A DNA stretch of 64,000 nt, taken from the IMG/VR virus record IMGVR_UViG_3300021142_000014, positions 1 through 64,000 of that record; one strand, 5' to 3'. The notes under the pieces are model-generated. The model was not told the origin of the DNA. It ran no database searches and worked only from the letters and a program-made list of their open reading frames with translations. Positions 1 to 64,000 of this stretch are shown here, piece by piece. This DNA is from a virus. The position numbers and the translations under genes are program-made. The number at the start of each line of letters is the position of its first letter. The first letter of the stretch is position 1.

Positions 1-602
1 TGGTATACAACGCCTTGATCTATTAATTCTTTTACTTTTTGATCATACGCAAATGTTGTTGTGACGTATCTAACCCTATCACCTGTGACAGGTTTAACTC
101 CATGAAAGTATCTTCCTATACCTGGATGGATTAACAAGTCACCTTTTGATGATTTATACTGTAAACCTAGTTTTGGGTAGTAAATCTCGCCACCTTCAAA
201 GTCACTTAGGTAGAGTGTGAAAGCTAGCTGAACAAAATTGTTCCTGCCCATATCTTCTGTAGGGTTATCGGAATGTTCAAACATCCCTTGACCCTTTTGT
301 ATCCTGTGGATAGATCCAGGATCACTAAGAAACCAGTCTTCTGTAAACAGAGTCGCTATTTGTGCTTTAATCTCTTTGTTCTTCTTATTTACTTCTTCGT
401 TGTCAACAGTATATAAAAACTTTCCATACCACCAACCTCTTCTATTTCTTTCCCACCATTGTTCCTCTGGGACAGACTCTGCAAAATCAACGAGGTAATC
501 ACATGTTTCATCTGAGATGAAGTTTTTTATTACCCATATGTTCTCTTCAATTTGTACAAAATTAGGGTGTGATTTAAGGATGTCGTAATTGAATAATTCC
601 AT
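1..602 (-). CDS. 2OG-Fe(II) oxygenase (prolyl-hydroxylase-like), runs off the window edge
   Basis: Manual translation from ATG at 602 (MELFNYDILK...). Contains HSD, LYLSDFEGGEIYY and FHGVKPVTGDRVRY, i.e. the HxD...H...R signature. Missing from the ORF track because no stop lies in the window. Confidence 0.85.
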   Translation of the reverse strand, partial: MELFNYDILKSHPNFVQIEENIWVIKNFISDETCDYLVDFAESVPEEQWWERNRRGWWYGKFLYTVDNEEVNKKNKEIKAQIATLFTEDWFLSDPGSIHRIQKGQGMFEHSDNPTEDMGRNNFVQLAFTLYLSDFEGGEIYYPKLGLQYKSSKGDLLIHPGIGRYFHGVKPVTGDRVRYVTTTFAYDQKVKELIDQGVVY

Positions 603-726
603 ACTTACTTAGTCAACAACTCAAAGCTTTTACATATGTGACAAAAGTAACGGTTCGGCGGGGGCGGCGCGGCTTGCATATATATTTCCCGAATTTTTTA
701 ATCTTTTAATGAGATCGTAATATAGC

Positions 727-963
727 TTATTCAGTTATAGGCTCAGCAATAGTTGTGCCTTTATCATGAACATTCCAGTGGCACCGGTCAAATCGGCTTG
801 GGGTTCCATAATGGTTGTAATGAGTCCATTGTGGAGGTCTTCCTTTTATTATACCTGCTGGTACTCTTTCGTCAGGCGTTCCCTCATGTATTATACAAAA
901 ACCACAGTTCTTACATTTAGAATGATTATTGCATTCTTTAGCGTATTTGAGATTCCAATTCAT
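727..963 (-). CDS. Small MNWNx(R/K)YA-tagged protein, Cys/His-rich
   Basis: Starts MNWNLKYAK; has CxxH, CxxC and CHW motifs. Confidence 0.8.
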   Translation of the reverse strand: MNWNLKYAKECNNHSKCKNCGFCIIHEGTPDERVPAGIIKGRPPQWTHYNHYGTPSRFDRCHWNVHDKGTTIAEPITE

Positions 964-1003
964 TATTCGTCTTTCAAATCTTTTAATGAGAACGTAATAT
1001 ATG

Positions 1004-1204
1004 TTATTTTAGAGTGAGAGGGTGATCCTTAGCCATGTGTTGGCCTAAGTCAATAGAAGACGTTTGTCCTTGTAGCTTTAGATCTCGATATTGACTATCG
1101 TTTAAGTTGTCAGACTTAAGGCCTTCAAAGGCAGAGCGCATGCTCTCTTGTAACTTATTACAAGTAGCACAACCCTCTATAGCGTATCTAGTGTTCCAGT
1201 TCAT
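1004..1204 (-). CDS. Small MNWNxRYA-tagged protein (start moved to 1204)
   Basis: MNWNTRYAIEGCATC; the ATG is 1 nt after the upstream gene's TAA. Confidence 0.8.
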   Translation of the reverse strand: MNWNTRYAIEGCATCNKLQESMRSAFEGLKSDNLNDSQYRDLKLQGQTSSIDLGQHMAKDHPLTLK

Positions 1205-1205
1205 A

Positions 1206-1349
1206 TTATTCGTCTTTAAGATCTTCTTCATATTGACGCATCTTCTTTGCCATTTCAGCAGTGCTTTCAAAACTTTCATCAGGAGTAAAGTCAGCATCAA
1301 TGCTTAAATTGATATTATCTTCTGAAGCGTATCGTTCATTCCAATTCAT
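1206..1349 (-). CDS. 47-aa acidic MNWNxRYA-tagged protein (start moved to 1349)
   Basis: MNWNERYASEDN...EEDLKDE; start lies just after the upstream stop at 1354. Confidence 0.75.
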   Translation of the reverse strand: MNWNERYASEDNINLSIDADFTPDESFESTAEMAKKMRQYEEDLKDE

Positions 1350-1353
1350 ATTA

Positions 1354-1887
1354 TTAAATGTCTTCCATAGCATCTTTGTATGCTTTGTACTTTTTATACA
1401 GGGTTGCTTCGTCATGGCCACAACGACGATCGTTCTCATCACATAAAGGGTGATGTTGATCATTTGCAACGTCGCAATTACAACCGGCGCAGAAGCATGG
1501 TGATTCTGTACGATCACCATATTTATCACGATATTTAAGTATTTTTGAATAATCCGCTACTCCATTAAAACAATCAGTGTAATAATCTAAATCTATATTG
1601 TTTTTAGCAGCATCTAATGCATTTTTGTGAGAATAGTCGTAAAAATGCCGATTAATAATATAATTTTGAAGACGTACACCATTAGATTTAACTTCATGTG
1701 CTTGACCCTTAGTAACCAATGGAAGGTGGTCGCTGTAACGATTCATTAATGAATACTCATTCGTGTAATCATAAGGTTCGTTTTCTTCCAAACGTTTCTT
1801 CTTAAAACTATCTTGCACGTAATTAATAAAATCATTGTCATTTGATGATTTTTTTGCATCTAATGCATATCTAAGATTCCAATTCAT
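1354..1887 (-). CDS. MNWNxRYA-tagged protein with C-terminal Cys/His cluster
   Basis: MNWNLRYAL...CFCAGCNC...DQHHPLCDENDRRCGH. Confidence 0.85.
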   Translation of the reverse strand: MNWNLRYALDAKKSSNDNDFINYVQDSFKKKRLEENEPYDYTNEYSLMNRYSDHLPLVTKGQAHEVKSNGVRLQNYIINRHFYDYSHKNALDAAKNNIDLDYYTDCFNGVADYSKILKYRDKYGDRTESPCFCAGCNCDVANDQHHPLCDENDRRCGHDEATLYKKYKAYKDAMEDI

Positions 1888-1888
1888 A

Positions 1889-2269
1889 CTATTCCTCGTC
1901 GATCATACCACTTATAGAATAAGCGTGTTGTGTTAAATTATTTGCATGCTTTATTAAACTGTCTTTCATAGCATCGTTGTATTCTTTGTACTTTTCATTA
2001 GGAGTCTCTATGTGGTTCCATACATGGTTCCAGGCTTCTGCTGCTAAAGCATGAGCATTTGCGGCAAGCTTGTGGATTGTATGATCCGTATCACCCTCAT
2101 AATGTTGGTCAGCAGATTCAGTATGGTAAGCAGTCATACCATTATGGTAATTTTCATACTCTTCAGCTTTTTCTTTATTATACTTATCAGCATCGCTATT
2201 GAACTTTTCATCAAAGTTAGAAAAGTCATATAATGAATTATCATTAGCGTAACGTTGGTTCCAGTTCAT
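1889..2269 (-). CDS. MNWNxRYA-tagged His/Ala-rich helical protein
   Basis: MNWNQRYAN...HKLAANAHALAAEAW; tightly packed with neighbours. Confidence 0.85.
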   Translation of the reverse strand: MNWNQRYANDNSLYDFSNFDEKFNSDADKYNKEKAEEYENYHNGMTAYHTESADQHYEGDTDHTIHKLAANAHALAAEAWNHVWNHIETPNEKYKEYNDAMKDSLIKHANNLTQHAYSISGMIDEE

Positions 2270-2270
2270 A

Positions 2271-2552
2271 CTACTGGTTCCTTTGCTTATGTATTTGACC
2301 TGTCATTGCGCCATACCAGATGGGTTGACTACCGAAAGGTATTGCTTGAGGGGTTGCTGTCTCTACAGGGGCTTGTGGGGCCTCTACAATGGCTTCTACG
2401 GCTACAGGCTCTTCTACCAAAGCTTCTTCGACAGCTTCCGCAATAACTACTTCTTCTACTTTGTCTTCTTCTTGTAGAACATCACTGAGGCCTTGTAGAG
2501 CTTCCTCTATAGGTGTTTCTATCTTTGTTGTTTTAGGTTTTGCTGTAGTCAT
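2271..2552 (-). CDS. Acidic low-complexity hypothetical protein
   Basis: E/V/A-rich ORF abutting the downstream gene. Confidence 0.7.
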   Translation of the reverse strand: MTTAKPKTTKIETPIEEALQGLSDVLQEEDKVEEVVIAEAVEEALVEEPVAVEAIVEAPQAPVETATPQAIPFGSQPIWYGAMTGQIHKQRNQ

Positions 2553-2595
2553 TATTCAGGAATTTTCTTAATTATTCATTACATTGCAATAATGA

Positions 2596-3375
2596 TTATC
2601 CATTAATGATCTTGTCTTGGCATTCTCTGCTACAAACATTTGCTTCAGGGTGACCAGTGTCTTTACCACAATTAAGGCAAGCACCAGCGTTGGTTCTCAT
2701 AGAAGTACCTTCACCTCGAAGAGTTTTGCATTCTGTGCAAGATGAATGGTGTTTGATCATATGCCTGTTGGTTGCTTTGATAACTTGCATAACATTGTCA
2801 TGATCGGCATTATCGGCAAAGAGTTGTTCATTCAAAGCCATTCTGGAATTAATGATGCCACGAGCAACACGGCATATAGAGTCTTCAGCAGAAGCTGTCT
2901 TAGAAAGACTTGCTACTCTTTCGCTCAATATATGTTTTTCAGCACAAGGCCGACATGCTACAGGAACATCGAGAGGAAGTTTATCAACACCAGCGTTTTC
3001 AATTCGAGTCCACCTGCCAGTATCAGGGTGTTTTACAAAACCAGAACTCATTAGATTAGTTTTTAATTTACCAAATTCATCATATTGTTTTCCCATTTCT
3101 TGATGATGTTGTACAGCTCGAGCGGTGCCTACGCTAGTCCCACAAGTATCACATTTACCTGTCCTTTTAAGTCGATCAGGTATTGCAGCAGAACCTGGAG
3201 TAGTTTTATTTTGAAAAACAAGTTCTCCATTTTCATTTTCATTTACTGAGGTTCTGGTTATGTCTGGGGATGCTGGTTGACCTGGTATTCTATCAAGAGG
3301 CGCAGCAATCTTTTGACCTAACGAGTTTGCATATTTAACATCCCATGGGGATAGTGGGTCGGGAATAAATGGCAT
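2596..3375 (-). CDS. Hypothetical protein with several CxxC motifs, WDVKYA and KTAS
   Basis: 259-aa ORF with GAAAGGA SD upstream. Confidence 0.8.
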   Translation of the reverse strand: MPFIPDPLSPWDVKYANSLGQKIAAPLDRIPGQPASPDITRTSVNENENGELVFQNKTTPGSAAIPDRLKRTGKCDTCGTSVGTARAVQHHQEMGKQYDEFGKLKTNLMSSGFVKHPDTGRWTRIENAGVDKLPLDVPVACRPCAEKHILSERVASLSKTASAEDSICRVARGIINSRMALNEQLFADNADHDNVMQVIKATNRHMIKHHSSCTECKTLRGEGTSMRTNAGACLNCGKDTGHPEANVCSRECQDKIING

Positions 3376-3674
3376 GACGAATCCTTTCGTATCTATATCC
3401 TATAGTAATTAGCACCCTATTTTACAGTATCTCTGAAAATGCCCCAAGGGGTCCCCGCCATTTTTTTTAAGTGACCTCTTTTCCTATAATAGGGGTCCCA
3501 TTTTCTATAAGTACCCCCCCTATGAAAACCCTTTGTTTCTGGAAAAGGCAAAAACTTGTCATCCTATTTTACGCCTTACATTGAGAGATGAAGTACAAAG
3601 GCAAAAAGGTTATGAACTTCTTTGGACATCATCATTCGGTAATCCTAAGTAAGAAATGAAAGGAGGTGAGTAAC

Positions 3675-3809
3675 ATGCGTATTCCAAAGTTTAACTCTGG
3701 AAGCAAGCCAACGTATCGTGGTCAGTTTAGTACACCTGCATGGCCTGCAGCTAGTGGCAGAACAACGTCATCAGGTAGACGTAATTCACCACGACGTAGA
3801 ACTAAGTAA
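3675..3809 (+). CDS. 44-aa basic Arg/Ser-rich peptide
   Basis: Strong SD (AAAGGAGGTGA); MRIPKFNSG...RRNSPRRRTK; below the ORF-track cutoff. Confidence 0.6.
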   Translation: MRIPKFNSGSKPTYRGQFSTPAWPAASGRTTSSGRRNSPRRRTK

Positions 3810-3862
3810 ACCTCAATGCAGGAGGTCCCATATCAACTCAGAAATGGTTTGGTGTGGTGCCT

Positions 3863-3877
3863 CATGTCGTGAGACAT
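3863..3877 (+). repeat. Repeated GNRA hairpin CATGTCGTGAGACAT (identical at 4289-4303 and 5611-5625; variants at 14318-14331 and 15186-15200)
   Basis: Exact 15-mer three times, always just upstream of an A-rich leader and SD. Confidence 0.85.
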
Positions 3878-3909
3878 CAATTAAACAAGTAAGAAAGTAA
3901 GTGATAAAT

Positions 3910-4071
3910 ATGAGTGTTAACTCGTACACAAGTAATGACTGGAGTAAGTTCATAGATGAGTTTGAATCTGGTGAGCTTGCCCCTCCAATGGTTGAAGTAA
4001 TTGAACCTGAGGAACCACGTCGCACACACTGTTGTTCTGACTGCGGTTGTGAGTGTGGTGGTTGTAACTAA
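3910..4071 (+). CDS. 53-aa peptide with acidic N-terminus and Cys-rich tail (CCSDCGCECGGCN)
   Basis: Manual translation; preceded by the GTAAGAAAG leader typical of this region. Confidence 0.65.
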   Translation: MSVNSYTSNDWSKFIDEFESGELAPPMVEVIEPEEPRRTHCCSDCGCECGGCN

Positions 4072-4089
4072 GTAAGAAAGGAGGTAATC

Positions 4090-4251
4090 ATGGCATCAAG
4101 CAAAAGCTTGATCCAATGTGACACATGCGGACGATGGGACGAAGTTTACGACCAAGACTTAATGTCAATCTTTAAGACGCTTGGCGGTTGTAAATTCGTC
4201 TGTCACCTTTGTGCAATTGAAGCAATGCAACAAAAAGAAGTAAGCCTCTAG
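4090..4251 (+). CDS. 53-aa zinc-ribbon protein
   Basis: SD AGAAAGGAGG; CDTC...CHLC. Confidence 0.75.
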   Translation: MASSKSLIQCDTCGRWDEVYDQDLMSIFKTLGGCKFVCHLCAIEAMQQKEVSL

Positions 4252-4335
4252 ACAGGCTGGCATCACCGGGGTAACTCGGTGGTGGCTACATGTCGTGAGA
4301 CATCTGCAGTAAATAACAAGTAAGAAAGGAAATAT

Positions 4336-4617
4336 ATGTCAGAGACAGTTCTAGCCTGGTCAACAATGATCTGGTCAGATACACCTGAGCCTCAACCCAG
4401 AGAGTTGTATGGAGGTTCACTTCTGTTGGCTGTACAAAACAGATGGAATCGCTCAAGCGACGATCCAGATAGGAAGTTTATACCTGGTCTGCTCGGGGCA
4501 TCACCTACTGTCACTGTTATCAGTGGCACAGGTAATATCGAGGTCGTTATAGCCAACGATCTTAACGAAGTCAGGGTAGAGAATATCAAGCCTAACTTAT
4601 TAGTCATTACAGACTAA
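4336..4617 (+). CDS. Hypothetical protein
   Basis: SD AAGAAAGGA; 93 aa. Confidence 0.7.
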   Translation: MSETVLAWSTMIWSDTPEPQPRELYGGSLLLAVQNRWNRSSDDPDRKFIPGLLGASPTVTVISGTGNIEVVIANDLNEVRVENIKPNLLVITD

Positions 4618-4624
4618 TGGGTTA

Positions 4625-4687
4625 CCCCACCTGGCTATCCACCAGGCTCCTGTTCAATGGAGAGTCAGAGTCAAATCTGACTTGGGG
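4625..4687 (+). ncRNA. tRNA-like cloverleaf (non-canonical)
   Basis: CCCCA/TGGGG closing stem encloses CCTGG/CCAGG, CTCC/GGAG and AGTCAG/CTGACT hairpins; the last has a T-loop-like GTCAAAT; no CCA. Confidence 0.45.
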
Positions 4688-4778
4688 ACGTTACCACTGC
4701 AGGGATGCAGGAGTAACAGCAGTAACCGGTAACTCAGCGGATCTGAGGAAATAAATAAATAAGAGAAGGAAGACTATT

Positions 4779-5510
4779 ATGTCAGAATTCAACGTAACCA
4801 CAACCAACGAGATCATGTCGGAGGAGGATGTAGCTAAACTGTTACACGACTCTTTCTACGTATTCTCGGAGGAGACTGTAGCAGAACACGAGATGCTCGT
4901 GGATGCTGTGCAGATCTTGACTCTAGCAGGTAAAATGCTAGACCAAGTCGCTGCAGCTGCAATTAGTCAGGCTAAGTCAGAGAACAACTACGGCGTAGGT
5001 CGTGTGTTCGATGTCTTTACCACTGACCAATTGAAGTACGGTCGTCACGTAGTTGCAGCTGTTATGGCTCTTACGCCAACAACAGTTGTGACCCGTGCTA
5101 TGTCATACGCTGGTAAGTACAGTAAGTCCCGTCCGCAGATCATGATCAACTCTGAGATCAAGATTGACGGTAGAGGACATAAGTACTACGAGTACATGCG
5201 TAGCTACCACTACGTGACATCCAATGTTCACAGTCCATGGGATGCGTTTAACACCAAGAACGGTGCCAAGCGTACACACAAGTTGTTCATTGCCGGTGAC
5301 CAGAAGTTCTACACCGTCAAGAACGGCAAGCGTGTTGCGGTTGCACTCGGTGCTCCAAGTGAATATGACAAGGAGATCAATGCAGCCCACTCCAGTGGTG
5401 CAGTTACACAATACACACAGGCTCTTAATGAGATCCCACAGGACCTTATCGAGACGCTGAGTGAGAATCAACAGCAGTTGTTCTTGGAAGCATTCAAGAG
5501 CATTAAGTAA
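4779..5510 (+). CDS. Hypothetical protein
   Basis: 243-aa ORF with SD. Confidence 0.85.
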   Translation: MSEFNVTTTNEIMSEEDVAKLLHDSFYVFSEETVAEHEMLVDAVQILTLAGKMLDQVAAAAISQAKSENNYGVGRVFDVFTTDQLKYGRHVVAAVMALTPTTVVTRAMSYAGKYSKSRPQIMINSEIKIDGRGHKYYEYMRSYHYVTSNVHSPWDAFNTKNGAKRTHKLFIAGDQKFYTVKNGKRVAVALGAPSEYDKEINAAHSSGAVTQYTQALNEIPQDLIETLSENQQQLFLEAFKSIK

Positions 5511-5521
5511 TACCCGCAGTA

Positions 5522-5551
5522 AGACCTGAGGTATGTCTATAAACTGCCTCA
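5522..5551 (+). ncRNA. H-type pseudoknot motif (repeated family)
   Basis: AGAC/GTCT stem; loop TGAGGTA pairs with TGCCTCA after an ATAAAC linker. Confidence 0.65.
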
Positions 5552-5608
5552 CCACCCCCCCTGGGGGATACCTTATAGGTGTATTAGGTTCGATTCCTAA
5601 TGGGGTGG
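5552..5608 (+). ncRNA. tRNA-like element (acceptor stem + T-arm)
   Basis: CCACCCC/GGGGTGG stem stacked on ATTAGG-TTCGATT-CCTAAT. Confidence 0.65.
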
Positions 5609-5656
5609 GCCATGTCGTGAGACATTGAATAAATAAACAAGAAAGGAAGTATAGGT

Positions 5657-5971
5657 ATGATAAACGAGCGAGTCGTTATCACATGGATAGATGAGCCTAA
5701 GCTATTTGACAGGGTATTCCGGAAGAAGGAAATGCGCTGTGGAGTAATTAGAGAGTCATTCCCATCTCTAGAGACTGCAGTTGTCTTTATGACAGAAGTC
5801 TATGGAGTTAATCCTAAGACATGGGTTATTAACCGAGAAGGAGATACTCTTTCCGCGAGTAAGGATCTACGTCCCATGGGCGGGGATAAGTCTATTCGTT
5901 TCACGATAACTAATCTAGTTATATCTAATGACATGTTAGACGAACCATTAGGTATCGATCTAGTGTTCTAG
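5657..5971 (+). CDS. Hypothetical protein
   Basis: SD AAGAAAGGA; 104 aa. Confidence 0.75.
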   Translation: MINERVVITWIDEPKLFDRVFRKKEMRCGVIRESFPSLETAVVFMTEVYGVNPKTWVINREGDTLSASKDLRPMGGDKSIRFTITNLVISNDMLDEPLGIDLVF

Positions 5972-6042
5972 TATAGATCGTTCTGCGTGGGACATACGAA
6001 ATATTATACGGGTGATTTAGGTCTCCGCATTTGTACTTCATA

Positions 6043-6058
6043 TGTTCCACGTGGAACA
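6043..6058. promoter_or_regulatory. parS-type palindrome TGTTCCACGTGGAACA
   Basis: Perfect 16-bp palindrome fitting the bacterial parS consensus TGTTYCACGTGRAACA, in a long non-coding spacer. Confidence 0.6.
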
Positions 6059-6544
6059 TTTATATCGATTCGATATATACTAATAAACTAATATCATATT
6101 ATGCTAATAGGTTATTACATTATTGTAATGCCATCCTAAGCTATGTTAAATGGCCTTGTTATTCAAATTCAGGGGCCTAACGTATGTTGCTAATAAGTTA
6201 ATAGCTTATTATGCTAGACACTCAAACCTCCCGAGTGCGACGCATATGTGCATAGTTTAGAATGGCATTAGGATCATGTATCCTATGAAAAAGCGCATAT
6301 TTTGAGACATGTTTACACATATCTAAGGCATCTCTTTTGTAGGTCTATCTACAATCATATGGAGAGTAGTGGTTCTATGTGGAGCGATGTGGTGTAAAGT
6401 GGTGTGGATACAGTCTCTATAGGTAGCTGTGTAGGTAGTATTCTAGTAAGGGCTGGAGTGTTATCTACAGGGTTATCTATGTACGTGAGTACAGTGGTTT
6501 CTCTCCTTGCCCAGGGTTTGGGTGTTAATAATAAGTAAGGAAGT

Positions 6545-6952
6545 ATGTATATGCTAATGTCACTTTACAGCGCATGCTGGAAGTACGATCAAGTAAGTGT
6601 GGAGGGTTCCCCGCTTGGCTATGTCTTTGATGAATGGCTTAAGCTGTTTGGACACCATCACATTCATGTTGGTTTGTTTGATTTGTCAGATGTATTCTCT
6701 GTGGTTCAAATGGAGGTTTCTCCGCAGGGTGTCTGGCAGTTGACTAGCAGTACTCCGCGACTCAGGGATGAAACAGCAATATCTCTCTTTCAGGCTACCA
6801 AGAAGGTAATCCGTTCAGAGGTAAAGCATGGTCCATATGTGTGTGCAAATAGTTGCTCTCACGGCCGGATCGAGGGTTCATTCCTTCACCTAGTACAGAA
6901 TCAACACATAGATTTGTATAACCCAGAGCGTGATGGAGTAAGTCAGTATTGA
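6545..6952 (+). CDS. Hypothetical protein
   Basis: SD AAGTAAGGAAG; 135 aa. Confidence 0.7.
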   Translation: MYMLMSLYSACWKYDQVSVEGSPLGYVFDEWLKLFGHHHIHVGLFDLSDVFSVVQMEVSPQGVWQLTSSTPRLRDETAISLFQATKKVIRSEVKHGPYVCANSCSHGRIEGSFLHLVQNQHIDLYNPERDGVSQY

Positions 6953-7005
6953 TTATTGCACAGGTCTCCTCCCGATAAGGGGAGGGGGCCGATGGGATGA
7001 TTAAT
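6949..7005 (+). repeat. Conserved stem / internal loop / hairpin element, copy 1
   Basis: ATTATTGCACAG-[GC hairpin]-CGATGGGRTGATTAAT, as at 7226-7284 but with a different inner hairpin. Confidence 0.75.
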
Positions 7006-7037
7006 CCCAATATAAACAAGAAAGAGAGTAAGCAATT

Positions 7038-7229
7038 ATGTCTAATCTAGTGTTAGGTTGCAATTGTGGAGATGATGAATGTGGAAACACAAAACTAAAG
7101 ATTGTGGGGATGGGCGGTAATGAAGCCGGTATCCTCCTTTCTGATAGAGGTGTTGAAAATGCATTCTTTGTTGGTGGCGAAGCGTTACAACACGTCATTG
7201 ACAGTTTAACTAGTATCTCTAATAGTTAA
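7038..7229 (+). CDS. Small hypothetical protein (CxCxxxxC)
   Basis: A-rich leader; flanked by the two conserved stem elements. Confidence 0.7.
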   Translation: MSNLVLGCNCGDDECGNTKLKIVGMGGNEAGILLSDRGVENAFFVGGEALQHVIDSLTSISNS

Positions 7230-7284
7230 TTATTGCACAGCTCATCCAGGGTTAACCCCCTGGGTGGGCGATGGGGTGATTAAT
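7226..7284 (+). repeat. Conserved stem / internal loop / hairpin element, copy 2
   Basis: Same flanks as 6949-7005. Confidence 0.75.
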
Positions 7285-7330
7285 AAAGAAGTTAGTAAGA
7301 ATCACTCCAAATAAGAAAGGAGCAAGGTAC

Positions 7331-7858
7331 ATGGAAACACTGCGTAAGCTGTGTCTTTGTACTTCATTGCTACTGATGGGGAATATGGGAATTTCGGGGC
7401 TAGTTTCGGCTGCCCACGCGCCCGACCTCCCACATCAGGTTCAGACAGTAACTAAGGCTAATCTGCACTGGTATGAGAAAATCATGCCAAGTGTGGTTAA
7501 GCACGAAGTTCCTGCTCTGATGCGATGGAATACAATGGCTACAGATGTAACAGCCGCATGGCCTTCTGCAACTGATCCAACTAGACAATTGCCTATTCAC
7601 ATACAAGCACAGTTTGCCTGTATTCGATACCAAGAGTCTAGAAACCACCTAACTAGTGTAAACATTCACTCTGGTGCTGGTGGTTGGTATCAGTTTACTC
7701 CATATATATGGGGTTTTGCTAGAGGGTACATACATGGATTACCTGCTACACCACAGATGGCAACTGGTGAACAACAATCACTTGTGGCTGTCTGGTATTA
7801 CCAACGTAACCACAGTTTGGTTCCCGAATGGGGTCCAGATCTGAGGATATGTAAGTAA
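7331..7858 (+). CDS. Secreted lysozyme-fold lytic transglycosylase (Rpf/SLT-like)
   Basis: Signal-peptide-like N-terminus; CIRYQES (catalytic Glu), GAGGWYQF, EQQ..VA motifs. Confidence 0.8.
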   Translation: METLRKLCLCTSLLLMGNMGISGLVSAAHAPDLPHQVQTVTKANLHWYEKIMPSVVKHEVPALMRWNTMATDVTAAWPSATDPTRQLPIHIQAQFACIRYQESRNHLTSVNIHSGAGGWYQFTPYIWGFARGYIHGLPATPQMATGEQQSLVAVWYYQRNHSLVPEWGPDLRICK

Positions 7859-7865
7859 TACGGTA

Positions 7866-7906
7866 TCCCCGATGGTCGTAATTCAGGTTCGACTCCTGAT
7901 TGGGGA
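7866..7906 (+). ncRNA. tRNA-like minihelix
   Basis: TCCCCGA/TTGGGGA (7 bp), connector TGGTCGTAAT, TCAGG-TTCGACT-CCTGA T-arm. Confidence 0.75.
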
Positions 7907-7980
7907 GCCGGAGCACAAAAGTGCTGCCCTGGTAGAGCAATCTACTAAAAATAAATAAACAAGAAGAAAGTAAGAAAAAC

Positions 7981-8742
7981 ATGAGTGAAGCAACCTATGA
8001 AGGTATTCCAGTTCCACAGTGCTACAAGGACTTGGAGGATGTGCTCAATGCCGGTGTAGACCGTGTCATTTTGTACGGCCCTCCAGGTACTGGTAAGACT
8101 TACTCTGGCCTCAACTTTGGTATTAACCAAGCTGGTGCCGAGCGTCTTATCTGTTCTGAGGATATGACGAATGCCGATGTCTCAGGTTCTGTCATGCCTA
8201 ATGAGCATGGTGGGTTCACATTCGTTCCAGGTGCTGCATTACGTTCCTGGATCGGTGACGGTACTATCGGTGCTCGTCTCGTTGTTGACGAGATTGACAA
8301 AGCCGGTGGTGACGTACAATCCACTTTGTTGGCATTCCTTGACAGTGTTGAGTCTTCATCGTTCAAGCACCCTTACACTGGAGAGACTTATACTCCAAAT
8401 CCAGGGTTCTCAGCGATCATGACTACTAACCTAGAAGACATGGATGAGTTGCCAGTCGCACTCAAGGACCGTTTTCCGATTGCAATCAAGATTGATGCTG
8501 CACATCCTGCTGCATTGATTGCTGCATTGCCACCGGAACTACGTCAACTTGCAGCTACAATCGTAGCTGGTAAGCCAGGTCAACGTGCTTCTCTACGCGC
8601 ATTCAAAGCGTTTGAGCAGCTTCGTAGTACTCCTGACTTCGGTGTAGAACGTGCAGCTCGCATGGTATTCGGTCGTATGGCTGATCCTATCATTGATGCT
8701 CTCAAGATTGGCACTCTAACTCCTGAGTATTCTCTATCATGA
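7981..8742 (+). CDS. MoxR/CbbQ-type AAA+ ATPase
   Basis: Walker A GPPGTGKT, Walker B VVDEIDK, TTN sensor, ALKDRF arginine finger. Confidence 0.9.
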   Translation: MSEATYEGIPVPQCYKDLEDVLNAGVDRVILYGPPGTGKTYSGLNFGINQAGAERLICSEDMTNADVSGSVMPNEHGGFTFVPGAALRSWIGDGTIGARLVVDEIDKAGGDVQSTLLAFLDSVESSSFKHPYTGETYTPNPGFSAIMTTNLEDMDELPVALKDRFPIAIKIDAAHPAALIAALPPELRQLAATIVAGKPGQRASLRAFKAFEQLRSTPDFGVERAARMVFGRMADPIIDALKIGTLTPEYSLS

Positions 8743-10220
8743 GTTATGACGATGACATTCTCAAGGATGAGGTAATGCCCCTACCAGGGGTTATTACCTC
8801 ATTCCGAGAGGATATTCAACAGCCAATCCAATGGGATGTTGTTCCAACTTCTGGTGAGCTAGGCGTAGGCGTAGACTTTAGTGCTGGTGTAATATCTGTT
8901 CCTCTTTCAGGTGACAGTTATTCTCAGCGTTTACAACTACAACAGCTTATCAAAACTCGTGTTTCTCCAGTTGATGACAAAGTATTATCTGAGTTAGCTA
9001 GGCAATACAAGACTAGTGGTGTTACGCTAGATGTTCTTCGTGTTTCCGAGCAAGCTCGCATCAACAAAATAACAGCTCAGTTTGCTGCTGCTAAGGGGAT
9101 AGTCACGGAGCCTGATGGTCACGAAAAGATATTGGGTAAGAGGTTGGCAACAGCCGGTGATATGCGTTCATGGGATAAAGCAGTGGAGTTCACTGCTCAG
9201 AATGCAGGTACGAAAGCTTTCGATTCATTCGCAAGTGGTATTCGTTCTGTTAATCCTGAGTGGAGTAAAGATCTGCGTAATCTCAATAAACGACTGGGTA
9301 AAACCTTCAACGAATCTGTTCAAGAACTCGGCGATACAAGACCACTTAACTTTGGTAATGATATCGTAGGTCCTAGAGGTTTACGTCACACTCTTTATGC
9401 AGCTAATGAAGTTGCTGAGTTTATGTCTGCAGGCTATAGAGCTCCTCAGAGCATTAAAGCCCTCAGAAGAGACTCAGAGGACAAACGAGCTCGTGAGTGG
9501 GGTGATACCAATGAAGATGGTAAGGTTGACTCTAATCAAACTACACTGGATACATCGGATGTACCAGATGACTTCGAATTTGCCTATGATGATGGTGAGT
9601 TTGGTAAGTTAGTCTGGGCTGAAGATCTGCCGTTGACCGTTGAGGTTAAAGGTTATATGCGCCGTAAAAAGCGTGGTATGCAGTCTGGTCGTAGAGTATC
9701 TTATCCTTCACGTCTACTTACTGACCCAGAGCGCAGAATATTTAGCCAGAAGGTTAAAGTCAAAGGTGGTATCGTTGTCGTTGACATATCAGGTTCTATG
9801 AGCTTGAGTCAAGCAGACATTGAATCCATCGTTGAAGCAGCTCCAGCTGCAGTCATTATGGCATATAGTGATTGTGGTGAGAACAGTCCCAATGCTTGGC
9901 TCCTTGCTAACCGTGGTTGGCGAGTAAGTCACGTTGACAACATTGGTGGTATGAACAATGGTGTTGACGGTACAGCATTGACATGGGCAATTCGACACAA
10001 GAAGTATGGTGAAGATATTGTCTGGGTCAGTGACGGTCAGATTACCTCAATGAATGGTGGACAACGAGATGAGTTGGCAATTCAATGTGCTAAGTTAGTC
10101 AAGAAGCACAGGATCATTATGATTCCTAGTGTTCAAGAAGCAGTCGCAATGTTTAAGAAAGGTAAGCTTATCAACAAGCCTGCCGGTCCTATTCGCGATG
10201 CTTTGCTTGGTAAACTTTAA
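8739..10220 (+). CDS. von Willebrand A (MIDAS) domain protein, partner of the AAA+ ATPase
   Basis: VVDISGSMS MIDAS and WVSDG; ATGA overlap with the AAA gene. Confidence 0.85.
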   Translation: MSYDDDILKDEVMPLPGVITSFREDIQQPIQWDVVPTSGELGVGVDFSAGVISVPLSGDSYSQRLQLQQLIKTRVSPVDDKVLSELARQYKTSGVTLDVLRVSEQARINKITAQFAAAKGIVTEPDGHEKILGKRLATAGDMRSWDKAVEFTAQNAGTKAFDSFASGIRSVNPEWSKDLRNLNKRLGKTFNESVQELGDTRPLNFGNDIVGPRGLRHTLYAANEVAEFMSAGYRAPQSIKALRRDSEDKRAREWGDTNEDGKVDSNQTTLDTSDVPDDFEFAYDDGEFGKLVWAEDLPLTVEVKGYMRRKKRGMQSGRRVSYPSRLLTDPERRIFSQKVKVKGGIVVVDISGSMSLSQADIESIVEAAPAAVIMAYSDCGENSPNAWLLANRGWRVSHVDNIGGMNNGVDGTALTWAIRHKKYGEDIVWVSDGQITSMNGGQRDELAIQCAKLVKKHRIIMIPSVQEAVAMFKKGKLINKPAGPIRDALLGKL

Positions 10221-10224
10221 TCAT

Positions 10225-10254
10225 GCGTTCCTTGAGTAACGTTATGTAACTCAA
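10225..10254 (+). ncRNA. H-type pseudoknot motif
   Basis: GCGTT/AACGT stem; loop TTGAGT pairs with ACTCAA. Confidence 0.55.
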
Positions 10255-10355
10255 AGACCTGGGGGTCTATCAAGCGACCCTCAGGTGCCATGCATATCAT
10301 ATGGTATGCAGTGTGCTAAATAGCACTGTAGTAAGAAAAAGCAAGGAGTAAGTAG

Positions 10356-10733
10356 ATGGAAGAGTTTAATCTCGACTTGATGCTTGACGAAGCAGCAAAT
10401 GCACGTATTGCCCACGCTGATTACCTTAATCGGGTTAAAGATTGGGGTGTTGAAATGGGGCAAATCATGGAGCCATTCACTTCAGTTGCCATGATCCTTA
10501 TGGATGATGACAGGGATGAGGATGATTTTAATCTTATGTGCAGAATGTTTCCTTTAGGACTTCAATTAGCCGTTGATAAGTTAAATGAATTCTATGAAAC
10601 AATGCAGAGTGAAGCAATAAAAGTCCTTGGTGCACCATTTCAACTTCATGATCAACACCATCCTTTGTGTGGAGAAAATGATAATAAATGTGGACACCAA
10701 GATCACTACATGCCCAAGCAAGAAGACGAGTAA
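10356..10733 (+). CDS. Hypothetical protein, probable paralog of 11888-12220
   Basis: SD AAGGAG; shares LDE..R..(H/Y).D and G.PF with 11888-12220; C-terminal DQHHPLC motif. Confidence 0.8.
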   Translation: MEEFNLDLMLDEAANARIAHADYLNRVKDWGVEMGQIMEPFTSVAMILMDDDRDEDDFNLMCRMFPLGLQLAVDKLNEFYETMQSEAIKVLGAPFQLHDQHHPLCGENDNKCGHQDHYMPKQEDE

Positions 10734-10763
10734 TCGTCATAAATAAGAAAGAAAGTAAGTAAT

Positions 10764-11051
10764 ATGTCCAAAGAAACAAGACAAGCAATACTTGGAATGA
10801 AGAATTGCATTGCTCAAGAACAAGACATTGATCAGTTACGTGATGCAGCTTTTGGTGTTATTGAGCTGCTCACTGATGTTGATCGGTTAATTGAACAAGA
10901 AAAAGAGCAAAGTGGCAAAGTCATTCTACAACTTGTAGGTGTAATTGAAACTGCAAGTAAAGCTCTTGATCAAGCAGGTATTGAATTGTTTAATACTGAC
11001 ACAGTAAAAGAATTGGTAGATTTTGCCAATAAAGTTACTAAAGTTAATTAA
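10764..11051 (+). CDS. Hypothetical helical protein
   Basis: A-rich leader; 95 aa. Confidence 0.75.
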   Translation: MSKETRQAILGMKNCIAQEQDIDQLRDAAFGVIELLTDVDRLIEQEKEQSGKVILQLVGVIETASKALDQAGIELFNTDTVKELVDFANKVTKVN

Positions 11052-11870
11052 TCATTGACATGAATGAAATGCTCTCATAAACTCTCTAAGACTCAGGTCT
11101 GTTGAGATGGGTTATGAAGAGTGCTTTTCCTTCTTGTTGTTGCATCTTCATAGCCCTTCTGGACAGGCCAGGGGGCTTTATTGATCTGTGAAAAAGCCAG
11201 CTATGTCAACCCGCCAGATTGGATGTTATATTAATCCAGAGTGCCTAGTTGCAAGTCTTGCATTTCACAAACCCAGCCTAAAGGGGAAGCTTAGGTAGGA
11301 AGTAACATCCTTAACAACACACTATGAGGTCTAGGCCACTGACCCAAAAAACGTGGCAATCCCATATAACTTTTATCGGTTATATGGGACCTAGTCACAT
11401 TATGGTACAAGACTTAAACGGTTCCATACGCTAGCATCGTACTGCAACCCACTATAAAGGGAAGTTTATAGAAGGTTTACCATTTCACCTAAATAATATA
11501 ATAAAGGGGCACATATGCCTAAAATATGTTGTGGGCTTACTACAATAAACGCGCCATACTTCTTGGTTGGTAGGTTAGGAACCAAGGTCGCTTTGAGCAT
11601 AGCGTCGGGAATAAAGCTCAACCTATACATGCTGTCATGGTGTGTATAGGTGCCAAGTCCTGAACAAGACTATACCACAGTTGCAGGTGTAAAAACTGTT
11701 CAAAACTCAGCATGTGGAGAAGCACATGTAGGTTAAATCACCTTAAGTATAACCTGTTGGTGGTATAGGTGAGCCAACTACCTTAGAGTGTGAAGGCAAC
11801 TCTGGTGTTGTGAGTGGATCCTTATCGAACTCTCCGTCCTGGGTATGACGTTAAAGTGCCCACTTAAATA
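11052..11870 (+). ncRNA. Candidate ~820-nt large structured ncRNA (or a cluster of small structured RNAs)
   Basis: No ORF of 60 aa or more; dense hairpins, five or more pseudoknots, long-range helices such as 11236-11246 with 11794-11805. Confidence 0.65.
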
Positions 11871-11887
11871 ATAAACAAGGAGTAAGT

Positions 11888-12220
11888 ATGGATGAGAAAG
11901 AATTCAATTCTTTACTCGATGAAGAAGTGTCTACACGTTTACATTACGGAGATTCTGTAGGTAAACTAAAGACAATATTCATGGATATGGCAACACCAAT
12001 CTTATGGCTGAAAGGTGCCAGTGAAAACTGGGAAGACCTTGATGAGGATTCTATGGTTGTTGTTGGTAAATCATTAGAAGAATTGGTTGAATATGTCCGT
12101 GCAACTATGAAAGAACTATTGGATGTAATTCAAGATAGTGCTACATATTTGTATGGCGAACCATTCAATGAAGAATCATTCCATGGAGCAAACTGTCAAT
12201 GTGACAGAGATCATAAGTAA
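11888..12220 (+). CDS. Hypothetical protein, probable paralog of 10356-10733
   Basis: SD AAGGAG; C-terminal H/C cluster. Confidence 0.8.
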   Translation: MDEKEFNSLLDEEVSTRLHYGDSVGKLKTIFMDMATPILWLKGASENWEDLDEDSMVVVGKSLEELVEYVRATMKELLDVIQDSATYLYGEPFNEESFHGANCQCDRDHK

Positions 12221-12233
12221 GAAAGGAATTATC

Positions 12234-12467
12234 ATGAATGTTAAAGGCGTTCAAACTGGAGCGGAGTTAGTTATTACTATTAACTTTGATAACGTTAATC
12301 AGTCAGAAATCTTTAATAGGCTATTTGTAGAATGTTTACAAAAAATGGCTGATGAAGATGGCTCTCAATTAATGGATATCAAGGGAGATAGAGTAAAAAA
12401 CCTTCGTCAAACAGAAATAAGTGAATCAACAAGTAAATTATCGGAGAAATTTAATAATTGGATATAG
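12234..12467 (+). CDS. Hypothetical protein (start moved to MNVKG)
   Basis: SD AGAAAGGA before 12234. Confidence 0.7.
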   Translation: MNVKGVQTGAELVITINFDNVNQSEIFNRLFVECLQKMADEDGSQLMDIKGDRVKNLRQTEISESTSKLSEKFNNWI

Positions 12468-12474
12468 GAGTTAA

Positions 12475-12870
12475 ATGTCTCGAATGGTAACATGGCGTCG
12501 GGATAGAGAAGAAGCAATGTGGAAAGCAAAGACTGCAGGATATTCAATTAAGTTTGATTTAAAACTTGAATTATCTGCAGGTATTCAAAGTGCATTGATA
12601 AATAAAAATGCAGTGCTTAAAGTAATGCGTCCTATCCCAGGCACCAATAAGAAAGAATTGTTATTTAGTAAAGAATTTTCGTCTAGCTGGATAGCTAAAG
12701 ATACTATAGATTCTTTACTATTTTTATGCTATAGTCTTTTTATAGTTTTAGGAGAAAATGAACAAGCTGAACAGTGGTTTATCGATACTCTAAGTAATTT
12801 TAAAGGTGTGGATTACCCTGAACAACCAGATCCATCAGATTATACTAAAATGTTTAAATATTATAAGTAA
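12475..12870 (+). CDS. Hypothetical protein
   Basis: SD AGGAG; 131 aa. Confidence 0.75.
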   Translation: MSRMVTWRRDREEAMWKAKTAGYSIKFDLKLELSAGIQSALINKNAVLKVMRPIPGTNKKELLFSKEFSSSWIAKDTIDSLLFLCYSLFIVLGENEQAEQWFIDTLSNFKGVDYPEQPDPSDYTKMFKYYK

Positions 12871-12876
12871 TAAATA

Positions 12877-12936
12877 ATCGATAACCCCGTGAGGGGTCTG
12901 TATGGGATGACCTCCATGCACTGATGAGATAGGTCA
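12877..12936 (+). ncRNA. Type II hammerhead ribozyme with loop pseudoknot; GAUAA core variant; predicted cut after C12898
   Basis: ATC-GATAA-CCCC(GTGA)GGGG-TC / TGTATGG..CCATGCA-CTGATGA-GAT; loop TGACCT pairs with 3' AGGTCA. Confidence 0.85.
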
Positions 12937-12952
12937 AATTAAGAAGGATAAT

Positions 12953-13348
12953 ATGGATAATGAAATGTCAGATGAACTGAAGTTGCAACTCATTAAAACT
13001 CAGTTTAATAACTTGACAATGTGTATTAAAATGCAAATCACAATTCAGACTACTCTTGAAGCATACCGACAGTATGTTGCTGGTGAGTTGCCAGAAGTGT
13101 TCAACGATGTTGTTGAAACTGAAGCATTTAAAGACACTTTTAATCAAGCTGTTCAAGCTAGTACTGAAGTTCTTCAGAATCTTATTACGTTTGCAGATAA
13201 CGTAGGTTCTGTCTTTGGAATTGATTTCAGAGCACAATTGCCTAAAAACAATGATGAACTTAATCAGATGACTAAAGATTTACATGATGAATTGCAACAA
13301 CAAAGAGAATCCGATCAAGAATTTGATTGGGAATTTAAAGACAAATAA
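12953..13348 (+). CDS. Hypothetical protein
   Basis: SD AAGAAGGA; 131 aa. Confidence 0.8.
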   Translation: MDNEMSDELKLQLIKTQFNNLTMCIKMQITIQTTLEAYRQYVAGELPEVFNDVVETEAFKDTFNQAVQASTEVLQNLITFADNVGSVFGIDFRAQLPKNNDELNQMTKDLHDELQQQRESDQEFDWEFKDK

Positions 13349-13378
13349 TTAATGTATTAAATAAAGTAAGGAAATAAC

Positions 13379-13537
13379 ATGACAGTAAAAACATTTATAT
13401 GTCCACTTTGTAAAGAATCTTGGACAGGGCATCCCGCTTTGTCTAGGGTTGATAACAAGACTGATATTTGTTCACCTTGTGGCATGCAAGAAGGTTTTAA
13501 TGACTACTTTGGTGTACCATTGCAGTCAATCGATTAA
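13379..13537 (+). CDS. 52-aa zinc-finger protein (CPLC...PALSR.DN...ICSPCG)
   Basis: Manual translation; SD AAGGA. Confidence 0.75.
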   Translation: MTVKTFICPLCKESWTGHPALSRVDNKTDICSPCGMQEGFNDYFGVPLQSID

Positions 13538-13540
13538 TTA

Positions 13541-13604
13541 GTCGATAACCCCCGTGAGGGGTATTCATAGGATTGACCGCCTATGGACTGATGAGACAGG
13601 TCAA
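13541..13604 (+). ncRNA. Type II hammerhead ribozyme; GAUAA variant; predicted cut after A13563
   Basis: GTC-GATAA-stem III-TA / TTCATAGG..CCTATGGA-CTGATGA-GAC; pseudoknot TTGACC/GGTCAA. Confidence 0.85.
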
Positions 13605-13630
13605 AGTAAGAAATAAGAAAGGAAGTAAGT

Positions 13631-14263
13631 ATGTCAGAAATGATTTGGGTAGCCAAACGTGACGGCAGTGGTTGGATTTCTAATCGCACACGTGACGTAG
13701 TTGACCTAGCATTTACTGTAAGCCGTGAACATGGTGATTACTATAGTGAAGTGTTGATTCGTTCAACATGGCACGATGGTGATGATGCGCGTGCGACTAG
13801 AATTATTGGTCGTATGTATTTTGCTACTAACAAAAATGCTAAGGCAATTATTGAAGACATTATTAAAGAAGCCAATGGAACCTTCATCGTTAAGGATGCT
13901 GGTCGTGAATGGTTGCTTAATAAAATGCTTAGTATATCCATTGATGAAGGTTTAAAAGGTAAAAGTATTTTGTTTCCTTATGCAATCATTAATCATAAGT
14001 ATATACGTAAAACACCGCCAGTTCCAACTACAACTGTAACGCCAACAACGGCTCCAGTTAGCCATGGATTGTTTAAGCCTGTTATGACTAAAACAACTAT
14101 AGATGAATCAGTTGAAGCTGAGGTGGAACAACGTTTAGCATCAATGTCATCTAACATGATAGAAACTATTACTGAAGTAACAGAAACTGTAAAACCAGTA
14201 ATAGAAACACCAAAGACTATTGTTATCAATGGTAAAGAAATAACTATCGGTTGGCCTAGCTAA
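13631..14263 (+). CDS. Hypothetical protein with Pro/Thr linker
   Basis: SD AAGAAAGGA; 210 aa. Confidence 0.8.
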   Translation: MSEMIWVAKRDGSGWISNRTRDVVDLAFTVSREHGDYYSEVLIRSTWHDGDDARATRIIGRMYFATNKNAKAIIEDIIKEANGTFIVKDAGREWLLNKMLSISIDEGLKGKSILFPYAIINHKYIRKTPPVPTTTVTPTTAPVSHGLFKPVMTKTTIDESVEAEVEQRLASMSSNMIETITEVTETVKPVIETPKTIVINGKEITIGWPS

Positions 14264-14270
14264 CTGAGCA

Positions 14271-14314
14271 ACCCCACCATGGTGGCTTGAGACAGTTCAA
14301 TTCTGTCTTGGGGT
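14271..14314 (+). ncRNA. tRNA-like minihelix
   Basis: ACCCCA/TGGGGT stem, TGGT-containing connector, GACAG-TTCAATT-CTGTC T-arm; followed by a GNRA hairpin. Confidence 0.65.
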
Positions 14315-14368
14315 GCTACGTCGGGAGACGTTAGAGTAAGTAAATAAACAAACAAGTAAAGGAATAAT

Positions 14369-14722
14369 ATGAAAGCAATAGTAGCATCTGCTGATTTTAA
14401 ACTTGATGTAGTTGAGTTTAATGAAAGTAAATCATATGAAACTATACGCGATGCAGTAGATGGCATGTTTGATTGTGTTCGTCTACCTAGTTTAGGTGTA
14501 GACATGTGGGTTAATGATGAAGGTAAATTAAATAACCTTGATTTAAACCCATTTGGTACCGCATTGTGGGTTTCAGAATATGGTATGACTGATATTGTTG
14601 TTGGTGATGTAATTATTACCGGTGGTACTGATGGTGAAGGTAAAACATTAGGTATGACCAATGAGCAGGCAATTGAAGTATTAAAATCTGCTCGTGCAAT
14701 GATGGATGAATTAATTAAATAA
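14369..14722 (+). CDS. DUF3846-like phage protein
   Basis: AVDG..DCV, MWVNDEGK, IVVGDVIITG motifs. Confidence 0.75.
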   Translation: MKAIVASADFKLDVVEFNESKSYETIRDAVDGMFDCVRLPSLGVDMWVNDEGKLNNLDLNPFGTALWVSEYGMTDIVVGDVIITGGTDGEGKTLGMTNEQAIEVLKSARAMMDELIK

Positions 14723-14750
14723 CAAATATTAAGTAAGAAAGGTAAGCAAG

Positions 14751-15134
14751 ATGGGATTAGATCAGTATGCATATGCTGTTATGCCGCATCCAGATAATAC
14801 AGATTTGAGTTATGTCTGGACTCATGAACAATATGAAGGCAAAGTCTTTTTAATTGCTCAATGGCGTAAACATCCTAATATTCAAGGTTGGATGGAAAAG
14901 CTATATGAAAGTAAAGGTGGAGAACGTGTTTTCAACTGTCAACCAGTTCGAGTGACATTTCAAGACCTTATTAATCTTAAGTATGCTGTAATAAATGAAA
15001 AGCTTCCAGTAACTCAAGGCTTCTTCTTTGGTGAAAGTCTACCAGAAGATAGAGAAGATGACCTTAAATTTATTGAGGATGCTATGAAAGCTATCGGACA
15101 AGATATGGAAATCTATTACGATAGTTGGTGGTAA
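14751..15134 (+). CDS. Conserved phage hypothetical protein (MGLDQY...WRKHP...YYDSWW)
   Basis: Recurrent phage family motifs; SD present. Confidence 0.8.
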   Translation: MGLDQYAYAVMPHPDNTDLSYVWTHEQYEGKVFLIAQWRKHPNIQGWMEKLYESKGGERVFNCQPVRVTFQDLINLKYAVINEKLPVTQGFFFGESLPEDREDDLKFIEDAMKAIGQDMEIYYDSWW

Positions 15135-15141
15135 TAAGGTA

Positions 15142-15183
15142 GCCTTGATGGTCGTAGAGTAGGTTCGACTCCTACTCAAGGCA
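15142..15183 (+). ncRNA. tRNA-like minihelix
   Basis: GCCTTGA/TCAAGGC (7 bp), connector TGGTCGTAGA, GTAGG-TTCGACT-CCTAC; same geometry as 7866-7906 with compensatory stem changes. Confidence 0.8.
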
Positions 15184-15234
15184 CTACGTCGGGATGACGT
15201 TAAACAAACAAACAAGTAAGAAAGTAGGATAAAC

Positions 15235-15651
15235 ATGGGAGACCGTGGACAAGTACAACTTATTGGTACATATGGATCAGAGCATTCTATCTATCTATAT
15301 ACCCATTGGGGAGCTAGTCATCTAGAAAACGTTGTAGCTGACGCTATAGTACGTGGCAAGGGTCGTTGGAGTGATGACGAATACCTTAACCGTATTATCT
15401 TCAGTGAAATGATTAAAGATGATGTAATGTCTGATACTGGATATGGTATCGGACTTTCTCTTCATGGTGATACATGGAAGTTAGTTGTTGTAAATCACAT
15501 TGACCAAACTGTTGGTATTAAGGTAGTTAACTATGATAAAGTTGACTGGCAAAACTACAACGAAGACGATGTTGTATGGGATTGGGAACTAGAGCCAGTA
15601 CCTTTTGAGGTGTTTGTTTATCTTAATAGTTTAGTTACAACAAAGGAATAA
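15235..15651 (+). CDS. Conserved phage hypothetical protein (MGDR...YLYTHWG)
   Basis: Recurrent phage family motif; leader and SD. Confidence 0.8.
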   Translation: MGDRGQVQLIGTYGSEHSIYLYTHWGASHLENVVADAIVRGKGRWSDDEYLNRIIFSEMIKDDVMSDTGYGIGLSLHGDTWKLVVVNHIDQTVGIKVVNYDKVDWQNYNEDDVVWDWELEPVPFEVFVYLNSLVTTKE

Positions 15652-15653
15652 TA

Positions 15654-15818
15654 ATGGGTAAAAAATTAGACAAAGCTTTTTATCAATTGAGCAATGAAAC
15701 TCGTCATCACATTAACTTAGCAATGGCTAAGCAAACTGATTTTGAGAATGGATTTGCTCAAGGATTTGCAGAAGCATTACGCATAGTAGCAAATATAAGA
15801 GAGAAGGAGAATGAGTAA
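15654..15818 (+). CDS. 54-aa hypothetical protein
   Basis: Manual translation MGKKLDK...IREKENE; SD AAAGGA. Confidence 0.6.
   Translation: MGKKLDKAFYQLSNETRHHINLAMAKQTDFENGFAQGFAEALRIVANIREKENE
15769..15809 (+). repeat. 41-bp exact direct repeat (second copy 16070-16110)
   Basis: CAGAAGCATTACGCATAGTAGCAAATATAAGAGAGAAGGAG occurs twice. Confidence 0.9.
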
Positions 15819-15993
15819 AACATATATATATAATGTACAGTTTGTGTTTGACTATGCTGTGCTCATAACTACGATTACATCTGACTCTGAAGATGACGAT
15901 GTAATTGAAAAAGAAGCATTGGGATGGTTAGAACACAATGGATTTGCTATTAAAAATACTATCAATGATATAATTATTGAGGAAATAGAATAG
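15811..15993 (+). CDS. Small acidic hypothetical protein
   Basis: 60-aa ORF between the 41-bp repeats. Confidence 0.65.
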   Translation: MSKTYIYNVQFVFDYAVLITTITSDSEDDDVIEKEALGWLEHNGFAIKNTINDIIIEEIE

Positions 15994-15999
15994 TAAAGA

Positions 16000-16060
16000 A
16001 TCGAAACGCCGGGAGGCGTCTGTATGGATTAGCCACCATGCATTGATAAGATAGGCTAAT
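16000..16060 (+). ncRNA. Type II hammerhead ribozyme; UUGAUAA (U3-A8) core; predicted cut after C16020
   Basis: ATC-GAAA-CGCC(GGGA)GGCG-TC / TGTATGG..CCATGCA-TTGATAA-GAT; pseudoknot ATTAGCC/GGCTAAT. Confidence 0.85.
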
Positions 16061-16112
16061 AGTAAGGAACAGAAGCATTACGCATAGTAGCAAATATAAG
16101 AGAGAAGGAGTA

Positions 16113-16301
16113 ATGAAAGAATACTACACAAGAGTTTCTATGGACGTTCTTGTTATAGCAAAAAATCCTGAAGAAGCAACTGATAAATTGAATCAATGGT
16201 TGGATGGTCAACAATTGATTGACAAATCAACAGGGTCTGACTTCTGGTGGGACGACATTAATTGGGATGACTGGACTGCTGTAGAATCAGAAAAAGAATA
16301 A
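16113..16301 (+). CDS. Small Trp/Asp-rich hypothetical protein
   Basis: SD GAAGGAG. Confidence 0.7.
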   Translation: MKEYYTRVSMDVLVIAKNPEEATDKLNQWLDGQQLIDKSTGSDFWWDDINWDDWTAVESEKE

Positions 16302-16302
16302 A

Positions 16303-16548
16303 ATGGATATGAACTGGCGAGATGATGCCGCTTGCATTGGTGCCTCTATTGATATTTTCTTTATAGATGAAAAAGGTAGAGGTGCTAATGCAAAGTTAGC
16401 AGAAGCTAAACAATATTGCGATTCTTGTCGGGTTCGTGAAAATTGTCTTAATTACGCTATGGAAAATAACATATATGTTGGTATCTATGGTGGATTAAGT
16501 AATAAAAAACGTAGAGAAATGAAAAGAAAGAATGGATTATGGGTTTAA
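16303..16548 (+). CDS. whiB: WhiB-family transcription factor
   Basis: WRDDAAC...AKQYCDSCRVRENCL...GIYGGL: four Cys plus the G(I/V)(W/Y)GG turn. Confidence 0.9.
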   Translation: MDMNWRDDAACIGASIDIFFIDEKGRGANAKLAEAKQYCDSCRVRENCLNYAMENNIYVGIYGGLSNKKRREMKRKNGLWV

Positions 16549-16666
16549 CTTTAAATGATTTTGGTTTAAAATCACCAACTACATTAGCAGAAGCTGAAGC
16601 TGTTATATCTAATTTATTAGATCGTTGTGATCAATTAGAAGAAATAATTATAGAAATGGAAACATA

Positions 16667-16870
16667 ATGGAATATCATTTTGTAGTAAACTGGTCTGAAG
16701 AAAATGGCTGGGTTATAGATTGGGAAATTACCATTGCTAAATTTAAGGGTAATAATGTATACATTCCTAACATAGATGAATGGGTATTTCCTGGTAAAGA
16801 TACAGAAACAGGAGACAAAGAAAAACAATTAATTGATTTATTAGAAAAAGCATTAGATAATATAAAGTAA
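16667..16870 (+). CDS. Hypothetical protein
   Basis: In a co-oriented gene run. Confidence 0.65.
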   Translation: MEYHFVVNWSEENGWVIDWEITIAKFKGNNVYIPNIDEWVFPGKDTETGDKEKQLIDLLEKALDNIK

Positions 16871-17046
16871 GGAACAAATATGCAAAAACATACTGCAATA
16901 GAACAATGGGAAATATACAAAGTATTACAATGTGTTCTTGAAGCAAAGAAAAATATCCAAGGAGGTGAGTACAATAAAGCTATACAATCCCTTAATTCAT
17001 GTTTATGGATGATGGGTATAGATGGATTAGAATAAGTTAGGATAAT

Positions 17047-17289
17047 ATGATAGTAAGTAATGAAGCTAAGTTGCAGAAGGTAAGCTCAATAGTAGATGAG
17101 ATCAGTAAACTAGAGTATCGGTTTAATGAACTATTAGCTGGGTTTAAACTCTACAATGAACACAAAGGTACGTTTGACATTGATCTATATGAGAAAAGTC
17201 TAGCGTTGTTCAATAATGCCATAGCAGCATTAGAGGAACAAATGATTAATTTTCATAACCTTTTACGAGAACTGAAAGGAACATTATAG
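17047..17289 (+). CDS. Hypothetical coiled-coil protein
   Basis: SD AGGA. Confidence 0.65.
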   Translation: MIVSNEAKLQKVSSIVDEISKLEYRFNELLAGFKLYNEHKGTFDIDLYEKSLALFNNAIAALEEQMINFHNLLRELKGTL

Positions 17290-17294
17290 TAAGT

Positions 17295-17353
17295 ATCGAA
17301 ACGCCGGGAGGCGTTTATGGGAGATTGCCTACCCATACTGATGATGATAGGCT
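17295..17353 (+). ncRNA. Type II hammerhead ribozyme; GUU triplet, extra U after CUGAUGA; predicted cut after U17315
   Basis: ATC-GAAA-CGCC(GGGA)GGCG-TT / TATGGG..CCCATA-CTGATGA-T-GAT; pseudoknot GCCT/AGGC. Confidence 0.85.
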
Positions 17354-17378
17354 ATAATAAAGAAAGGAGGAATAAACT

Positions 17379-18068
17379 ATGGTTAGTAAGTTATCTGATG
17401 TAATTTCTAAAGTTCAAAAACTACTCCGTGTTGCAGAAAGTAGCGACAAGATCGGTGAAGTTGAAGCAGCTCAGTCATTAGCTCAAGAGTTAATTACTAA
17501 GTATCAGATTGAAGAAGCTATGTTAAATAACCATATTGGTGAAGGTGGAATCATATCTCTTCGAGTAGAAACACCTAAACCATATGCTATTGATAAGAGT
17601 GTTTTGCTTAACTCTATTGCTAAATATAACTTTTGTAAAGTTCTACGCGGCGATACATACTGCATGATATATGGTTATGAAAGCGACATACAATTATGTA
17701 TTGCATTATACAATGCATTGTCTCTTCATATGATCAATGAGATGAGAGTTAAATTACATAAAACTAATGAAATTAAAGCAGAAAGACATCCTAAAGCTTG
17801 GGCTAAAGGTTTCTTCAGTGGATATGCTATATCTATAGAAGAACGTATAAGGTTTTCTAAGTCTAAAGTTATTAAGGAAGTTGAGTCTGATGTTAGCAAA
17901 TCTTTAGAGCTTGTAGTTAGAGATAAACAACATGCTATTGAAGAATACTTTCAAAAGTTAGACCGTAAGAAAGCTACTGATCGTAAATTAACCTCAGTTT
18001 CTGGCTACCGTGCTGGTATAGACAGTGGCAAAGAAGCTAATATTAATCAATTAACAATAGAAGGATAG
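17379..18068 (+). CDS. DUF2786-domain protein
   Basis: KVQKLL..AE...E.EAA...AQELITKY N-terminus; GY.AG...G C-terminus. Confidence 0.85.
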   Translation: MVSKLSDVISKVQKLLRVAESSDKIGEVEAAQSLAQELITKYQIEEAMLNNHIGEGGIISLRVETPKPYAIDKSVLLNSIAKYNFCKVLRGDTYCMIYGYESDIQLCIALYNALSLHMINEMRVKLHKTNEIKAERHPKAWAKGFFSGYAISIEERIRFSKSKVIKEVESDVSKSLELVVRDKQHAIEEYFQKLDRKKATDRKLTSVSGYRAGIDSGKEANINQLTIEG

Positions 18069-18073
18069 ATAAA

Positions 18074-18394
18074 ATGAGTAAGATTATTAATGGTTGGAAG
18101 TTAAAGCAATTAGCAGCAACTCTACCAGATAATAAAGGAATTGAATGGGTTGACGAAGCTAAATGCAACGGCAAAAACGTAGATGATTTTGTCTATGCTA
18201 GCGCAATGCCTACATTGAGTCAACGCCATAAGCTTAAGAAAACTTGCGAAGGTTGCCCCGTTATGCTAACTTGTAGGTACGAAGCTGTTCGTAACCTTGA
18301 AGAAGGTTGGTGGGGTGGCATGGACGAAAAAGAACGTGCAGTATGGGCAGCGGAGGAGCTGTTTAATGAAGATAGCTTACATACTACTATATGA
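18074..18394 (+). CDS. whiB: WhiB-family protein (divergent)
   Basis: WVDEAKC...CEGCPVMLTC...GWWGGM. Confidence 0.8.
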   Translation: MSKIINGWKLKQLAATLPDNKGIEWVDEAKCNGKNVDDFVYASAMPTLSQRHKLKKTCEGCPVMLTCRYEAVRNLEEGWWGGMDEKERAVWAAEELFNEDSLHTTI

Positions 18395-18557
18395 CATTGG
18401 AGATGGCGCTGCCGAAGTCTCTGGGGTCTATTCTAGTTTAACATCTGCTAAAAATGCTGTAGGTGTTGGTATAGAATGGAAAGAAAACCTTGCTGGTCTT
18501 TGGGAAGCATATACTGATCGTTTATGGTATATCGAAGCTCATGGGTTGCAGGATTAA
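18366..18557 (+). CDS. Small hypothetical protein (start moved to MKIAY)
   Basis: GGAGGAG upstream. Confidence 0.6.
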   Translation: MKIAYILLYDIGDGAAEVSGVYSSLTSAKNAVGVGIEWKENLAGLWEAYTDRLWYIEAHGLQD

Positions 18558-18567
18558 AGGATAAGCA

Positions 18568-18879
18568 ATGGATATATTTGATAGTAACGAAGATAAAATA
18601 AATTTAACAATGGTTGCTTATGAAGTTGGCATGGCTACACTTGGTAAAATCATTGATTATTATAATCAAATGTTGTTAATTACAGTTACCCAACTGTCAG
18701 AGCTTTCTGATAAAACACCCAATGAAATTAGAATAGAAATAGAAACTCAGCTTGGTTTGCTAGGTGCAATGGATACTTACTTAGAAAGATTGCAAGCAAC
18801 TTCTGACTTTAATAAAGAAATGCTTGGCATTACTGACGAGGATGTTGAAAGAATACTTGACGAATTCCCAGAAGATTAA
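18568..18879 (+). CDS. Hypothetical protein, last gene of the + strand block
   Basis: SD AAGGA; converges on the terminase gene. Confidence 0.75.
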   Translation: MDIFDSNEDKINLTMVAYEVGMATLGKIIDYYNQMLLITVTQLSELSDKTPNEIRIEIETQLGLLGAMDTYLERLQATSDFNKEMLGITDEDVERILDEFPED

Positions 18880-18880
18880 C

Positions 18881-20881
18881 TTATATCTTCTTTTGACTTC
18901 TAGACATACCACCGTAGTCTCTTGCAGAACGCGCAGCACCAAACTTTTGTAGTTTCTGTCTAGCACTTATAGGCCCATTGTCTGCACCATTGCGGGTGTG
19001 GTATCCACCCTTAGCACCTGGATAAAGATCTGTATTACTTAACCTATCACGCATCTCTAGCTTAACAAAGTTATCTTCAAGCAATGCATCAACAATTACC
19101 ATGATACAGTCAGAAAGATCTTCTGTGCGTATAGGTCCAAAGTCTTGCTTACGCACTCGACCATTCACTTCTTGCAAGAACTTAAGTTCCTGTTCTAATA
19201 GACTAGTTCCATCAGGACCGTAGTTATCACGATATGAATGGATCCAATTCATACCAATAGCAGACTTAAAACGCTCTGCTCTACGCATATTGCTTTGCCC
19301 AGTAAACTTTTCCTCACGAATGATTACCTTGTGTGGAGGATTTACTTGCTTAAGACGTTTTTTTAGCCTAGGCAGCGTAACAAATGCTCCGTACTGGTCA
19401 AACGAAAAGACCTTGGTTGTTCTAAAATCACACAGCGTTCTTACGAGCTCTTCTTCGATCTCTTCATAGTCTATTTGATTATCTTCGTAATCTTCTGGAT
19501 TCCATACTTTAATCCAGTCTATGATAACGTGATACCATTCTTCACCATCTTCTTGGTCCGGTATCTTTTCAACGTGTCCAATCATCGCTGCTGTGTTAGC
19601 ACCACTCTTTGAAGGGTCGCAGTGTCCTTGATAGATTATGCTAAATTTACCTTCATATTGTGGCTCTAAAATGATGAGATCACCGTCTGCATTAACATAT
19701 GGTTCAAACATACGCTCTACCATCTTAGGGTTGAGGTAAGCATTAGTAACTTCAGCCCATTGAGAAAGACGCTCTACCTTGAATGCATCAGGTTCACGCT
19801 TCTCTAAACGCTTCATAGATTCATCGTATGCCTGTGGAGCACCACGGAAATTAAACCCACCAGTTGCTCTTGGGTCATCCCAGTCTTCGTAAGGTCCCCA
19901 CGATGGCAACTGCACCATCATCATATCTGGATAGGATGGAGTATTTGTTTCATTATCTCGTTCTATAGCAGACTCATATAGGCTATATGCTTTACCAACT
20001 TTGGTGAATGGAGATGTTGGAATATAAATAAACCCATCTTTACCAAATTGGTCCAATGCAGGAGTAATAGCATTATATACTTCTTCACTCGTACGTGAAC
20101 CACCCGTACCAACTAACATGTGTGCAAACTCATCGAACATAACGCCAAAAGCCGCAGCACCACGACTAGCTTTAGAGTTACTTGTAACAGCCATGTTTCT
20201 GATTGATGCAATCAAACGACTAGGGCGAATGCCTCTAGCTTCGAACGCTGCAATTCTACGAAGGTCAGCAGGTGTACGCAATGCAAGAAAGTGCTCCTTA
20301 GCATCAGCGATATATGGCTGAAAGCATGGAGCATCAATGATAGTGTTAGCAAGGTCAGCAAACTGGAATTGTTTGGCCTGTTGAATGTTGGTAGCCACAC
20401 AGAACATATACATGTCCTTAGACTTGTCGATACCGTAATGGTACTGAGGATCATCTAGCATAAGCAGGCCCCAGTTGATATAAGCACCTATGATACCACC
20501 GATGTGGCCTTTACCACCACGACGGCCTGTGATGTTTACCACTTCACGGAAATGCTTATAGCCATTATCTTTAAGATAAGCTACACGTTCAAGAACATCA
20601 GGAGACACACCAATACTTGTGCCATTGCGATCGAATCCCTTTGTCCATCCATCAATGACTTCATAATCATAATCTGTCATATGCTCTGTCTCTAAGCATA
20701 TGAGACGAAGTAGAGTCTTTTGGCGTGGATATAGCCTACGTCCCAAGAACTCTGGATGCTCAGCAAACGTGACAATATCAGGGAGATCTGGTGTCTCGAT
20801 TAAGCTTTTTTTAGCTATCTCGAAGAAGTCATGCTGACCCTTGAGGATATTAGCATTACTATTTTTGGTTACTTTTGCCAT
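18881..20881 (-). CDS. terL: Terminase large subunit
   Basis: LYPRQ, Walker A-like GRRGGK, Walker B FDEFAH, nuclease HCDPS...DLSD. Confidence 0.9.
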   Translation of the reverse strand: MAKVTKNSNANILKGQHDFFEIAKKSLIETPDLPDIVTFAEHPEFLGRRLYPRQKTLLRLICLETEHMTDYDYEVIDGWTKGFDRNGTSIGVSPDVLERVAYLKDNGYKHFREVVNITGRRGGKGHIGGIIGAYINWGLLMLDDPQYHYGIDKSKDMYMFCVATNIQQAKQFQFADLANTIIDAPCFQPYIADAKEHFLALRTPADLRRIAAFEARGIRPSRLIASIRNMAVTSNSKASRGAAAFGVMFDEFAHMLVGTGGSRTSEEVYNAITPALDQFGKDGFIYIPTSPFTKVGKAYSLYESAIERDNETNTPSYPDMMMVQLPSWGPYEDWDDPRATGGFNFRGAPQAYDESMKRLEKREPDAFKVERLSQWAEVTNAYLNPKMVERMFEPYVNADGDLIILEPQYEGKFSIIYQGHCDPSKSGANTAAMIGHVEKIPDQEDGEEWYHVIIDWIKVWNPEDYEDNQIDYEEIEEELVRTLCDFRTTKVFSFDQYGAFVTLPRLKKRLKQVNPPHKVIIREEKFTGQSNMRRAERFKSAIGMNWIHSYRDNYGPDGTSLLEQELKFLQEVNGRVRKQDFGPIRTEDLSDCIMVIVDALLEDNFVKLEMRDRLSNTDLYPGAKGGYHTRNGADNGPISARQKLQKFGAARSARDYGGMSRSQKKI

Positions 20882-21396
20882 TAATTACTTAGTATACCAT
20901 TACTGTGCTGAAATGCATCGTTAGCAACTGCCTTATAATGATCTTCATCATCACCAGTCTCCGTATTAACACTATGTTTACCCATAATACCATTGATTAA
21001 AAAACGGCAATGTTCATGTTTGCCAATTCCTTCACGCATAATATCTTTTTTATCTGGGTCATATGTATTCATAAGTCGACGGTTTAATTGCCTTATAGCC
21101 TCGTGATGACGACCATACATATCAGCATAGTGATCCATGAATGCACGACTCATTGAACCAAACTGGTCTCCCATAGCTTGGTTAAATTCCTGCTCATTAG
21201 CAATAGCATAGCGTTCTGACCACTTCATTGCTGCCTTCTTTTCTTTTTTGCTTTCACGTTCTTGACTCTTGTGAATGGCGTATAATTGTATCTCAGCGTC
21301 TCTACGAGTTTTGTGAGTTCCAAGAGTTCTACTACCGTCTTCCGTTTTGACATAGTATTTACCGTTCTCATGTACGATAATGGCAATCTTTAACAT
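20881..21396 (-). CDS. Putative virion/head protein with internal MKWSERYA
   Basis: N-terminal ENGKYYV...LGTH.T...A..QL module; coupled to terL. Confidence 0.75.
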   Translation of the reverse strand: MLKIAIIVHENGKYYVKTEDGSRTLGTHKTRRDAEIQLYAIHKSQERESKKEKKAAMKWSERYAIANEQEFNQAMGDQFGSMSRAFMDHYADMYGRHHEAIRQLNRRLMNTYDPDKKDIMREGIGKHEHCRFLINGIMGKHSVNTETGDDEDHYKAVANDAFQHSNGILSN

Positions 21397-21397
21397 A

Positions 21398-22468
21398 TTA
21401 CCAATCAGAATTTACATTAGAGTGTTCGCCGCGGAAATCTTTTGCTGGTTTAAACTCTTTACAATTTGTGTTGAAATCACCCGTTTGGGTCCATGATCCA
21501 CATTCTCTGCAACCTAGATCTTCCATTTGTGACTCTGCTTCTGGGTTCATCTTAGTATCCCACATGTGTGCATTCTGATCGTGACCACACTTGCATTTAG
21601 TAGCAGTTTTTTCACTAGCGTAGCGTTCATCAAAATCTTCTGGTTCTTTTTGCTCTTCTGGTTCTTCTTGTTTACGTTTTTTATCATTACGTTTATTAAT
21701 TTTATCCATAATAAAGGGTTGAGCAACAATTGCAGCTGGTGTCAAAAGATTAAGAATTTCAGAAACAGATGCTTCTTTTTTCTTACCATCATGGCTTTTA
21801 GCGATACCAGCAGCCCATGGCTTATCGCTAGCAGTCTTAGAAGCAATTGTATCTTCTGGTTTCCAAACATGTTCTGGGTGATCTAGACTAGGACCAGGAC
21901 CGCCTTTGCGAGGACCAAATTCCGGCATGTGTTCTGCACAGGCATAATTGTGGCTCCAATTTTGGTGACCATGCTGATCCCACGTACCCTCGCCTCTCTT
22001 ACGAGACATGCAGTATCGTTCAGCACAGGTTACATCACCCTTTACTTCATGGTTGCCAATGTCGCATGTGTGTGTAGGAAGGACAATATCAACGTGACCA
22101 CCACGATCAGTGCCTTCACTGGCATCAAAACCACGAGTGGTAATATCATTTGGTGTTTTTACAGATGCTCTGCGGGAGTAGTTCCATTCTGCATTAGCAG
22201 TTGAAGCACCATCTTCAGCGTCTCGTTGAATTTCTGCTAATTTTTCTTGGCACTCAGTGCTACAAGATCTTCCAGCTTCTTCATTAGCTCCACCATTTCC
22301 CATAATGTCATCAAAGTCTGTACCTGGAGGGAACTTTTTACCACAAGCATCACAATTAAAACCATTTTTCATAACATCAGCATGATTTTTGTCTACCCAA
22401 TCACGATCAGATGCTGTACGAAAGTTTAATATAGTGTGTTGTTCTTGAGCTTTTGAGATTTTACGCAT
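21398..22468 (-). CDS. Modular Cys/His-rich protein segmented by K/R-x-A-S/T motifs
   Basis: RTAS, RRAS, KTAS, KEAS, ERYAS and KTAT separate Zn-ribbon-like modules. Confidence 0.8.
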   Translation of the reverse strand: MRKISKAQEQHTILNFRTASDRDWVDKNHADVMKNGFNCDACGKKFPPGTDFDDIMGNGGANEEAGRSCSTECQEKLAEIQRDAEDGASTANAEWNYSRRASVKTPNDITTRGFDASEGTDRGGHVDIVLPTHTCDIGNHEVKGDVTCAERYCMSRKRGEGTWDQHGHQNWSHNYACAEHMPEFGPRKGGPGPSLDHPEHVWKPEDTIASKTASDKPWAAGIAKSHDGKKKEASVSEILNLLTPAAIVAQPFIMDKINKRNDKKRKQEEPEEQKEPEDFDERYASEKTATKCKCGHDQNAHMWDTKMNPEAESQMEDLGCRECGSWTQTGDFNTNCKEFKPAKDFRGEHSNVNSDW

Positions 22469-22704
22469 TATTTTGTTCCTTTTCCTAAACTCTGGTGTAA
22501 TTCACGTACCTTTTTAATGATATCGACGTGCTTTTTGGACTGTGAGTCCATCTTTTTGCCATCACTAGTGGGTTTTTTAGCTTCCTGGACTTCGTCCAGA
22601 TGTTGACAGAATCCACAATCTGAACCAGTACAGTGACCGGCTCTTCCAAAATCAATACCACTCTCGGCCATAGTGCCGCTAGCATAGCGTAGGTTCCAAT
22701 CCAT
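22468..22704 (-). CDS. MDWNLRYA-tagged small protein
   Basis: MDWNLRYAS; CxxC motif. Confidence 0.75.
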   Translation of the reverse strand: MDWNLRYASGTMAESGIDFGRAGHCTGSDCGFCQHLDEVQEAKKPTSDGKKMDSQSKKHVDIIKKVRELHQSLGKGTK

Positions 22705-23426
22705 TAACGTTTCCTATCCATTCTGACTTGTTGTGCTTGGTTTCTTAATACTTCTACAGAGGCACGAGCATCATCCAAAGCTTTGTGTCCACCAGGATCT
22801 ACGCCATACTTATCGCATAATTTTTCTAGCTTAACAAAACCTTCTCTTCCTGTTACAGCCTGTTCATGACGAATAACATCAATCATCCTTGTGCTATCTG
22901 GATCAAACCCAGATGTTTTGAGTGGAGCACCATTGTTATACTTAGAGTAAGTATTCTTAAGCACGTTCATGTCATAGCCTCTGTGGTTGGCACCGACAAT
23001 GACTGCACCTTGCTTGGCATAGTGTGCTAGCACTTGCGCCATTCTATTGACACCAATCTTTGGGTGTAATGCTGGTGCCATTCCTTTAATGAATTCACCA
23101 CCGTAGCTTCTGTTTAATTCATCTTCAGACCATCCATGCACTGCTTCTGCCATGGGGTTGCTTGTTTTTGTTGGTCTAACAAGAAAATGGTGTTGTTCAT
23201 GTGGTTGAATGATACCATTGCGGTACACTACAAGACCATAAGACACTGGTTCATCAAGGTCTTGCCTTGTAATAATCCTATCAGTGCCTTTTTCTTTCTT
23301 ACCAACTTCTTTATTAAGACCAGTGGTTTCAGTATCGAACCCCACCACTAATGGTGGTAGGTTATCGTGCTTCTGAAGATCTTCGTTAAAGTTAAATGTA
23401 CTAGTATTAAAAGAAGGAGTAGTCAT
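22704..23426 (-). CDS. DEDDh 3'-5' exonuclease (DnaQ-like)
   Basis: FDTETTG, VHG, YD, HKALDDA. Confidence 0.9.
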   Translation of the reverse strand: MTTPSFNTSTFNFNEDLQKHDNLPPLVVGFDTETTGLNKEVGKKEKGTDRIITRQDLDEPVSYGLVVYRNGIIQPHEQHHFLVRPTKTSNPMAEAVHGWSEDELNRSYGGEFIKGMAPALHPKIGVNRMAQVLAHYAKQGAVIVGANHRGYDMNVLKNTYSKYNNGAPLKTSGFDPDSTRMIDVIRHEQAVTGREGFVKLEKLCDKYGVDPGGHKALDDARASVEVLRNQAQQVRMDRKR

Positions 23427-24124
23427 TACGCTTCCTCATACTTGTCTTGTCTATAATCTACTGGCATGTAGTGGCCGCTGCCCAAATTTGTCAGAGCATT
23501 GATTATCCTATTATGAATAACATGATCTTTAACAGTGTTAGCAAACATTGAGCTGTAACGATGATGGCTTATCAAACGATTGATTCTTTCGTTATAATCA
23601 TCAACAGGCAATATGCCACGTTCATCGTAAGCACTACTACCTATATGCTTTGTTAAGCTAGGATCTATCTTTGAGCATTCACTCATCATCCATTCATTTG
23701 CTCTGCGGCGGAATGGAGCATCTGGATAAACACCATCATATTGTGGTCTATTTTTTAAAGCTAAGTGATGACCAAAGATGTCTTGGACTGCATTGGATAC
23801 ATGAGGTTTATTACCTTCAACAATGCCTCTAATTTCTTCAAATTGTGAAGGGTTAGCAATTACAGTCTTATCATTATCAAGCATTGTCTTCTTATAATGA
23901 TCTTGATAACCTAGTGCTTCATCGACAGATGCATGATGACTGCCAGGATTATTTATCCTAGCAGTTTCATAGTCTTCGATTGGAATACCTTGAGATGATG
24001 CATCTTTTACTTCATCGTGAGTTGCACCCATGGAACGCACACGCTTATACGTAGCTTTATCAAAGGTATCTGGATCTATGTCCAGTCCTTTGATCTCTGC
24101 GTATTCTTCAGCCGTGGGTTCCAT
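23426..24124 (-). CDS. Hypothetical protein with short helical repeats
   Basis: 232 aa; ATHDEVKDA...GI...Y..AR unit. Confidence 0.75.
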   Translation of the reverse strand: MEPTAEEYAEIKGLDIDPDTFDKATYKRVRSMGATHDEVKDASSQGIPIEDYETARINNPGSHHASVDEALGYQDHYKKTMLDNDKTVIANPSQFEEIRGIVEGNKPHVSNAVQDIFGHHLALKNRPQYDGVYPDAPFRRRANEWMMSECSKIDPSLTKHIGSSAYDERGILPVDDYNERINRLISHHRYSSMFANTVKDHVIHNRIINALTNLGSGHYMPVDYRQDKYEEA

Positions 24125-24130
24125 GATAGT

Positions 24131-24613
24131 TTACATACCAGGAAGGATTAGCTTGTTGCTCATACCTAATGACTTACGCTTCTGTTCGTAGTAAAGGTCA
24201 GCAACACCAGCACCAGTTTCGTAACGGTTCTGTTCTGGGTTGAACTCTGAGCCATCAACACGACCTACAATAGTAATAGTAGGTGGAGTAGGCTCTTGCA
24301 TGATACCAGGCATAACCCAGTCAACGACTACCTGAAAGCCCAGAGCGTGGAACTTTTCATCTGCTTCGTTACGTAGTGAAGTTAGGTTAGCAAAGCTACC
24401 CTTACGATTACCATACTTGTATTGAAGCTCTTGAAGCAGTCTCCATACTCCCATAAGCTCAGATTCCATTAGCTCGATTGGTTCTTCCTTACCGAGTGCC
24501 TCTTCTTCAGCCTTCTGGCTAGCAAGATAGGCGTTGACCTGTGCAATTTGTTCTGGTGTCTGCTTAACATCTTCTGGACGAATTCCACCGATGTCGTTAA
24601 TATTAGTAGTCAT
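24131..24613 (-). CDS. Hypothetical protein
   Basis: SD AAAAGGA; 160 aa. Confidence 0.8.
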   Translation of the reverse strand: MTTNINDIGGIRPEDVKQTPEQIAQVNAYLASQKAEEEALGKEEPIELMESELMGVWRLLQELQYKYGNRKGSFANLTSLRNEADEKFHALGFQVVVDWVMPGIMQEPTPPTITIVGRVDGSEFNPEQNRYETGAGVADLYYEQKRKSLGMSNKLILPGM

Positions 24614-24633
24614 TATTTCCTTTTTGTAATAGA

Positions 24634-25566
24634 TTACTTATCTTCAAGGATACCAGAGTCTTGGATACTATTCCAGGATTTGTTGGTAGCCTTTTGATCT
24701 CTACGTTGTTCTAGCTTATTTTTGAGAGCATCAATAGCAGCAGGAGCCTTCTTTTTGATTGCCATCCCACCAGCTGCGTTAGCTGCAAGATCAAGCATAG
24801 ACTTAAGCTCTGTGCCAGCAGGTGCGTCTGTACCATGTGGTCCAGGGTGTCCTGCTACGTTAGCAATATCTTGTCCCAAGCCTTTTACATAATTAAAAGC
24901 AGTTTCGGCCACAGCCCTAGCGCCGTGACCCAAAGCATCAATCATCGGTAGATGCTCTACGATTCCTGCTTCTTTTTCAATAGCATAACGTTCATCAAAA
25001 GATCCTATGCGTTCTGGTAGGGGTGGTGTTCCATAGTTAATCTTAGAAGAATTAGCATTAACTGTAGCAGCGTTTGCAGAACTACTCTTAGAAACAGCAT
25101 CATTGTGATTACTAATAAGTTGCGTAGCAAATTCTGCACCTCTTGCAGAAGTGCTTGAACCAGTATCAGAAGGACCATGGCCGGGGGCATTGTTCTTAAT
25201 CATATTACTAGTGAGGGAGTGTGCATTAGCAGCATCAAGGTGAAGATTGGCAGCACTAGTATGAGCTGCAGATACTATTGGGTCAATATTTTTTAATGCA
25301 TTAGCAATATTATTGTGTTGTTGATAAGAACGTTGGTGAGCTTGACTTGCCATTAATGAAGCTGGTCCCATTTGACCTTGTCCAGCAACAGCATTTCTAA
25401 CATCAGAATGTCGAACTGCAGCATTATTAAGTCCCATCCCCAGAGTGTTTTGCTTAACTACATCATGATTAAGGGTTCCTAAGTAGTGCTCAGCAACAGG
25501 AGAGACTTGTTGACTTTGAGCACCTGCTTCTTTTTTAGAGGCATATTTTTCATTCCAATTTTTCAT
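24634..25566 (-). CDS. MKNWNEKYA-tagged Ala/His/Asn-rich protein (start moved to 25566)
   Basis: MKNWNEKYASKKEAG and internal FDERYAIEKEAG; AAAGGA upstream. Confidence 0.8.
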   Translation of the reverse strand: MKNWNEKYASKKEAGAQSQQVSPVAEHYLGTLNHDVVKQNTLGMGLNNAAVRHSDVRNAVAGQGQMGPASLMASQAHQRSYQQHNNIANALKNIDPIVSAAHTSAANLHLDAANAHSLTSNMIKNNAPGHGPSDTGSSTSARGAEFATQLISNHNDAVSKSSSANAATVNANSSKINYGTPPLPERIGSFDERYAIEKEAGIVEHLPMIDALGHGARAVAETAFNYVKGLGQDIANVAGHPGPHGTDAPAGTELKSMLDLAANAAGGMAIKKKAPAAIDALKNKLEQRRDQKATNKSWNSIQDSGILEDK

Positions 25567-25580
25567 TGTATTATCCTTTA

Positions 25581-26933
25581 TTAATCGTTCCAATAAGCAC
25601 TATCTGCAGCATCATTACGTTTTTTATTATCACGGTTCTTCTTACATTCATCAGCATCTGCGCAATGTAAACCACATTTTTCACAGACCTTTTTGTTTTT
25701 ATTAGCTAAAGCTTCCATGCGTTCTTTAACATCTTGAATAGTAGTTAGCTTTTGGCTACCACCTGAATTAAATGTTGTCATAGTATTTTCTTTCTTTGCA
25801 TTAAAACGACGAGTCTTATTTCTTGTATCTTCTTCTGGGTTATATTCTTGTTGTCCTCTTTGTTCACGAGTGAAGTAGCCACCACGAGGAACTGCTTCAA
25901 ATTCACTAGAGAATTCATATGTTGTAGGAAAACCTTTGATTGTACTACCAGGTGTTTCGACAATCTTTTTCTTAGGTCCACCAGGCAGTGTGCTTGGTAG
26001 AGTTTCAGTTGGAGTCTCCTGCCTTTTTCGCATCTTCCATCCCGGTGCAAGGCGTTGAACCTTCTTTTTAAATAGAGTAGTTAAAAACTTTTTACTATCA
26101 TCGCCTGTTACAACTGGTGTATATGGATCATAGAAGCTAGTAAAGTCATACTTGTGAGCATTGCCTAGGTGCTTCTGCCAATTACCAAGGATGCCATGGG
26201 CAGCTGCGACTGCAGAGCTTTGACTAGATCTTGTCTTATTACCTGACATAAAATCATCATGAATATTTGCCAACAGCTCATCTTCAGATTTACCAGCATC
26301 TTCTGGTTTAGTAGACGTACTCATCATTGAAGCATTGTCGAGGTGTTCTTTATATTTTGCTACGTGAGATTTTATTGCAGAAAGGTATTGGTTGCATACA
26401 CCACAATTATTTACATTGTAATGTGGTTGGTTAGCAGCAGATGTTTGAGACTGTTGCATAAGACCTTGGCTCTCTTTGAATTGAGAACCTAATTCATTAT
26501 CGCTGATACCCAAATCCCTGTGACTCATACCTGCACCATAGAGGTGAGATAATAGATGGTTTTGGAACTCATGGTTGGAATCAGCAGTAGGAGTTGTTCT
26601 TTGCAGAGTAGCAAGAGTGTTTACATTTTCTGTTCGTTTAGAAGCATCTGGCTCATTCATAAGATCAAGCCATTTATTAACAACAGTCTTATGGAATTCT
26701 TTTTTTGCCTCAGTGCTAGATGGTGTAGATTGGATCTGCTCTCGTACTTCTTCAGGCTTTGCGTCCCTAGGTATTCTTATAGATGGTGTACTAGGTGCAA
26801 CGATACCTAACTTCTCTGCGCAATTGCATGAGCTAGGGTCTGCTATTTCAAAAGGCTTTGGGTTAGCAACTTCTGTAGAAAATCCAGCGGCTTCTTTAAT
26901 ATTCTTTCTTTTAAAAACATCAAATAATTTCAT
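25581..26933 (-). CDS. Hypothetical (putative virion) protein
   Basis: 450 aa; KEAAG near the N-terminus; CxxC motifs. Confidence 0.8.
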   Translation of the reverse strand: MKLFDVFKRKNIKEAAGFSTEVANPKPFEIADPSSCNCAEKLGIVAPSTPSIRIPRDAKPEEVREQIQSTPSSTEAKKEFHKTVVNKWLDLMNEPDASKRTENVNTLATLQRTTPTADSNHEFQNHLLSHLYGAGMSHRDLGISDNELGSQFKESQGLMQQSQTSAANQPHYNVNNCGVCNQYLSAIKSHVAKYKEHLDNASMMSTSTKPEDAGKSEDELLANIHDDFMSGNKTRSSQSSAVAAAHGILGNWQKHLGNAHKYDFTSFYDPYTPVVTGDDSKKFLTTLFKKKVQRLAPGWKMRKRQETPTETLPSTLPGGPKKKIVETPGSTIKGFPTTYEFSSEFEAVPRGGYFTREQRGQQEYNPEEDTRNKTRRFNAKKENTMTTFNSGGSQKLTTIQDVKERMEALANKNKKVCEKCGLHCADADECKKNRDNKKRNDAADSAYWND

Positions 26934-27757
26934 TAGTAAACGTCCGTCGTTCTTCCATGATCAACACCAAAATAATCTCGATGCACACCGCCACCTTTAC
27001 CATTTGTTTCAATGTAATCTTTTTCATAAGCATCATTTAGCTTATCTGCAACAGATCTCATAGCAGTAGCCATTTTTGCATGACCATAATTATCTCTATC
27101 ATAGTCTCTATTGTCATAAGTAGCTATGTCATTGCCTTGTGATTCCTGATGAGCAGCCCAACTATTTAGTGTAGTAATAAGGTTTTTAACATGCAGACTG
27201 CGCATGCCATCACCTGTATTTGGATCACGAGAAGTTATGCCTTTCAAAGCTTTGTTTAGCTCCTCTTGGTGATTAACACATTCTTGACAATGCCTACAGT
27301 GATCTTCTAAACAAGGTTCTAATGTTTCTCTAGAAAGTGTTGGCACTCTTAAATCTTCCATACCACTAGTGGGCGCTTTATCTCTTAGATAACCAGATGT
27401 AGATTCACCACCACTTTGGTTGTTTAACTTAAGACAAGGAATTGGTTGTCCTTGTTCATCACGTGTTCTAATACGAAATAGCGTACCTAGTGTTGGTGAT
27501 GATTGTGATGTTTGATTAAATGCTTCAGTAAATCTTGGAGAATTACCAAATGTGTGGTTAGTTCCATCAAAGCTGTGAGTTAAAACAGGAAAACCTCGCT
27601 CACCTAGCTTAGTTACGCTTTCAGCATTCTTTTGAAGATTTTTATAAAGAAATGATCCATTGTAAAAATCATTACTAGTTATTGAATCAGACAAATGTTT
27701 GGATGTTCTTTTGCCATAATCTTGGCCAAGCTTACTTATTTCAGGTTCGTTTAACAT
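26933..27757 (-). CDS. Hypothetical protein (start probably MLNEP)
   Basis: Avoids overlap with the upstream gene; HCRHCQEC motif. Confidence 0.7.
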   Translation of the reverse strand: MLNEPEISKLGQDYGKRTSKHLSDSITSNDFYNGSFLYKNLQKNAESVTKLGERGFPVLTHSFDGTNHTFGNSPRFTEAFNQTSQSSPTLGTLFRIRTRDEQGQPIPCLKLNNQSGGESTSGYLRDKAPTSGMEDLRVPTLSRETLEPCLEDHCRHCQECVNHQEELNKALKGITSRDPNTGDGMRSLHVKNLITTLNSWAAHQESQGNDIATYDNRDYDRDNYGHAKMATAMRSVADKLNDAYEKDYIETNGKGGGVHRDYFGVDHGRTTDVY

Positions 27758-27764
27758 GGCAACT

Positions 27765-28229
27765 TTAGTTTCTTCTTCTTCTTGCACCCTCAGGGTTGCC
27801 TTCAGAGTTCCAGCCAGTACAGTTGTTCTTGCATACACGGCCAACAAATGGTGGTACGTTGATCTTTATTTGTTTAGTTTGGCTAGGCTTCTTAGGCTTA
27901 CCACAGTTACGGCATTCAACGTTCCTACTAGGGCCTGCTAGACCAAGTTTTGTTAGCACGATGTCTCTACGAGAAGCATAGACCGTGGGAGCACCATAGT
28001 TATTAAAATCGTCACTCTCAATTAAATCACGAGAATGTAGCTGACGTTGGATATCACTATCGTTATCGCTGATTTGGGTCAAAGACTCACGCATATCTGG
28101 ATTGGAAGAATTTGGGTCATACATACCAGTAACACGCTCTGGATACGGCAAGATATATGATGGAACATCCTGGGTGGAGACAGCTTTGATGCCTCTTTTG
28201 TATCTTTTTGGTGACCCGTTGTTTGCCAT
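27765..28229 (-). CDS. Hypothetical protein with C-terminal Zn ribbon
   Basis: CRNC...CKNNC. Confidence 0.7.
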   Translation of the reverse strand: MANNGSPKRYKRGIKAVSTQDVPSYILPYPERVTGMYDPNSSNPDMRESLTQISDNDSDIQRQLHSRDLIESDDFNNYGAPTVYASRRDIVLTKLGLAGPSRNVECRNCGKPKKPSQTKQIKINVPPFVGRVCKNNCTGWNSEGNPEGARRRRN

Positions 28230-28308
28230 GAATATAACCTTGCTTAACCTACACCAACTTTGGCGATTTAACGCTTATTTTACATTAAAACATGGAAAAT
28301 TGAGTGTT

Positions 28309-29037
28309 TTACAGATCTTCTTCTAATAGATCTTCATCGACATAATCATCTATATCGATATCAGCTTCTTTCAGAGCCTGTGGATTCTTATGCTTCTTAT
28401 CAGCAGTTTGGAACTCTTCAATCTTACGGAAGAGTGCTTCCTTCATATCTGGAGGCAACACTTCACGAACAGCCATAAGGATAATATCCAATTGGTTAAT
28501 AAGCTCTTCTGGACGATAGTCTTCCTGTCCTTCTTTCTCAAGCTTTTGCAGTCTTTCCATGGCTTCCATGGTCTGGTTCAAGGTTGGTTGGGTGTGACCC
28601 TTAGCAATCTCTTCCCATCCCTTGGCTACAATAACTTCATAAAACGCTTCAGCAGTGAGTAATCTTTCACTGGTATCTAGGATGCTACGATTCTTTTCAC
28701 GAGCACGACGCTCAACAGTCTCTCTGACCATTGCTTTATCAAAAGGAAGATGCCGCTTTTGATGGTTGCGAATATTTTCATAATTTATACGGTCATCACC
28801 TTCGATGCCTAGCTTATCCTGTAGTGACTGGATAGACTGGAGGACCTCTTTGTATGTCTTTGGGAACAATAGAAGTGAATCAATAATGTTCCTGAGGTCT
28901 TCACTGGTATTACAAATCTTGCACTGTGATGAATATTTATACAGATATAGTTCACCGTCAATCTCTTCACTCAATAGCTCTTGAGTAGTAGGAGTCATGT
29001 GAACTAATTCTTTGTATTCTTTAGTTCTTCTGTCCAT
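28309..29037 (-). CDS. Hypothetical protein, possible terminase small subunit / DNA-binding protein
   Basis: CKIC...NH..RH Zn/HTH-like N-part and acidic tail; function inferred. Confidence 0.55.
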   Translation of the reverse strand: MDRRTKEYKELVHMTPTTQELLSEEIDGELYLYKYSSQCKICNTSEDLRNIIDSLLLFPKTYKEVLQSIQSLQDKLGIEGDDRINYENIRNHQKRHLPFDKAMVRETVERRAREKNRSILDTSERLLTAEAFYEVIVAKGWEEIAKGHTQPTLNQTMEAMERLQKLEKEGQEDYRPEELINQLDIILMAVREVLPPDMKEALFRKIEEFQTADKKHKNPQALKEADIDIDDYVDEDLLEEDL

Positions 29038-29416
29038 CGGTACCCTCTGGTTTCTTATCTTCTGGCTTAGTGTTATTATCACCCGTCAATAGATTATTCT
29101 TATCAACGTGAACACGGCGAAAAACACCTTGTCTTGGAGGTAGATCATCCCACCCACCAATAAGTTTGCTTTGTACTTCTCGTCTTCTGCGACGCTCTAA
29201 TTGGTAATCACTGAGGAATCCCCAGTCTCTAGTGGCATCACGACCAGCTTCTTCACGAAGATCTAGAAGTATGCGGTGACCAAACCAATCGAGTCTTGCA
29301 CTCATATTCATCTCATCCCAGTTTTGTGGGAGTCGTTCTCTATACTGTTCTTCTAGAATAGAGTATTGTTCGTAAGAAGACTTTAGTCTATCTCCGATTT
29401 CCACACTGTCTCGCAT
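29021..29416 (-). CDS. Hypothetical protein
   Basis: Start moved to reduce overlap. Confidence 0.6.
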   Translation of the reverse strand: MRDSVEIGDRLKSSYEQYSILEEQYRERLPQNWDEMNMSARLDWFGHRILLDLREEAGRDATRDWGFLSDYQLERRRRREVQSKLIGGWDDLPPRQGVFRRVHVDKNNLLTGDNNTKPEDKKPEGTDGQKN

Positions 29417-29751
29417 AATGTCTTCAGAGCTTTCCTCTTGTACATTCCCACTTGACTGCTCCACTTCGTGAAGCCCATTATCCTCGCTACTTCTACTTCT
29501 TTTCGATTTTCCAAACATGATAGTACGACTGCTTGCTTCTGGCGAGGAGGCAAGCGATCTATTCCTTTCAAAATGTCATAGATGTTGACGGTAATTCCAT
29601 TCAACAGTTGCAACTCAGGGTTTCCTGTTGTTTGATAGACTTCATACCATTCCCAATAATTATTTAAAAGTCGTTCAAGAATTTGCCATGTCATCTTTCC
29701 TCTGATGACTTCTTGTTTACGACTTTTTCTTTGAGGTGGTGTGTCGCTCAT
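29383..29751 (-). CDS. Sigma-70 region-4-like HTH protein
   Basis: IDRLPPRQKQAVVL...EVARIMG...RKALKTL. Confidence 0.8.
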   Translation of the reverse strand: MSDTPPQRKSRKQEVIRGKMTWQILERLLNNYWEWYEVYQTTGNPELQLLNGITVNIYDILKGIDRLPPRQKQAVVLSCLENRKEVEVARIMGFTKWSSQVGMYKRKALKTLCETVWKSEID

Positions 29752-30308
29752 GTTCTATACCCAGAACGATAGATCTTGTTTTGTATGTGTCTTTGTGTAG
29801 CTTTTAGACTTTGTACTTTGTCATTGATAATACGCCATGCAGCATATTGAACAAAGTAGAAATAACGATCATCACGAGTTTCCATTCGTGCACGAGCAGT
29901 TAAATCATTAGTAGTTCCATTACCCTTACGGTAGTTCTCCCAATACTTATCGTCTAGCATATAATAACTAAACTGTGCTTTAAGATACCTACGAGTAACT
30001 TCTTCTTCAATTGATACTATTGTGCTTTGCAGGTTAAGAAACAAACGTTCAGCTTCTGCTTCACCCATGTTAGCATCAGTGTTAAACTTAGCTATGATAA
30101 CTTCAGCAGGATTAAGATAATCATATAAGAATTGCTCTACGATAACTTCTATGCTATCTAGCATTTCTTTTTCTTCTGGACGATCTTTCCAGTCAAACGC
30201 ACGGACTGCAAACGAATGAAGTTCATTGAACTTATCGTTATGCTCCATGCCGAGCTCTGGCTCTGTGAGCCCACTTAGTCCCTTGCGTAATGATCTGTTA
30301 TTATTCAT
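29748..30308 (-). CDS. Hypothetical helical protein
   Basis: 186 aa in the operon. Confidence 0.75.
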   Translation of the reverse strand: MNNNRSLRKGLSGLTEPELGMEHNDKFNELHSFAVRAFDWKDRPEEKEMLDSIEVIVEQFLYDYLNPAEVIIAKFNTDANMGEAEAERLFLNLQSTIVSIEEEVTRRYLKAQFSYYMLDDKYWENYRKGNGTTNDLTARARMETRDDRYFYFVQYAAWRIINDKVQSLKATQRHIQNKIYRSGYRT

Positions 30309-30348
30309 CTCTGCAATTTTAGATGAACTAAACTAATTTGTAAAGGGT

Positions 30349-30693
30349 TTAATGGTTATTTTGATAAAAAGAATATAGATCAATCCACTGCTCTAGAGTC
30401 ATGACAACATATGCTTCTTTGGCGCTCTTATTACGTCGTTTAATGATGCTAATACCAAATCGCTTCTTGGCATTCTTTTGCTCAACCAATGCTTCATCCA
30501 TAATTGAAGCTAGGGTAATCTTTGCTACATTTTTGCATTCAACGGCTGTATCTTTAACACCATTGATATCACCCTTATCAAGAGTGGCTCCAGCACCGTA
30601 ACGTCGTTCCACTTCTTGGTAGCCACGCTCATTAAAGTACTTAGCTACATCTCTTTCCCATTGAGAACCTTTAGCCTTCTGTGGCGAAGTCAT
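30349..30693 (-). CDS. Holliday junction resolvase (PD-(D/E)xK type)
   Basis: KAKGSQWERDV...DKGDI...VECKN. Confidence 0.85.
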   Translation of the reverse strand: MTSPQKAKGSQWERDVAKYFNERGYQEVERRYGAGATLDKGDINGVKDTAVECKNVAKITLASIMDEALVEQKNAKKRFGISIIKRRNKSAKEAYVVMTLEQWIDLYSFYQNNH

Positions 30694-30836
30694 CAGCCAC
30701 GCAACTTAAAAGCTTCAGCCTTATAGTCATGCACTAATCGAACACCACAATCAGGACAGAAAATGTTCTTATAAGGTTCTTCTACAACCTCACCAGCAAG
30801 ATTGGTAAACTTATTAATGTGCAAACATTCGGTCAT
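30693..30836 (-). CDS. Small Zn-ribbon protein
   Basis: MTECLH...FCPDCG. Confidence 0.55.
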   Translation of the reverse strand: MTECLHINKFTNLAGEVVEEPYKNIFCPDCGVRLVHDYKAEAFKLRG

Positions 30837-30843
30837 GTTTAAT

Positions 30844-31836
30844 TTAAAGAATATCCAAGTCAGACCAACCATAGGGTCCGCAAGCTTCACCGATGAGCAA
30901 TGTAAGCAACCCTGGTGGGTTTGCCTTACCTGTTGTACTAGTGTACCAATGCGAACCACCGTCAGCTGCAGGTGACATAAACACTTGTCGTCCAGATGCA
31001 GATGATGCCACAAAGTGATGAAGGTGTCCACAGAACAAAATATCTGCTTCTGAAATAGGCTGACGAGTCATTGTCTGTCCCATCCACCATGTTTCAATTC
31101 TTCCAATGCTACCGTTTGTCTTTGTCCAACCTTTGTTTCCATTGCGGAAAGTGTGACCATGAGCGAATCCACACTTAACACCAGAAATATCTAGTGTCAT
31201 TGTAAGATCTTGTGCAATAGCACCCAGTGGGATGTCAACGTTTGCGTAACGCTCTGGATTGTGTTCAATGATTTCCTGAATACCATCAAAGATAGCAAGG
31301 TCATCGTTATCAGTCCACGTTGTGTAAGCTTTGCCATATGAGTTTCGGTTTTCCCCATGGTTACCGGGAACAGCACCTAGAACAACACGGTATCCTTCGT
31401 CAACCAATCGATCAACAAAGTTCATAACAAGGCGTCGAGCTAAACGCATTTGCTCTCGACGGTCTAAATCTGTATTAAACGCCTGCATGTCGTAGTGTCC
31501 CGAGCATTGCTCAATTAAATCACCCAAACCCACAAGATAAACGGTAGAGATATCTCTACCAATCTTTGTTAGTTCCTTTAGGCGCAACATAAGACGGTCT
31601 TGGAATTGTCCAATGCGTTCTGCAATAGCTTCGCTTCCGCCGCCTTCTTTCTTTCCAGCCTGCCAGTCACTTAAAAGAACCAACATAGATATTTCACCTT
31701 GTGGACGAACAGGTTTTCCTGGCTTACGCTTAGCAACTGCTTTGCATAGATCGCTTAGATCTTCACCGTCAACCTCCATAGGCTCCATACGGTAACGATA
31801 AAATTCGCTGAGATCTAGTTTGTTTTTACTTGGCAC
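30844..31836 (-). CDS. Calcineurin-like metallophosphoesterase (Mre11-like); start uncertain
   Basis: SDWQ, GDLIE, GNHGE, HGH, GHLHH. Confidence 0.85.
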   Translation of the reverse strand: MPSKNKLDLSEFYRYRMEPMEVDGEDLSDLCKAVAKRKPGKPVRPQGEISMLVLLSDWQAGKKEGGGSEAIAERIGQFQDRLMLRLKELTKIGRDISTVYLVGLGDLIEQCSGHYDMQAFNTDLDRREQMRLARRLVMNFVDRLVDEGYRVVLGAVPGNHGENRNSYGKAYTTWTDNDDLAIFDGIQEIIEHNPERYANVDIPLGAIAQDLTMTLDISGVKCGFAHGHTFRNGNKGWTKTNGSIGRIETWWMGQTMTRQPISEADILFCGHLHHFVASSASGRQVFMSPAADGGSHWYTSTTGKANPPGLLTLLIGEACGPYGWSDLDIL

Positions 31837-32056
31837 AGACACACTCTTTTGAACGGTGACGCAGAATTGCAGGGTGTTTGGCATCTACGCCACGCTTCTG
31901 AATAAAGCGCACAATAGCCATAGCATTGATAGACTTTTCTTCTAACGCAGCAATAACTTTTTCTTTATCTTCTTTGTTTAGCTTATCGATGAGACGACCA
32001 GCAATACATTGCTTATCGACTACTTCAAAAAATTCGCTTAAATCAGGATTAGGCAT
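31826..32056 (-). CDS. Small HTH-like protein
   Basis: SD AAAGGAG; C...RHRSKECVC. Confidence 0.7.
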   Translation of the reverse strand: MPNPDLSEFFEVVDKQCIAGRLIDKLNKEDKEKVIAALEEKSINAMAIVRFIQKRGVDAKHPAILRHRSKECVCAK

Positions 32057-32078
32057 GCATCTCCTTTGTTATGAATAT

Positions 32079-32107
32079 ATCTTACACGATTGCAACGACG
32101 ATTGCAA
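32079..32107 (-). promoter_or_regulatory. SigA-type promoter TTGCAA-N17-TAAGAT overlapping a tandem TTGCAATCGT repeat
   Basis: Intergenic, upstream of 32056. Confidence 0.55.
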
Positions 32108-32176
32108 ATCGTATTCATTATACATAATGCTATAACATTTTACCATATATTTTACTTATTAATTTCAAATTATTCG

Positions 32177-32923
32177 TCAATTCCAATAGCTACAAATCTT
32201 ACGTGCAGGACAACTGAGAAAGACTTCATCAGTAGGGCCATTGCAACAATGTTTAAGTTCAGAATTATCATTCTTACCGATAGCAACTCTCACTCTATCC
32301 CATTTATCATATAGTTTGTCAAGCTCATCTTGATCTTTCATCACTTCAATCGTTTTGATTTTATGAGGATAAGATTTTTGGATAAATAACAATGCCATGC
32401 GGTCAGGAGCACCAGGGCAATTATCCTGATAGGTTCTTAGCTGCATTTGGTATTGATAGCTAGCTTCTTTAGGTAATTGATTACAACTTTTTATATCTAC
32501 TAAGAATTGTTCTCCATCTGGAGTTCGTAGTTTCAAGATATCTACTGCGCCAGCGCACATTCTTTCTTCGTTTTTGAACTTTACTTCTACTTCTTCCATA
32601 GTCGTAAAACCTAAATGGATTAACATGCTCTGAATAATACTGTGAAAAGCTGAACCCACTTGAAAGGTCATTTGCAGTGTTGGACTTATTCTTTCTTCTT
32701 GACATTGTAACCTCAATTCTGGATGGAATTTATAATATAATTGCAACTCACCAGCTGTTACGTCTGATGAGGGGTGATACATGTTATCAAACTTACGTTC
32801 TTTATTAAATACCTTTACAGGGTATTCTTCAGGCCAATCAGCATGAAGCAAAGCTTCCTCAATATGAGGAGTAATTGGTTCATTGTTTTGGTATGTTGCT
32901 AGAGTGCGCTCTAGGAAACTCAT
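32177..32923 (-). CDS. Cas4-like PD-(D/E)xK exonuclease
   Basis: GSAFH, GAVD, VDIKS, QLRTY, terminal Cys cluster. Confidence 0.8.
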   Translation of the reverse strand: MSFLERTLATYQNNEPITPHIEEALLHADWPEEYPVKVFNKERKFDNMYHPSSDVTAGELQLYYKFHPELRLQCQEERISPTLQMTFQVGSAFHSIIQSMLIHLGFTTMEEVEVKFKNEERMCAGAVDILKLRTPDGEQFLVDIKSCNQLPKEASYQYQMQLRTYQDNCPGAPDRMALLFIQKSYPHKIKTIEVMKDQDELDKLYDKWDRVRVAIGKNDNSELKHCCNGPTDEVFLSCPARKICSYWN

Positions 32924-33132
32924 TCTTTGTCTTTCTTCCAGTTTAGATAGTTTCTAATATATGCACCCATATATAGAGCAGAGGCAAAAATAAAACCATA
33001 TTGTTTTGTATGTAAAGCATAGGCTACCCAAAGGCATTCATTCAAGAATAAGATAACCCATCCATAGATATTTTTACTACCTATAGTAAAGACACCGAAG
33101 CCTCCGACGACTGCCAGTATCCATGACCACAT
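32920..33132 (-). CDS. Small membrane protein (PnuC-like half)
   Basis: Three hydrophobic segments; GW...N..LW..YA....QYG. Confidence 0.65.
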   Translation of the reverse strand: MWSWILAVVGGFGVFTIGSKNIYGWVILFLNECLWVAYALHTKQYGFIFASALYMGAYIRNYLNWKKDKE

Positions 33133-33551
33133 TATTCTTTTTCTTTCAATCTTAAATAGTCTTCGTATAATTCAAGAAAATCATCTTTATCCATTACTAT
33201 TAGATCAAGTTCGACCGGTAGAGTCTCAGCAGTGTTTTCTCGTTCACCCCACTCAGTCATTTCAATAGTAGGGCCATACAAACGTACAGCGAGCACTGGT
33301 CGACTAAGCCAACTTTTATTTTGAGCGTGACTCTTAACAGTATTCCAAATAGTTTTAGTAATAGAAAAACTAGAACTTTGTGTGCTCTTGCATTCAATCA
33401 TAAACTCTATCTTTTGATGTTCTTGTGTTTGAAGGTCTGCCTTCTCCCACTTAGCACCTGAACCAATAGTTCTCTTGGCCATTGGCCATTGTTCTTCTAG
33501 CTCACGCTCTTGACGTTGGCTAAATTTCTGTTGGAACTTCCCCATTTTCAC
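33132..33551 (-). CDS. PD-(D/E)xK endonuclease (resolvase-like)
   Basis: GSGA..EKAD...IECK. Confidence 0.75.
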   Translation of the reverse strand: MKMGKFQQKFSQRQERELEEQWPMAKRTIGSGAKWEKADLQTQEHQKIEFMIECKSTQSSSFSITKTIWNTVKSHAQNKSWLSRPVLAVRLYGPTIEMTEWGERENTAETLPVELDLIVMDKDDFLELYEDYLRLKEKE

Positions 33552-34339
33552 TTTCTAATTCATTAATCCATCCAAGTACAATATGGTAAGTATCATAACG
33601 CCCTCTATCGTAACTGTGGTATGTGTTATCAGCACCTGTCTCCATAAAACCTTCAAGATTTTTTAGAGCTTCAACTATTAATTGTTTGACTGGTTTCATT
33701 GTTTTCCTCCGCAGGTTCGGCTGCTTAGTTTTATTCTTCAAACGTTGGTTTTATTGTGTTATATTGAATAGCAAATTGATTTTGCCTTGGATCGCACCAA
33801 GTATCATTGGTCTCATCATGCACCCACCAAACATTACCAACGTGCACTTTTTTCTTACAACGTTCACAAATCATGAATCTATTTCACCACATTTACTGCA
33901 TACTTGGGATAGGTCTGTTCTTAAATTGAGGCAGGTTGGGCATCTATATTCATCCATAGCATTGTATAATGCATAATTACAAAATTCTTCAAGATCCATA
34001 CCGTACATTGATGCTGCTGTTTTAATTTTTTCTGTTGCAGCATCATCTAATTCAATTTCAAACGATACCCAATTTGTTTTATCCTTAGCACGGAATTCTG
34101 TTAACCATGATTGTGGATCTATCATTCTGCTACGCTCCTTAAAAAACATTCTGGATTATTTGCTAAATCAGCATCATCATGAACCCAATAAATATTGTTT
34201 CCTTCAGTGATAAGCCGAAGATCTTCATTGCATTCAGGACACTTATTATATCCCATTATAGCCTACCACTCCAAAAAACACCAATTGCAAAAACAAATAA
34301 TGAGATTAACAATATTGAATTTAAAATAACACGCATGAA

Positions 34340-34711
34340 TTAACCTTTATTATTTTCTTCTCTAAATAATACCAGAGCAATAATTGTATAAGTTGCTAGA
34401 TCAAGCAAAGAATCTTCAATACTTTCATTGACTAAATTTTGGCCACGAGCTGCTGCTTGGAGCCGTTTAATCTTGTCCGTTCCTCTAGTCATACAGCCTA
34501 TCCAACCTGGGATACCCCACTCTTCGCTTGCTCTTACATTTGCGAATGGGTCACCTTTTTTCCCATAGTCCGCTTGCTTTTTATCATGCATAGATTGTAT
34601 TTCTTTAAGAATCTGTTGGAATGGAGTTAAATGGTCATGGTCATCTAAAGGAACATCATCAGCAAATTTTATTTTTTCATCATACCAATAATTATTATTT
34701 GGTTTTTCCAT
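34340..34711 (-). CDS. DUF1599-like nucleotide-modification-associated protein
   Basis: KKQADYG..DPFAN...DK..RL...ESIEDSLLDLATY. Confidence 0.75.
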   Translation of the reverse strand: MEKPNNNYWYDEKIKFADDVPLDDHDHLTPFQQILKEIQSMHDKKQADYGKKGDPFANVRASEEWGIPGWIGCMTRGTDKIKRLQAAARGQNLVNESIEDSLLDLATYTIIALVLFREENNKG

Positions 34712-35379
34712 TATTCTTCTTCCATTGGTTCGGCTACCCATTGTTCAAATGGATGACATTTTATAGTGTAATCAAGAAATTGATGAACCCACTCACCATT
34801 AGCACCTTGAAGAATTTCTTTACGTTCTCCATTTTTACGATAGCAATTTTTGCATAATGCTTTTTTAGGTACGTAATCAGCCATTTTTATTCCTAGATAT
34901 CAAAACCATACCAATAGTCATGATAAGGGTATCAATTATCATAACCCATGAATTCATGATTTAGTTTCCCAATCTGGTTCAGCTTTGTGAGGTCCATGAG
35001 GGCTTGTGTGAACCCACTGATCATCATCACCTAATCTATCCCAATCGGTAGCATCGGAGCTATATTTTACGATTGGCATACCACAGTGTTTACATTCGGT
35101 CATTTTCTTTTTTATCCTCTGGAGTAAAATATTCTACAGCAGCTTTTATTTCTTTGCAAGTATGACTAATAAAATCAACAGCTCTATGGAAATTAACATT
35201 ACAAACGTGACAAAAATGCTTAATCGTCATTTATTACTCCAAATTTCCATATTGGATCACCGACTACAGTAACCTTACCATCAACAATATAAAAAGGTTT
35301 ACCATTGATTAGAATACCAGCCAGGTCATCTGGCCAACCCTCAGGATCAATCTCAATAGATACGCCTTCATTTTCTTCA

Positions 35380-36495
35380 TTAGACTTCTGGGTCATTGAC
35401 ATCCTCACTATCTACAGTTAATGGACGACCAAAGAATTCATCTTCGTCTACAACAGCAACGCCTGATCCTTTTTTAACAGCAGCAATAATTTCTGCTTCA
35501 AATTCTTCAGACTTACCACTAGACCAAATCTGTTCAAAGAATGCATCGCGACCTTGTGCCTTGATATCTCTCCATGTAAACCATGCACCACCTCTTTGAG
35601 CTACGCCAAGAAGAATGCCCATACGAGCAAGATCACGTCTAGTATCAATACCAGGGTGGTCTAGGAACACGTTAGGTTGGTTATAGAAGTCAGTCCAACC
35701 TTCACGAAATGGAGGGCCGTAACTGTTTTTTACTGTTTTCATAACAACAGGGAACCCAACTTGTACGTTCTCACCATTGATCTTATCAAAATATTTATCG
35801 CTACCAGGACGCAAGTAGATGCGAACTGACATTGCATGCTTAACTGCATGACCACCGGGAGTCATAGGACGGTTGTATCCATCCATGTCTGCACGTAATT
35901 GATTTAGATAGAAACAAGTTACACCATAAAGGTTTGCCAGTGGAGCAACAGTCTGAACATTACGTTTCATAACTGCAGCGTTACCACCCATTTTGTCATT
36001 CTTATCAGTCAATTGTTGCATACTATGCTTAGTGGCTGCAGCACCAATGGAATCCCATACAACTGCACAGACTTCTTTGGACTTAATCAAACTAACCATC
36101 ATGTCAGTGCCAGTCTCAGCATCTGGTGGTTGCACCACAATAAGACTTTCGTCAACCTTAAGACCAAGCTTCTCAGCCCATTCAGGATTAAAACGGTGTT
36201 CTAAGTCGATATAAGCGACCATCTTTTCACCGTTGTAGTAATCGTAACAGTCTTTCAATGCAAGAAGAGCAAAAGAACTCTTACCGCTATGTTCCTTACC
36301 GAATAGTTCAATCATCTTGCCCTCAGGCCATCCACCAACAGCAAGAAGATAAGCGAGTGCAGGAGTAAAACATGGAATAGCATTGATCTTTTCAATGTTG
36401 TTACCACGCAGAACAATAGGTTTGTTACTACCCTCAGGTGTAAATTTATTCAAATCAGCAATAAGCTTGTCGATGCCATCTCTTGTTCTAGCCAT
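35380..36495 (-). CDS. recA: RecA recombinase
   Basis: GKEHSGKS, IDLEH, WDSIGA, LNQLR, PGG.A.K. Confidence 0.95.
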   Translation of the reverse strand: MARTRDGIDKLIADLNKFTPEGSNKPIVLRGNNIEKINAIPCFTPALAYLLAVGGWPEGKMIELFGKEHSGKSSFALLALKDCYDYYNGEKMVAYIDLEHRFNPEWAEKLGLKVDESLIVVQPPDAETGTDMMVSLIKSKEVCAVVWDSIGAAATKHSMQQLTDKNDKMGGNAAVMKRNVQTVAPLANLYGVTCFYLNQLRADMDGYNRPMTPGGHAVKHAMSVRIYLRPGSDKYFDKINGENVQVGFPVVMKTVKNSYGPPFREGWTDFYNQPNVFLDHPGIDTRRDLARMGILLGVAQRGGAWFTWRDIKAQGRDAFFEQIWSSGKSEEFEAEIIAAVKKGSGVAVVDEDEFFGRPLTVDSEDVNDPEV

Positions 36496-36609
36496 AGTAA
36501 TACTCCAAGTGTCGTTGTATAAAATCTTCTACATCAATGTTATCTCTTGCAGCTTGTTTTTGCAAGGCTTCATACAAGTTCTTATCTAAATCAATCAATA
36601 ACTGTATCA

Positions 36610-37032
36610 TTATGCTCCTATCGGCCAGACGTATTCAAGATCATCTGGTACATCTGTAAAATATTGTGAATAGTGTTCTGGAAACTTACGTAGAAGATTA
36701 CTTTGATGTGATTTATGAAATTCTACGTCACCTAACCATTCTGGTTTGGTTATGCCAATAGGATAACCAGCAAGTAAATCTATGGATTTTTCAAGACATG
36801 TATCTTTATAACCACGACTAGTCCATTCATTACAAATGGCTTCTTGGTATTTAAGAAGAGTGTATTCGTGACCACGCCACATCTTTACTGCTGGGTGGTT
36901 TTGCCAACCATATCCAGGAGTGATTAATGCTTTGATTACTTGTAGGTTCTCTACACGTTGTTTGCCTAAGCGTTGACGATCAAGCACAGAAGCAGATTTA
37001 GCGAAGTCTTCATATGGTAGGAATGTTTGCAT
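36610..37032 (-). CDS. MSMEG_6728-like pyrimidine-dimer glycosylase/EndoV-fold protein
   Basis: MQTFLPY...LDRQRLGKQRVE...HPAVKMW...SHQSNLLRK...YVWP. Confidence 0.85.
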   Translation of the reverse strand: MQTFLPYEDFAKSASVLDRQRLGKQRVENLQVIKALITPGYGWQNHPAVKMWRGHEYTLLKYQEAICNEWTSRGYKDTCLEKSIDLLAGYPIGITKPEWLGDVEFHKSHQSNLLRKFPEHYSQYFTDVPDDLEYVWPIGA

Positions 37033-37328
37033 TATTTAGATTGTACAGCTTCGTATTCTTCTTCTGTGGCAAATTTAAAACAACATCCATCACAGTTATG
37101 AGTACCATCATCTACGCCATTGATAATAGAAATATCATCAGGGTCTGGGTGGCCAATGTTATGAGTGCATCTACGTTCCATAATGCCACGATCGAATCGA
37201 TAAAATTGTGGAAAACTACGCATATGGTGATTACTACGCATATGGATGGTACACACTTCTCCTAAACATTGATCTTCTTCATGCGTACGGAGGCTAATGT
37301 GACTATGCTCTAACTCATTGTATTTCAT
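37032..37328 (-). CDS. Phage Cys/His-rich hypothetical protein
   Basis: CTIH..SNHHM...ERRC.H.IGHPDPD...H.CDGCC. Confidence 0.75.
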   Translation of the reverse strand: MKYNELEHSHISLRTHEEDQCLGEVCTIHMRSNHHMRSFPQFYRFDRGIMERRCTHNIGHPDPDDISIINGVDDGTHNCDGCCFKFATEEEYEAVQSK

Positions 37329-37644
37329 ACTCTTCTTCCCCTAGTGTTTCATAAATCATAGTAGCTACTGCTTGCAAAACAAAATCATCAGGTGACAACC
37401 CTGACTTTCTAAGAGCTTTACCATAACGGATCAAAGCTACTGGACCTAATTTGAGGTTTGTATTGATAACGATTTCATTCATTCTTTTTCGTCTGCTTCT
37501 TCCCATTGTGTATTCAAATTCTTATTACTAGGACAGCGATGAGTTACCTCACGAGCTAGTGCTTGAATAACTTGCTTACATTTTGGGCAACGCCATGATT
37601 TTAATTGTGTCATTGTGTTTCCTTTCTTACTTAATTCAAAGATA

Positions 37645-40600
37645 TCATGCTGACTTTAATAAGTCAAGACGAAATAAATTCTTAAGGCTTAGGCCATCTT
37701 TGAGCTTTTCTACTTCCACCAAGACCGGCGTACCGATTTCAAGGCTTTCTTTGATCCTTGCGTAGGTGCTTGGGAAGGCCACGATTTGAATGCTTTCATC
37801 TTTCGGAGAGCTCTCTTCATCTTCCTCTTCAAGTAATCCATCCTCATCAAAATTATTAATAGGTAATTCTATCCATACTTGGCACATTTCTGCACCAGGA
37901 CTTTTGCCCTTCTTGGTTATTAATAGCTTAACCTGGGTTACCATGCCACCAATCATAGCCTTTTCGCCTTGGAACATACGTTTTTCACCAGGAAAGTTCT
38001 GTTCTTCTTCAATCAGATTAATATAATCAGCAAGAGGATCAATGCTAACCATTGTACCCAAGAGTTCCTGCTCATGGTGACCTCTGGCATTAATGTTTTC
38101 CTCATTCTCAGCGTAACATTCAAAAGTGCTAAGGCGACCAGCACAATGGATACAAGCCTCATTGCAATTATCATCTAATTTTTTGAACTCTTTCCTTGTC
38201 TTTAGGTATTCATATAGTGCTTGCTTAGTACTACCACATAAGCTATCAAATACACCACATTTAATCATTGATATTACGGCACGCTTATTGACTTTTCTAG
38301 TTGGTACACGTGCAAGGAAATCTTCCATGCTTTTATATGGCCCTAGCTTCTGAAGTTCTTCTGCAGCATTGGCAACATATTTAACACTGCTAAGCCCATA
38401 ACGGATTACACCAGCAGATGTAAGTGTAAAGTTGCCTTCACTTTCGTTAATGTCTGGACCAAGTACTTGAATACCCAATCTACGTGCTTCTCTAGTGTAA
38501 ATCACACTATCTGAAGGATTAGTGCGGAAAAGAGCAGTCATATATTCACGTGGATAATAGTATTTCATCCATGCAGTCCAGTAAGAAAGCATACTGTAGC
38601 CGTATCCGTGACTTTTGTTAAAACCATACATACCAAATGCACGCATGTCATCAAAAATAGATTCTGCAGTTCTTTTATCAATACCACTTTCAATACATTT
38701 CTGCACAAAAGTTTCTGCTTCTTCTTTCATATCCTCATAGTTAGACTTAGCAACAGCTTTACGAACACGATCAGTTTCAACAATTGTATAACCTGCTAAT
38801 TCTACGCAAGTCTCCATAATTTGTTCCTGGTAAACAAAACTACCATAAGAAACACCAAGGATCTTTTCAAGCTTTGGGTGTTTGTAAGTAACCTTACGTT
38901 TACCCTCACGCTTTTGCATATACATCTCAAGCAAGTTAAGACCAGTCTCTGCATCAAATGAACGTGTAATACCTGGGCGATAGATGGCAATCATTGTGCA
39001 TAAGTCTTCGATGCTACGTGGCAAGAAACGCTTTACAAGAGACCTAAGGCTACCTGTTTCAATCTGGAATAGACCAATGTTATTACCTGTGCCGACACTA
39101 TCCCATACTGCAGGGTCATCGTAGTACTTTTCCCATTCATGATTCCAATCATAAAAATGTTTAAACGGGAGTACACCATCGTTATTAGTCTTGATTAATT
39201 CCAATGCAGCCATCAAAGTACTTAGAGTGCGAAGTCCAAGCAAGTCGATCTTTACAAAACCAAGCTCATCGACTTCATTCATATCAAATTGTGTACGAAT
39301 ATCATCATTCTGTGGACTGTAACGCAATGGCATTGCACCAAGTAGAGTCTCTTTGCTAATCAAAATACCAGCAGCGTGCGCACTGGTGTGGCGAATGTGA
39401 TTAACGAACTCAGGCAAGTTATCAAATAGCTTAGAATACTTAGTTCTCCACGGTGAATACTCTTTAGCATATTGCTTCTCAACATCTTCCCATGTAGCAC
39501 CACGGTTCTTGATGTTCCAGTCATCATCGATGATATCAATCATTTTCTGAGTATCATCCTTATTAATATCAAGACCACGACAAATATCACGGAGTGCCTG
39601 TTTCGGACCCAGTGTATTTAAAGTTCCAATGCTTGCAATATTATTCCTACCGTACTTATTTTCTAGGTACTCACGAACAAGATGACGTTCATTCTTTGGC
39701 ATGTCAATATCAATATCGGGCATGCTTACACGTTCAGGATTAAGGAAACGTTCAAAAATAAGACCAGATGGCATTGGGTCTACGGTAGTAATGCCCATAA
39801 CGTAAGCAAGAAGAGAACCACCAACTGACCCGCGACTAGGACCAACGAGGAAACCATTCTTTTTACTCCAATCAATAATGTCATGCACTGTTAAGAAATA
39901 ACCTGGGAAGCCACGTGTAACAATAACTTCAAGTTCATACTCCATGCGTTCACGGTACTTAGGAATTAATTCTTCGTCTACGTGACCAACAATTTTGTTG
40001 GCAAAACCTTCTTCGATAACTTCACGAATCTTACGTTCATCCATAGCAGAAGATGAATAGAATACAGGCATCTTACGAGAACCTGGGACACGAGCATCAC
40101 ACATCTGTGCTATCTCATTAGTACGGTTGATAGCTTGATCAACCAATGATTCTGGCAAGTAACTCAAACGACTTCGGGTTTCTTCTTCAGAAAAAATACA
40201 TAGCTGGTTTGGACCATAAGAGAAACGGTTAGGGTCGTTGATAGTCTTACCCATTTGAATTGCAGTCATTAGTTCGTGAGCAAACCATTGCTCAGGCTCA
40301 GCATAATGAGAGTCACTAACAGCCAAGAGAGGAACACTAAAGTCCACTGCCGCTTCAGCTACACGTAGGTTCCATTCATTACTTTCAGGGTCAAGATATG
40401 TATGTAGTTCCAAGTGAAAACGATCACCAAAGATTGCTTGGTATCTACCAATGCGTTCAACAGCTTTCTCATAGTGTTCACCATCTTTAAGGTGCTTACC
40501 AATGCAACCACCCATACAACCACCAGTAACAACAAGGCCTTCGTTATATCGTTCTAGCAATTCCCAATCGAATCGTGGATTACCGTAATAACTACCTTCG

Positions 40601-40932
40601 ATATAAGCGAGACTGCTCAAAGCCCACAAGTTTTCTAGACCTTTGTTGTTAAGAGCAATGATGGTCATGTGGTCATAATTTTCACCTTTGCGACCACTTT
40701 TCTCAAAACGATCTTCAGTAAAGTATCCTTCCATACCAAAGAGAGGTTTGATGCCTGCTTTATCTGCAGCACGTTGAAGCCTAAGATGGCCACCACATTC
40801 GCCATGATCAGTGATAGCAACGGATTCTTGTCCAAGCTCTACTACTCGATTTACTACTTGGTCAATAGTTGAAAGACCATCCAAAAAACTGTACTCACTG
40901 TGCGTGTGAAGGTGCACTAACCGATCTGTCAT
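37645..40932 (-). CDS. dnaE: DNA polymerase III alpha subunit
   Basis: PHP HLHTHSEYSFLDG, SRGS, PDIDID, KIDLLGL, FNKSH; no intein seen. Confidence 0.97.
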   Translation of the reverse strand: MTDRLVHLHTHSEYSFLDGLSTIDQVVNRVVELGQESVAITDHGECGGHLRLQRAADKAGIKPLFGMEGYFTEDRFEKSGRKGENYDHMTIIALNNKGLENLWALSSLAYIEGSYYGNPRFDWELLERYNEGLVVTGGCMGGCIGKHLKDGEHYEKAVERIGRYQAIFGDRFHLELHTYLDPESNEWNLRVAEAAVDFSVPLLAVSDSHYAEPEQWFAHELMTAIQMGKTINDPNRFSYGPNQLCIFSEEETRSRLSYLPESLVDQAINRTNEIAQMCDARVPGSRKMPVFYSSSAMDERKIREVIEEGFANKIVGHVDEELIPKYRERMEYELEVIVTRGFPGYFLTVHDIIDWSKKNGFLVGPSRGSVGGSLLAYVMGITTVDPMPSGLIFERFLNPERVSMPDIDIDMPKNERHLVREYLENKYGRNNIASIGTLNTLGPKQALRDICRGLDINKDDTQKMIDIIDDDWNIKNRGATWEDVEKQYAKEYSPWRTKYSKLFDNLPEFVNHIRHTSAHAAGILISKETLLGAMPLRYSPQNDDIRTQFDMNEVDELGFVKIDLLGLRTLSTLMAALELIKTNNDGVLPFKHFYDWNHEWEKYYDDPAVWDSVGTGNNIGLFQIETGSLRSLVKRFLPRSIEDLCTMIAIYRPGITRSFDAETGLNLLEMYMQKREGKRKVTYKHPKLEKILGVSYGSFVYQEQIMETCVELAGYTIVETDRVRKAVAKSNYEDMKEEAETFVQKCIESGIDKRTAESIFDDMRAFGMYGFNKSHGYGYSMLSYWTAWMKYYYPREYMTALFRTNPSDSVIYTREARRLGIQVLGPDINESEGNFTLTSAGVIRYGLSSVKYVANAAEELQKLGPYKSMEDFLARVPTRKVNKRAVISMIKCGVFDSLCGSTKQALYEYLKTRKEFKKLDDNCNEACIHCAGRLSTFECYAENEENINARGHHEQELLGTMVSIDPLADYINLIEEEQNFPGEKRMFQGEKAMIGGMVTQVKLLITKKGKSPGAEMCQVWIELPINNFDEDGLLEEEDEESSPKDESIQIVAFPSTYARIKESLEIGTPVLVEVEKLKDGLSLKNLFRLDLLKSA

Positions 40933-41300
40933 TGCTATTCTTTTCTACTAATTGTTTTTCTACTCTATCAATATATTTGGGACTAGTTACAAGATATTCC
41001 CTAGATTTATCGTTTGGCAAACATTGATAAATTATTGTGACTAACTTTTTACGTTTACGTGGCAAACGTTTAGCACCAACTATGTGTATGTGTTTACCAT
41101 CATACATGGTTACCCACTCAGTGTTCATGCATATAACCACTTTAGAAAGAAAACTATTAGAGTAAAAATCCCTAAAAATATAACCAAGTAGAATGGTAAA
41201 AAGACAATGTATTTCCAATCATCTTTATTTTTGGCACCCATAGCACCAATGCCTAGGTAAGCTAGAATAGGTACAAGTATTTGAAGAAACAACTTCATGA

Positions 41301-41591
41301 TTACTCTTCTACGATAGCTAGAATGTGATCCGTAAGGAACACAAGATATTCTTCTTCATCGAGTTCAACTTTTTGAGCAGCTCGACGTTCAAATATTACT
41401 TTATCTCCAGCTTTAATTCCAGTTGGGATGATAGATCCATCCATGGCAATTCTTCCTGGTCCAATAGATACAACAACACCAGTTTCAGGCATAGCAGTAG
41501 CAGTATCCGGAATGTAAAGACCACTCTCGGTGGTTTCTTCTACTGCAGCGATCTTAATAATTACTTTGTTTTCGAGTGCATTGAATGGCAT
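41301..41591 (-). CDS. groES: Co-chaperonin GroES
   Basis: TTESGLYIPD, GVVVSIGPG, GDKVIF, ILAIVE. Confidence 0.92.
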   Translation of the reverse strand: MPFNALENKVIIKIAAVEETTESGLYIPDTATAMPETGVVVSIGPGRIAMDGSIIPTGIKAGDKVIFERRAAQKVELDEEEYLVFLTDHILAIVEE

Positions 41592-41753
41592 TCTATTCTT
41601 TCTTATTACGTTAGTAGTTATCTGAGTACCCAGTGGAGCAATGAATCGTGTCGGGTTAACCCACTACTCCACTGAGTCTTCAGAATATTTGATTCCTTGA
41701 TAAGTTCCATCAAGATGGAGGTGACTAATCCTCCCTCATCAAGGGTCAAACCT

Positions 41754-42569
41754 TTAGTTAGCTGCTAGCTTCTTACGAAGTCGTTCAGCTGTTGTCTCTT
41801 CATCGATAGCGACATACTCATCTTCACCATACTCTTCTTCTTCCGCAACAGGTGCAGCAGCAGGAGTAGGAGTGTCAGAAGCCTTAGGTGCTTCTTTTTC
41901 CTTGATGATTCCGTGTAGTTGAGCATCGTAGTACTCTTGGCTACCAATACGGTTGAGGAATGCTTCTACATCTGGCATGAACTTAGCATACCGAGTGTCG
42001 ATGTTCTCAATTGCCTTTTCAGGAAGAGCGAATGCCATGTATGTGGTGTCAGTTCCAGCACCTTGACGCAAGATCTCAATCTCACGGTCACGGAGTGAAC
42101 CATACTTCTCAGCGATAACCGCAATCTGATTCCAGTAGTTGCGCATACCCTGTGAAACAATGCCGACATACGGCTTCTTCTTAGTTACAGTCTTACCGTC
42201 AACAGTCTCACTGTATTCAGAAGTAACATCACGGTATCCAGTAATCTTACCGTCTTCACGTACTTCTTCACGGAGCACTGCTACGCCATAACCAACATCA
42301 CGACGGTATACCTTGTTCTGACAAAGCTCACATGAAGCATCGAATGCAGAACGGCATACAAACGTCTTCTTCTTACCATCATGGGTAGGAACATTATCGT
42401 GCACTGGAACAACAAAGATGTCATTCGAGTCAGTTAAAAATCGGAGAACTTTGCTCTCTCCACCCTGCCAGTAGAACCAGTTGGTCTGTTCATACGTCTT
42501 AGGGCCACTACTTTTCTGCGAACGTTCAAGGCTTTCACGTACTGCAGACATACCTTTTTTCAATGCCAT
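41754..42569 (-). CDS. Single-stranded DNA-binding protein (phage gp32-like)
   Basis: LRFL...H...C...CELC, R.GAGTDT.Y, acidic tail; within the replication cluster. Confidence 0.7.
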   Translation of the reverse strand: MALKKGMSAVRESLERSQKSSGPKTYEQTNWFYWQGGESKVLRFLTDSNDIFVVPVHDNVPTHDGKKKTFVCRSAFDASCELCQNKVYRRDVGYGVAVLREEVREDGKITGYRDVTSEYSETVDGKTVTKKKPYVGIVSQGMRNYWNQIAVIAEKYGSLRDREIEILRQGAGTDTTYMAFALPEKAIENIDTRYAKFMPDVEAFLNRIGSQEYYDAQLHGIIKEKEAPKASDTPTPAAAPVAEEEEYGEDEYVAIDEETTAERLRKKLAAN

Positions 42570-42751
42570 TTTATTTACCTATTTTCTATAATTGTTATAT
42601 CGTCACGTTGACGCTTGTACTACGGTACCACATGTCTCCACCATAAATCAAATTACTTAAAAAATTCTTCTAGCCCAAGCATAAAACCAATAAGCCAATA
42701 TCATATCAAAGACATGACCGTTAAGCCAATGATGAATGCTACCTAAAAAAC

Positions 42752-43759
42752 TCATGCTACTCCTTGATGTGTTAATTGCCATTCCATCGAGTTCATCGTA
42801 CTAGGAATCTCCAACAATGTAGCAGGATCCTCGTCATCCGGTGTTTCGATAACTGCAATCTTAGTATACAACTTCAATTGCTCCACTAGATTATACGTTG
42901 CATTCCTTCCAGGCAAGTCGCCATCCATAAAGATAGTTACCTTAGAGAAGTTACGCAGTAACCCAATCTGTTGAGCATCTACTTTTGCGCCGAAGGTCGC
43001 CACGACATTGTCAATCCCTCTACTCTTCAACACAAGGACGCTCATCGGGCTCTCTACAACATAGACTTTGTCAAACGCCTTGGCGTTATCTAAGTTATAC
43101 AACCAAGCTCCTCGTGGGAAGCCTTTAGAGTTCCTATACTTTGGCACTCCTGGCACATCTTGGATCTTTCTAGCGACCCATCCGACCAACTTACCCTTCA
43201 TAAAGTGGGGCAGTACGACCCTATCCAGGGTCACATTTACGTCCCCTTCTGGGGATTTAGAAATTTCGGTCCTTCCCCTCTCCACACCCGTGCGCATCGC
43301 CCTCTGAACGGCCTCTGAGACCCCTCTAACGGTCAAATACTCACAGGGACCTTCCCACCTTTTAAGCAGGTTATCGCTATAAACTGGGATCTCTGTACGG
43401 TCCTGGGGACTGTTGTCAAATACCCCTTCAAGACGTTTAATAAAGTCCTCAACCGATACAACCTTAAGCTCTGCTACCTCATTCTTGAGGACAGCAATAG
43501 CCTCCTCTTTGGTGACATTCATACAGTTCTGGACTAGCCAGATTATGCTACCCCCGCCACAGGTAAAACAGTTAAAAAGGAAAGTATCTTTGTTTATGCT
43601 GGCACTTGGGTTACGATCACCGTTTTTGTGCATGCCAAAAGGCAACGGGCAAGAATGGATAAATTCATCACCATTCTCAATCAATTCTCCTACCCCAATA
43701 ATATCTTGAAGCACCACCCTAACATCAAGACCAGGGAACAAATCAGATAATGGTGTCAT
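42752..43759 (-). CDS. dnaG: DNA primase (Zn finger + TOPRIM)
   Basis: CP...H...PS...FNCFTCG; VVESPMS; MDGD. Confidence 0.9.
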   Translation of the reverse strand: MTPLSDLFPGLDVRVVLQDIIGVGELIENGDEFIHSCPLPFGMHKNGDRNPSASINKDTFLFNCFTCGGGSIIWLVQNCMNVTKEEAIAVLKNEVAELKVVSVEDFIKRLEGVFDNSPQDRTEIPVYSDNLLKRWEGPCEYLTVRGVSEAVQRAMRTGVERGRTEISKSPEGDVNVTLDRVVLPHFMKGKLVGWVARKIQDVPGVPKYRNSKGFPRGAWLYNLDNAKAFDKVYVVESPMSVLVLKSRGIDNVVATFGAKVDAQQIGLLRNFSKVTIFMDGDLPGRNATYNLVEQLKLYTKIAVIETPDDEDPATLLEIPSTMNSMEWQLTHQGVA

Positions 43760-43872
43760 TCTTTAACTTTTCCAAAAAGTCTTTGTTTTCTTTTTTAACC
43801 TTTTCTAGAAAGGCTCGGTCTTCTGGGTTTAAATCTCTAAGGGCGTCTTGGCCCATTTCTTTAGGAGTTCTC

Positions 43873-45153
43873 TCAATCATTGTTATCCTCATATTCACGA
43901 ACAACTTGAAGTGACGTACGATCTTTAAGTTCAAAACCCATCATCCATGACTTAAGGTCACTGCGACGACTCTTAAGAATATCCATCACCAATGCCTCTT
44001 GTTGCTTCATTTCCTTGGTAGCACCAATGCCGATAGCCATGTCTACAATCTGTTCGATCTGTGAACTAAGTCCAATGTTAGCTAGCCCACCACGACCCTT
44101 CTTATTTTTCATAGCTTCACGGTTGAACTGAGCAAGCCATACAGAGGCCATACCCATCTCTCGGTTGGTAGATGCAACATCAGTAATCACTTCAGACATT
44201 TGTAGAGTCTGGAAGTTGCTTGCTTGGCCGTAACTTTTCTCAGTGCTAATCCATGACAACTGGTCACCGACAATCATGTCTGCTCCCCAATGCTTAGCCT
44301 TAGAGTAAAGTTCCATAACGCTTCGCTCGCTCTTACGGCTAGGAGAGTCGATGAGTAGATACTCACCAAACTCCATAACCTCTTCACGAGCTTCTTTAAG
44401 ACGCTTCAACTCATTAGGTGTTAGCTGACCACGCTCATAACGAGCATACGGCACACCGCTAACAAGACAGTCAAGACGCATCAAGGTTAGTTCTTTACGA
44501 AGTTCTAACGATGCAAAATAAACCTTGTTCTTACGGCGTGCTGCTTCAAGAGCAATAACGGAACCTACCCATGACTTACCAACGTTAGGGATACCTACGA
44601 CAACCGCAAGCTCACCTTTCTGAATTCCATACATGTGATCATTCAATGCATCCCAGCCAAGATAGATGCCCTTCTTATCTTTTGTTGGGTTAGATACTTC
44701 ATCCATGTAATCATTCACACGACGTTCGTAACCATCACCGTAGATTTCAATACGCTCACGTGTACTGGTATCACTCTGAATCTTTGTAAGGCTACTTAGT
44801 GCCATGGAGATACCAACCTCTGGGTCATCTTCCAAAGCATTGGCAGCTTTTAGCAAAGCACTCTGAGTAGATGCTTTACGATATTTAGTTATCAACTCTT
44901 CAATAAGAACGCCTACTAGGTATTCTTCTTCAGGCCACTCATTACGAGCAAAATAATCTTCAAACTTAGTTTCAAGGAAATCACGATCTACAGTTTGTTT
45001 GAACTCACTGCGAATGTAATAATCCACACTATATTCAAACAACTCACGTACACCATCATCAAAGAAGTGCTCACTACGAATTCCTTTCGCCCATATATCA
45101 TCAAAACTTTCTAGCTTGACAAAATGGCGAACCATACTCTTTTCAATATCCAT
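43873..45153 (-). CDS. dnaB: Replicative DNA helicase
   Basis: GIPNVGKS, SLEL, DQLS, AQFNR, IEQIVD. Confidence 0.9.
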   Translation of the reverse strand: MDIEKSMVRHFVKLESFDDIWAKGIRSEHFFDDGVRELFEYSVDYYIRSEFKQTVDRDFLETKFEDYFARNEWPEEEYLVGVLIEELITKYRKASTQSALLKAANALEDDPEVGISMALSSLTKIQSDTSTRERIEIYGDGYERRVNDYMDEVSNPTKDKKGIYLGWDALNDHMYGIQKGELAVVVGIPNVGKSWVGSVIALEAARRKNKVYFASLELRKELTLMRLDCLVSGVPYARYERGQLTPNELKRLKEAREEVMEFGEYLLIDSPSRKSERSVMELYSKAKHWGADMIVGDQLSWISTEKSYGQASNFQTLQMSEVITDVASTNREMGMASVWLAQFNREAMKNKKGRGGLANIGLSSQIEQIVDMAIGIGATKEMKQQEALVMDILKSRRSDLKSWMMGFELKDRTSLQVVREYEDNND

Positions 45154-45167
45154 CTTCTTACTTTCTA

Positions 45168-45968
45168 TTAAATAATCTTACGTACTGTACCATTCTTGAT
45201 TTCATCAAGAGTTCTGTTCCTTGCATACTCACGATAGTCGACACCATCCATGTTATGTACAATCATTCTTTCTTTTAGGAGAGAAAAAATAGCACTACCG
45301 TATCCTTCATTCAATTCTTCAATTGTCATGTTCGTAGTAATAAATGTAGGGCGGTTGTCGAGCGCACGCTGACGCAATACATGGTCAAACGTTGCTTCAC
45401 TTAGGTTGTTCTTTGTTCGGAACTCTTTGCCAATGTCATCCAAGAAGAATACATCGCTTTTAACTACCTTAGATTCAAAACGAGCTTTTTCTTCGTTGCT
45501 ACCCCATCCTCTGGTGAACTCATCAACCATTTGTGTAAAAGTAGCAAAGTAAACAGTATAACCAAGCTTTACAAGCTCTTTGGCCATAAGGCTTGTAAGA
45601 AGTGTTTTACCTGTACCCCATGTTCCGTGGTACATCAAACCCATTCCACCTTTAACAAAGTCCTTATGTTGACTTAGATAAATCTGTGCAAGCTCTAAAC
45701 CTTTGTGATCACCGTTGAAATCTTGCCAATCAAGTCGTTGATAATTGAGCCCAATGCCAGCACGTAGATAGTGTTTGTACAATTGCAATTGAACTTTGCA
45801 ATCACCACAAGTTCTATCTTCGCATGTAGGACAACCGTTTTTATTGAACGTCTCAAACTGGGGATGCTTGAGTTCTAGGTACTCAATCTCTTCATCATCT
45901 AGAAAATCATATTTTAGATTGACGTAATCTTTTTGCCAATCAAACAGCGAATCGTTTAAAGAAGTCAT
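45168..45968 (-). CDS. DnaC/IstB-like helicase loader ATPase
   Basis: GTWGTGKT, LDDIGKE, ITTN. Confidence 0.88.
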   Translation of the reverse strand: MTSLNDSLFDWQKDYVNLKYDFLDDEEIEYLELKHPQFETFNKNGCPTCEDRTCGDCKVQLQLYKHYLRAGIGLNYQRLDWQDFNGDHKGLELAQIYLSQHKDFVKGGMGLMYHGTWGTGKTLLTSLMAKELVKLGYTVYFATFTQMVDEFTRGWGSNEEKARFESKVVKSDVFFLDDIGKEFRTKNNLSEATFDHVLRQRALDNRPTFITTNMTIEELNEGYGSAIFSLLKERMIVHNMDGVDYREYARNRTLDEIKNGTVRKII

Positions 45969-46407
45969 CTGTATTCATTAACCCTTCTGAACTTGGTCGG
46001 TTCTCTTCTTTTATCTTATTTTGTTGCAACTCAATGTAGAGGGTGTCCTGAATCCATTTACTGCCCTTACTAAAAGCTGTAATGGTCATAACCATATCAT
46101 TAATCTTACCGCCATGCTTGTCAAACAACAATGCAATCATTGGACCAGCATCTTCCTTATAACGTTCTTGGAAGCTTTTAAGTATAGCAAGCTCTTTGAC
46201 CCATTCAACTACATATTCAAAACCGTTAACTTCTTTATAACGATTAGAAAAATATAGCAATAGCTCTTTAGGAGTTGCAGTAGAGAGATCTAATTCTTTT
46301 ACAAGATCTTCTTTACTCTCTATTAGCTTTACTTCAACAACGTCATCGTAGTCATTGTCATCATAATTTGACAATGGACCATCAAAACTTTTCTTTTCTA
46401 GTGTCAT
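45940..46407 (-). CDS. Hypothetical protein in the replication cluster (start MTLEK)
   Basis: SD AGAGGA. Confidence 0.7.
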   Translation of the reverse strand: MTLEKKSFDGPLSNYDDNDYDDVVEVKLIESKEDLVKELDLSTATPKELLLYFSNRYKEVNGFEYVVEWVKELAILKSFQERYKEDAGPMIALLFDKHGGKINDMVMTITAFSKGSKWIQDTLYIELQQNKIKEENRPSSEGLMNTDDFFKRFAV

Positions 46408-46762
46408 TTTTAATTCCTCTAACTGATAGAAACTTATCACATACATCTGAGAACATTTGAATCTTTTTACTAATAAATTCACGCGTTACAGAATCGATGT
46501 CATGCAAACCACGACCATTTGGACCAATGGCAGAAATATTAGATTTGTTAATCAATAAAAATCGCCATTGAGTGACTATATCATCTCTATCGTTTTCTTC
46601 ATGGCCATAAACCTGTACCCATTTTTCATCAAGACCACAGATATATCCTACGTATACGAATCCATCACTAAAGATTTGTACTTCTTGTTTTCTACTAGCA
46701 ACGATGGCTATATTTCGCTCAAACATTACATCAGAAAGTTGTGCAAGGTTTTCCATTACCAT
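46382..46762 (-). CDS. Hypothetical protein (possible Sm/SH3-like beta fold)
   Basis: 126-aa ORF in the operon. Confidence 0.65.
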   Translation of the reverse strand: MVMENLAQLSDVMFERNIAIVASRKQEVQIFSDGFVYVGYICGLDEKWVQVYGHEENDRDDIVTQWRFLLINKSNISAIGPNGRGLHDIDSVTREFISKKIQMFSDVCDKFLSVRGIKNDTRKEKF

Positions 46763-47031
46763 TCACCGTCCGTATTGTTTTTCCAACTACTAAAATCTAC
46801 TTCAAAGCCACCCCATTTGCTAGGAGCTTCAAACAAAGAAAAACTGTTTAATTTATTTTTTTGTTCAAACACAGCATCAACAAGATGCCAAGAATAAATG
46901 AATGGTGTTGCTATGATTACTATTGGCGATAATATAAGAAAAACAATGCCAAACACAGCAGTTACAAACATTTTAATCACATTTGATTTTGACACGATAT
47001 CAACTATCTGTCTCGATCTTTTTCTATTCAT
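46756..47031 (-). CDS. Membrane protein
   Basis: SD AGAAAAGGA; hydrophobic segment. Confidence 0.65.
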   Translation of the reverse strand: MNRKRSRQIVDIVSKSNVIKMFVTAVFGIVFLILSPIVIIATPFIYSWHLVDAVFEQKNKLNSFSLFEAPSKWGGFEVDFSSWKNNTDGEW

Positions 47032-47060
47032 TTACTTTCCTTTCTTACTTTTGTAAGATC

Positions 47061-48125
47061 TTAAAAATAATCCTCAAATGGATCATCTAATTCTTCGTCA
47101 GCATAAATATTAAAATCATCTACACTGTCATATTGTTCAAAAAACTCTGGGAACTGCATGTTGCCTACTTCACAAATACGTATGATCATTTTATCTTCTA
47201 AAAAATCTAACGAATAAGGATCGTCATCAACATTTATAGCAATAGTACTAATATTATCAATCCAATCATCAATAAAATCATTTACTACTTCTATGTCTTC
47301 GGCAACAATCAAACGTATGTCACCATAGAGTGTATCAAACAGATCTTTAGAATTCAAGTTCTCAAGGCGAACATAACGAGCAACATAATTAGAATTAATT
47401 ATTTTTTGCACCAACTCGCTCTTGCGTGTTAAAGGTAGTTTATCTCTATAACTTTCTATAAACTCACCATAGAATGTAATCATTGCTGCACTGAACTCTT
47501 TAATCTGTTTTTTAGTTAATTTACCTAAAATAAAATAAAACTTTGGTGCTAAGCATCCTTCACCATAAAAAGAAAAGAAATCAAAACATATTCTATTAAT
47601 TATACTTGGTGTTAATTGTTCAGATCTAACTAATCCAAAACTAAATTTAAAACCATGTTCCCAAACGCGACGATCAACCGTTTCATATTCTCTAAACGTT
47701 TCCATAGCATTCTGATTGCCAAAAACAATAATATCAGTAGAATTTTCAATTTCATCTCGCCACTCGCTACTTAATTTTAATTCATCATTGTGTGCAACAA
47801 AGATTCTAGTACGAATATGTTCAGCATAATTATCTAATACATTTTGCACCAAGAAACTTTCATCTAAGCTAGGTACTTTTACAACTATGCTATCTGGTCC
47901 TGACAACATAATGCAAAGGAATACACTTTTAGCAATAAGACCAGGCGTTTCTTTTGATCCAACAATTAGAAATTTACGACCTGTTTTTTCTTTGTATTCT
48001 TCAAAACTGTTAGGTACAAACAAGTGTTCAATTACCATTCGATAATCATTAGGTAGAAAACGACCATATTGCGATAACACATCAACCATATCAATCGATG
48101 GATTGATAATCCATTTGCTATTCAT
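47061..48125 (-). CDS. LuxC/acyl-CoA reductase-like protein (ALDH fold)
   Basis: TPG...S...VVKVPS, IIVFGN, HGFKFSFG, DFFSFYGEGCLAP with catalytic-position Cys. Confidence 0.65.
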   Translation of the reverse strand: MNSKWIINPSIDMVDVLSQYGRFLPNDYRMVIEHLFVPNSFEEYKEKTGRKFLIVGSKETPGLIAKSVFLCIMLSGPDSIVVKVPSLDESFLVQNVLDNYAEHIRTRIFVAHNDELKLSSEWRDEIENSTDIIVFGNQNAMETFREYETVDRRVWEHGFKFSFGLVRSEQLTPSIINRICFDFFSFYGEGCLAPKFYFILGKLTKKQIKEFSAAMITFYGEFIESYRDKLPLTRKSELVQKIINSNYVARYVRLENLNSKDLFDTLYGDIRLIVAEDIEVVNDFIDDWIDNISTIAINVDDDPYSLDFLEDKMIIRICEVGNMQFPEFFEQYDSVDDFNIYADEELDDPFEDYF

Positions 48126-49066
48126 CGCAATTTCCTACCAAAAGGGATAACGTCCTTCCATAAGGTGTTATTCTTCCATCGGTCTTTTACTTGAACAAAC
48201 CCAAGTTGATCAAATAGCTGTTCAAGGTTTAAAGCATTATCATCGCCGTATTTCACTGGATTGAATTGTAGATTACCCAATGGAGGGAATGCAAGCTCTT
48301 CATCAATATTTAATTCAATTAATTTTTTAGCAAGACGAACTGTATTTATATGATCAGATATTTTTGGGTCTTCTAATGCCAGTACAGAATTTAGATCACC
48401 ATTTTCAGCAATAAGTTTTGTAGCTTTCTTAGGACCAATACCTGGGATTCCTTTAACGTTATCACCCTTATCGCCCATCAATGCCCAGATTTCAGGAAGG
48501 CGCCATGGGTCTACACCCCATTGTTCGTGGATGGAAACAACATCGTATATTTCTTCTTCAATATCTTTATAACTGATGCTTGGTTTAACAACCGTAATGT
48601 TGTGTCTAATTAATTGGTGCAAATCATGATCAGCACTGACAATAATAATGCGTTCAAAAACTCCTGAATAATTCAAAGCAGCTGTAGCAATTATGTCATC
48701 TGCTTCTACATTCTCAATACGCATATATGGCAAACCAGCATTTAAACAAAGATGCATAAACATGCTAAGTTGTGGTTTAAATTCCATTGAAAAAACATCG
48801 CCCATTGGACTCTTATTATCATGTTTGCGATTGGCTTTATATTCTGGATCGAGAGCCAATCTTTTAGAGCTACGTCCTTTATCAAAGGCTACAAGAAGAT
48901 GTGATGGCTCATACTTACGCACTAAGTTGGCAATAACATTAAATGCACCATAAGCTCCCCATGTACCTGATCCATCTGGGGCACTGAGACCTTGCCTCAT
49001 CAACCCGCTAAACGAGCGAATGAAAACATTATGTCCATCAAAAATAAGTAATGTTTTCTTTTCCAT
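48122..49066 (-). CDS. 5'-3' exonuclease / flap endonuclease (Pol I N-terminal-like)
   Basis: FDGHN, YKANR, EADD, SADHD, GDKGDN..GIPGIGPKKA. Confidence 0.93.
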   Translation of the reverse strand: MEKKTLLIFDGHNVFIRSFSGLMRQGLSAPDGSGTWGAYGAFNVIANLVRKYEPSHLLVAFDKGRSSKRLALDPEYKANRKHDNKSPMGDVFSMEFKPQLSMFMHLCLNAGLPYMRIENVEADDIIATAALNYSGVFERIIIVSADHDLHQLIRHNITVVKPSISYKDIEEEIYDVVSIHEQWGVDPWRLPEIWALMGDKGDNVKGIPGIGPKKATKLIAENGDLNSVLALEDPKISDHINTVRLAKKLIELNIDEELAFPPLGNLQFNPVKYGDDNALNLEQLFDQLGFVQVKDRWKNNTLWKDVIPFGRKLR

Positions 49067-49074
49067 GGTTATCT

Positions 49075-49416
49075 TTATTTACTACCTTTTCGATAGCGAT
49101 TTCGGTGTTTCTTTATTGGTTCTTTAAAAGCATCAACTCTTAATACAATCAAACGTAATTGTCGATCTGTCATCTTATTAGCTCTACGCAAAGCATGAGC
49201 AATTTTAAGTATGTCATTTAGGCTGTAACGTCTTTTACCGCCAGGTGTTCTATTAATCTCTATTTGATTGCCCAGAGAATCGTATAAAAATTGTTCTTTT
49301 GCTCTAAAAGCTGCTGGCAATAAATCAAAAAATGCTGCAGCCATCCCTTGAGTAAACAAAAGATCATCATCACGAAGTCTTAATGCACGTTTTGGCCTAT
49401 TAGAGGCTTCTGACAT
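49075..49416 (-). CDS. MerR-like HTH DNA-binding protein
   Basis: FTQGMAAAFF...RTPGGKRRYSLNDI. Confidence 0.75.
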   Translation of the reverse strand: MSEASNRPKRALRLRDDDLLFTQGMAAAFFDLLPAAFRAKEQFLYDSLGNQIEINRTPGGKRRYSLNDILKIAHALRRANKMTDRQLRLIVLRVDAFKEPIKKHRNRYRKGSK

Positions 49417-50089
49417 AGAACGCTGAACGAACCTTACCAGGAGTAGTTGCCTGAACAATCTGTTCCATGCCTATGTTGCCAAGTTTAAGTTCTTTTTCCA
49501 AAGCTTCTTCATTGAGTTCATATTCTAAAGAGTATGAAGTCTCAGACTTACCATTGGGGTACTTGATTGTTTTATTAATACCAATCTCGTTAGTTATACT
49601 TGCAAACTGATCTGCATCTAGTTTTTGTCTTAACAAATCAATATCAATATTAAGTTTACCGCCAGAAACTTCTTTACTTAGCTTTATACCATGTTCTGGA
49701 CTAACTAGGTAGCCACTTTCTGTTGTGTAATCTTTGCCTTCGTGGGCAATCCGCATATTAATAACTTCTGTTGCGTATGCCTTAAGAGCACTCTCTCGTC
49801 CTTCTACAATGTCCTTAGCATTACGAACAGCAATCAATTCTGCAGAAAGAGTATCAACCTCTAAAGGAGTAACATTAGGAGATGGAGCACTAATATTTGT
49901 AGAACCAAGAACCTCAAAGAGAGATCCCATAACCTCATCAACATTCGTGAGGTTTACATCAATGGCACTATTTCTTCGAGTCTCCGCTCGTGTTGCCACC
50001 TTGGGTGATTCTCCATACGAAGGTTCCATAACCTCCTGCAGGGGTGTAGTAGTAGGTACCTTGCGCTTTGGCATAATTGGTTGACCCAT
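49400..50089 (-). CDS. Hypothetical protein
   Basis: SD AAGGAG; 229 aa. Confidence 0.75.
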   Translation of the reverse strand: MGQPIMPKRKVPTTTPLQEVMEPSYGESPKVATRAETRRNSAIDVNLTNVDEVMGSLFEVLGSTNISAPSPNVTPLEVDTLSAELIAVRNAKDIVEGRESALKAYATEVINMRIAHEGKDYTTESGYLVSPEHGIKLSKEVSGGKLNIDIDLLRQKLDADQFASITNEIGINKTIKYPNGKSETSYSLEYELNEEALEKELKLGNIGMEQIVQATTPGKVRSAFYVRSL

Positions 50090-50107
50090 TGTTTTTCTCC
50101 TTACTCA

Positions 50108-50680
50108 TTAAGCTTGTTTGATTTCAAGACTCTTGCTAGTAGCATACCATATATCGCCACTAACTCCTACTGCAGTTTTAGTTGCGTTTCTAGCTGCTTT
50201 AATAACATCATTTTTTGTCCATGGGCCTTCATCACCCAAAGAACCAAATGCTTCTGGTGCACCAGATCCCATAGCCCATCGACCACTAATTGGTATAGTT
50301 ACTGAAAAATCATCATCAATAGCTATAATCTTATCATCAATGATAATTAAAAGACCAGCTCCAAAAGATTCAATCTTTTTACTAGTCTCCAATGCACCAT
50401 GCTCATCAAGTGCAGTTCTCATTGCTGGAATTACATCTTTAACAATAAATTGCTCAAGATTGTCACGATGAAATTCACGTAGTTCAGGCCAATCAGTCCA
50501 ATGTTGAATTACTTGAGTTGCTCTAACGCTGCCACAACCGCCAAAAATGTATTGACGTTCTTTATCAATCCAAAGCTTTCCAGATCCTTCATGAGTTTTG
50601 TTATAATCCCAAGAGATTTCTGAATCAGCGGCAATAACCACTCCATCAACTTTGGTAATAGCAGCAGCAAGAACAGTCAT
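50108..50680 (-). CDS. HslV/proteasome beta-type Ntn protease
   Basis: N-terminal Thr2, IAADS, GK, AMGSG. Confidence 0.85.
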   Translation of the reverse strand: MTVLAAAITKVDGVVIAADSEISWDYNKTHEGSGKLWIDKERQYIFGGCGSVRATQVIQHWTDWPELREFHRDNLEQFIVKDVIPAMRTALDEHGALETSKKIESFGAGLLIIIDDKIIAIDDDFSVTIPISGRWAMGSGAPEAFGSLGDEGPWTKNDVIKAARNATKTAVGVSGDIWYATSKSLEIKQA

Positions 50681-51018
50681 TAGTAGTATTCTTCCTCATC
50701 AGTTACAACTATGTCAGAATCTTCTGATGTAGATTCAACCTCTTCTTCTGTAGATTCTTCTACTTTTGGAAGTGGTTCTGAAATAAGTTCTGTTACTACG
50801 TTCTTAAATTGAGGACCTACAACATCGTCCCACATGCTTCCAAACAGTGCCTGGAGGCGTGTGTTCATATCCTCACCCTCTTCAAGATCAGCAGCTAGTT
50901 CATTTGGGCTAATAGAAAGCTCAGCACCGACTTCGGGCTTAATCCAATCCCATTCGCCTTTAGCGTTCTTTACTTGTAGAGTTGCACCGATACTAACCGA
51001 TAGTTTCAGTTCCATCAT
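50680..51018 (-). CDS. Acidic hypothetical protein
   Basis: Coupled to the protease gene. Confidence 0.7.
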   Translation of the reverse strand: MMELKLSVSIGATLQVKNAKGEWDWIKPEVGAELSISPNELAADLEEGEDMNTRLQALFGSMWDDVVGPQFKNVVTELISEPLPKVEESTEEEVESTSEDSDIVVTDEEEYY

Positions 51019-51282
51019 CTTCCTTTAGTTCTTGATCTTTTTTTAATGATTCAGCTTGTAATCTAGCGTGTTCAACTAGATGACGATATCCACAATTAGG
51101 GCATTGGCATTTCACTGTCATTGTCTTCCTTTCGTTCTTCAATTAAGAATAGCTGATCATCTGGCACTGCGTCAATTTCATCGTAGGTCCATTCAATAAT
51201 TATTCTACCATCAGTAGTCTTACCAACAACTTTACCTAGATTGAGTTTAAGAGCTACGATGTCACCAATTTGATATTCATGT

Positions 51283-51621
51283 TCATTCATTGTTTTCTTC
51301 ATTTCTCCTAGCAGCCTCTTTTACCCAATTCATCATATCTATGAGTTCTTTTGCTTTAAACATAATTGTTTCATCGACTTCAATGCCATTTGCTAAAACA
51401 ATTTCAAGCAACGTATCAGTTACTTCAATAACTTGATCAACACCTTTTTCATAAAAAACATACTTATATGGTTCTTTAAAAGTTGGTGTTTCTTGAACTT
51501 TTTTTCTTTCTTCTTCCATAATTTTTTTATTCTCTTCCATACGATTGCTTAATTTAACTAATTCCATACCAATAGCAAATTGTGTTCCACGTTTTAAGAG
51601 TTGTGTACTTAATCTAGCCAT
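51283..51621 (-). CDS. Hypothetical protein
   Basis: SD AAGGA; downstream of a promoter. Confidence 0.7.
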   Translation of the reverse strand: MARLSTQLLKRGTQFAIGMELVKLSNRMEENKKIMEEERKKVQETPTFKEPYKYVFYEKGVDQVIEVTDTLLEIVLANGIEVDETIMFKAKELIDMMNWVKEAARRNEENNE

Positions 51622-51646
51622 ATAATCCTTACTTTTGTTTATAAAA

Positions 51647-51676
51647 ACTTTACCATAAAAACAATATGATTGTCAA
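51647..51676 (-). promoter_or_regulatory. SigA-type promoter TTGACA-N18-TAAAGT with extended TG
   Basis: Consensus -35 and TGnTAAAGT just 3' of tRNA-Tyr. Confidence 0.6.
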
Positions 51677-51680
51677 ATCT

Positions 51681-51764
51681 TGGTGGATGGAGAGGGATTC
51701 GAACCCCCGAACAATAAAGAACTGGTTTACAGCCAGCCGCGTTTGGCCACTTCGCTACCCATCC
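51681..51764 (-). tRNA. tRNA-Tyr(GUA)
   Basis: Cloverleaf, CT-GTA-AA loop, long variable region, GTTCGAATCC, encoded CCA. Confidence 0.93.
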
Positions 51765-51765
51765 G

Positions 51766-51841
51766 TGGTGCCCCAGGCAAGACTTGAACTTGCAACCTGC
51801 GGGTTAGAACTCCGATGCTCTATCCGTTGAGCTACTAGGGC
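51766..51841 (-). tRNA. tRNA-Arg(UCU) with irregular anticodon arm
   Basis: 76-nt cloverleaf, Arg-type D-loop (GGATA), loop GT-TCT-AA, encoded CCA. Confidence 0.8.
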
Positions 51842-51847
51842 AATAAG

Positions 51848-52084
51848 CTAATTAGTATCATAGATGTTAACGTCTATGCCATTCTCACGTAGGATATCCA
51901 TTGCTTGTTCAAAATAGGGGTTGCTCATATCATTAACAACTCTACGAGATGCAGACTTGATAACGCCTTTAACCCACATTGTATTAGCACTATAATTACT
52001 AAACGCAGCAATAAGCTTTGGTTGGGCTGGGATCTGTGCTAGTTCTAGCATAGTTTTTGCTGCCCAATTGAGATCTTTAGCCAT
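51848..52084 (-). CDS. Hypothetical protein
   Basis: 78 aa, upstream of the tRNAs. Confidence 0.65.
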   Translation of the reverse strand: MAKDLNWAAKTMLELAQIPAQPKLIAAFSNYSANTMWVKGVIKSASRRVVNDMSNPYFEQAMDILRENGIDVNIYDTN

Positions 52085-52410
52085 TACTTCTTACATTTAC
52101 AATTACAGTTGCCACCACATGGGCTTTTCTTCTCAGGAGCTTTAGACTTCTGATAAATACCATTCTTTACACCCTGGCTAAACATATGAACAAAAGCACC
52201 AACAAACATAAAAAATAATGCTGGTAAAACTAATACTAACATTACGTGCATTATTGTTCCTTCTTCTTTGGAGCAGCTTTCTTTGGTGCTTTCTTAGGTG
52301 CTGGCTTTGGTGCTTCTGTTCCTAGTGGGAGTGGAATATCTGGTACATTGTTATTACCACCAGTGAGACCACCTAGAAAATTCAAAAAACCTTTTAATGT
52401 ACTATTCATA

Positions 52411-52593
52411 TTATTCTCCTATATCCCAATCTTCGATTGAACCTAATCTTACCACATGGGCGCAAGGATCTCCACCTTCATCCCACGATCTTTCTTCGCT
52501 TTCATGCATGGGAAAACCATCATGAGTACTACAGAATTGTTCTGTGCAATAACCCTTATCGACACCAAACTTTAACCATTCATCAAAATCCAT
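52411..52593 (-). CDS. Small conserved hypothetical protein (C.THDG.P...GGDPC)
   Basis: Recurrent phage motif; coupled to the methyltransferase gene. Confidence 0.7.
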   Translation of the reverse strand: MDFDEWLKFGVDKGYCTEQFCSTHDGFPMHESEERSWDEGGDPCAHVVRLGSIEDWDIGE

Positions 52594-53144
52594 TATTGAT
52601 CCTCATATACTTTCTCAATCCATGCTTGATAAGTCAATTCTATTACTCTAATATAATCATGAGCAATATTCAAGACGGCATTGATACCATCCTTAGGATT
52701 GTAATATGAGCCTTTACCAAGATTCCATTCGTAGTCATCAAAAGCCATAATGCCGCCTACTTCAAGGCATTGAAAAGCATTTAATCCATCAATAGCTGTT
52801 TGGCTAGCTGTATGGTCTCCATCGATAAGGATAAAATCGTACTTTTTAGTATTGTTTTTAAAAAACTCATTGCTAGTCATTTTGTGCTTGATTACTCGTG
52901 AATCTTCACCAAACCTGCTATCATAATATACTTCTACTTCTGCAAAATTAATAGTCTCATGCGCTAATTCTAATGAACCTTCCCATGTATCTACATCGTC
53001 TATAGTTATGATATTACGATTGTTAAGCAACCACTCCGTTGCATCACCTGTGTATGTTCCAATTTGCAATACACGATATTCACGATCTTTTGGTAAATTC
53101 CTATCAAAAAAATGTGGTTGAAACCAAACTGGAAAGCTACTCAT
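52593..53144 (-). CDS. Class I SAM-dependent methyltransferase (Methyltransf_24-like)
   Basis: LQIGTYTG, VDTW, IDGDH, GGIMAFDDY. Confidence 0.88.
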   Translation of the reverse strand: MSSFPVWFQPHFFDRNLPKDREYRVLQIGTYTGDATEWLLNNRNIITIDDVDTWEGSLELAHETINFAEVEVYYDSRFGEDSRVIKHKMTSNEFFKNNTKKYDFILIDGDHTASQTAIDGLNAFQCLEVGGIMAFDDYEWNLGKGSYYNPKDGINAVLNIAHDYIRVIELTYQAWIEKVYEDQ

Positions 53145-53910
53145 TGATTGTTTCCTTAATATATTTATTATATTTATTTTTATTATCTCTAAGGTATTTT
53201 GGATAAAAATCAGAATCAATATCTACTAATCTCAACTCATATCCTCTTCCAAGAGTATCTGTATTGTTTTCAAAATTATAATCTAAACTAGATTTAATTT
53301 GATCAGTATTACATTCAGTATGAGCAAATGCTTCGATTTTATTCTTAATAAACTTAGTATCACCACAAAAAGTCCAGTGCCATCCACCATTTGGAACGCT
53401 GATTGAATTAAAACTTAATCTTAATGAAGTAGCATTGAATCCAGGCTCCCGGTACTCACGGACACTACAGGCTTTGGCTTTCCACCACAAACCTTCACCA
53501 ATGTTTTGATTGTTTAAATAGTATTGGTGAACAATCATATTGAATGAATATGAGAAGTCAGGATCAAAATTCTCACGTAAGAATTCAATAGCTTTAGGAT
53601 TGGGTATCTCGTCTAGGTCATTGATAAGAACAATATCATCATCATTATATTCAGATAAATCAAGAATTATATCACGCTGGTAGTTCTCACGACCCCATTC
53701 ATCAAGACCCTCAGGGAACTCAATCTCTATGACTGTGTGCTTTGGGTGCTTGATGGTGTTGGCAAGCATTGGCTTATCAAGACCAGTAAAAGTTTTAGTA
53801 GCTTCAATCGTGTAGAAATGATCAACTACGTCTTCCAAAATACCAAGACGCAATTCAAGAATATGTGTCTCGTTATGGAATGGAGTGATACTAACTACAC
53901 GTCGTGACAC
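53137..53910 (-). CDS. GT17-like beta-1,4-GlcNAc transferase
   Basis: FHNE..ILELRL, RENYQR, DLDEIP, GGWHW, KIEAFAHTE. Confidence 0.85.
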   Translation of the reverse strand: MSRRVVSITPFHNETHILELRLGILEDVVDHFYTIEATKTFTGLDKPMLANTIKHPKHTVIEIEFPEGLDEWGRENYQRDIILDLSEYNDDDIVLINDLDEIPNPKAIEFLRENFDPDFSYSFNMIVHQYYLNNQNIGEGLWWKAKACSVREYREPGFNATSLRLSFNSISVPNGGWHWTFCGDTKFIKNKIEAFAHTECNTDQIKSSLDYNFENNTDTLGRGYELRLVDIDSDFYPKYLRDNKNKYNKYIKETINE

Positions 53911-55193
53911 TACTTTTGTTCCTTAAGTTTACGTGCCATCTTTGCTTTATTAGTTGCTTTGTTAAATACATTCAACCATTGCTTACATACATCTGTCCAA
54001 GTGTGTGAAATGACCCATTCATAAGCTTTTTCAGCACGCTCAGCAGCTTCTTCTGGGTGATCCATAATATACTTAATAGTTTGAGCAGCTTCTTCAACAT
54101 CCATCAAAGGACGCATACGCTCATTATCATTGTCTTTAATAATCCAGTGGCTCGGTGTGTGGCCACTAGATACCTTCCAACCACGATCTTCTCCAAGAAT
54201 TTCTGGCACTGACGTGTTGTTAGGAGCAACGACCGGAAGCTTTACAGACATTGCCTCGGTAATGCTCAAACCCCAACCCTCACCATGAGTAGTGGTTAGA
54301 TAAACGTCACTTGCATTGTAAATATGATTAAGGAATTCAATTGGGAAACCACTGTGAGCACCGAACTGTCTTGGGTCTGGCACTGTAAAGTCAACATTGG
54401 GATCAAGACCAATTGATCTTGCCATTTGCATAATGCTTCCACCAAAATCGCTTTCTTGCATGTGCATATAAAGGAATGCATTGTCAACACCCATATCCTT
54501 CAATTGCTTCATGATCATTAAGCTACGTGAGATGTCTTTACGACCTTGGTTTCTGTTCACATTAGTGATAACAAACTTATCTTTCATTGCTGTAAAGATG
54601 TTTTCTTTAGCAGTTTTCTTATCTTCAGGTGATAATGGGAAAAAGTTTTTTGTATTTGTTCCATGGTAAATAACATCTTGTTTGTCTGCCAAAGCACCAA
54701 TGAATTTACGGCTTTCACCCTTTGCATACTCTGTGTAAGCAACTGGGAAATCAAAGCTTGCAACACATTGTTTTACCCATTCTTCACGTGGACCACAATC
54801 GAATGGATAGTAATAAACAGATGAGAATGTATTTGGCTTTGTTCGTTGGAGTTCCAAGATTTGAGGAACGATATCAATTACAATAAAAGTATCTTGAACA
54901 ATAAATACAATATCGTAATCAACCTGAGCAAGTCTATCTAGGAATACTTGACGACCAAAAACGTCTCCGTATGGTCCTTGTGTTCGCAAGGCACTGATGG
55001 CTGGCCATAGAGTACCAGGCCAAAGTTCTCTGTCATAAGGCCCACCATCGTAGTTAACTCCAATAACATCAATCTCATACTTTCCAGTATTATTGATCTC
55101 AGTCATAATATTTTTCATTACAGTACCGAAACCAGTGCTACATGCGTAGTCACCCCACGCTAGTACTTTGATTTTGCTCATAGGAGTCTCCAT
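53910..55193 (-). CDS. GT4 (GT-B) glycosyltransferase
   Basis: TGFG, NRNQGRKD, GEGWGLSITEAM. Confidence 0.9.
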   Translation of the reverse strand: METPMSKIKVLAWGDYACSTGFGTVMKNIMTEINNTGKYEIDVIGVNYDGGPYDRELWPGTLWPAISALRTQGPYGDVFGRQVFLDRLAQVDYDIVFIVQDTFIVIDIVPQILELQRTKPNTFSSVYYYPFDCGPREEWVKQCVASFDFPVAYTEYAKGESRKFIGALADKQDVIYHGTNTKNFFPLSPEDKKTAKENIFTAMKDKFVITNVNRNQGRKDISRSLMIMKQLKDMGVDNAFLYMHMQESDFGGSIMQMARSIGLDPNVDFTVPDPRQFGAHSGFPIEFLNHIYNASDVYLTTTHGEGWGLSITEAMSVKLPVVAPNNTSVPEILGEDRGWKVSSGHTPSHWIIKDNDNERMRPLMDVEEAAQTIKYIMDHPEEAAERAEKAYEWVISHTWTDVCKQWLNVFNKATNKAKMARKLKEQK

Positions 55194-55873
55194 TCCTTTG
55201 GACTTATATTAGGATTATTATAGGGGGTACGATAGGCTTCTTTCAAGTCTTTACGAGCACTTCCCCATTTTTTTACATAATACTCACCGCTCTTTAAAGA
55301 GTTAAGAGGCGCTGTTAATTTTTGAGTAGTTTGGTGACGAATGTGCACATAAGGAATACTTGTTTGCAATGTTTTGTATCCAAGCAAACTGATACGATAT
55401 TTCATATCAGTATCTTCCCACCAAGCTGGATCAAAATTTTCATCAAAAGTACCACATTTATCAAAAAAGTCTGGTCGTATTGCAAAACAAGCAAAACTTT
55501 GATCTTCTATGCTTTTTGTGGCATCACCCAGGACTTCATCATCCCATAAGATTTGTGTCGGATCAGTTAATGTATCAAATACATCTACTGGGAAAGCCAT
55601 TACATAATTATCTGGCATTGCCAAAGTTTCACGAACTAATTGTTTTATTGTTTTTTCAGAAAAAAGAACGTCATCATTACTTACAATAATTACATCACAT
55701 TTATCACTAATAGCTTGACGAATACCAGAATTCCAGGCAGCAGCTAAAGGAACTTGATATCTATACTGTGGTTGAATATATAGTTTTAACTCATGATCAG
55801 TTTTAGCACTATAAATAAAATCGACAGCTTGATCAAAATTATTAAGAATTGGGATTACTAATCCTATTTTCAT
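55178..55873 (-). CDS. GT2 (GT-A) glycosyltransferase
   Basis: LVIP, AAAWNSG, NDD, FDENF..WWEDTD. Confidence 0.88.
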   Translation of the reverse strand: MKIGLVIPILNNFDQAVDFIYSAKTDHELKLYIQPQYRYQVPLAAAWNSGIRQAISDKCDVIIVSNDDVLFSEKTIKQLVRETLAMPDNYVMAFPVDVFDTLTDPTQILWDDEVLGDATKSIEDQSFACFAIRPDFFDKCGTFDENFDPAWWEDTDMKYRISLLGYKTLQTSIPYVHIRHQTTQKLTAPLNSLKSGEYYVKKWGSARKDLKEAYRTPYNNPNISPKEWRLL

Positions 55874-55881
55874 ACTTGTCC

Positions 55882-56145
55882 TTAAAACCAGTTAATATTA
55901 ACCAATTCTATACCAAGCTCTTCACGCATTGCAACTCGTTCTCTTGGACCTGTTTTAGCCCAATAACCATACTCTTCAAACTTCAAAGCATGGTCTAAAC
56001 AATCTTTAAAAACAGGACAACCATCGCAAATACCAAAAATATATTGTTCATTGGTTCTACCATGTTTTGCATAATAAGCATTGACATCAACACCTTTACA
56101 AGCTGCTGCTAATTGCCAATCGTAATCAATATATTTACGTTCCAT
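55882..56145 (-). CDS. whiB: WhiB-family transcription factor (start moved to MERKY)
   Basis: WQLAAACKG...ICDGCPVFKDCL...GYWA. Confidence 0.85.
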   Translation of the reverse strand: MERKYIDYDWQLAAACKGVDVNAYYAKHGRTNEQYIFGICDGCPVFKDCLDHALKFEEYGYWAKTGPRERVAMREELGIELVNINWF

Positions 56146-56272
56146 AATATTTATGTGGAGTAAATAGCTAAGGGAAGGGCCTCGGGAGGAGTCAAAGTTG
56201 AACACCGACTGCAACTCCCGAGGAAGACCAGGCCCTTCATGAGGAGCGGAACGCCCTCATAAACTAAAGCTA

Positions 56273-56497
56273 TTATTTGCTCTTTTTTACATTATCCTTT
56301 CGGAATTGTTCTGCTTTTTTGAGCAAATTTACAATATATTCTACAAAATCTTCAAGTTCTTTAAGATTTTTGTCAGTCTTACTGCCAACGGCCACAGTCT
56401 TACCAATTAAAGTACTGTGCATTTGACCACTAAGAATCATGTCCATAAGATCTCTATGGATTTGATCATAATCGTTTTTCTTGTTCTTGCCTGTCAT
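56273..56497 (-). CDS. Hypothetical protein
   Basis: SD AAAGGA before MTGK. Confidence 0.6.
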   Translation of the reverse strand: MTGKNKKNDYDQIHRDLMDMILSGQMHSTLIGKTVAVGSKTDKNLKELEDFVEYIVNLLKKAEQFRKDNVKKSK

Positions 56498-56505
56498 TTT
56501 TTCCT

Positions 56506-56910
56506 TTACCATCCTTGTCCGCAACCATTTTGATCGGGGACATAACTACTGCCTTCGATCGTTCGAGCAATTGTCACCTGCTCCTCTGGTGTTGCTAATC
56601 CTGCATTCTTGGCAAATTTTAATCCACCAAACTTAATCCAGTTGATATTGGTTATGCCTAAACCACCACTATAGTAGGGGCCTATGTAATTCCAATTACC
56701 ACCCATTTCACAAATGTTAACTTTTTCCCAAACCAACATAATTGGTCTAGAAAATAATATTACTGGATGTACTACTTTTTTAATTTTTTGAACCACTCGG
56801 GGTGTTTCTTTGCTCGTTGTTACTTTTAGAACTGGGGCATGGTGTCCAAAGATTGTCATGGCTCCCAGGATTGAAATCGTAATTAAACGTCTCAAGATTT
56901 CTCCTAACAC
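56506..56910 (-). CDS. Resuscitation-promoting-factor (Rpf)-like transglycosylase
   Basis: Signal peptide; WEKVNICEMGGNW...YSGGLG...W...GG...ATPEEQV.IA. Confidence 0.88.
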   Translation of the reverse strand: MLGEILRRLITISILGAMTIFGHHAPVLKVTTSKETPRVVQKIKKVVHPVILFSRPIMLVWEKVNICEMGGNWNYIGPYYSGGLGITNINWIKFGGLKFAKNAGLATPEEQVTIARTIEGSSYVPDQNGCGQGW

Positions 56911-56963
56911 TATATGGATAAGTACATTAATTTTTTATAGAGCCTCCTTGTGTAAGTAAATAA

Positions 56964-56992
56964 ACCTTAATATATCTATTAAAAAAAGTCAA
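56964..56992 (-). promoter_or_regulatory. SigA-type promoter TTGACT-N17-TAAGGT
   Basis: Upstream of the Rpf-like gene. Confidence 0.5.
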
Positions 56993-56993
56993 A

Positions 56994-58856
56994 TCAAAAC
57001 AAAAAACCATATGGGGTCAAATCAATTGTATCTTCCATGTCGGCATTTTCATCAACCACTCCACGGATTGCTTCTGCCTCTGCACGTCGTCTTAATACTT
57101 TAGCATCAACTCGTTCTTCAATGGTGTTTACTGCAACTGGACGATATACCCATGTTTTGTCAACACCTTTTGATTTTGAATCAGCTCTATTAATACGATC
57201 TTTGCGTTGTTTATAATCAGCGTATGTGCGAGGCACTTCAATGTTCCAAAGATATGGAGCATAAAGATTCAACCCTTCTTGGCCAACATCACTAGTTATA
57301 AGAATAGCAGGGCCTTTTACAGAGTTAAACGTAGCGATGTTTTTTGCAACTGTGTCTGTATCCATACCAACACCCCAAATTGGTAACACCGGAATATCTG
57401 GAAACTTTTTTCTTAATGCTTCTAAGTATGGAAATAATGTTCCATTGGTCCAGAACGTAAACAGAACTGATTTTTCATTGTTCTCAACATATGATTCCAC
57501 GTTGTCTTCAATAAGCTGATACTTAGCACTATTGAGAATGTTTATACTGTCACCAAATTGTTGTACTATTTCTTTTGCAAACTTGCCTTCACTATTCTTA
57601 AGACCAGCAGTTGTATTACATATCATTCGCAAAACATCAATATAACTCCAGTTAGCTACTGGATTATCCGGGTTGTATCTTTGACGTGCAAGATCTTCCG
57701 CCCAATCATATATTTCACGATCTACATCAGATAGTTCATATACTAATTTTTTAGGCGTACTTTCTGGGAATTGAGCTGCAATGATAGGGTCGCTCTTCAT
57801 TGCAATATGAGTCCAGTTTTCATGTTTTTTACCAAGCAATGGCAGCTTAGTACGATCCCATTCTTTTACGTACATTTCTCGTACATAACCATTAACAAAA
57901 TACCCAAATTCTTTACCGTATAATGTTTTAAATGCATCAGGGTTAATATCGCTAACGCCAGGTATACCAGGGGATACTACAGAAAATATGTTCCTAATAT
58001 TTAATGGACTGGTCGTATATGGGGTAGCCGTTAAAGCCAATGCTTTTGTATTCTCTGTTGCGTTGATTAATGTATGAAATCCTTCACCAAGAAGGCTTGC
58101 ACCGCTATTAATCTTTTGAGCTTCATCAATAATAATAAGAACACGTTGGTCTTTGATCATTTCAAGTATTTGCAAAAGGTCAGTGCGATCATAAGATTTT
58201 ACTTTTTTACGTTGGCCTTTTACTCTAGCCATGTTTCCTTCACGTACTTTTTCGTAGTTAAGAACTAACACTTGGCTATTATTCTTTTCATAAAAGGCGT
58301 GACGTTTAGCTCGAACCATCTTTTCATTAACTCTTTCGACGCTAAGATGTGTCATACGTTTAAACTCTTGTTCCCAGTCAAATTGTTTGATCTTCTTACA
58401 AAAAACCAACACCCTGTCTATCTGACCATGATCAAATAGTTTTTGGCTAGTTAAACAGCTGAGCAGCGTTTTACCTGCGCCAGTATCCCATTGAACTAAT
58501 ACTTTTGGATTCTCTGAATGCATCTGTTTCCAAACGTAATTGAGACCAACATGTTGAAAAGGAAATAAACTGTGTTCTTCCAAGAACGGGCTATTTACTT
58601 CATATTTCTCAGTACTGCATAATTGTAAATCTGTATAAAGATCTTCAGCTTCATCATCTTCAAATACCAAAGAATAATTGTTATTCTTGATCATTTCAGC
58701 GAATTCATCTATCCTGTCACGGTTTTTTAGAGTACCGTAAGAATCTAACATCAAAAGTTTTTTCTTGACTTCTGTGTCCAAGGAGCTGTATCTTAGTACT
58801 CCATTGAGTAATTCACTTTTTTGTACATATATTGTCTTCTCCGAAGCCATAAACAA
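56994..58856 (-). CDS. SNF2-like superfamily 2 helicase
   Basis: DTGAGKT, IDEAQ, TATP, EGLNL, QR.DRI.R. Confidence 0.9.
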   Translation of the reverse strand: MFMASEKTIYVQKSELLNGVLRYSSLDTEVKKKLLMLDSYGTLKNRDRIDEFAEMIKNNNYSLVFEDDEAEDLYTDLQLCSTEKYEVNSPFLEEHSLFPFQHVGLNYVWKQMHSENPKVLVQWDTGAGKTLLSCLTSQKLFDHGQIDRVLVFCKKIKQFDWEQEFKRMTHLSVERVNEKMVRAKRHAFYEKNNSQVLVLNYEKVREGNMARVKGQRKKVKSYDRTDLLQILEMIKDQRVLIIIDEAQKINSGASLLGEGFHTLINATENTKALALTATPYTTSPLNIRNIFSVVSPGIPGVSDINPDAFKTLYGKEFGYFVNGYVREMYVKEWDRTKLPLLGKKHENWTHIAMKSDPIIAAQFPESTPKKLVYELSDVDREIYDWAEDLARQRYNPDNPVANWSYIDVLRMICNTTAGLKNSEGKFAKEIVQQFGDSINILNSAKYQLIEDNVESYVENNEKSVLFTFWTNGTLFPYLEALRKKFPDIPVLPIWGVGMDTDTVAKNIATFNSVKGPAILITSDVGQEGLNLYAPYLWNIEVPRTYADYKQRKDRINRADSKSKGVDKTWVYRPVAVNTIEERVDAKVLRRRAEAEAIRGVVDENADMEDTIDLTPYGFLF

Positions 58857-58881
58857 ATACTACTATATTTTATAAAAAATA

Positions 58882-61800
58882 TCAATTCAGTTCGTATATA
58901 TTTGTTATGTTTGATATTCTGTTGATACTAAAAGCAGAAGGATAAAGATTTTGATTTAATTGGAAATATGGTTTACTACTAATATCTCTTCTGGAACTGA
59001 CCTCATTGGTTTTACTACTACCAACATAGTCAATATTAAGATTAGCATAATAAGCATTCTGGTCATATTGTGGTATGATACTCACCCCAGATATAAATAC
59101 ATTAGGATCGAGTGCAGTCATACGCACTTGAATACCACTAGCTGGTATACCAGATGCAACACTTATAAAATATTCTGGATTATTAATACCTGTAGTAATT
59201 GGATACCATGTTTGGTTTGTTTGGGTATTAGCAAACTCATAACGAACTGGGTGATAAAACGGTGCTAGCATACTTACATAGAATGGTTCGTTGTATGCAG
59301 GGTTTATTTGTTGAAGCTGCATACTAAAAGAAACATAGTTTGTAGCTGTATAGCCTTGTAACTGTATGTCAAACCAGGTATTTAGTGGTAATGTTAATGA
59401 ATTATATACTTTATACACCAATTCAGTTGTATTACCTAGAATGTCAGTAGCAAACAAACTTGCTCTATATGTTCCAAGGTTTGTTCTTGGCAAGAGTGCA
59501 CGTATAACACCACTAATTCTCATATTGCTGTGGTCTGATGGTCCAATCCAAGTTGTTGCTGGTGAACTAAAAGCACCCAATTGGTATAGAGAATAAGGAA
59601 CTGCTGCACTACCACTTATTACAAGTTGAATAATGTTGCTTGGAATGTTTTTGTTATAATTAGTTCCAGTAACTGTTGCTATGTTAATGCCAGAAGTAAC
59701 CGCAAGACTGCTTCCGCTTACAGTTGTACCTGATATTACAGCATTGGTAGAAGGATTTATAAATTGTGTTTTTAGATTGATGGTTGTAGAACCAGATGCT
59801 TGTACATTGCTAAGGAAATAATAATTAAGTCCACTTGCAGGAGAATAACTACCATAACCAACAACACCAAAAGTAGGTGCACCAAATTGCACTTGCCACG
59901 TATTAATACCGCTTGCATTAACATTAGGAATGGTAAAGTTAAATGTTGCAGTGTATGCACCACCGCTAACGCTCAATCCACTAGCTGTGCCACTAAGACC
60001 CGTTGTTGGATTGTAATAATTAACAGAGGTACCAGTAATAGTTGTTCCGCTAACACCTGACCAATTAAGAATAGATCCTGAATATGGCAAGAAGTTAGCA
60101 TTGTAGTAGTTGAGAAGGTTTGTACCACTAGCGTACGGCATTGATTTAATACCGTAAACAGATCCTGGAGTTCCTGATACGGAATAAATAGTACTTGTTC
60201 CCAATGTTCCATTTTTAATCAAAGTAGAGTTAATGCTCATATTTGCTAAGTTTGTAGAAGTAAGATTATTCATCAAAGTTGGGTCTGAACTAATTGTGTT
60301 CCCTTGAGTAAGAAAACTTTGCCAGTCCGTAGTAAGCCCACCAATATTAAAACTTTTAAACGAATCAATTGTTGAAAACCATGGGGTTGTTGCTGTTTGA
60401 TCTACTTGAAGCATTACATAGTTTGTATCTTGTTGTACAAAACCAGTATTAGTTCCATTGCTTGCAAGTAGATTAGATGGAAGACCTCTAAGATCATCAT
60501 ATACTTGCTCGTAGAATGCAGTTAAGTAACGAATTCCAGTAAAATATGCTTGGTGCCAATTTTGTTGAATGTTAATTTGATTATAATTGTGTATTCTATT
60601 ATCTGGAAATCTTCTTTGAAGAAATTCAGTGTATGATTGGTAATTGTAATTACCATTAACATCAATAATTTTGTAACTAATACTTGGATCAATAATAAAT
60701 GAGCTTGTAGTTGGTCCTTGCGTTGTTGTACTATTCAATTGAGAGTTGTTCAAAGATGCAAGACTTGGCCAATTATTATCATTAGCAATTGTATTAGTAG
60801 AAACACCGAGAATTGTTGTTGAGCTTAATTGATTAGAATTCTGTGTTCGTGTTGTTAGATTGGCTCCACTATCATAAGAATATTTTACTGCGTTACCATT
60901 GATAATATTTTGTTCAATATTTGAATAAAATTGTTCTACATCATATGGGAAAACATTAATAGTTCTGTTAACTGAATCCAATGGAAGGTCATATGCTTCT
61001 GCAATTAATTTTACAAATTCAAATTTTAAGTATGTGCAACTAGTAGTTGGTATTTCATAGATACCTTTACGCAATGTAAAATCACGTTGTATTGGAGTCC
61101 AATAAAAACTGCTTGGGTCTACGGTACCGCTGTTTGTAGAATTAATTGTGTAGTATACATTAAATTTACAATTACTATAAATAGGATCTATATATAAACG
61201 GTTAATTGTTGATGGCGATGGATCACTTATTTTTATGTAAAAATAAACAATAGAATCTTTAACTGGTTGTGGAGCACACTTCCAATATGTTGAATCATTT
61301 ACAAACATATTTGTTATATTGTTTGATGAATAAGTATAATTTTCTACAAAACCAAAACGGTTTTGAGTTATTATCGCGTTAGTACCACTGATTACGCTAC
61401 TAGGTACGTCTGCTGTTGATTCAATAATAAGTTTAATACTAAAGTTTTGTAATCCTACTGAGTAAGCGACATCGGTCAACAAATTACCTGGACTGGCTGT
61501 TTGTATTTGTTTTTGGCGTGTAATGCGTATTGAAATACTTTGTGAACCAGTTAAAGGGTATGTAAAAGAACCTGTATTGGTAGATGGAGCATTATATTCA
61601 ATCCTTAACCAATTTGTAGTAGTGTAAATGTCTCCACCACCAGCTATAACAAAAGTAGAAGCACCTGGTAAATTGTTACCATTTTGGTCTAATAATTCTA
61701 CGTAGCAAGGTACATTGAGAATATCAAAACTTATATTGTTATAATACGTTGTATTGACTAAGTTATATTGCAAAACAACTGGTTTGCTATCTGATCCACC

Positions 61801-62046
61801 AAAATCTGTACTGGAGATCCAGTTAGTTTGTGCTGCTGGATTAAAAGTAATTACATTATTTGAATTATTAGAAATTTGTAGATTAGGATCGCTATAACCA
61901 GTGTTTTGAACATTGGATAGAGTGTCTACTACACCTGTTTGTGCATATATTTTATTATAAACAATTCCATCAACAGTAAGTGGTGGTATTACTTGTTGAT
62001 CTACATAATCTTTTGATGGGTCTGTATTCTTTGGTAAAATAGCCAT
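58882..62046 (-). CDS. Large tail/baseplate structural protein (start MAILP)
   Basis: ~1050 aa, N/S/T/G-rich; follows baseplate-like genes. Confidence 0.7.
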   Translation of the reverse strand: MAILPKNTDPSKDYVDQQVIPPLTVDGIVYNKIYAQTGVVDTLSNVQNTGYSDPNLQISNNSNNVITFNPAAQTNWISSTDFGGSDSKPVVLQYNLVNTTYYNNISFDILNVPCYVELLDQNGNNLPGASTFVIAGGGDIYTTTNWLRIEYNAPSTNTGSFTYPLTGSQSISIRITRQKQIQTASPGNLLTDVAYSVGLQNFSIKLIIESTADVPSSVISGTNAIITQNRFGFVENYTYSSNNITNMFVNDSTYWKCAPQPVKDSIVYFYIKISDPSPSTINRLYIDPIYSNCKFNVYYTINSTNSGTVDPSSFYWTPIQRDFTLRKGIYEIPTTSCTYLKFEFVKLIAEAYDLPLDSVNRTINVFPYDVEQFYSNIEQNIINGNAVKYSYDSGANLTTRTQNSNQLSSTTILGVSTNTIANDNNWPSLASLNNSQLNSTTTQGPTTSSFIIDPSISYKIIDVNGNYNYQSYTEFLQRRFPDNRIHNYNQINIQQNWHQAYFTGIRYLTAFYEQVYDDLRGLPSNLLASNGTNTGFVQQDTNYVMLQVDQTATTPWFSTIDSFKSFNIGGLTTDWQSFLTQGNTISSDPTLMNNLTSTNLANMSINSTLIKNGTLGTSTIYSVSGTPGSVYGIKSMPYASGTNLLNYYNANFLPYSGSILNWSGVSGTTITGTSVNYYNPTTGLSGTASGLSVSGGAYTATFNFTIPNVNASGINTWQVQFGAPTFGVVGYGSYSPASGLNYYFLSNVQASGSTTINLKTQFINPSTNAVISGTTVSGSSLAVTSGINIATVTGTNYNKNIPSNIIQLVISGSAAVPYSLYQLGAFSSPATTWIGPSDHSNMRISGVIRALLPRTNLGTYRASLFATDILGNTTELVYKVYNSLTLPLNTWFDIQLQGYTATNYVSFSMQLQQINPAYNEPFYVSMLAPFYHPVRYEFANTQTNQTWYPITTGINNPEYFISVASGIPASGIQVRMTALDPNVFISGVSIIPQYDQNAYYANLNIDYVGSSKTNEVSSRRDISSKPYFQLNQNLYPSAFSINRISNITNIYELN

Positions 62047-62047
62047 A

Positions 62048-63010
62048 TTACTGTGCACCGTATAATGTAGATGTAACTTGTAATGAAGGAGAAGCAACAC
62101 TGTTCGCTGGGAATCCAACAGTATCAGTACTGCTTACGTAATTGATATTTCCAGTTAGGTCAATTATGATTTCTTGTGTTTGCAAGTGAGCAAAGTGAGG
62201 AGCAACATTGTTTGTTCCATTTTTTACCCAGTATCGTGTATTAGCACCTGGGTTAATAACACCAGGAGTATCTAGATTATTTGCTGTTACAGTAGTTTGA
62301 AGATTAAAATACTGCGAATATCCACCGCTAGCAGCAGTATAAGATAAAGGTACTTGTGTAAAAGTTTGTATAGGGGCACCGAAACTAATTACAAAATTAG
62401 AAAAGATTAACCTGTTGATTACATTAAGAATAATGTTTTTTGTGCCTTGGTTAAAATTAAAGAAACCAGTATTGTTTGTAGAATCCATCAATGGAATTAA
62501 TACTATTTCTTGAGCTTCATTAATACCAGAAGATCCTCTTCCATACCCTGGGGTTCTCCAACTTTCTACTGCATAAAATTTTATTTGTGTTAATGCTTCG
62601 CAAAGAGTTAACAAACCCCAAAGACTTGCTCCAATTTGAAATGCTTCAGCTGCACCAAGTAATCTTTCACGATATGCAGCATCTTTGCGTATAATTTCTT
62701 GCCATTGGCTATCGGTCAATTGATCAATAAAAGGGTTGGTTGCAAAACTATATATTTCAGAAGATGCTCTTTTAACATTGAGGATAAGACCCATTATTGT
62801 GTCAAGATTGCTAAACTCTATAGTGCTTTGGCCTAACCTTGCTACAAGTTGTAGGTTGTTAAGTTGGCCTGTACCACTGTTACCTAACAATATTTTCATT
62901 AATGTAGTAAGATTGTCACCTTCATTAAAGTTATAAATATCGTCAGGGAAGTTTTTTACTTTCTGTGGGAAAGTAGAGTGTAACTGCTGAGAAAAAACGT
63001 TACCAGCCAT
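62048..63010 (-). CDS. Putative baseplate wedge/tail protein
   Basis: Directly after the baseplate J-like gene; LD...G...R...D..YR.RL pattern. Confidence 0.6.
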   Translation of the reverse strand: MAGNVFSQQLHSTFPQKVKNFPDDIYNFNEGDNLTTLMKILLGNSGTGQLNNLQLVARLGQSTIEFSNLDTIMGLILNVKRASSEIYSFATNPFIDQLTDSQWQEIIRKDAAYRERLLGAAEAFQIGASLWGLLTLCEALTQIKFYAVESWRTPGYGRGSSGINEAQEIVLIPLMDSTNNTGFFNFNQGTKNIILNVINRLIFSNFVISFGAPIQTFTQVPLSYTAASGGYSQYFNLQTTVTANNLDTPGVINPGANTRYWVKNGTNNVAPHFAHLQTQEIIIDLTGNINYVSSTDTVGFPANSVASPSLQVTSTLYGAQ

Positions 63011-64000
63011 TAAAAGTTACTACTTCCCGTAATTGTGTAATTAATACCTGATAGAGAAGGTAATTGGTTGCTTGCAAGTAAGAAATCGCTTGTGTATGTA
63101 CCTGTAGTAGTACCATCAATAGCTACAGTATTAATACTTGTTATTCTTACATTTACCACACCTGCAACAGAAAGAATTTGTGAAGCTACATTTGCAAATG
63201 AAATAGTACCAAGATAACCAAAATTATTAAAATATTGAGCAAGTTGGTTATAAATACTTGTTTGTACAGTTGTTTGACTATAACTTGATGAATATACTAT
63301 GCGAATGTTTATTACTAATTTTACATAAGTAGCTTGGTGTACTAGAGTGTTAGTACCAAATGGTCTGCTTTGTTGTGTTAACGATTCAACAGTTACAACA
63401 TCATTATTGTATCCATGTGTGTAAGTTGCCCATGATATAAGAGTAGGTAATGCGCTTGGCCATCCAGATGGTGGTGTGGTAGTATCGAAGGCAAGACCGG
63501 TTGTTTGCAATACACTATTCTTATTATCAGTTGTATCATAAATTGGGTAAACCAATGCTTTACCACTTATTGTTGTGGTAGTAGCACCAGTACCGCTAGC
63601 AAGAGATACATTTTGGTTCATGTAGATACCACTATTAGTTACTTGTGTAATATAAAATTGTGTACCTGAAGTCATTGCACTGGTGGCTAAAGCCATACCT
63701 GGATAAAGATTTGCTAGACCATTATTAGTGGTTACACTTATAAAGTTTGTACCTGAATTAGTAGCTCCAGATGCAACTGTTCCAGTGAATGTAGTCCATG
63801 GATATTTATTCAAAGCAATTGGATAAGCAACTCCGCTGCTTGTATTGACATTGTATAAATAAATAGTATCTGCAATGCCACTAGTTGCTGTACTTAATTG
63901 TGATGGAAAGTTAATTGCTGGTTGTTGGTTTAATGGAACGTATATATCACCAGATATTGTTGCATTAGTATTTGCAACAGATCCACTAGCTAAAGTATAG
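63010..64000 (-). CDS. Baseplate J-like protein, C-terminal part (5' end outside the window)
   Basis: Frame appears open upstream of 63813; C-terminal QYFNNFGYLGTISF...ILSVAGVVNVRI resembles J-like proteins. Confidence 0.65.
   Translation of the reverse strand, partial: YTLASGSVANTNATISGDIYVPLNQQPAINFPSQLSTATSGIADTIYLYNVNTSSGVAYPIALNKYPWTTFTGTVASGATNSGTNFISVTTNNGLANLYPGMALATSAMTSGTQFYITQVTNSGIYMNQNVSLASGTGATTTTISGKALVYPIYDTTDNKNSVLQTTGLAFDTTTPPSGWPSALPTLISWATYTHGYNNDVVTVESLTQQSRPFGTNTLVHQATYVKLVINIRIVYSSSYSQTTVQTSIYNQLAQYFNNFGYLGTISFANVASQILSVAGVVNVRITSINTVAIDGTTTGTYTSDFLLASNQLPSLSGINYTITGSSNF

Follow-up and report, generated by a model that had tools for sequence, protein, structure and literature searches.

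Four RNA elements (HH1-HH4) within 4.5 kb of a phage genome are likely to be working, pseudoknot-stabilised type II hammerhead ribozymes (RF02276) that cut a polycistronic early transcript into cassettes. The searched sequence was the IMG/VR record IMGVR_UViG_3300021142_000014, whose genome of 99.7 kb was analysed on both strands; the window, that is the whole stretch of DNA presented here, comprises its positions 1-64,000 (64,000 nucleotides). The source is an uncultured, probably actinobacterial phage, which encodes Pol III alpha, DnaB and WhiB and has a virulent-looking early region. All four elements occupy intergenic gaps, about 80-120 nt long, that separate ORFs of the + strand. A preliminary description of this DNA had proposed four type II hammerheads with the predicted cuts listed below; the analysis confirmed this observation in every detail, with all four motifs on the + strand.

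Position, structure and gene context of the four type II hammerheads (all cuts are predicted; R1 is the covariance model built from HH1-HH4)
Element	Position	Strand	Class and core	Predicted cut (triplet)	Stems	Pseudoknot	R1 score (bits)	Upstream context	Downstream context
HH1	12877-12936	+	type II hammerhead; U13a core (GAUAA), CUGAUGA	after C12898 (GUC)	II AUC/GAU; III CCCC-GUGA-GGGG; I 7-8 bp	6 bp, 12908-12913 with 12931-12936, UGACCU	92.5	6 nt past stop of ORF 12475-12870	ends 22 nt ahead of ATG 12953
HH2	13541-13604	+	type II hammerhead; U13a core (GAUAA)	after A13563 (GUA)	II GUC/GAC; I 8 bp	6 bp, 13573-13578 with 13599-13604, UUGACC	79.6	3 nt past stop of ORF 13379-13537	ends 33 nt ahead of ATG 13631
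HH3	16000-16059	+	type II hammerhead; GAAA, UUGAUAA (U3-A8 replacing C3-G8)	after C16020 (GUC)		6 bp, 16029-16034 with 16054-16059, UUAGCC	89.2	6 nt past stop of ORF 15811-15993	ends 60 nt ahead of ATG 16113
HH4	17295-17352	+	type II hammerhead; GAAA, CUGAUGA plus extra U	after U17315 (GUU)		4 bp, 17327-17330 with 17349-17352, GCCU	88.1	5 nt past stop of ORF 17047-17289	ends 30 nt ahead of ATG 17379 (DUF2786 protein)

The elements share the order stem II 5' strand, GA(U)AA, stem III hairpin, UH, stem I hairpin, CUGAUGA and stem II 3' strand, which is the type II permutation: loops cap stems I and III, and stem II is left open. Each copy deviates once from the hammerhead core set (C3 U4 G5 A6 N7 G8 A9, G12 A13 A14, A15.1-U16.1) and is otherwise intact. 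Residue 17, which is required not to be G, is C, A, C and U in HH1 to HH4, respectively. Stem III has 4 bp and a short loop, which in HH1, HH3 and HH4 is a GNRA tetraloop. In all four copies loop I forms a pseudoknot of at least 4 bp with the nucleotides that directly follow stem II on its 3' side; the pseudoknot sequences differ, and that of HH4 is the shortest. The preliminary description had read the 3-bp stem II, the capped stem III, the covarying pairing of loop I with the 3' tail, the four core deviations and the cleavage triplets correctly. Minimum-energy folds contained stems III and I of each copy. Single-sequence folding gave weak z-scores (-1.0 to -1.9), which is to be expected of pseudoknotted RNAs of 60 nt; they were not used as evidence.

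A relaxed type II descriptor, run on both strands of the 99.7 kb, revealed HH1-HH4 and one weak match at 75710, and found 0 matches in each of 40 shuffled sequences. The weak match (75710-75785; GAGAA, CUGACGA, long irregular stems) was rejected; the R1 model detected only HH1-HH4 in their own genome and nothing at that site. Comparison with hammerhead models had been suggested as a check in the preliminary description, and Rfam was searched accordingly: in E-value mode over positions 1-20000 HH1 was recognised as RF02276 with 31.1 bits, below the cut-off of 37, HH2, HH3 and HH4 being unreported, and at the gathering threshold the whole window yielded two tRNAs and no hammerhead. None of the four reaches the RF02276 gathering score (37 bits), mainly because of their core changes. 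A weak "Plastid-ycf2" match in the same E-value search (1-20000) proved to be a tRNA-like T-arm encoded on the other strand.

Searches with the R1 model detected 113 matches, 98 of them distinct, across 36 stretches of uncultured viruses. Records of related uncultured phages carry arrays of 9-12 hammerheads (12 at most), several of the phages with such arrays of this type II subfamily encode WhiB, and 21 relatives in 10 other viral stretches pass the RF02276 gathering score. In an alignment of the 98 distinct sequences 96.1% of the helix cells were paired compared with 67.9% after shuffling, with 365 double-change cells, and none of 500 shuffles reached the observed value. Two-sided changes were found in 13 of 15 pairs, and the covariation score was 0.69 compared with 0.15 for shuffled and at most 0.075 for slid alignments, values to be read with the alignment having been fitted to the R1 model, which favours the structure. 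The loop I/3'-tail pseudoknot also covaries across the family: loops form on average 4.9 Watson-Crick pairs with their own tails, compared with 3.0 for permuted tails and a maximum of 3.48 in 2000 permutations. Stem II is near-invariant throughout the family, and GUU is its rarest triplet (4 of 98). A blastn search with positions 12400-17500 against 50,697 phage records gave no match, and a search for related loci with the DUF2786 protein revealed only one distant locus, without adding orthologous slots.

The position of the hammerheads relative to genes is similar throughout the family. The median distance from the stop codon to the hammerhead is 7 nt and that from the end of stem II to the start codon 23 nt; the latter is at most 40 nt in 87 of 95 cases, 79 of which have a Shine-Dalgarno motif. 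Such a motif also precedes each of the four downstream starts in this phage, in agreement with the preliminary description, according to which each element ends shortly before the next ribosome-binding site. In centroid folds of the RNA downstream of the predicted cut, stem I sets in at nucleotide 1-2, and the Shine-Dalgarno motif is for the most part left unpaired. No terminator-like sites were found on the + strand in the four gaps. A scan for promoters and terminators gave counts no higher than in shuffled sequences and is therefore uninformative about transcript ends. We also considered the stem III hairpins as intrinsic terminators and rejected this because no U-run follows them.

Hammerhead cleavage leaves a 5'-OH and a 2',3'-cyclic phosphate. 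From the anatomy, the covariation, the family membership and the spacing to stops and starts we infer cleavage, stability of the products and a benefit for expression, which may be brought about as follows. During transcription, stems III and I would fold and the 3' tail would pair with loop I, docking stem I against the 3-bp stem II. Catalysed by the core, the 2'-OH of residue 17 would then attack the phosphate that follows it, and with just 3 bp in stem II the products should come apart. The upstream mRNA would end in a GNRA-capped stem III with the 2',3'-cyclic phosphate. The downstream mRNA would carry a 5'-OH and open immediately with stem I and the pseudoknot, the ribosome-binding site following a few nucleotides later. 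That the downstream mRNA may keep a structured 5' end, as the preliminary description had suggested, agrees with stem I lying right after the cut and with the placement before the ribosome-binding site. In this way the operon would be divided into cassettes with hairpin-protected ends and uniform leaders. The median spacing of 7 nt after the stop and 23 nt before the start fits such a cutting of the early transcript into hairpin-ended cassettes; the location of HH3, not directly beside the ribosome-binding site of its gene, counts against it, as do the sub-threshold Rfam scores of all four copies and, for HH4, the rare GUU triplet together with the short pseudoknot. Cleavage and translation may also interfere with each other, since stem II and GAAA would be covered by ribosomes that terminate 3-7 nt upstream.

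An extra nucleotide between A9 and G10.1 was reportedly observed in CChMVd by De la Pena and Flores in 2001, and a U after A9 is said to have raised the cleavage rate of a viroid hammerhead. The extra U of HH4 (U17345, between A9 and G10.1) occupies this position and occurs in 8 of the 98 family members. The other core changes likewise correspond to known kinds: GAUAA in HH1 and HH2 is U13a and UUGAUAA in HH3 is U3-A8, both included among the natural core variants in Figure 5 of Perreault et al. 2011 (PMC3088659), which predicts that U13a alters the core structure minimally. According to the same source (PMC3088659, citing Ambros and Flores 1998), U4C has been found in a viroid. U3-A8 is a compensatory, isosteric pair, which requires two coordinated changes. 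Among the 80 of 102 matching stretches listed, the raw GA-N-AA pattern had 82 matches (30 T, 20 A, 18 G, 14 C), and U was the only base inserted into GAAA in those that passed the structure (4 of 4 distinct), a sample too small for a firm base preference. Clear core variants account for 11 of the 89 other family members (~12%), or for 17 (~19%) if six low-scoring and possibly misaligned matches are included. Known core variants are isolated cases, whereas here three kinds are found in one operon; the unusual point is that the consensus core is absent from all copies in this phage and in its closest relative. Tolerated natural variation, rather than damage, is the best explanation for the core changes (U13a twice, U3-A8 and U after A9). 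With U3-A8 compensatory, U13a predicted to change little and U after A9 reportedly faster in the viroid, the variants may therefore be near-neutral rather than attenuating, and the tuning of cleavage rates that the preliminary description had proposed finds no direct support here.

The closest syntenic relative (L026) has four hammerhead slots corresponding to HH1-HH4, and their cores are U13a, U13a, U3-A8 and U4C with zero consensus copies. The flanks of the two phages are 67-74% identical, and stems I and II show compensatory changes with an unchanged core, including U13a. The copy syntenic to HH2 (6241-6322 of L026, - strand) keeps GAUAA in flanking DNA of 73.6% identity. Identical HH3 copies in L026 and a further relative, L034, say little, because they are enclosed in a segment of 96% identity. 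Modules have also been exchanged between slots: slot B of L026 carries the stem I of HH1, and the hammerhead at position 526 of the more distant relative L012 combines the stem I of HH2 with a consensus core. As the copies are module-exchanging paralogs, they represent about four independent variant events and not eight.

These variants could also mean that slower or condition-dependent cutting has been selected and determines when, or in what proportion, the early cassettes appear; cutting might then depend on Mg2+, on temperature, on whether the upstream ORF is being translated or on a 30S subunit bound beside the pseudoknot. We consider such selection unlikely. Perreault et al. (PMC3088659) raise the speculative idea that the slower variants in phages react to conditions. 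Such selection would account for non-consensus cores in 4 of 4 copies here and 4 of 4 in the syntenic relative, compared with ~12% (or ~19%) of the other 89 members, for the retention of U13a between diverged flanks and for the over-representation of GUA and GUU triplets in this phage lineage. With stops 3-6 nt upstream and the Shine-Dalgarno motif soon past the pseudoknot, folding could face competition from ribosomes. However, the isosteric U3-A8 pair, the rate increase said to follow from U after A9 in the viroid hammerhead, the reduction to about four independent events and the consensus core that L012 has together with the stem I of HH2 speak against attenuation. So does the minimal structural change predicted for U13a in PMC3088659. 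We consider it improbable that sub-maximal or translation-sensitive cleavage was selected in this all-variant lineage, with the ribozymes acting as kinetic dividers and not as simple constitutive cutters.

We regard it as very unlikely that some or all of the four are decayed, non-cleaving relics whose hairpins remain as mRNA stabilisers, RNase sites or linkers for module recombination. Every copy has a core deviation and misses the Rfam threshold, some hammerhead-like variants are described as inactive by Perreault et al. (PMC3088659), and the shuffling of modules between slots (slot B of L026, L012:526) fits a role as recombination substrate. On the other hand, all other invariant core positions are intact in the four copies and in diverged orthologs, U3-A8 is compensated, and the pseudoknot, which is required for catalysis only, covaries. 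The deviations are also of recurrent, documented kinds, with U as the GAAA insertion in all four structure-passing matches among the stretches listed. Excision of the RNA between hammerheads and its circularisation or splicing by a hybrid hammerhead built from the two ends of that RNA or by a host RtcB-type ligase is hardly to be expected. The 5'-OH and 2',3'-cyclic phosphate ends would suit such a ligation, a possibility raised by Perreault et al. (PMC3088659), but in their experiments spliced or circular products were sought and none were found. A 3-bp helix is moreover unlikely to hold ends that are 0.6-2.4 kb apart. The stem II strands of neighbouring hammerheads could pair with one another (AUC or GUC with GAU or GAC), but this carries no information because stem II is nearly invariant across the family.

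Type II pseudoknot hammerheads and hammerhead clusters flanking phage genes are described in Perreault et al. 2011 (PMC3088659), including the triple arrangement at Agrobacterium tumefaciens ardA and clusters in prophages of Clostridium scindens and Azorhizobium caulinodans; the clusters undergo cleavage when transcribed in vitro, and for that of A. tumefaciens this holds in E. coli as well. With RF02276 as presented there (PMC3088659), HH1-HH4 share the permutation, the short open stem II, the core apart from one deviation per copy, the regions pairing in the pseudoknot and the intergenic setting in phages, and with the prophage clusters they share several same-strand ribozymes flanking single genes or short gene blocks. 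In contrast to RF02276, they have sub-cut-off scores, a short-looped stem III of 4 bp and the core deviations, and in contrast to the prophage clusters, they belong to one type II subfamily in a virulent-looking early region with WhiB and have no consensus core. RiboJ, reportedly presented by Lou et al. in 2012, is said to be a synthetic insulator for which a type III sTRSV hammerhead was engineered and given an extra hairpin. By functional analogy, it may resemble HH1-HH4 in that a self-cleaving hammerhead ahead of the ribosome-binding site trims off the RNA before it, so that a uniform leader headed by a hairpin remains; there is no shared ancestry.

Each feature of HH1-HH4 has been described before, and the locus is a neat further instance of something already known from phages that leaves knowledge of the ribozyme class itself unchanged. 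As the preliminary description correctly stated, type II hammerheads and core variants are known from phages, and the reason for which phages carry them has been an open question since 2011. The locus adds four unannotated predicted ribozymes missed by the Rfam threshold and evidence for arrays of this type II subfamily in many uncultured phages. The placement rule, about 7 nt after a stop and about 23 nt before a start, makes the model of mRNA cassettes concrete and testable, and the all-variant cores provide a small natural set on whether core changes matter in vivo. If the ribozymes did act as kinetic dividers, the lineage would be a natural allelic series for the function of phage hammerheads.

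Reading of the sequence and an explicit type II descriptor both identified four type II elements, HH1-HH4, on the + strand. From 5' to 3', the descriptor comprised a 3-bp stem II, GAAA or GA-N-AA, a stem III hairpin, a U followed by a non-G base, a stem I hairpin, YUGAYRA, an optional single extra base and the stem II partner. Scanning both strands of the 99.7-kb genome revealed HH1-HH4 and one weak match at 75710, and 40 shuffles of the genome gave no descriptor match. The weak match (75710-75785, outside the window; GAGAA, CUGACGA) fits the descriptor loosely, lacks covariance-model support and is probably due to chance. Stems, loop I/3'-tail pseudoknots, core deviations, triplets and predicted cut sites were all found as given in the preliminary description, and the structural interpretation of the four elements is correct. 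In the Rfam covariance search it had proposed as a check, HH1 alone appeared in E-value mode, with 31.1 bits vs a cut-off of 37, and no hammerhead was reported at the gathering threshold.

Hammerheads and other features of the genome, with distances to the neighbouring ORFs
Feature	Position	Strand	Description	From upstream stop (nt)	To downstream start (nt)
HH1	12877-12936	+	stem II AUC/GAU; core GAUAA; cut predicted after GUC, 12898; pseudoknot 6 bp	6	22
HH2	13541-13604	+	stem II GUC/GAC; core GAUAA; cut predicted after GUA, 13563; pseudoknot 6 bp	3	33
HH3	16000-16059	+	stem II AUC/GAU; GAAA with UUGAUAA; cut predicted after GUC, 16020; pseudoknot 6 bp	6	60
HH4	17295-17352	+	stem II AUC/GAU; GAAA, CUGAUGA with extra U; cut predicted after GUU, 17315; pseudoknot 4 bp	5	30
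WhiB	16303-16548	+	in block with hammerheads; 7.7e-19		
DUF3846		+	member of small-gene block		
DUF2786/DUF7168 protein		+	in block, immediately 3' of HH4		
Pol III alpha, DnaB, SNF2 helicase		opposite to hammerhead block			
tRNA-like minihelix	14268-14336	+	intergenic gap of operon		
tRNA-like minihelix	15140-15205	+	intergenic gap of operon		
Suggested conserved non-coding element	11099-11472		within ORF-free 11052-11887		
Two neighbouring tRNA genes	51684-51841	-	59 and 56.9 bits; second with long variable arm		

A covariance model built from the four copies (R1) gave 113 matches, 98 of them distinct, in a family sample of 36 IMG/VR stretches obtained by a degenerate pattern search; many stretches contained several matches, and in the phage's own genome R1 detected HH1-HH4 only. 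Standard pairs were present in 96.1% of helix cells vs 67.9% in shuffles, 13 of 15 helix pairs varied on both sides (365 double-change cells) and pairing fell to 30-41% in slid controls; the alignment was fitted to the model and these values are biased toward structure, the margin nonetheless being large. The longest Watson-Crick helix between each loop I and its own tail had a mean length of 4.9 bp vs 3.0 bp with permuted tails (sd 0.1, maximum 3.48 in 2000 permutations). Since 21 R1 matches from ten loci passed the gathering score of Rfam Hammerhead_II (RF02276), HH1-HH4 are members of the type II family of Rfam. They represent a subfamily with a 4-bp, usually GNRA-capped stem III that is poorly detected by the Rfam model.

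The placement of the 98 family members was computed relative to the adjacent ORFs. The hammerheads start a median of 7 nt after the upstream stop, with 52 of 77 no further than 20 nt away. The next ORF starts a median of 23 nt after the end of stem II; this distance is 40 nt or less for 87 of 95 members, and 79 of the 87 have a Shine-Dalgarno motif. No terminator-like site was found on the + strand in the four hammerhead gaps of the window, and in folds of the predicted 3' products stem I starts with the first nucleotide of the RNA. Cutting of a type II ribozyme separates stem III from stem I, which would leave the GC-rich stem III hairpin, with a cyclic phosphate, as the end of the upstream product; the downstream one would carry a 5'-OH on the first stem I base, followed by the pseudoknot tail and the ribosome-binding site. 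Quick release would be expected, because only the 3-bp stem II joins the two products. Co-transcriptional cuts would divide a polycistronic early RNA into end-protected cassettes headed by standard leaders. Based on the placement rule, the product anatomy and the gaps without a terminator-like site, such cassette cutting is the most likely function, and we infer cleavage, product stability and a benefit for expression. The function is plausible for HH1-HH4. In general terms, Perreault et al. (PMC3088659) had already put it forward for prophage hammerheads that occur in clusters, and they demonstrated cleavage of some of these in vitro and in E. coli.

Two further intergenic gaps of the same operon each contain a tRNA-like minihelix, consisting of a 7-bp acceptor-like stem and a T-arm with a 7-nt loop (UUCAAUU or UUCGACU). 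Next come N-CUA, a hairpin of small size (ACGUC-GGGA(U)-GACGU) that resembles a hammerhead stem III plus UH, an A-rich leader and a ribosome-binding site. A weak Rfam match to 'Plastid-ycf2' on the - strand (15142-15184) is in fact the T-arm of the minihelix. RNase P or RNase Z could use the minihelices as processing sites, in a role equivalent to that of the hammerheads.

The genome, an IMG/VR virus record that is 69% complete (CheckV), showed no nucleotide match to 50,697 deposited phages. Its hammerheads sit within a + strand block of small genes, and the encoded WhiB points to an actinobacterial host. WhiB is also found in three of the five other array-bearing records, which display 4-12 R1 matches each, on one strand and within a few kb. 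In other uncultured phages, at the loci L003, L022 and L001/L014 (records G001, G002 and G004), 9-12 family hammerheads occupy a single strand-coherent block spanning 3-14 kb. The member at L003:3920-4001 has a consensus core, and in L022 some have 40-50-nt stem III insertions and U4C cores.

Among the 98 distinct family sequences, GAAA occurs in 87 and GAUAA in five, CUGA-N-GA in 82, an extra U after A9 in eight, CCGAUGA (U4C) in four and UUGAUAA, in which U3-A8 replaces C3-G8, in one; the triplets are GUC (86), GUA (8) and GUU (4). A further search of IMG/VR, in which any base was allowed in GA-N-AA, matched 102 stretches. Of the 82 raw matches in the 80 loci listed, 30 had T, 20 had A, 18 had G and 14 had C as the inserted base; among these loci only four distinct matches passed the structure filter, all with U. 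These U insertions belong to the HH1-HH4 lineage and to two unrelated contigs, L028 and L078. A U between A9 and G10.1 reportedly leads to a higher rate in a viroid hammerhead. None of the individual core variants in HH1-HH4 is new, since each kind is already in the literature. Perreault et al. 2011 (PMC3088659) described pseudoknotted type II hammerheads, reported U3-A8 covariation as natural "in several hammerhead ribozyme examples", expected U13a, "inserted in the GAAA region", to point outward with minimal structural change and covered the viroid U4C variant; De la Pena & Flores 2001 deals with one additional nucleotide between A9 and G10.1. In a more distant relative, one hammerhead of the family (L012:5030-5109, - strand) has a weak stem II and CUGAAUGA, an A inserted after A6; this A6a type is poorly active according to Perreault et al. 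(PMC3088659).

Decay of HH1-HH4 into inactive relics is unlikely, since the remaining core is intact, U3-A8 is a compensated pair and the pseudoknot covaries. Cleavage may alternatively be translation-sensitive, or attenuated under selection; the stop codons are near enough for a terminating ribosome to cover stem II and GAAA. Chemically, excised cassettes could be circularised or spliced, but this finds no support, and Perreault et al. (PMC3088659) reported that such products were sought and none found.

Two IMG/VR records of 88.6 kb and 116 kb (loci L026, L002 and L034) display synteny with the window across the hammerhead region; their hammerheads number exactly four and lie at the intergenic positions occupied in the window (slots 1-4). 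Comparing the flanks of the window with those of the relative represented by L026 revealed 67-74% identity for slots 1, 2 and 4, and slot 3 lies inside a 96%-identical segment. Where the slots have diverged, most of stem I differs in the relative but its pairing is preserved, and stem II has changed from A-U to G-C. The cores of slots 1 and 2 are the same in window and relative, including U13a; slot 4 holds U4C with GUA in the relative vs a U after A9 with GUU in the window. Modules also shift among slots and between phages. HH1 stem I and its pseudoknot are found in slot 2 of the relative (window 12871-12972 vs L026:6220-6320), and in L012 HH2 stem I is joined to a consensus core (L012:526), its stem I and pseudoknot occurring with a different stem III (window 13533-13605 vs L012:537-607). 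The ~60-nt hammerhead repeats may be recombination points in a mosaic region. Outside the array, a stretch of ORF-free DNA shows 90.7% identity to L026, which exceeds the 71-79% of the flanking coding DNA and suggests a conserved non-coding element.

All seven distinct copies of the HH1-HH4 lineage are non-consensus; outside the lineage, clear core variants account for 11 of 89 sequences (~12%), or 17 (~19%) if six low-scoring, possibly misaligned matches are counted. Because the copies are paralogs, this enrichment corresponds to about four independent events and is suggestive, not conclusive. HH1-HH4 extend a known ribozyme family by four new, unannotated members, and their setting is likewise of a known kind; their sole distinctive point is that every slot in the lineage holds a non-consensus core.
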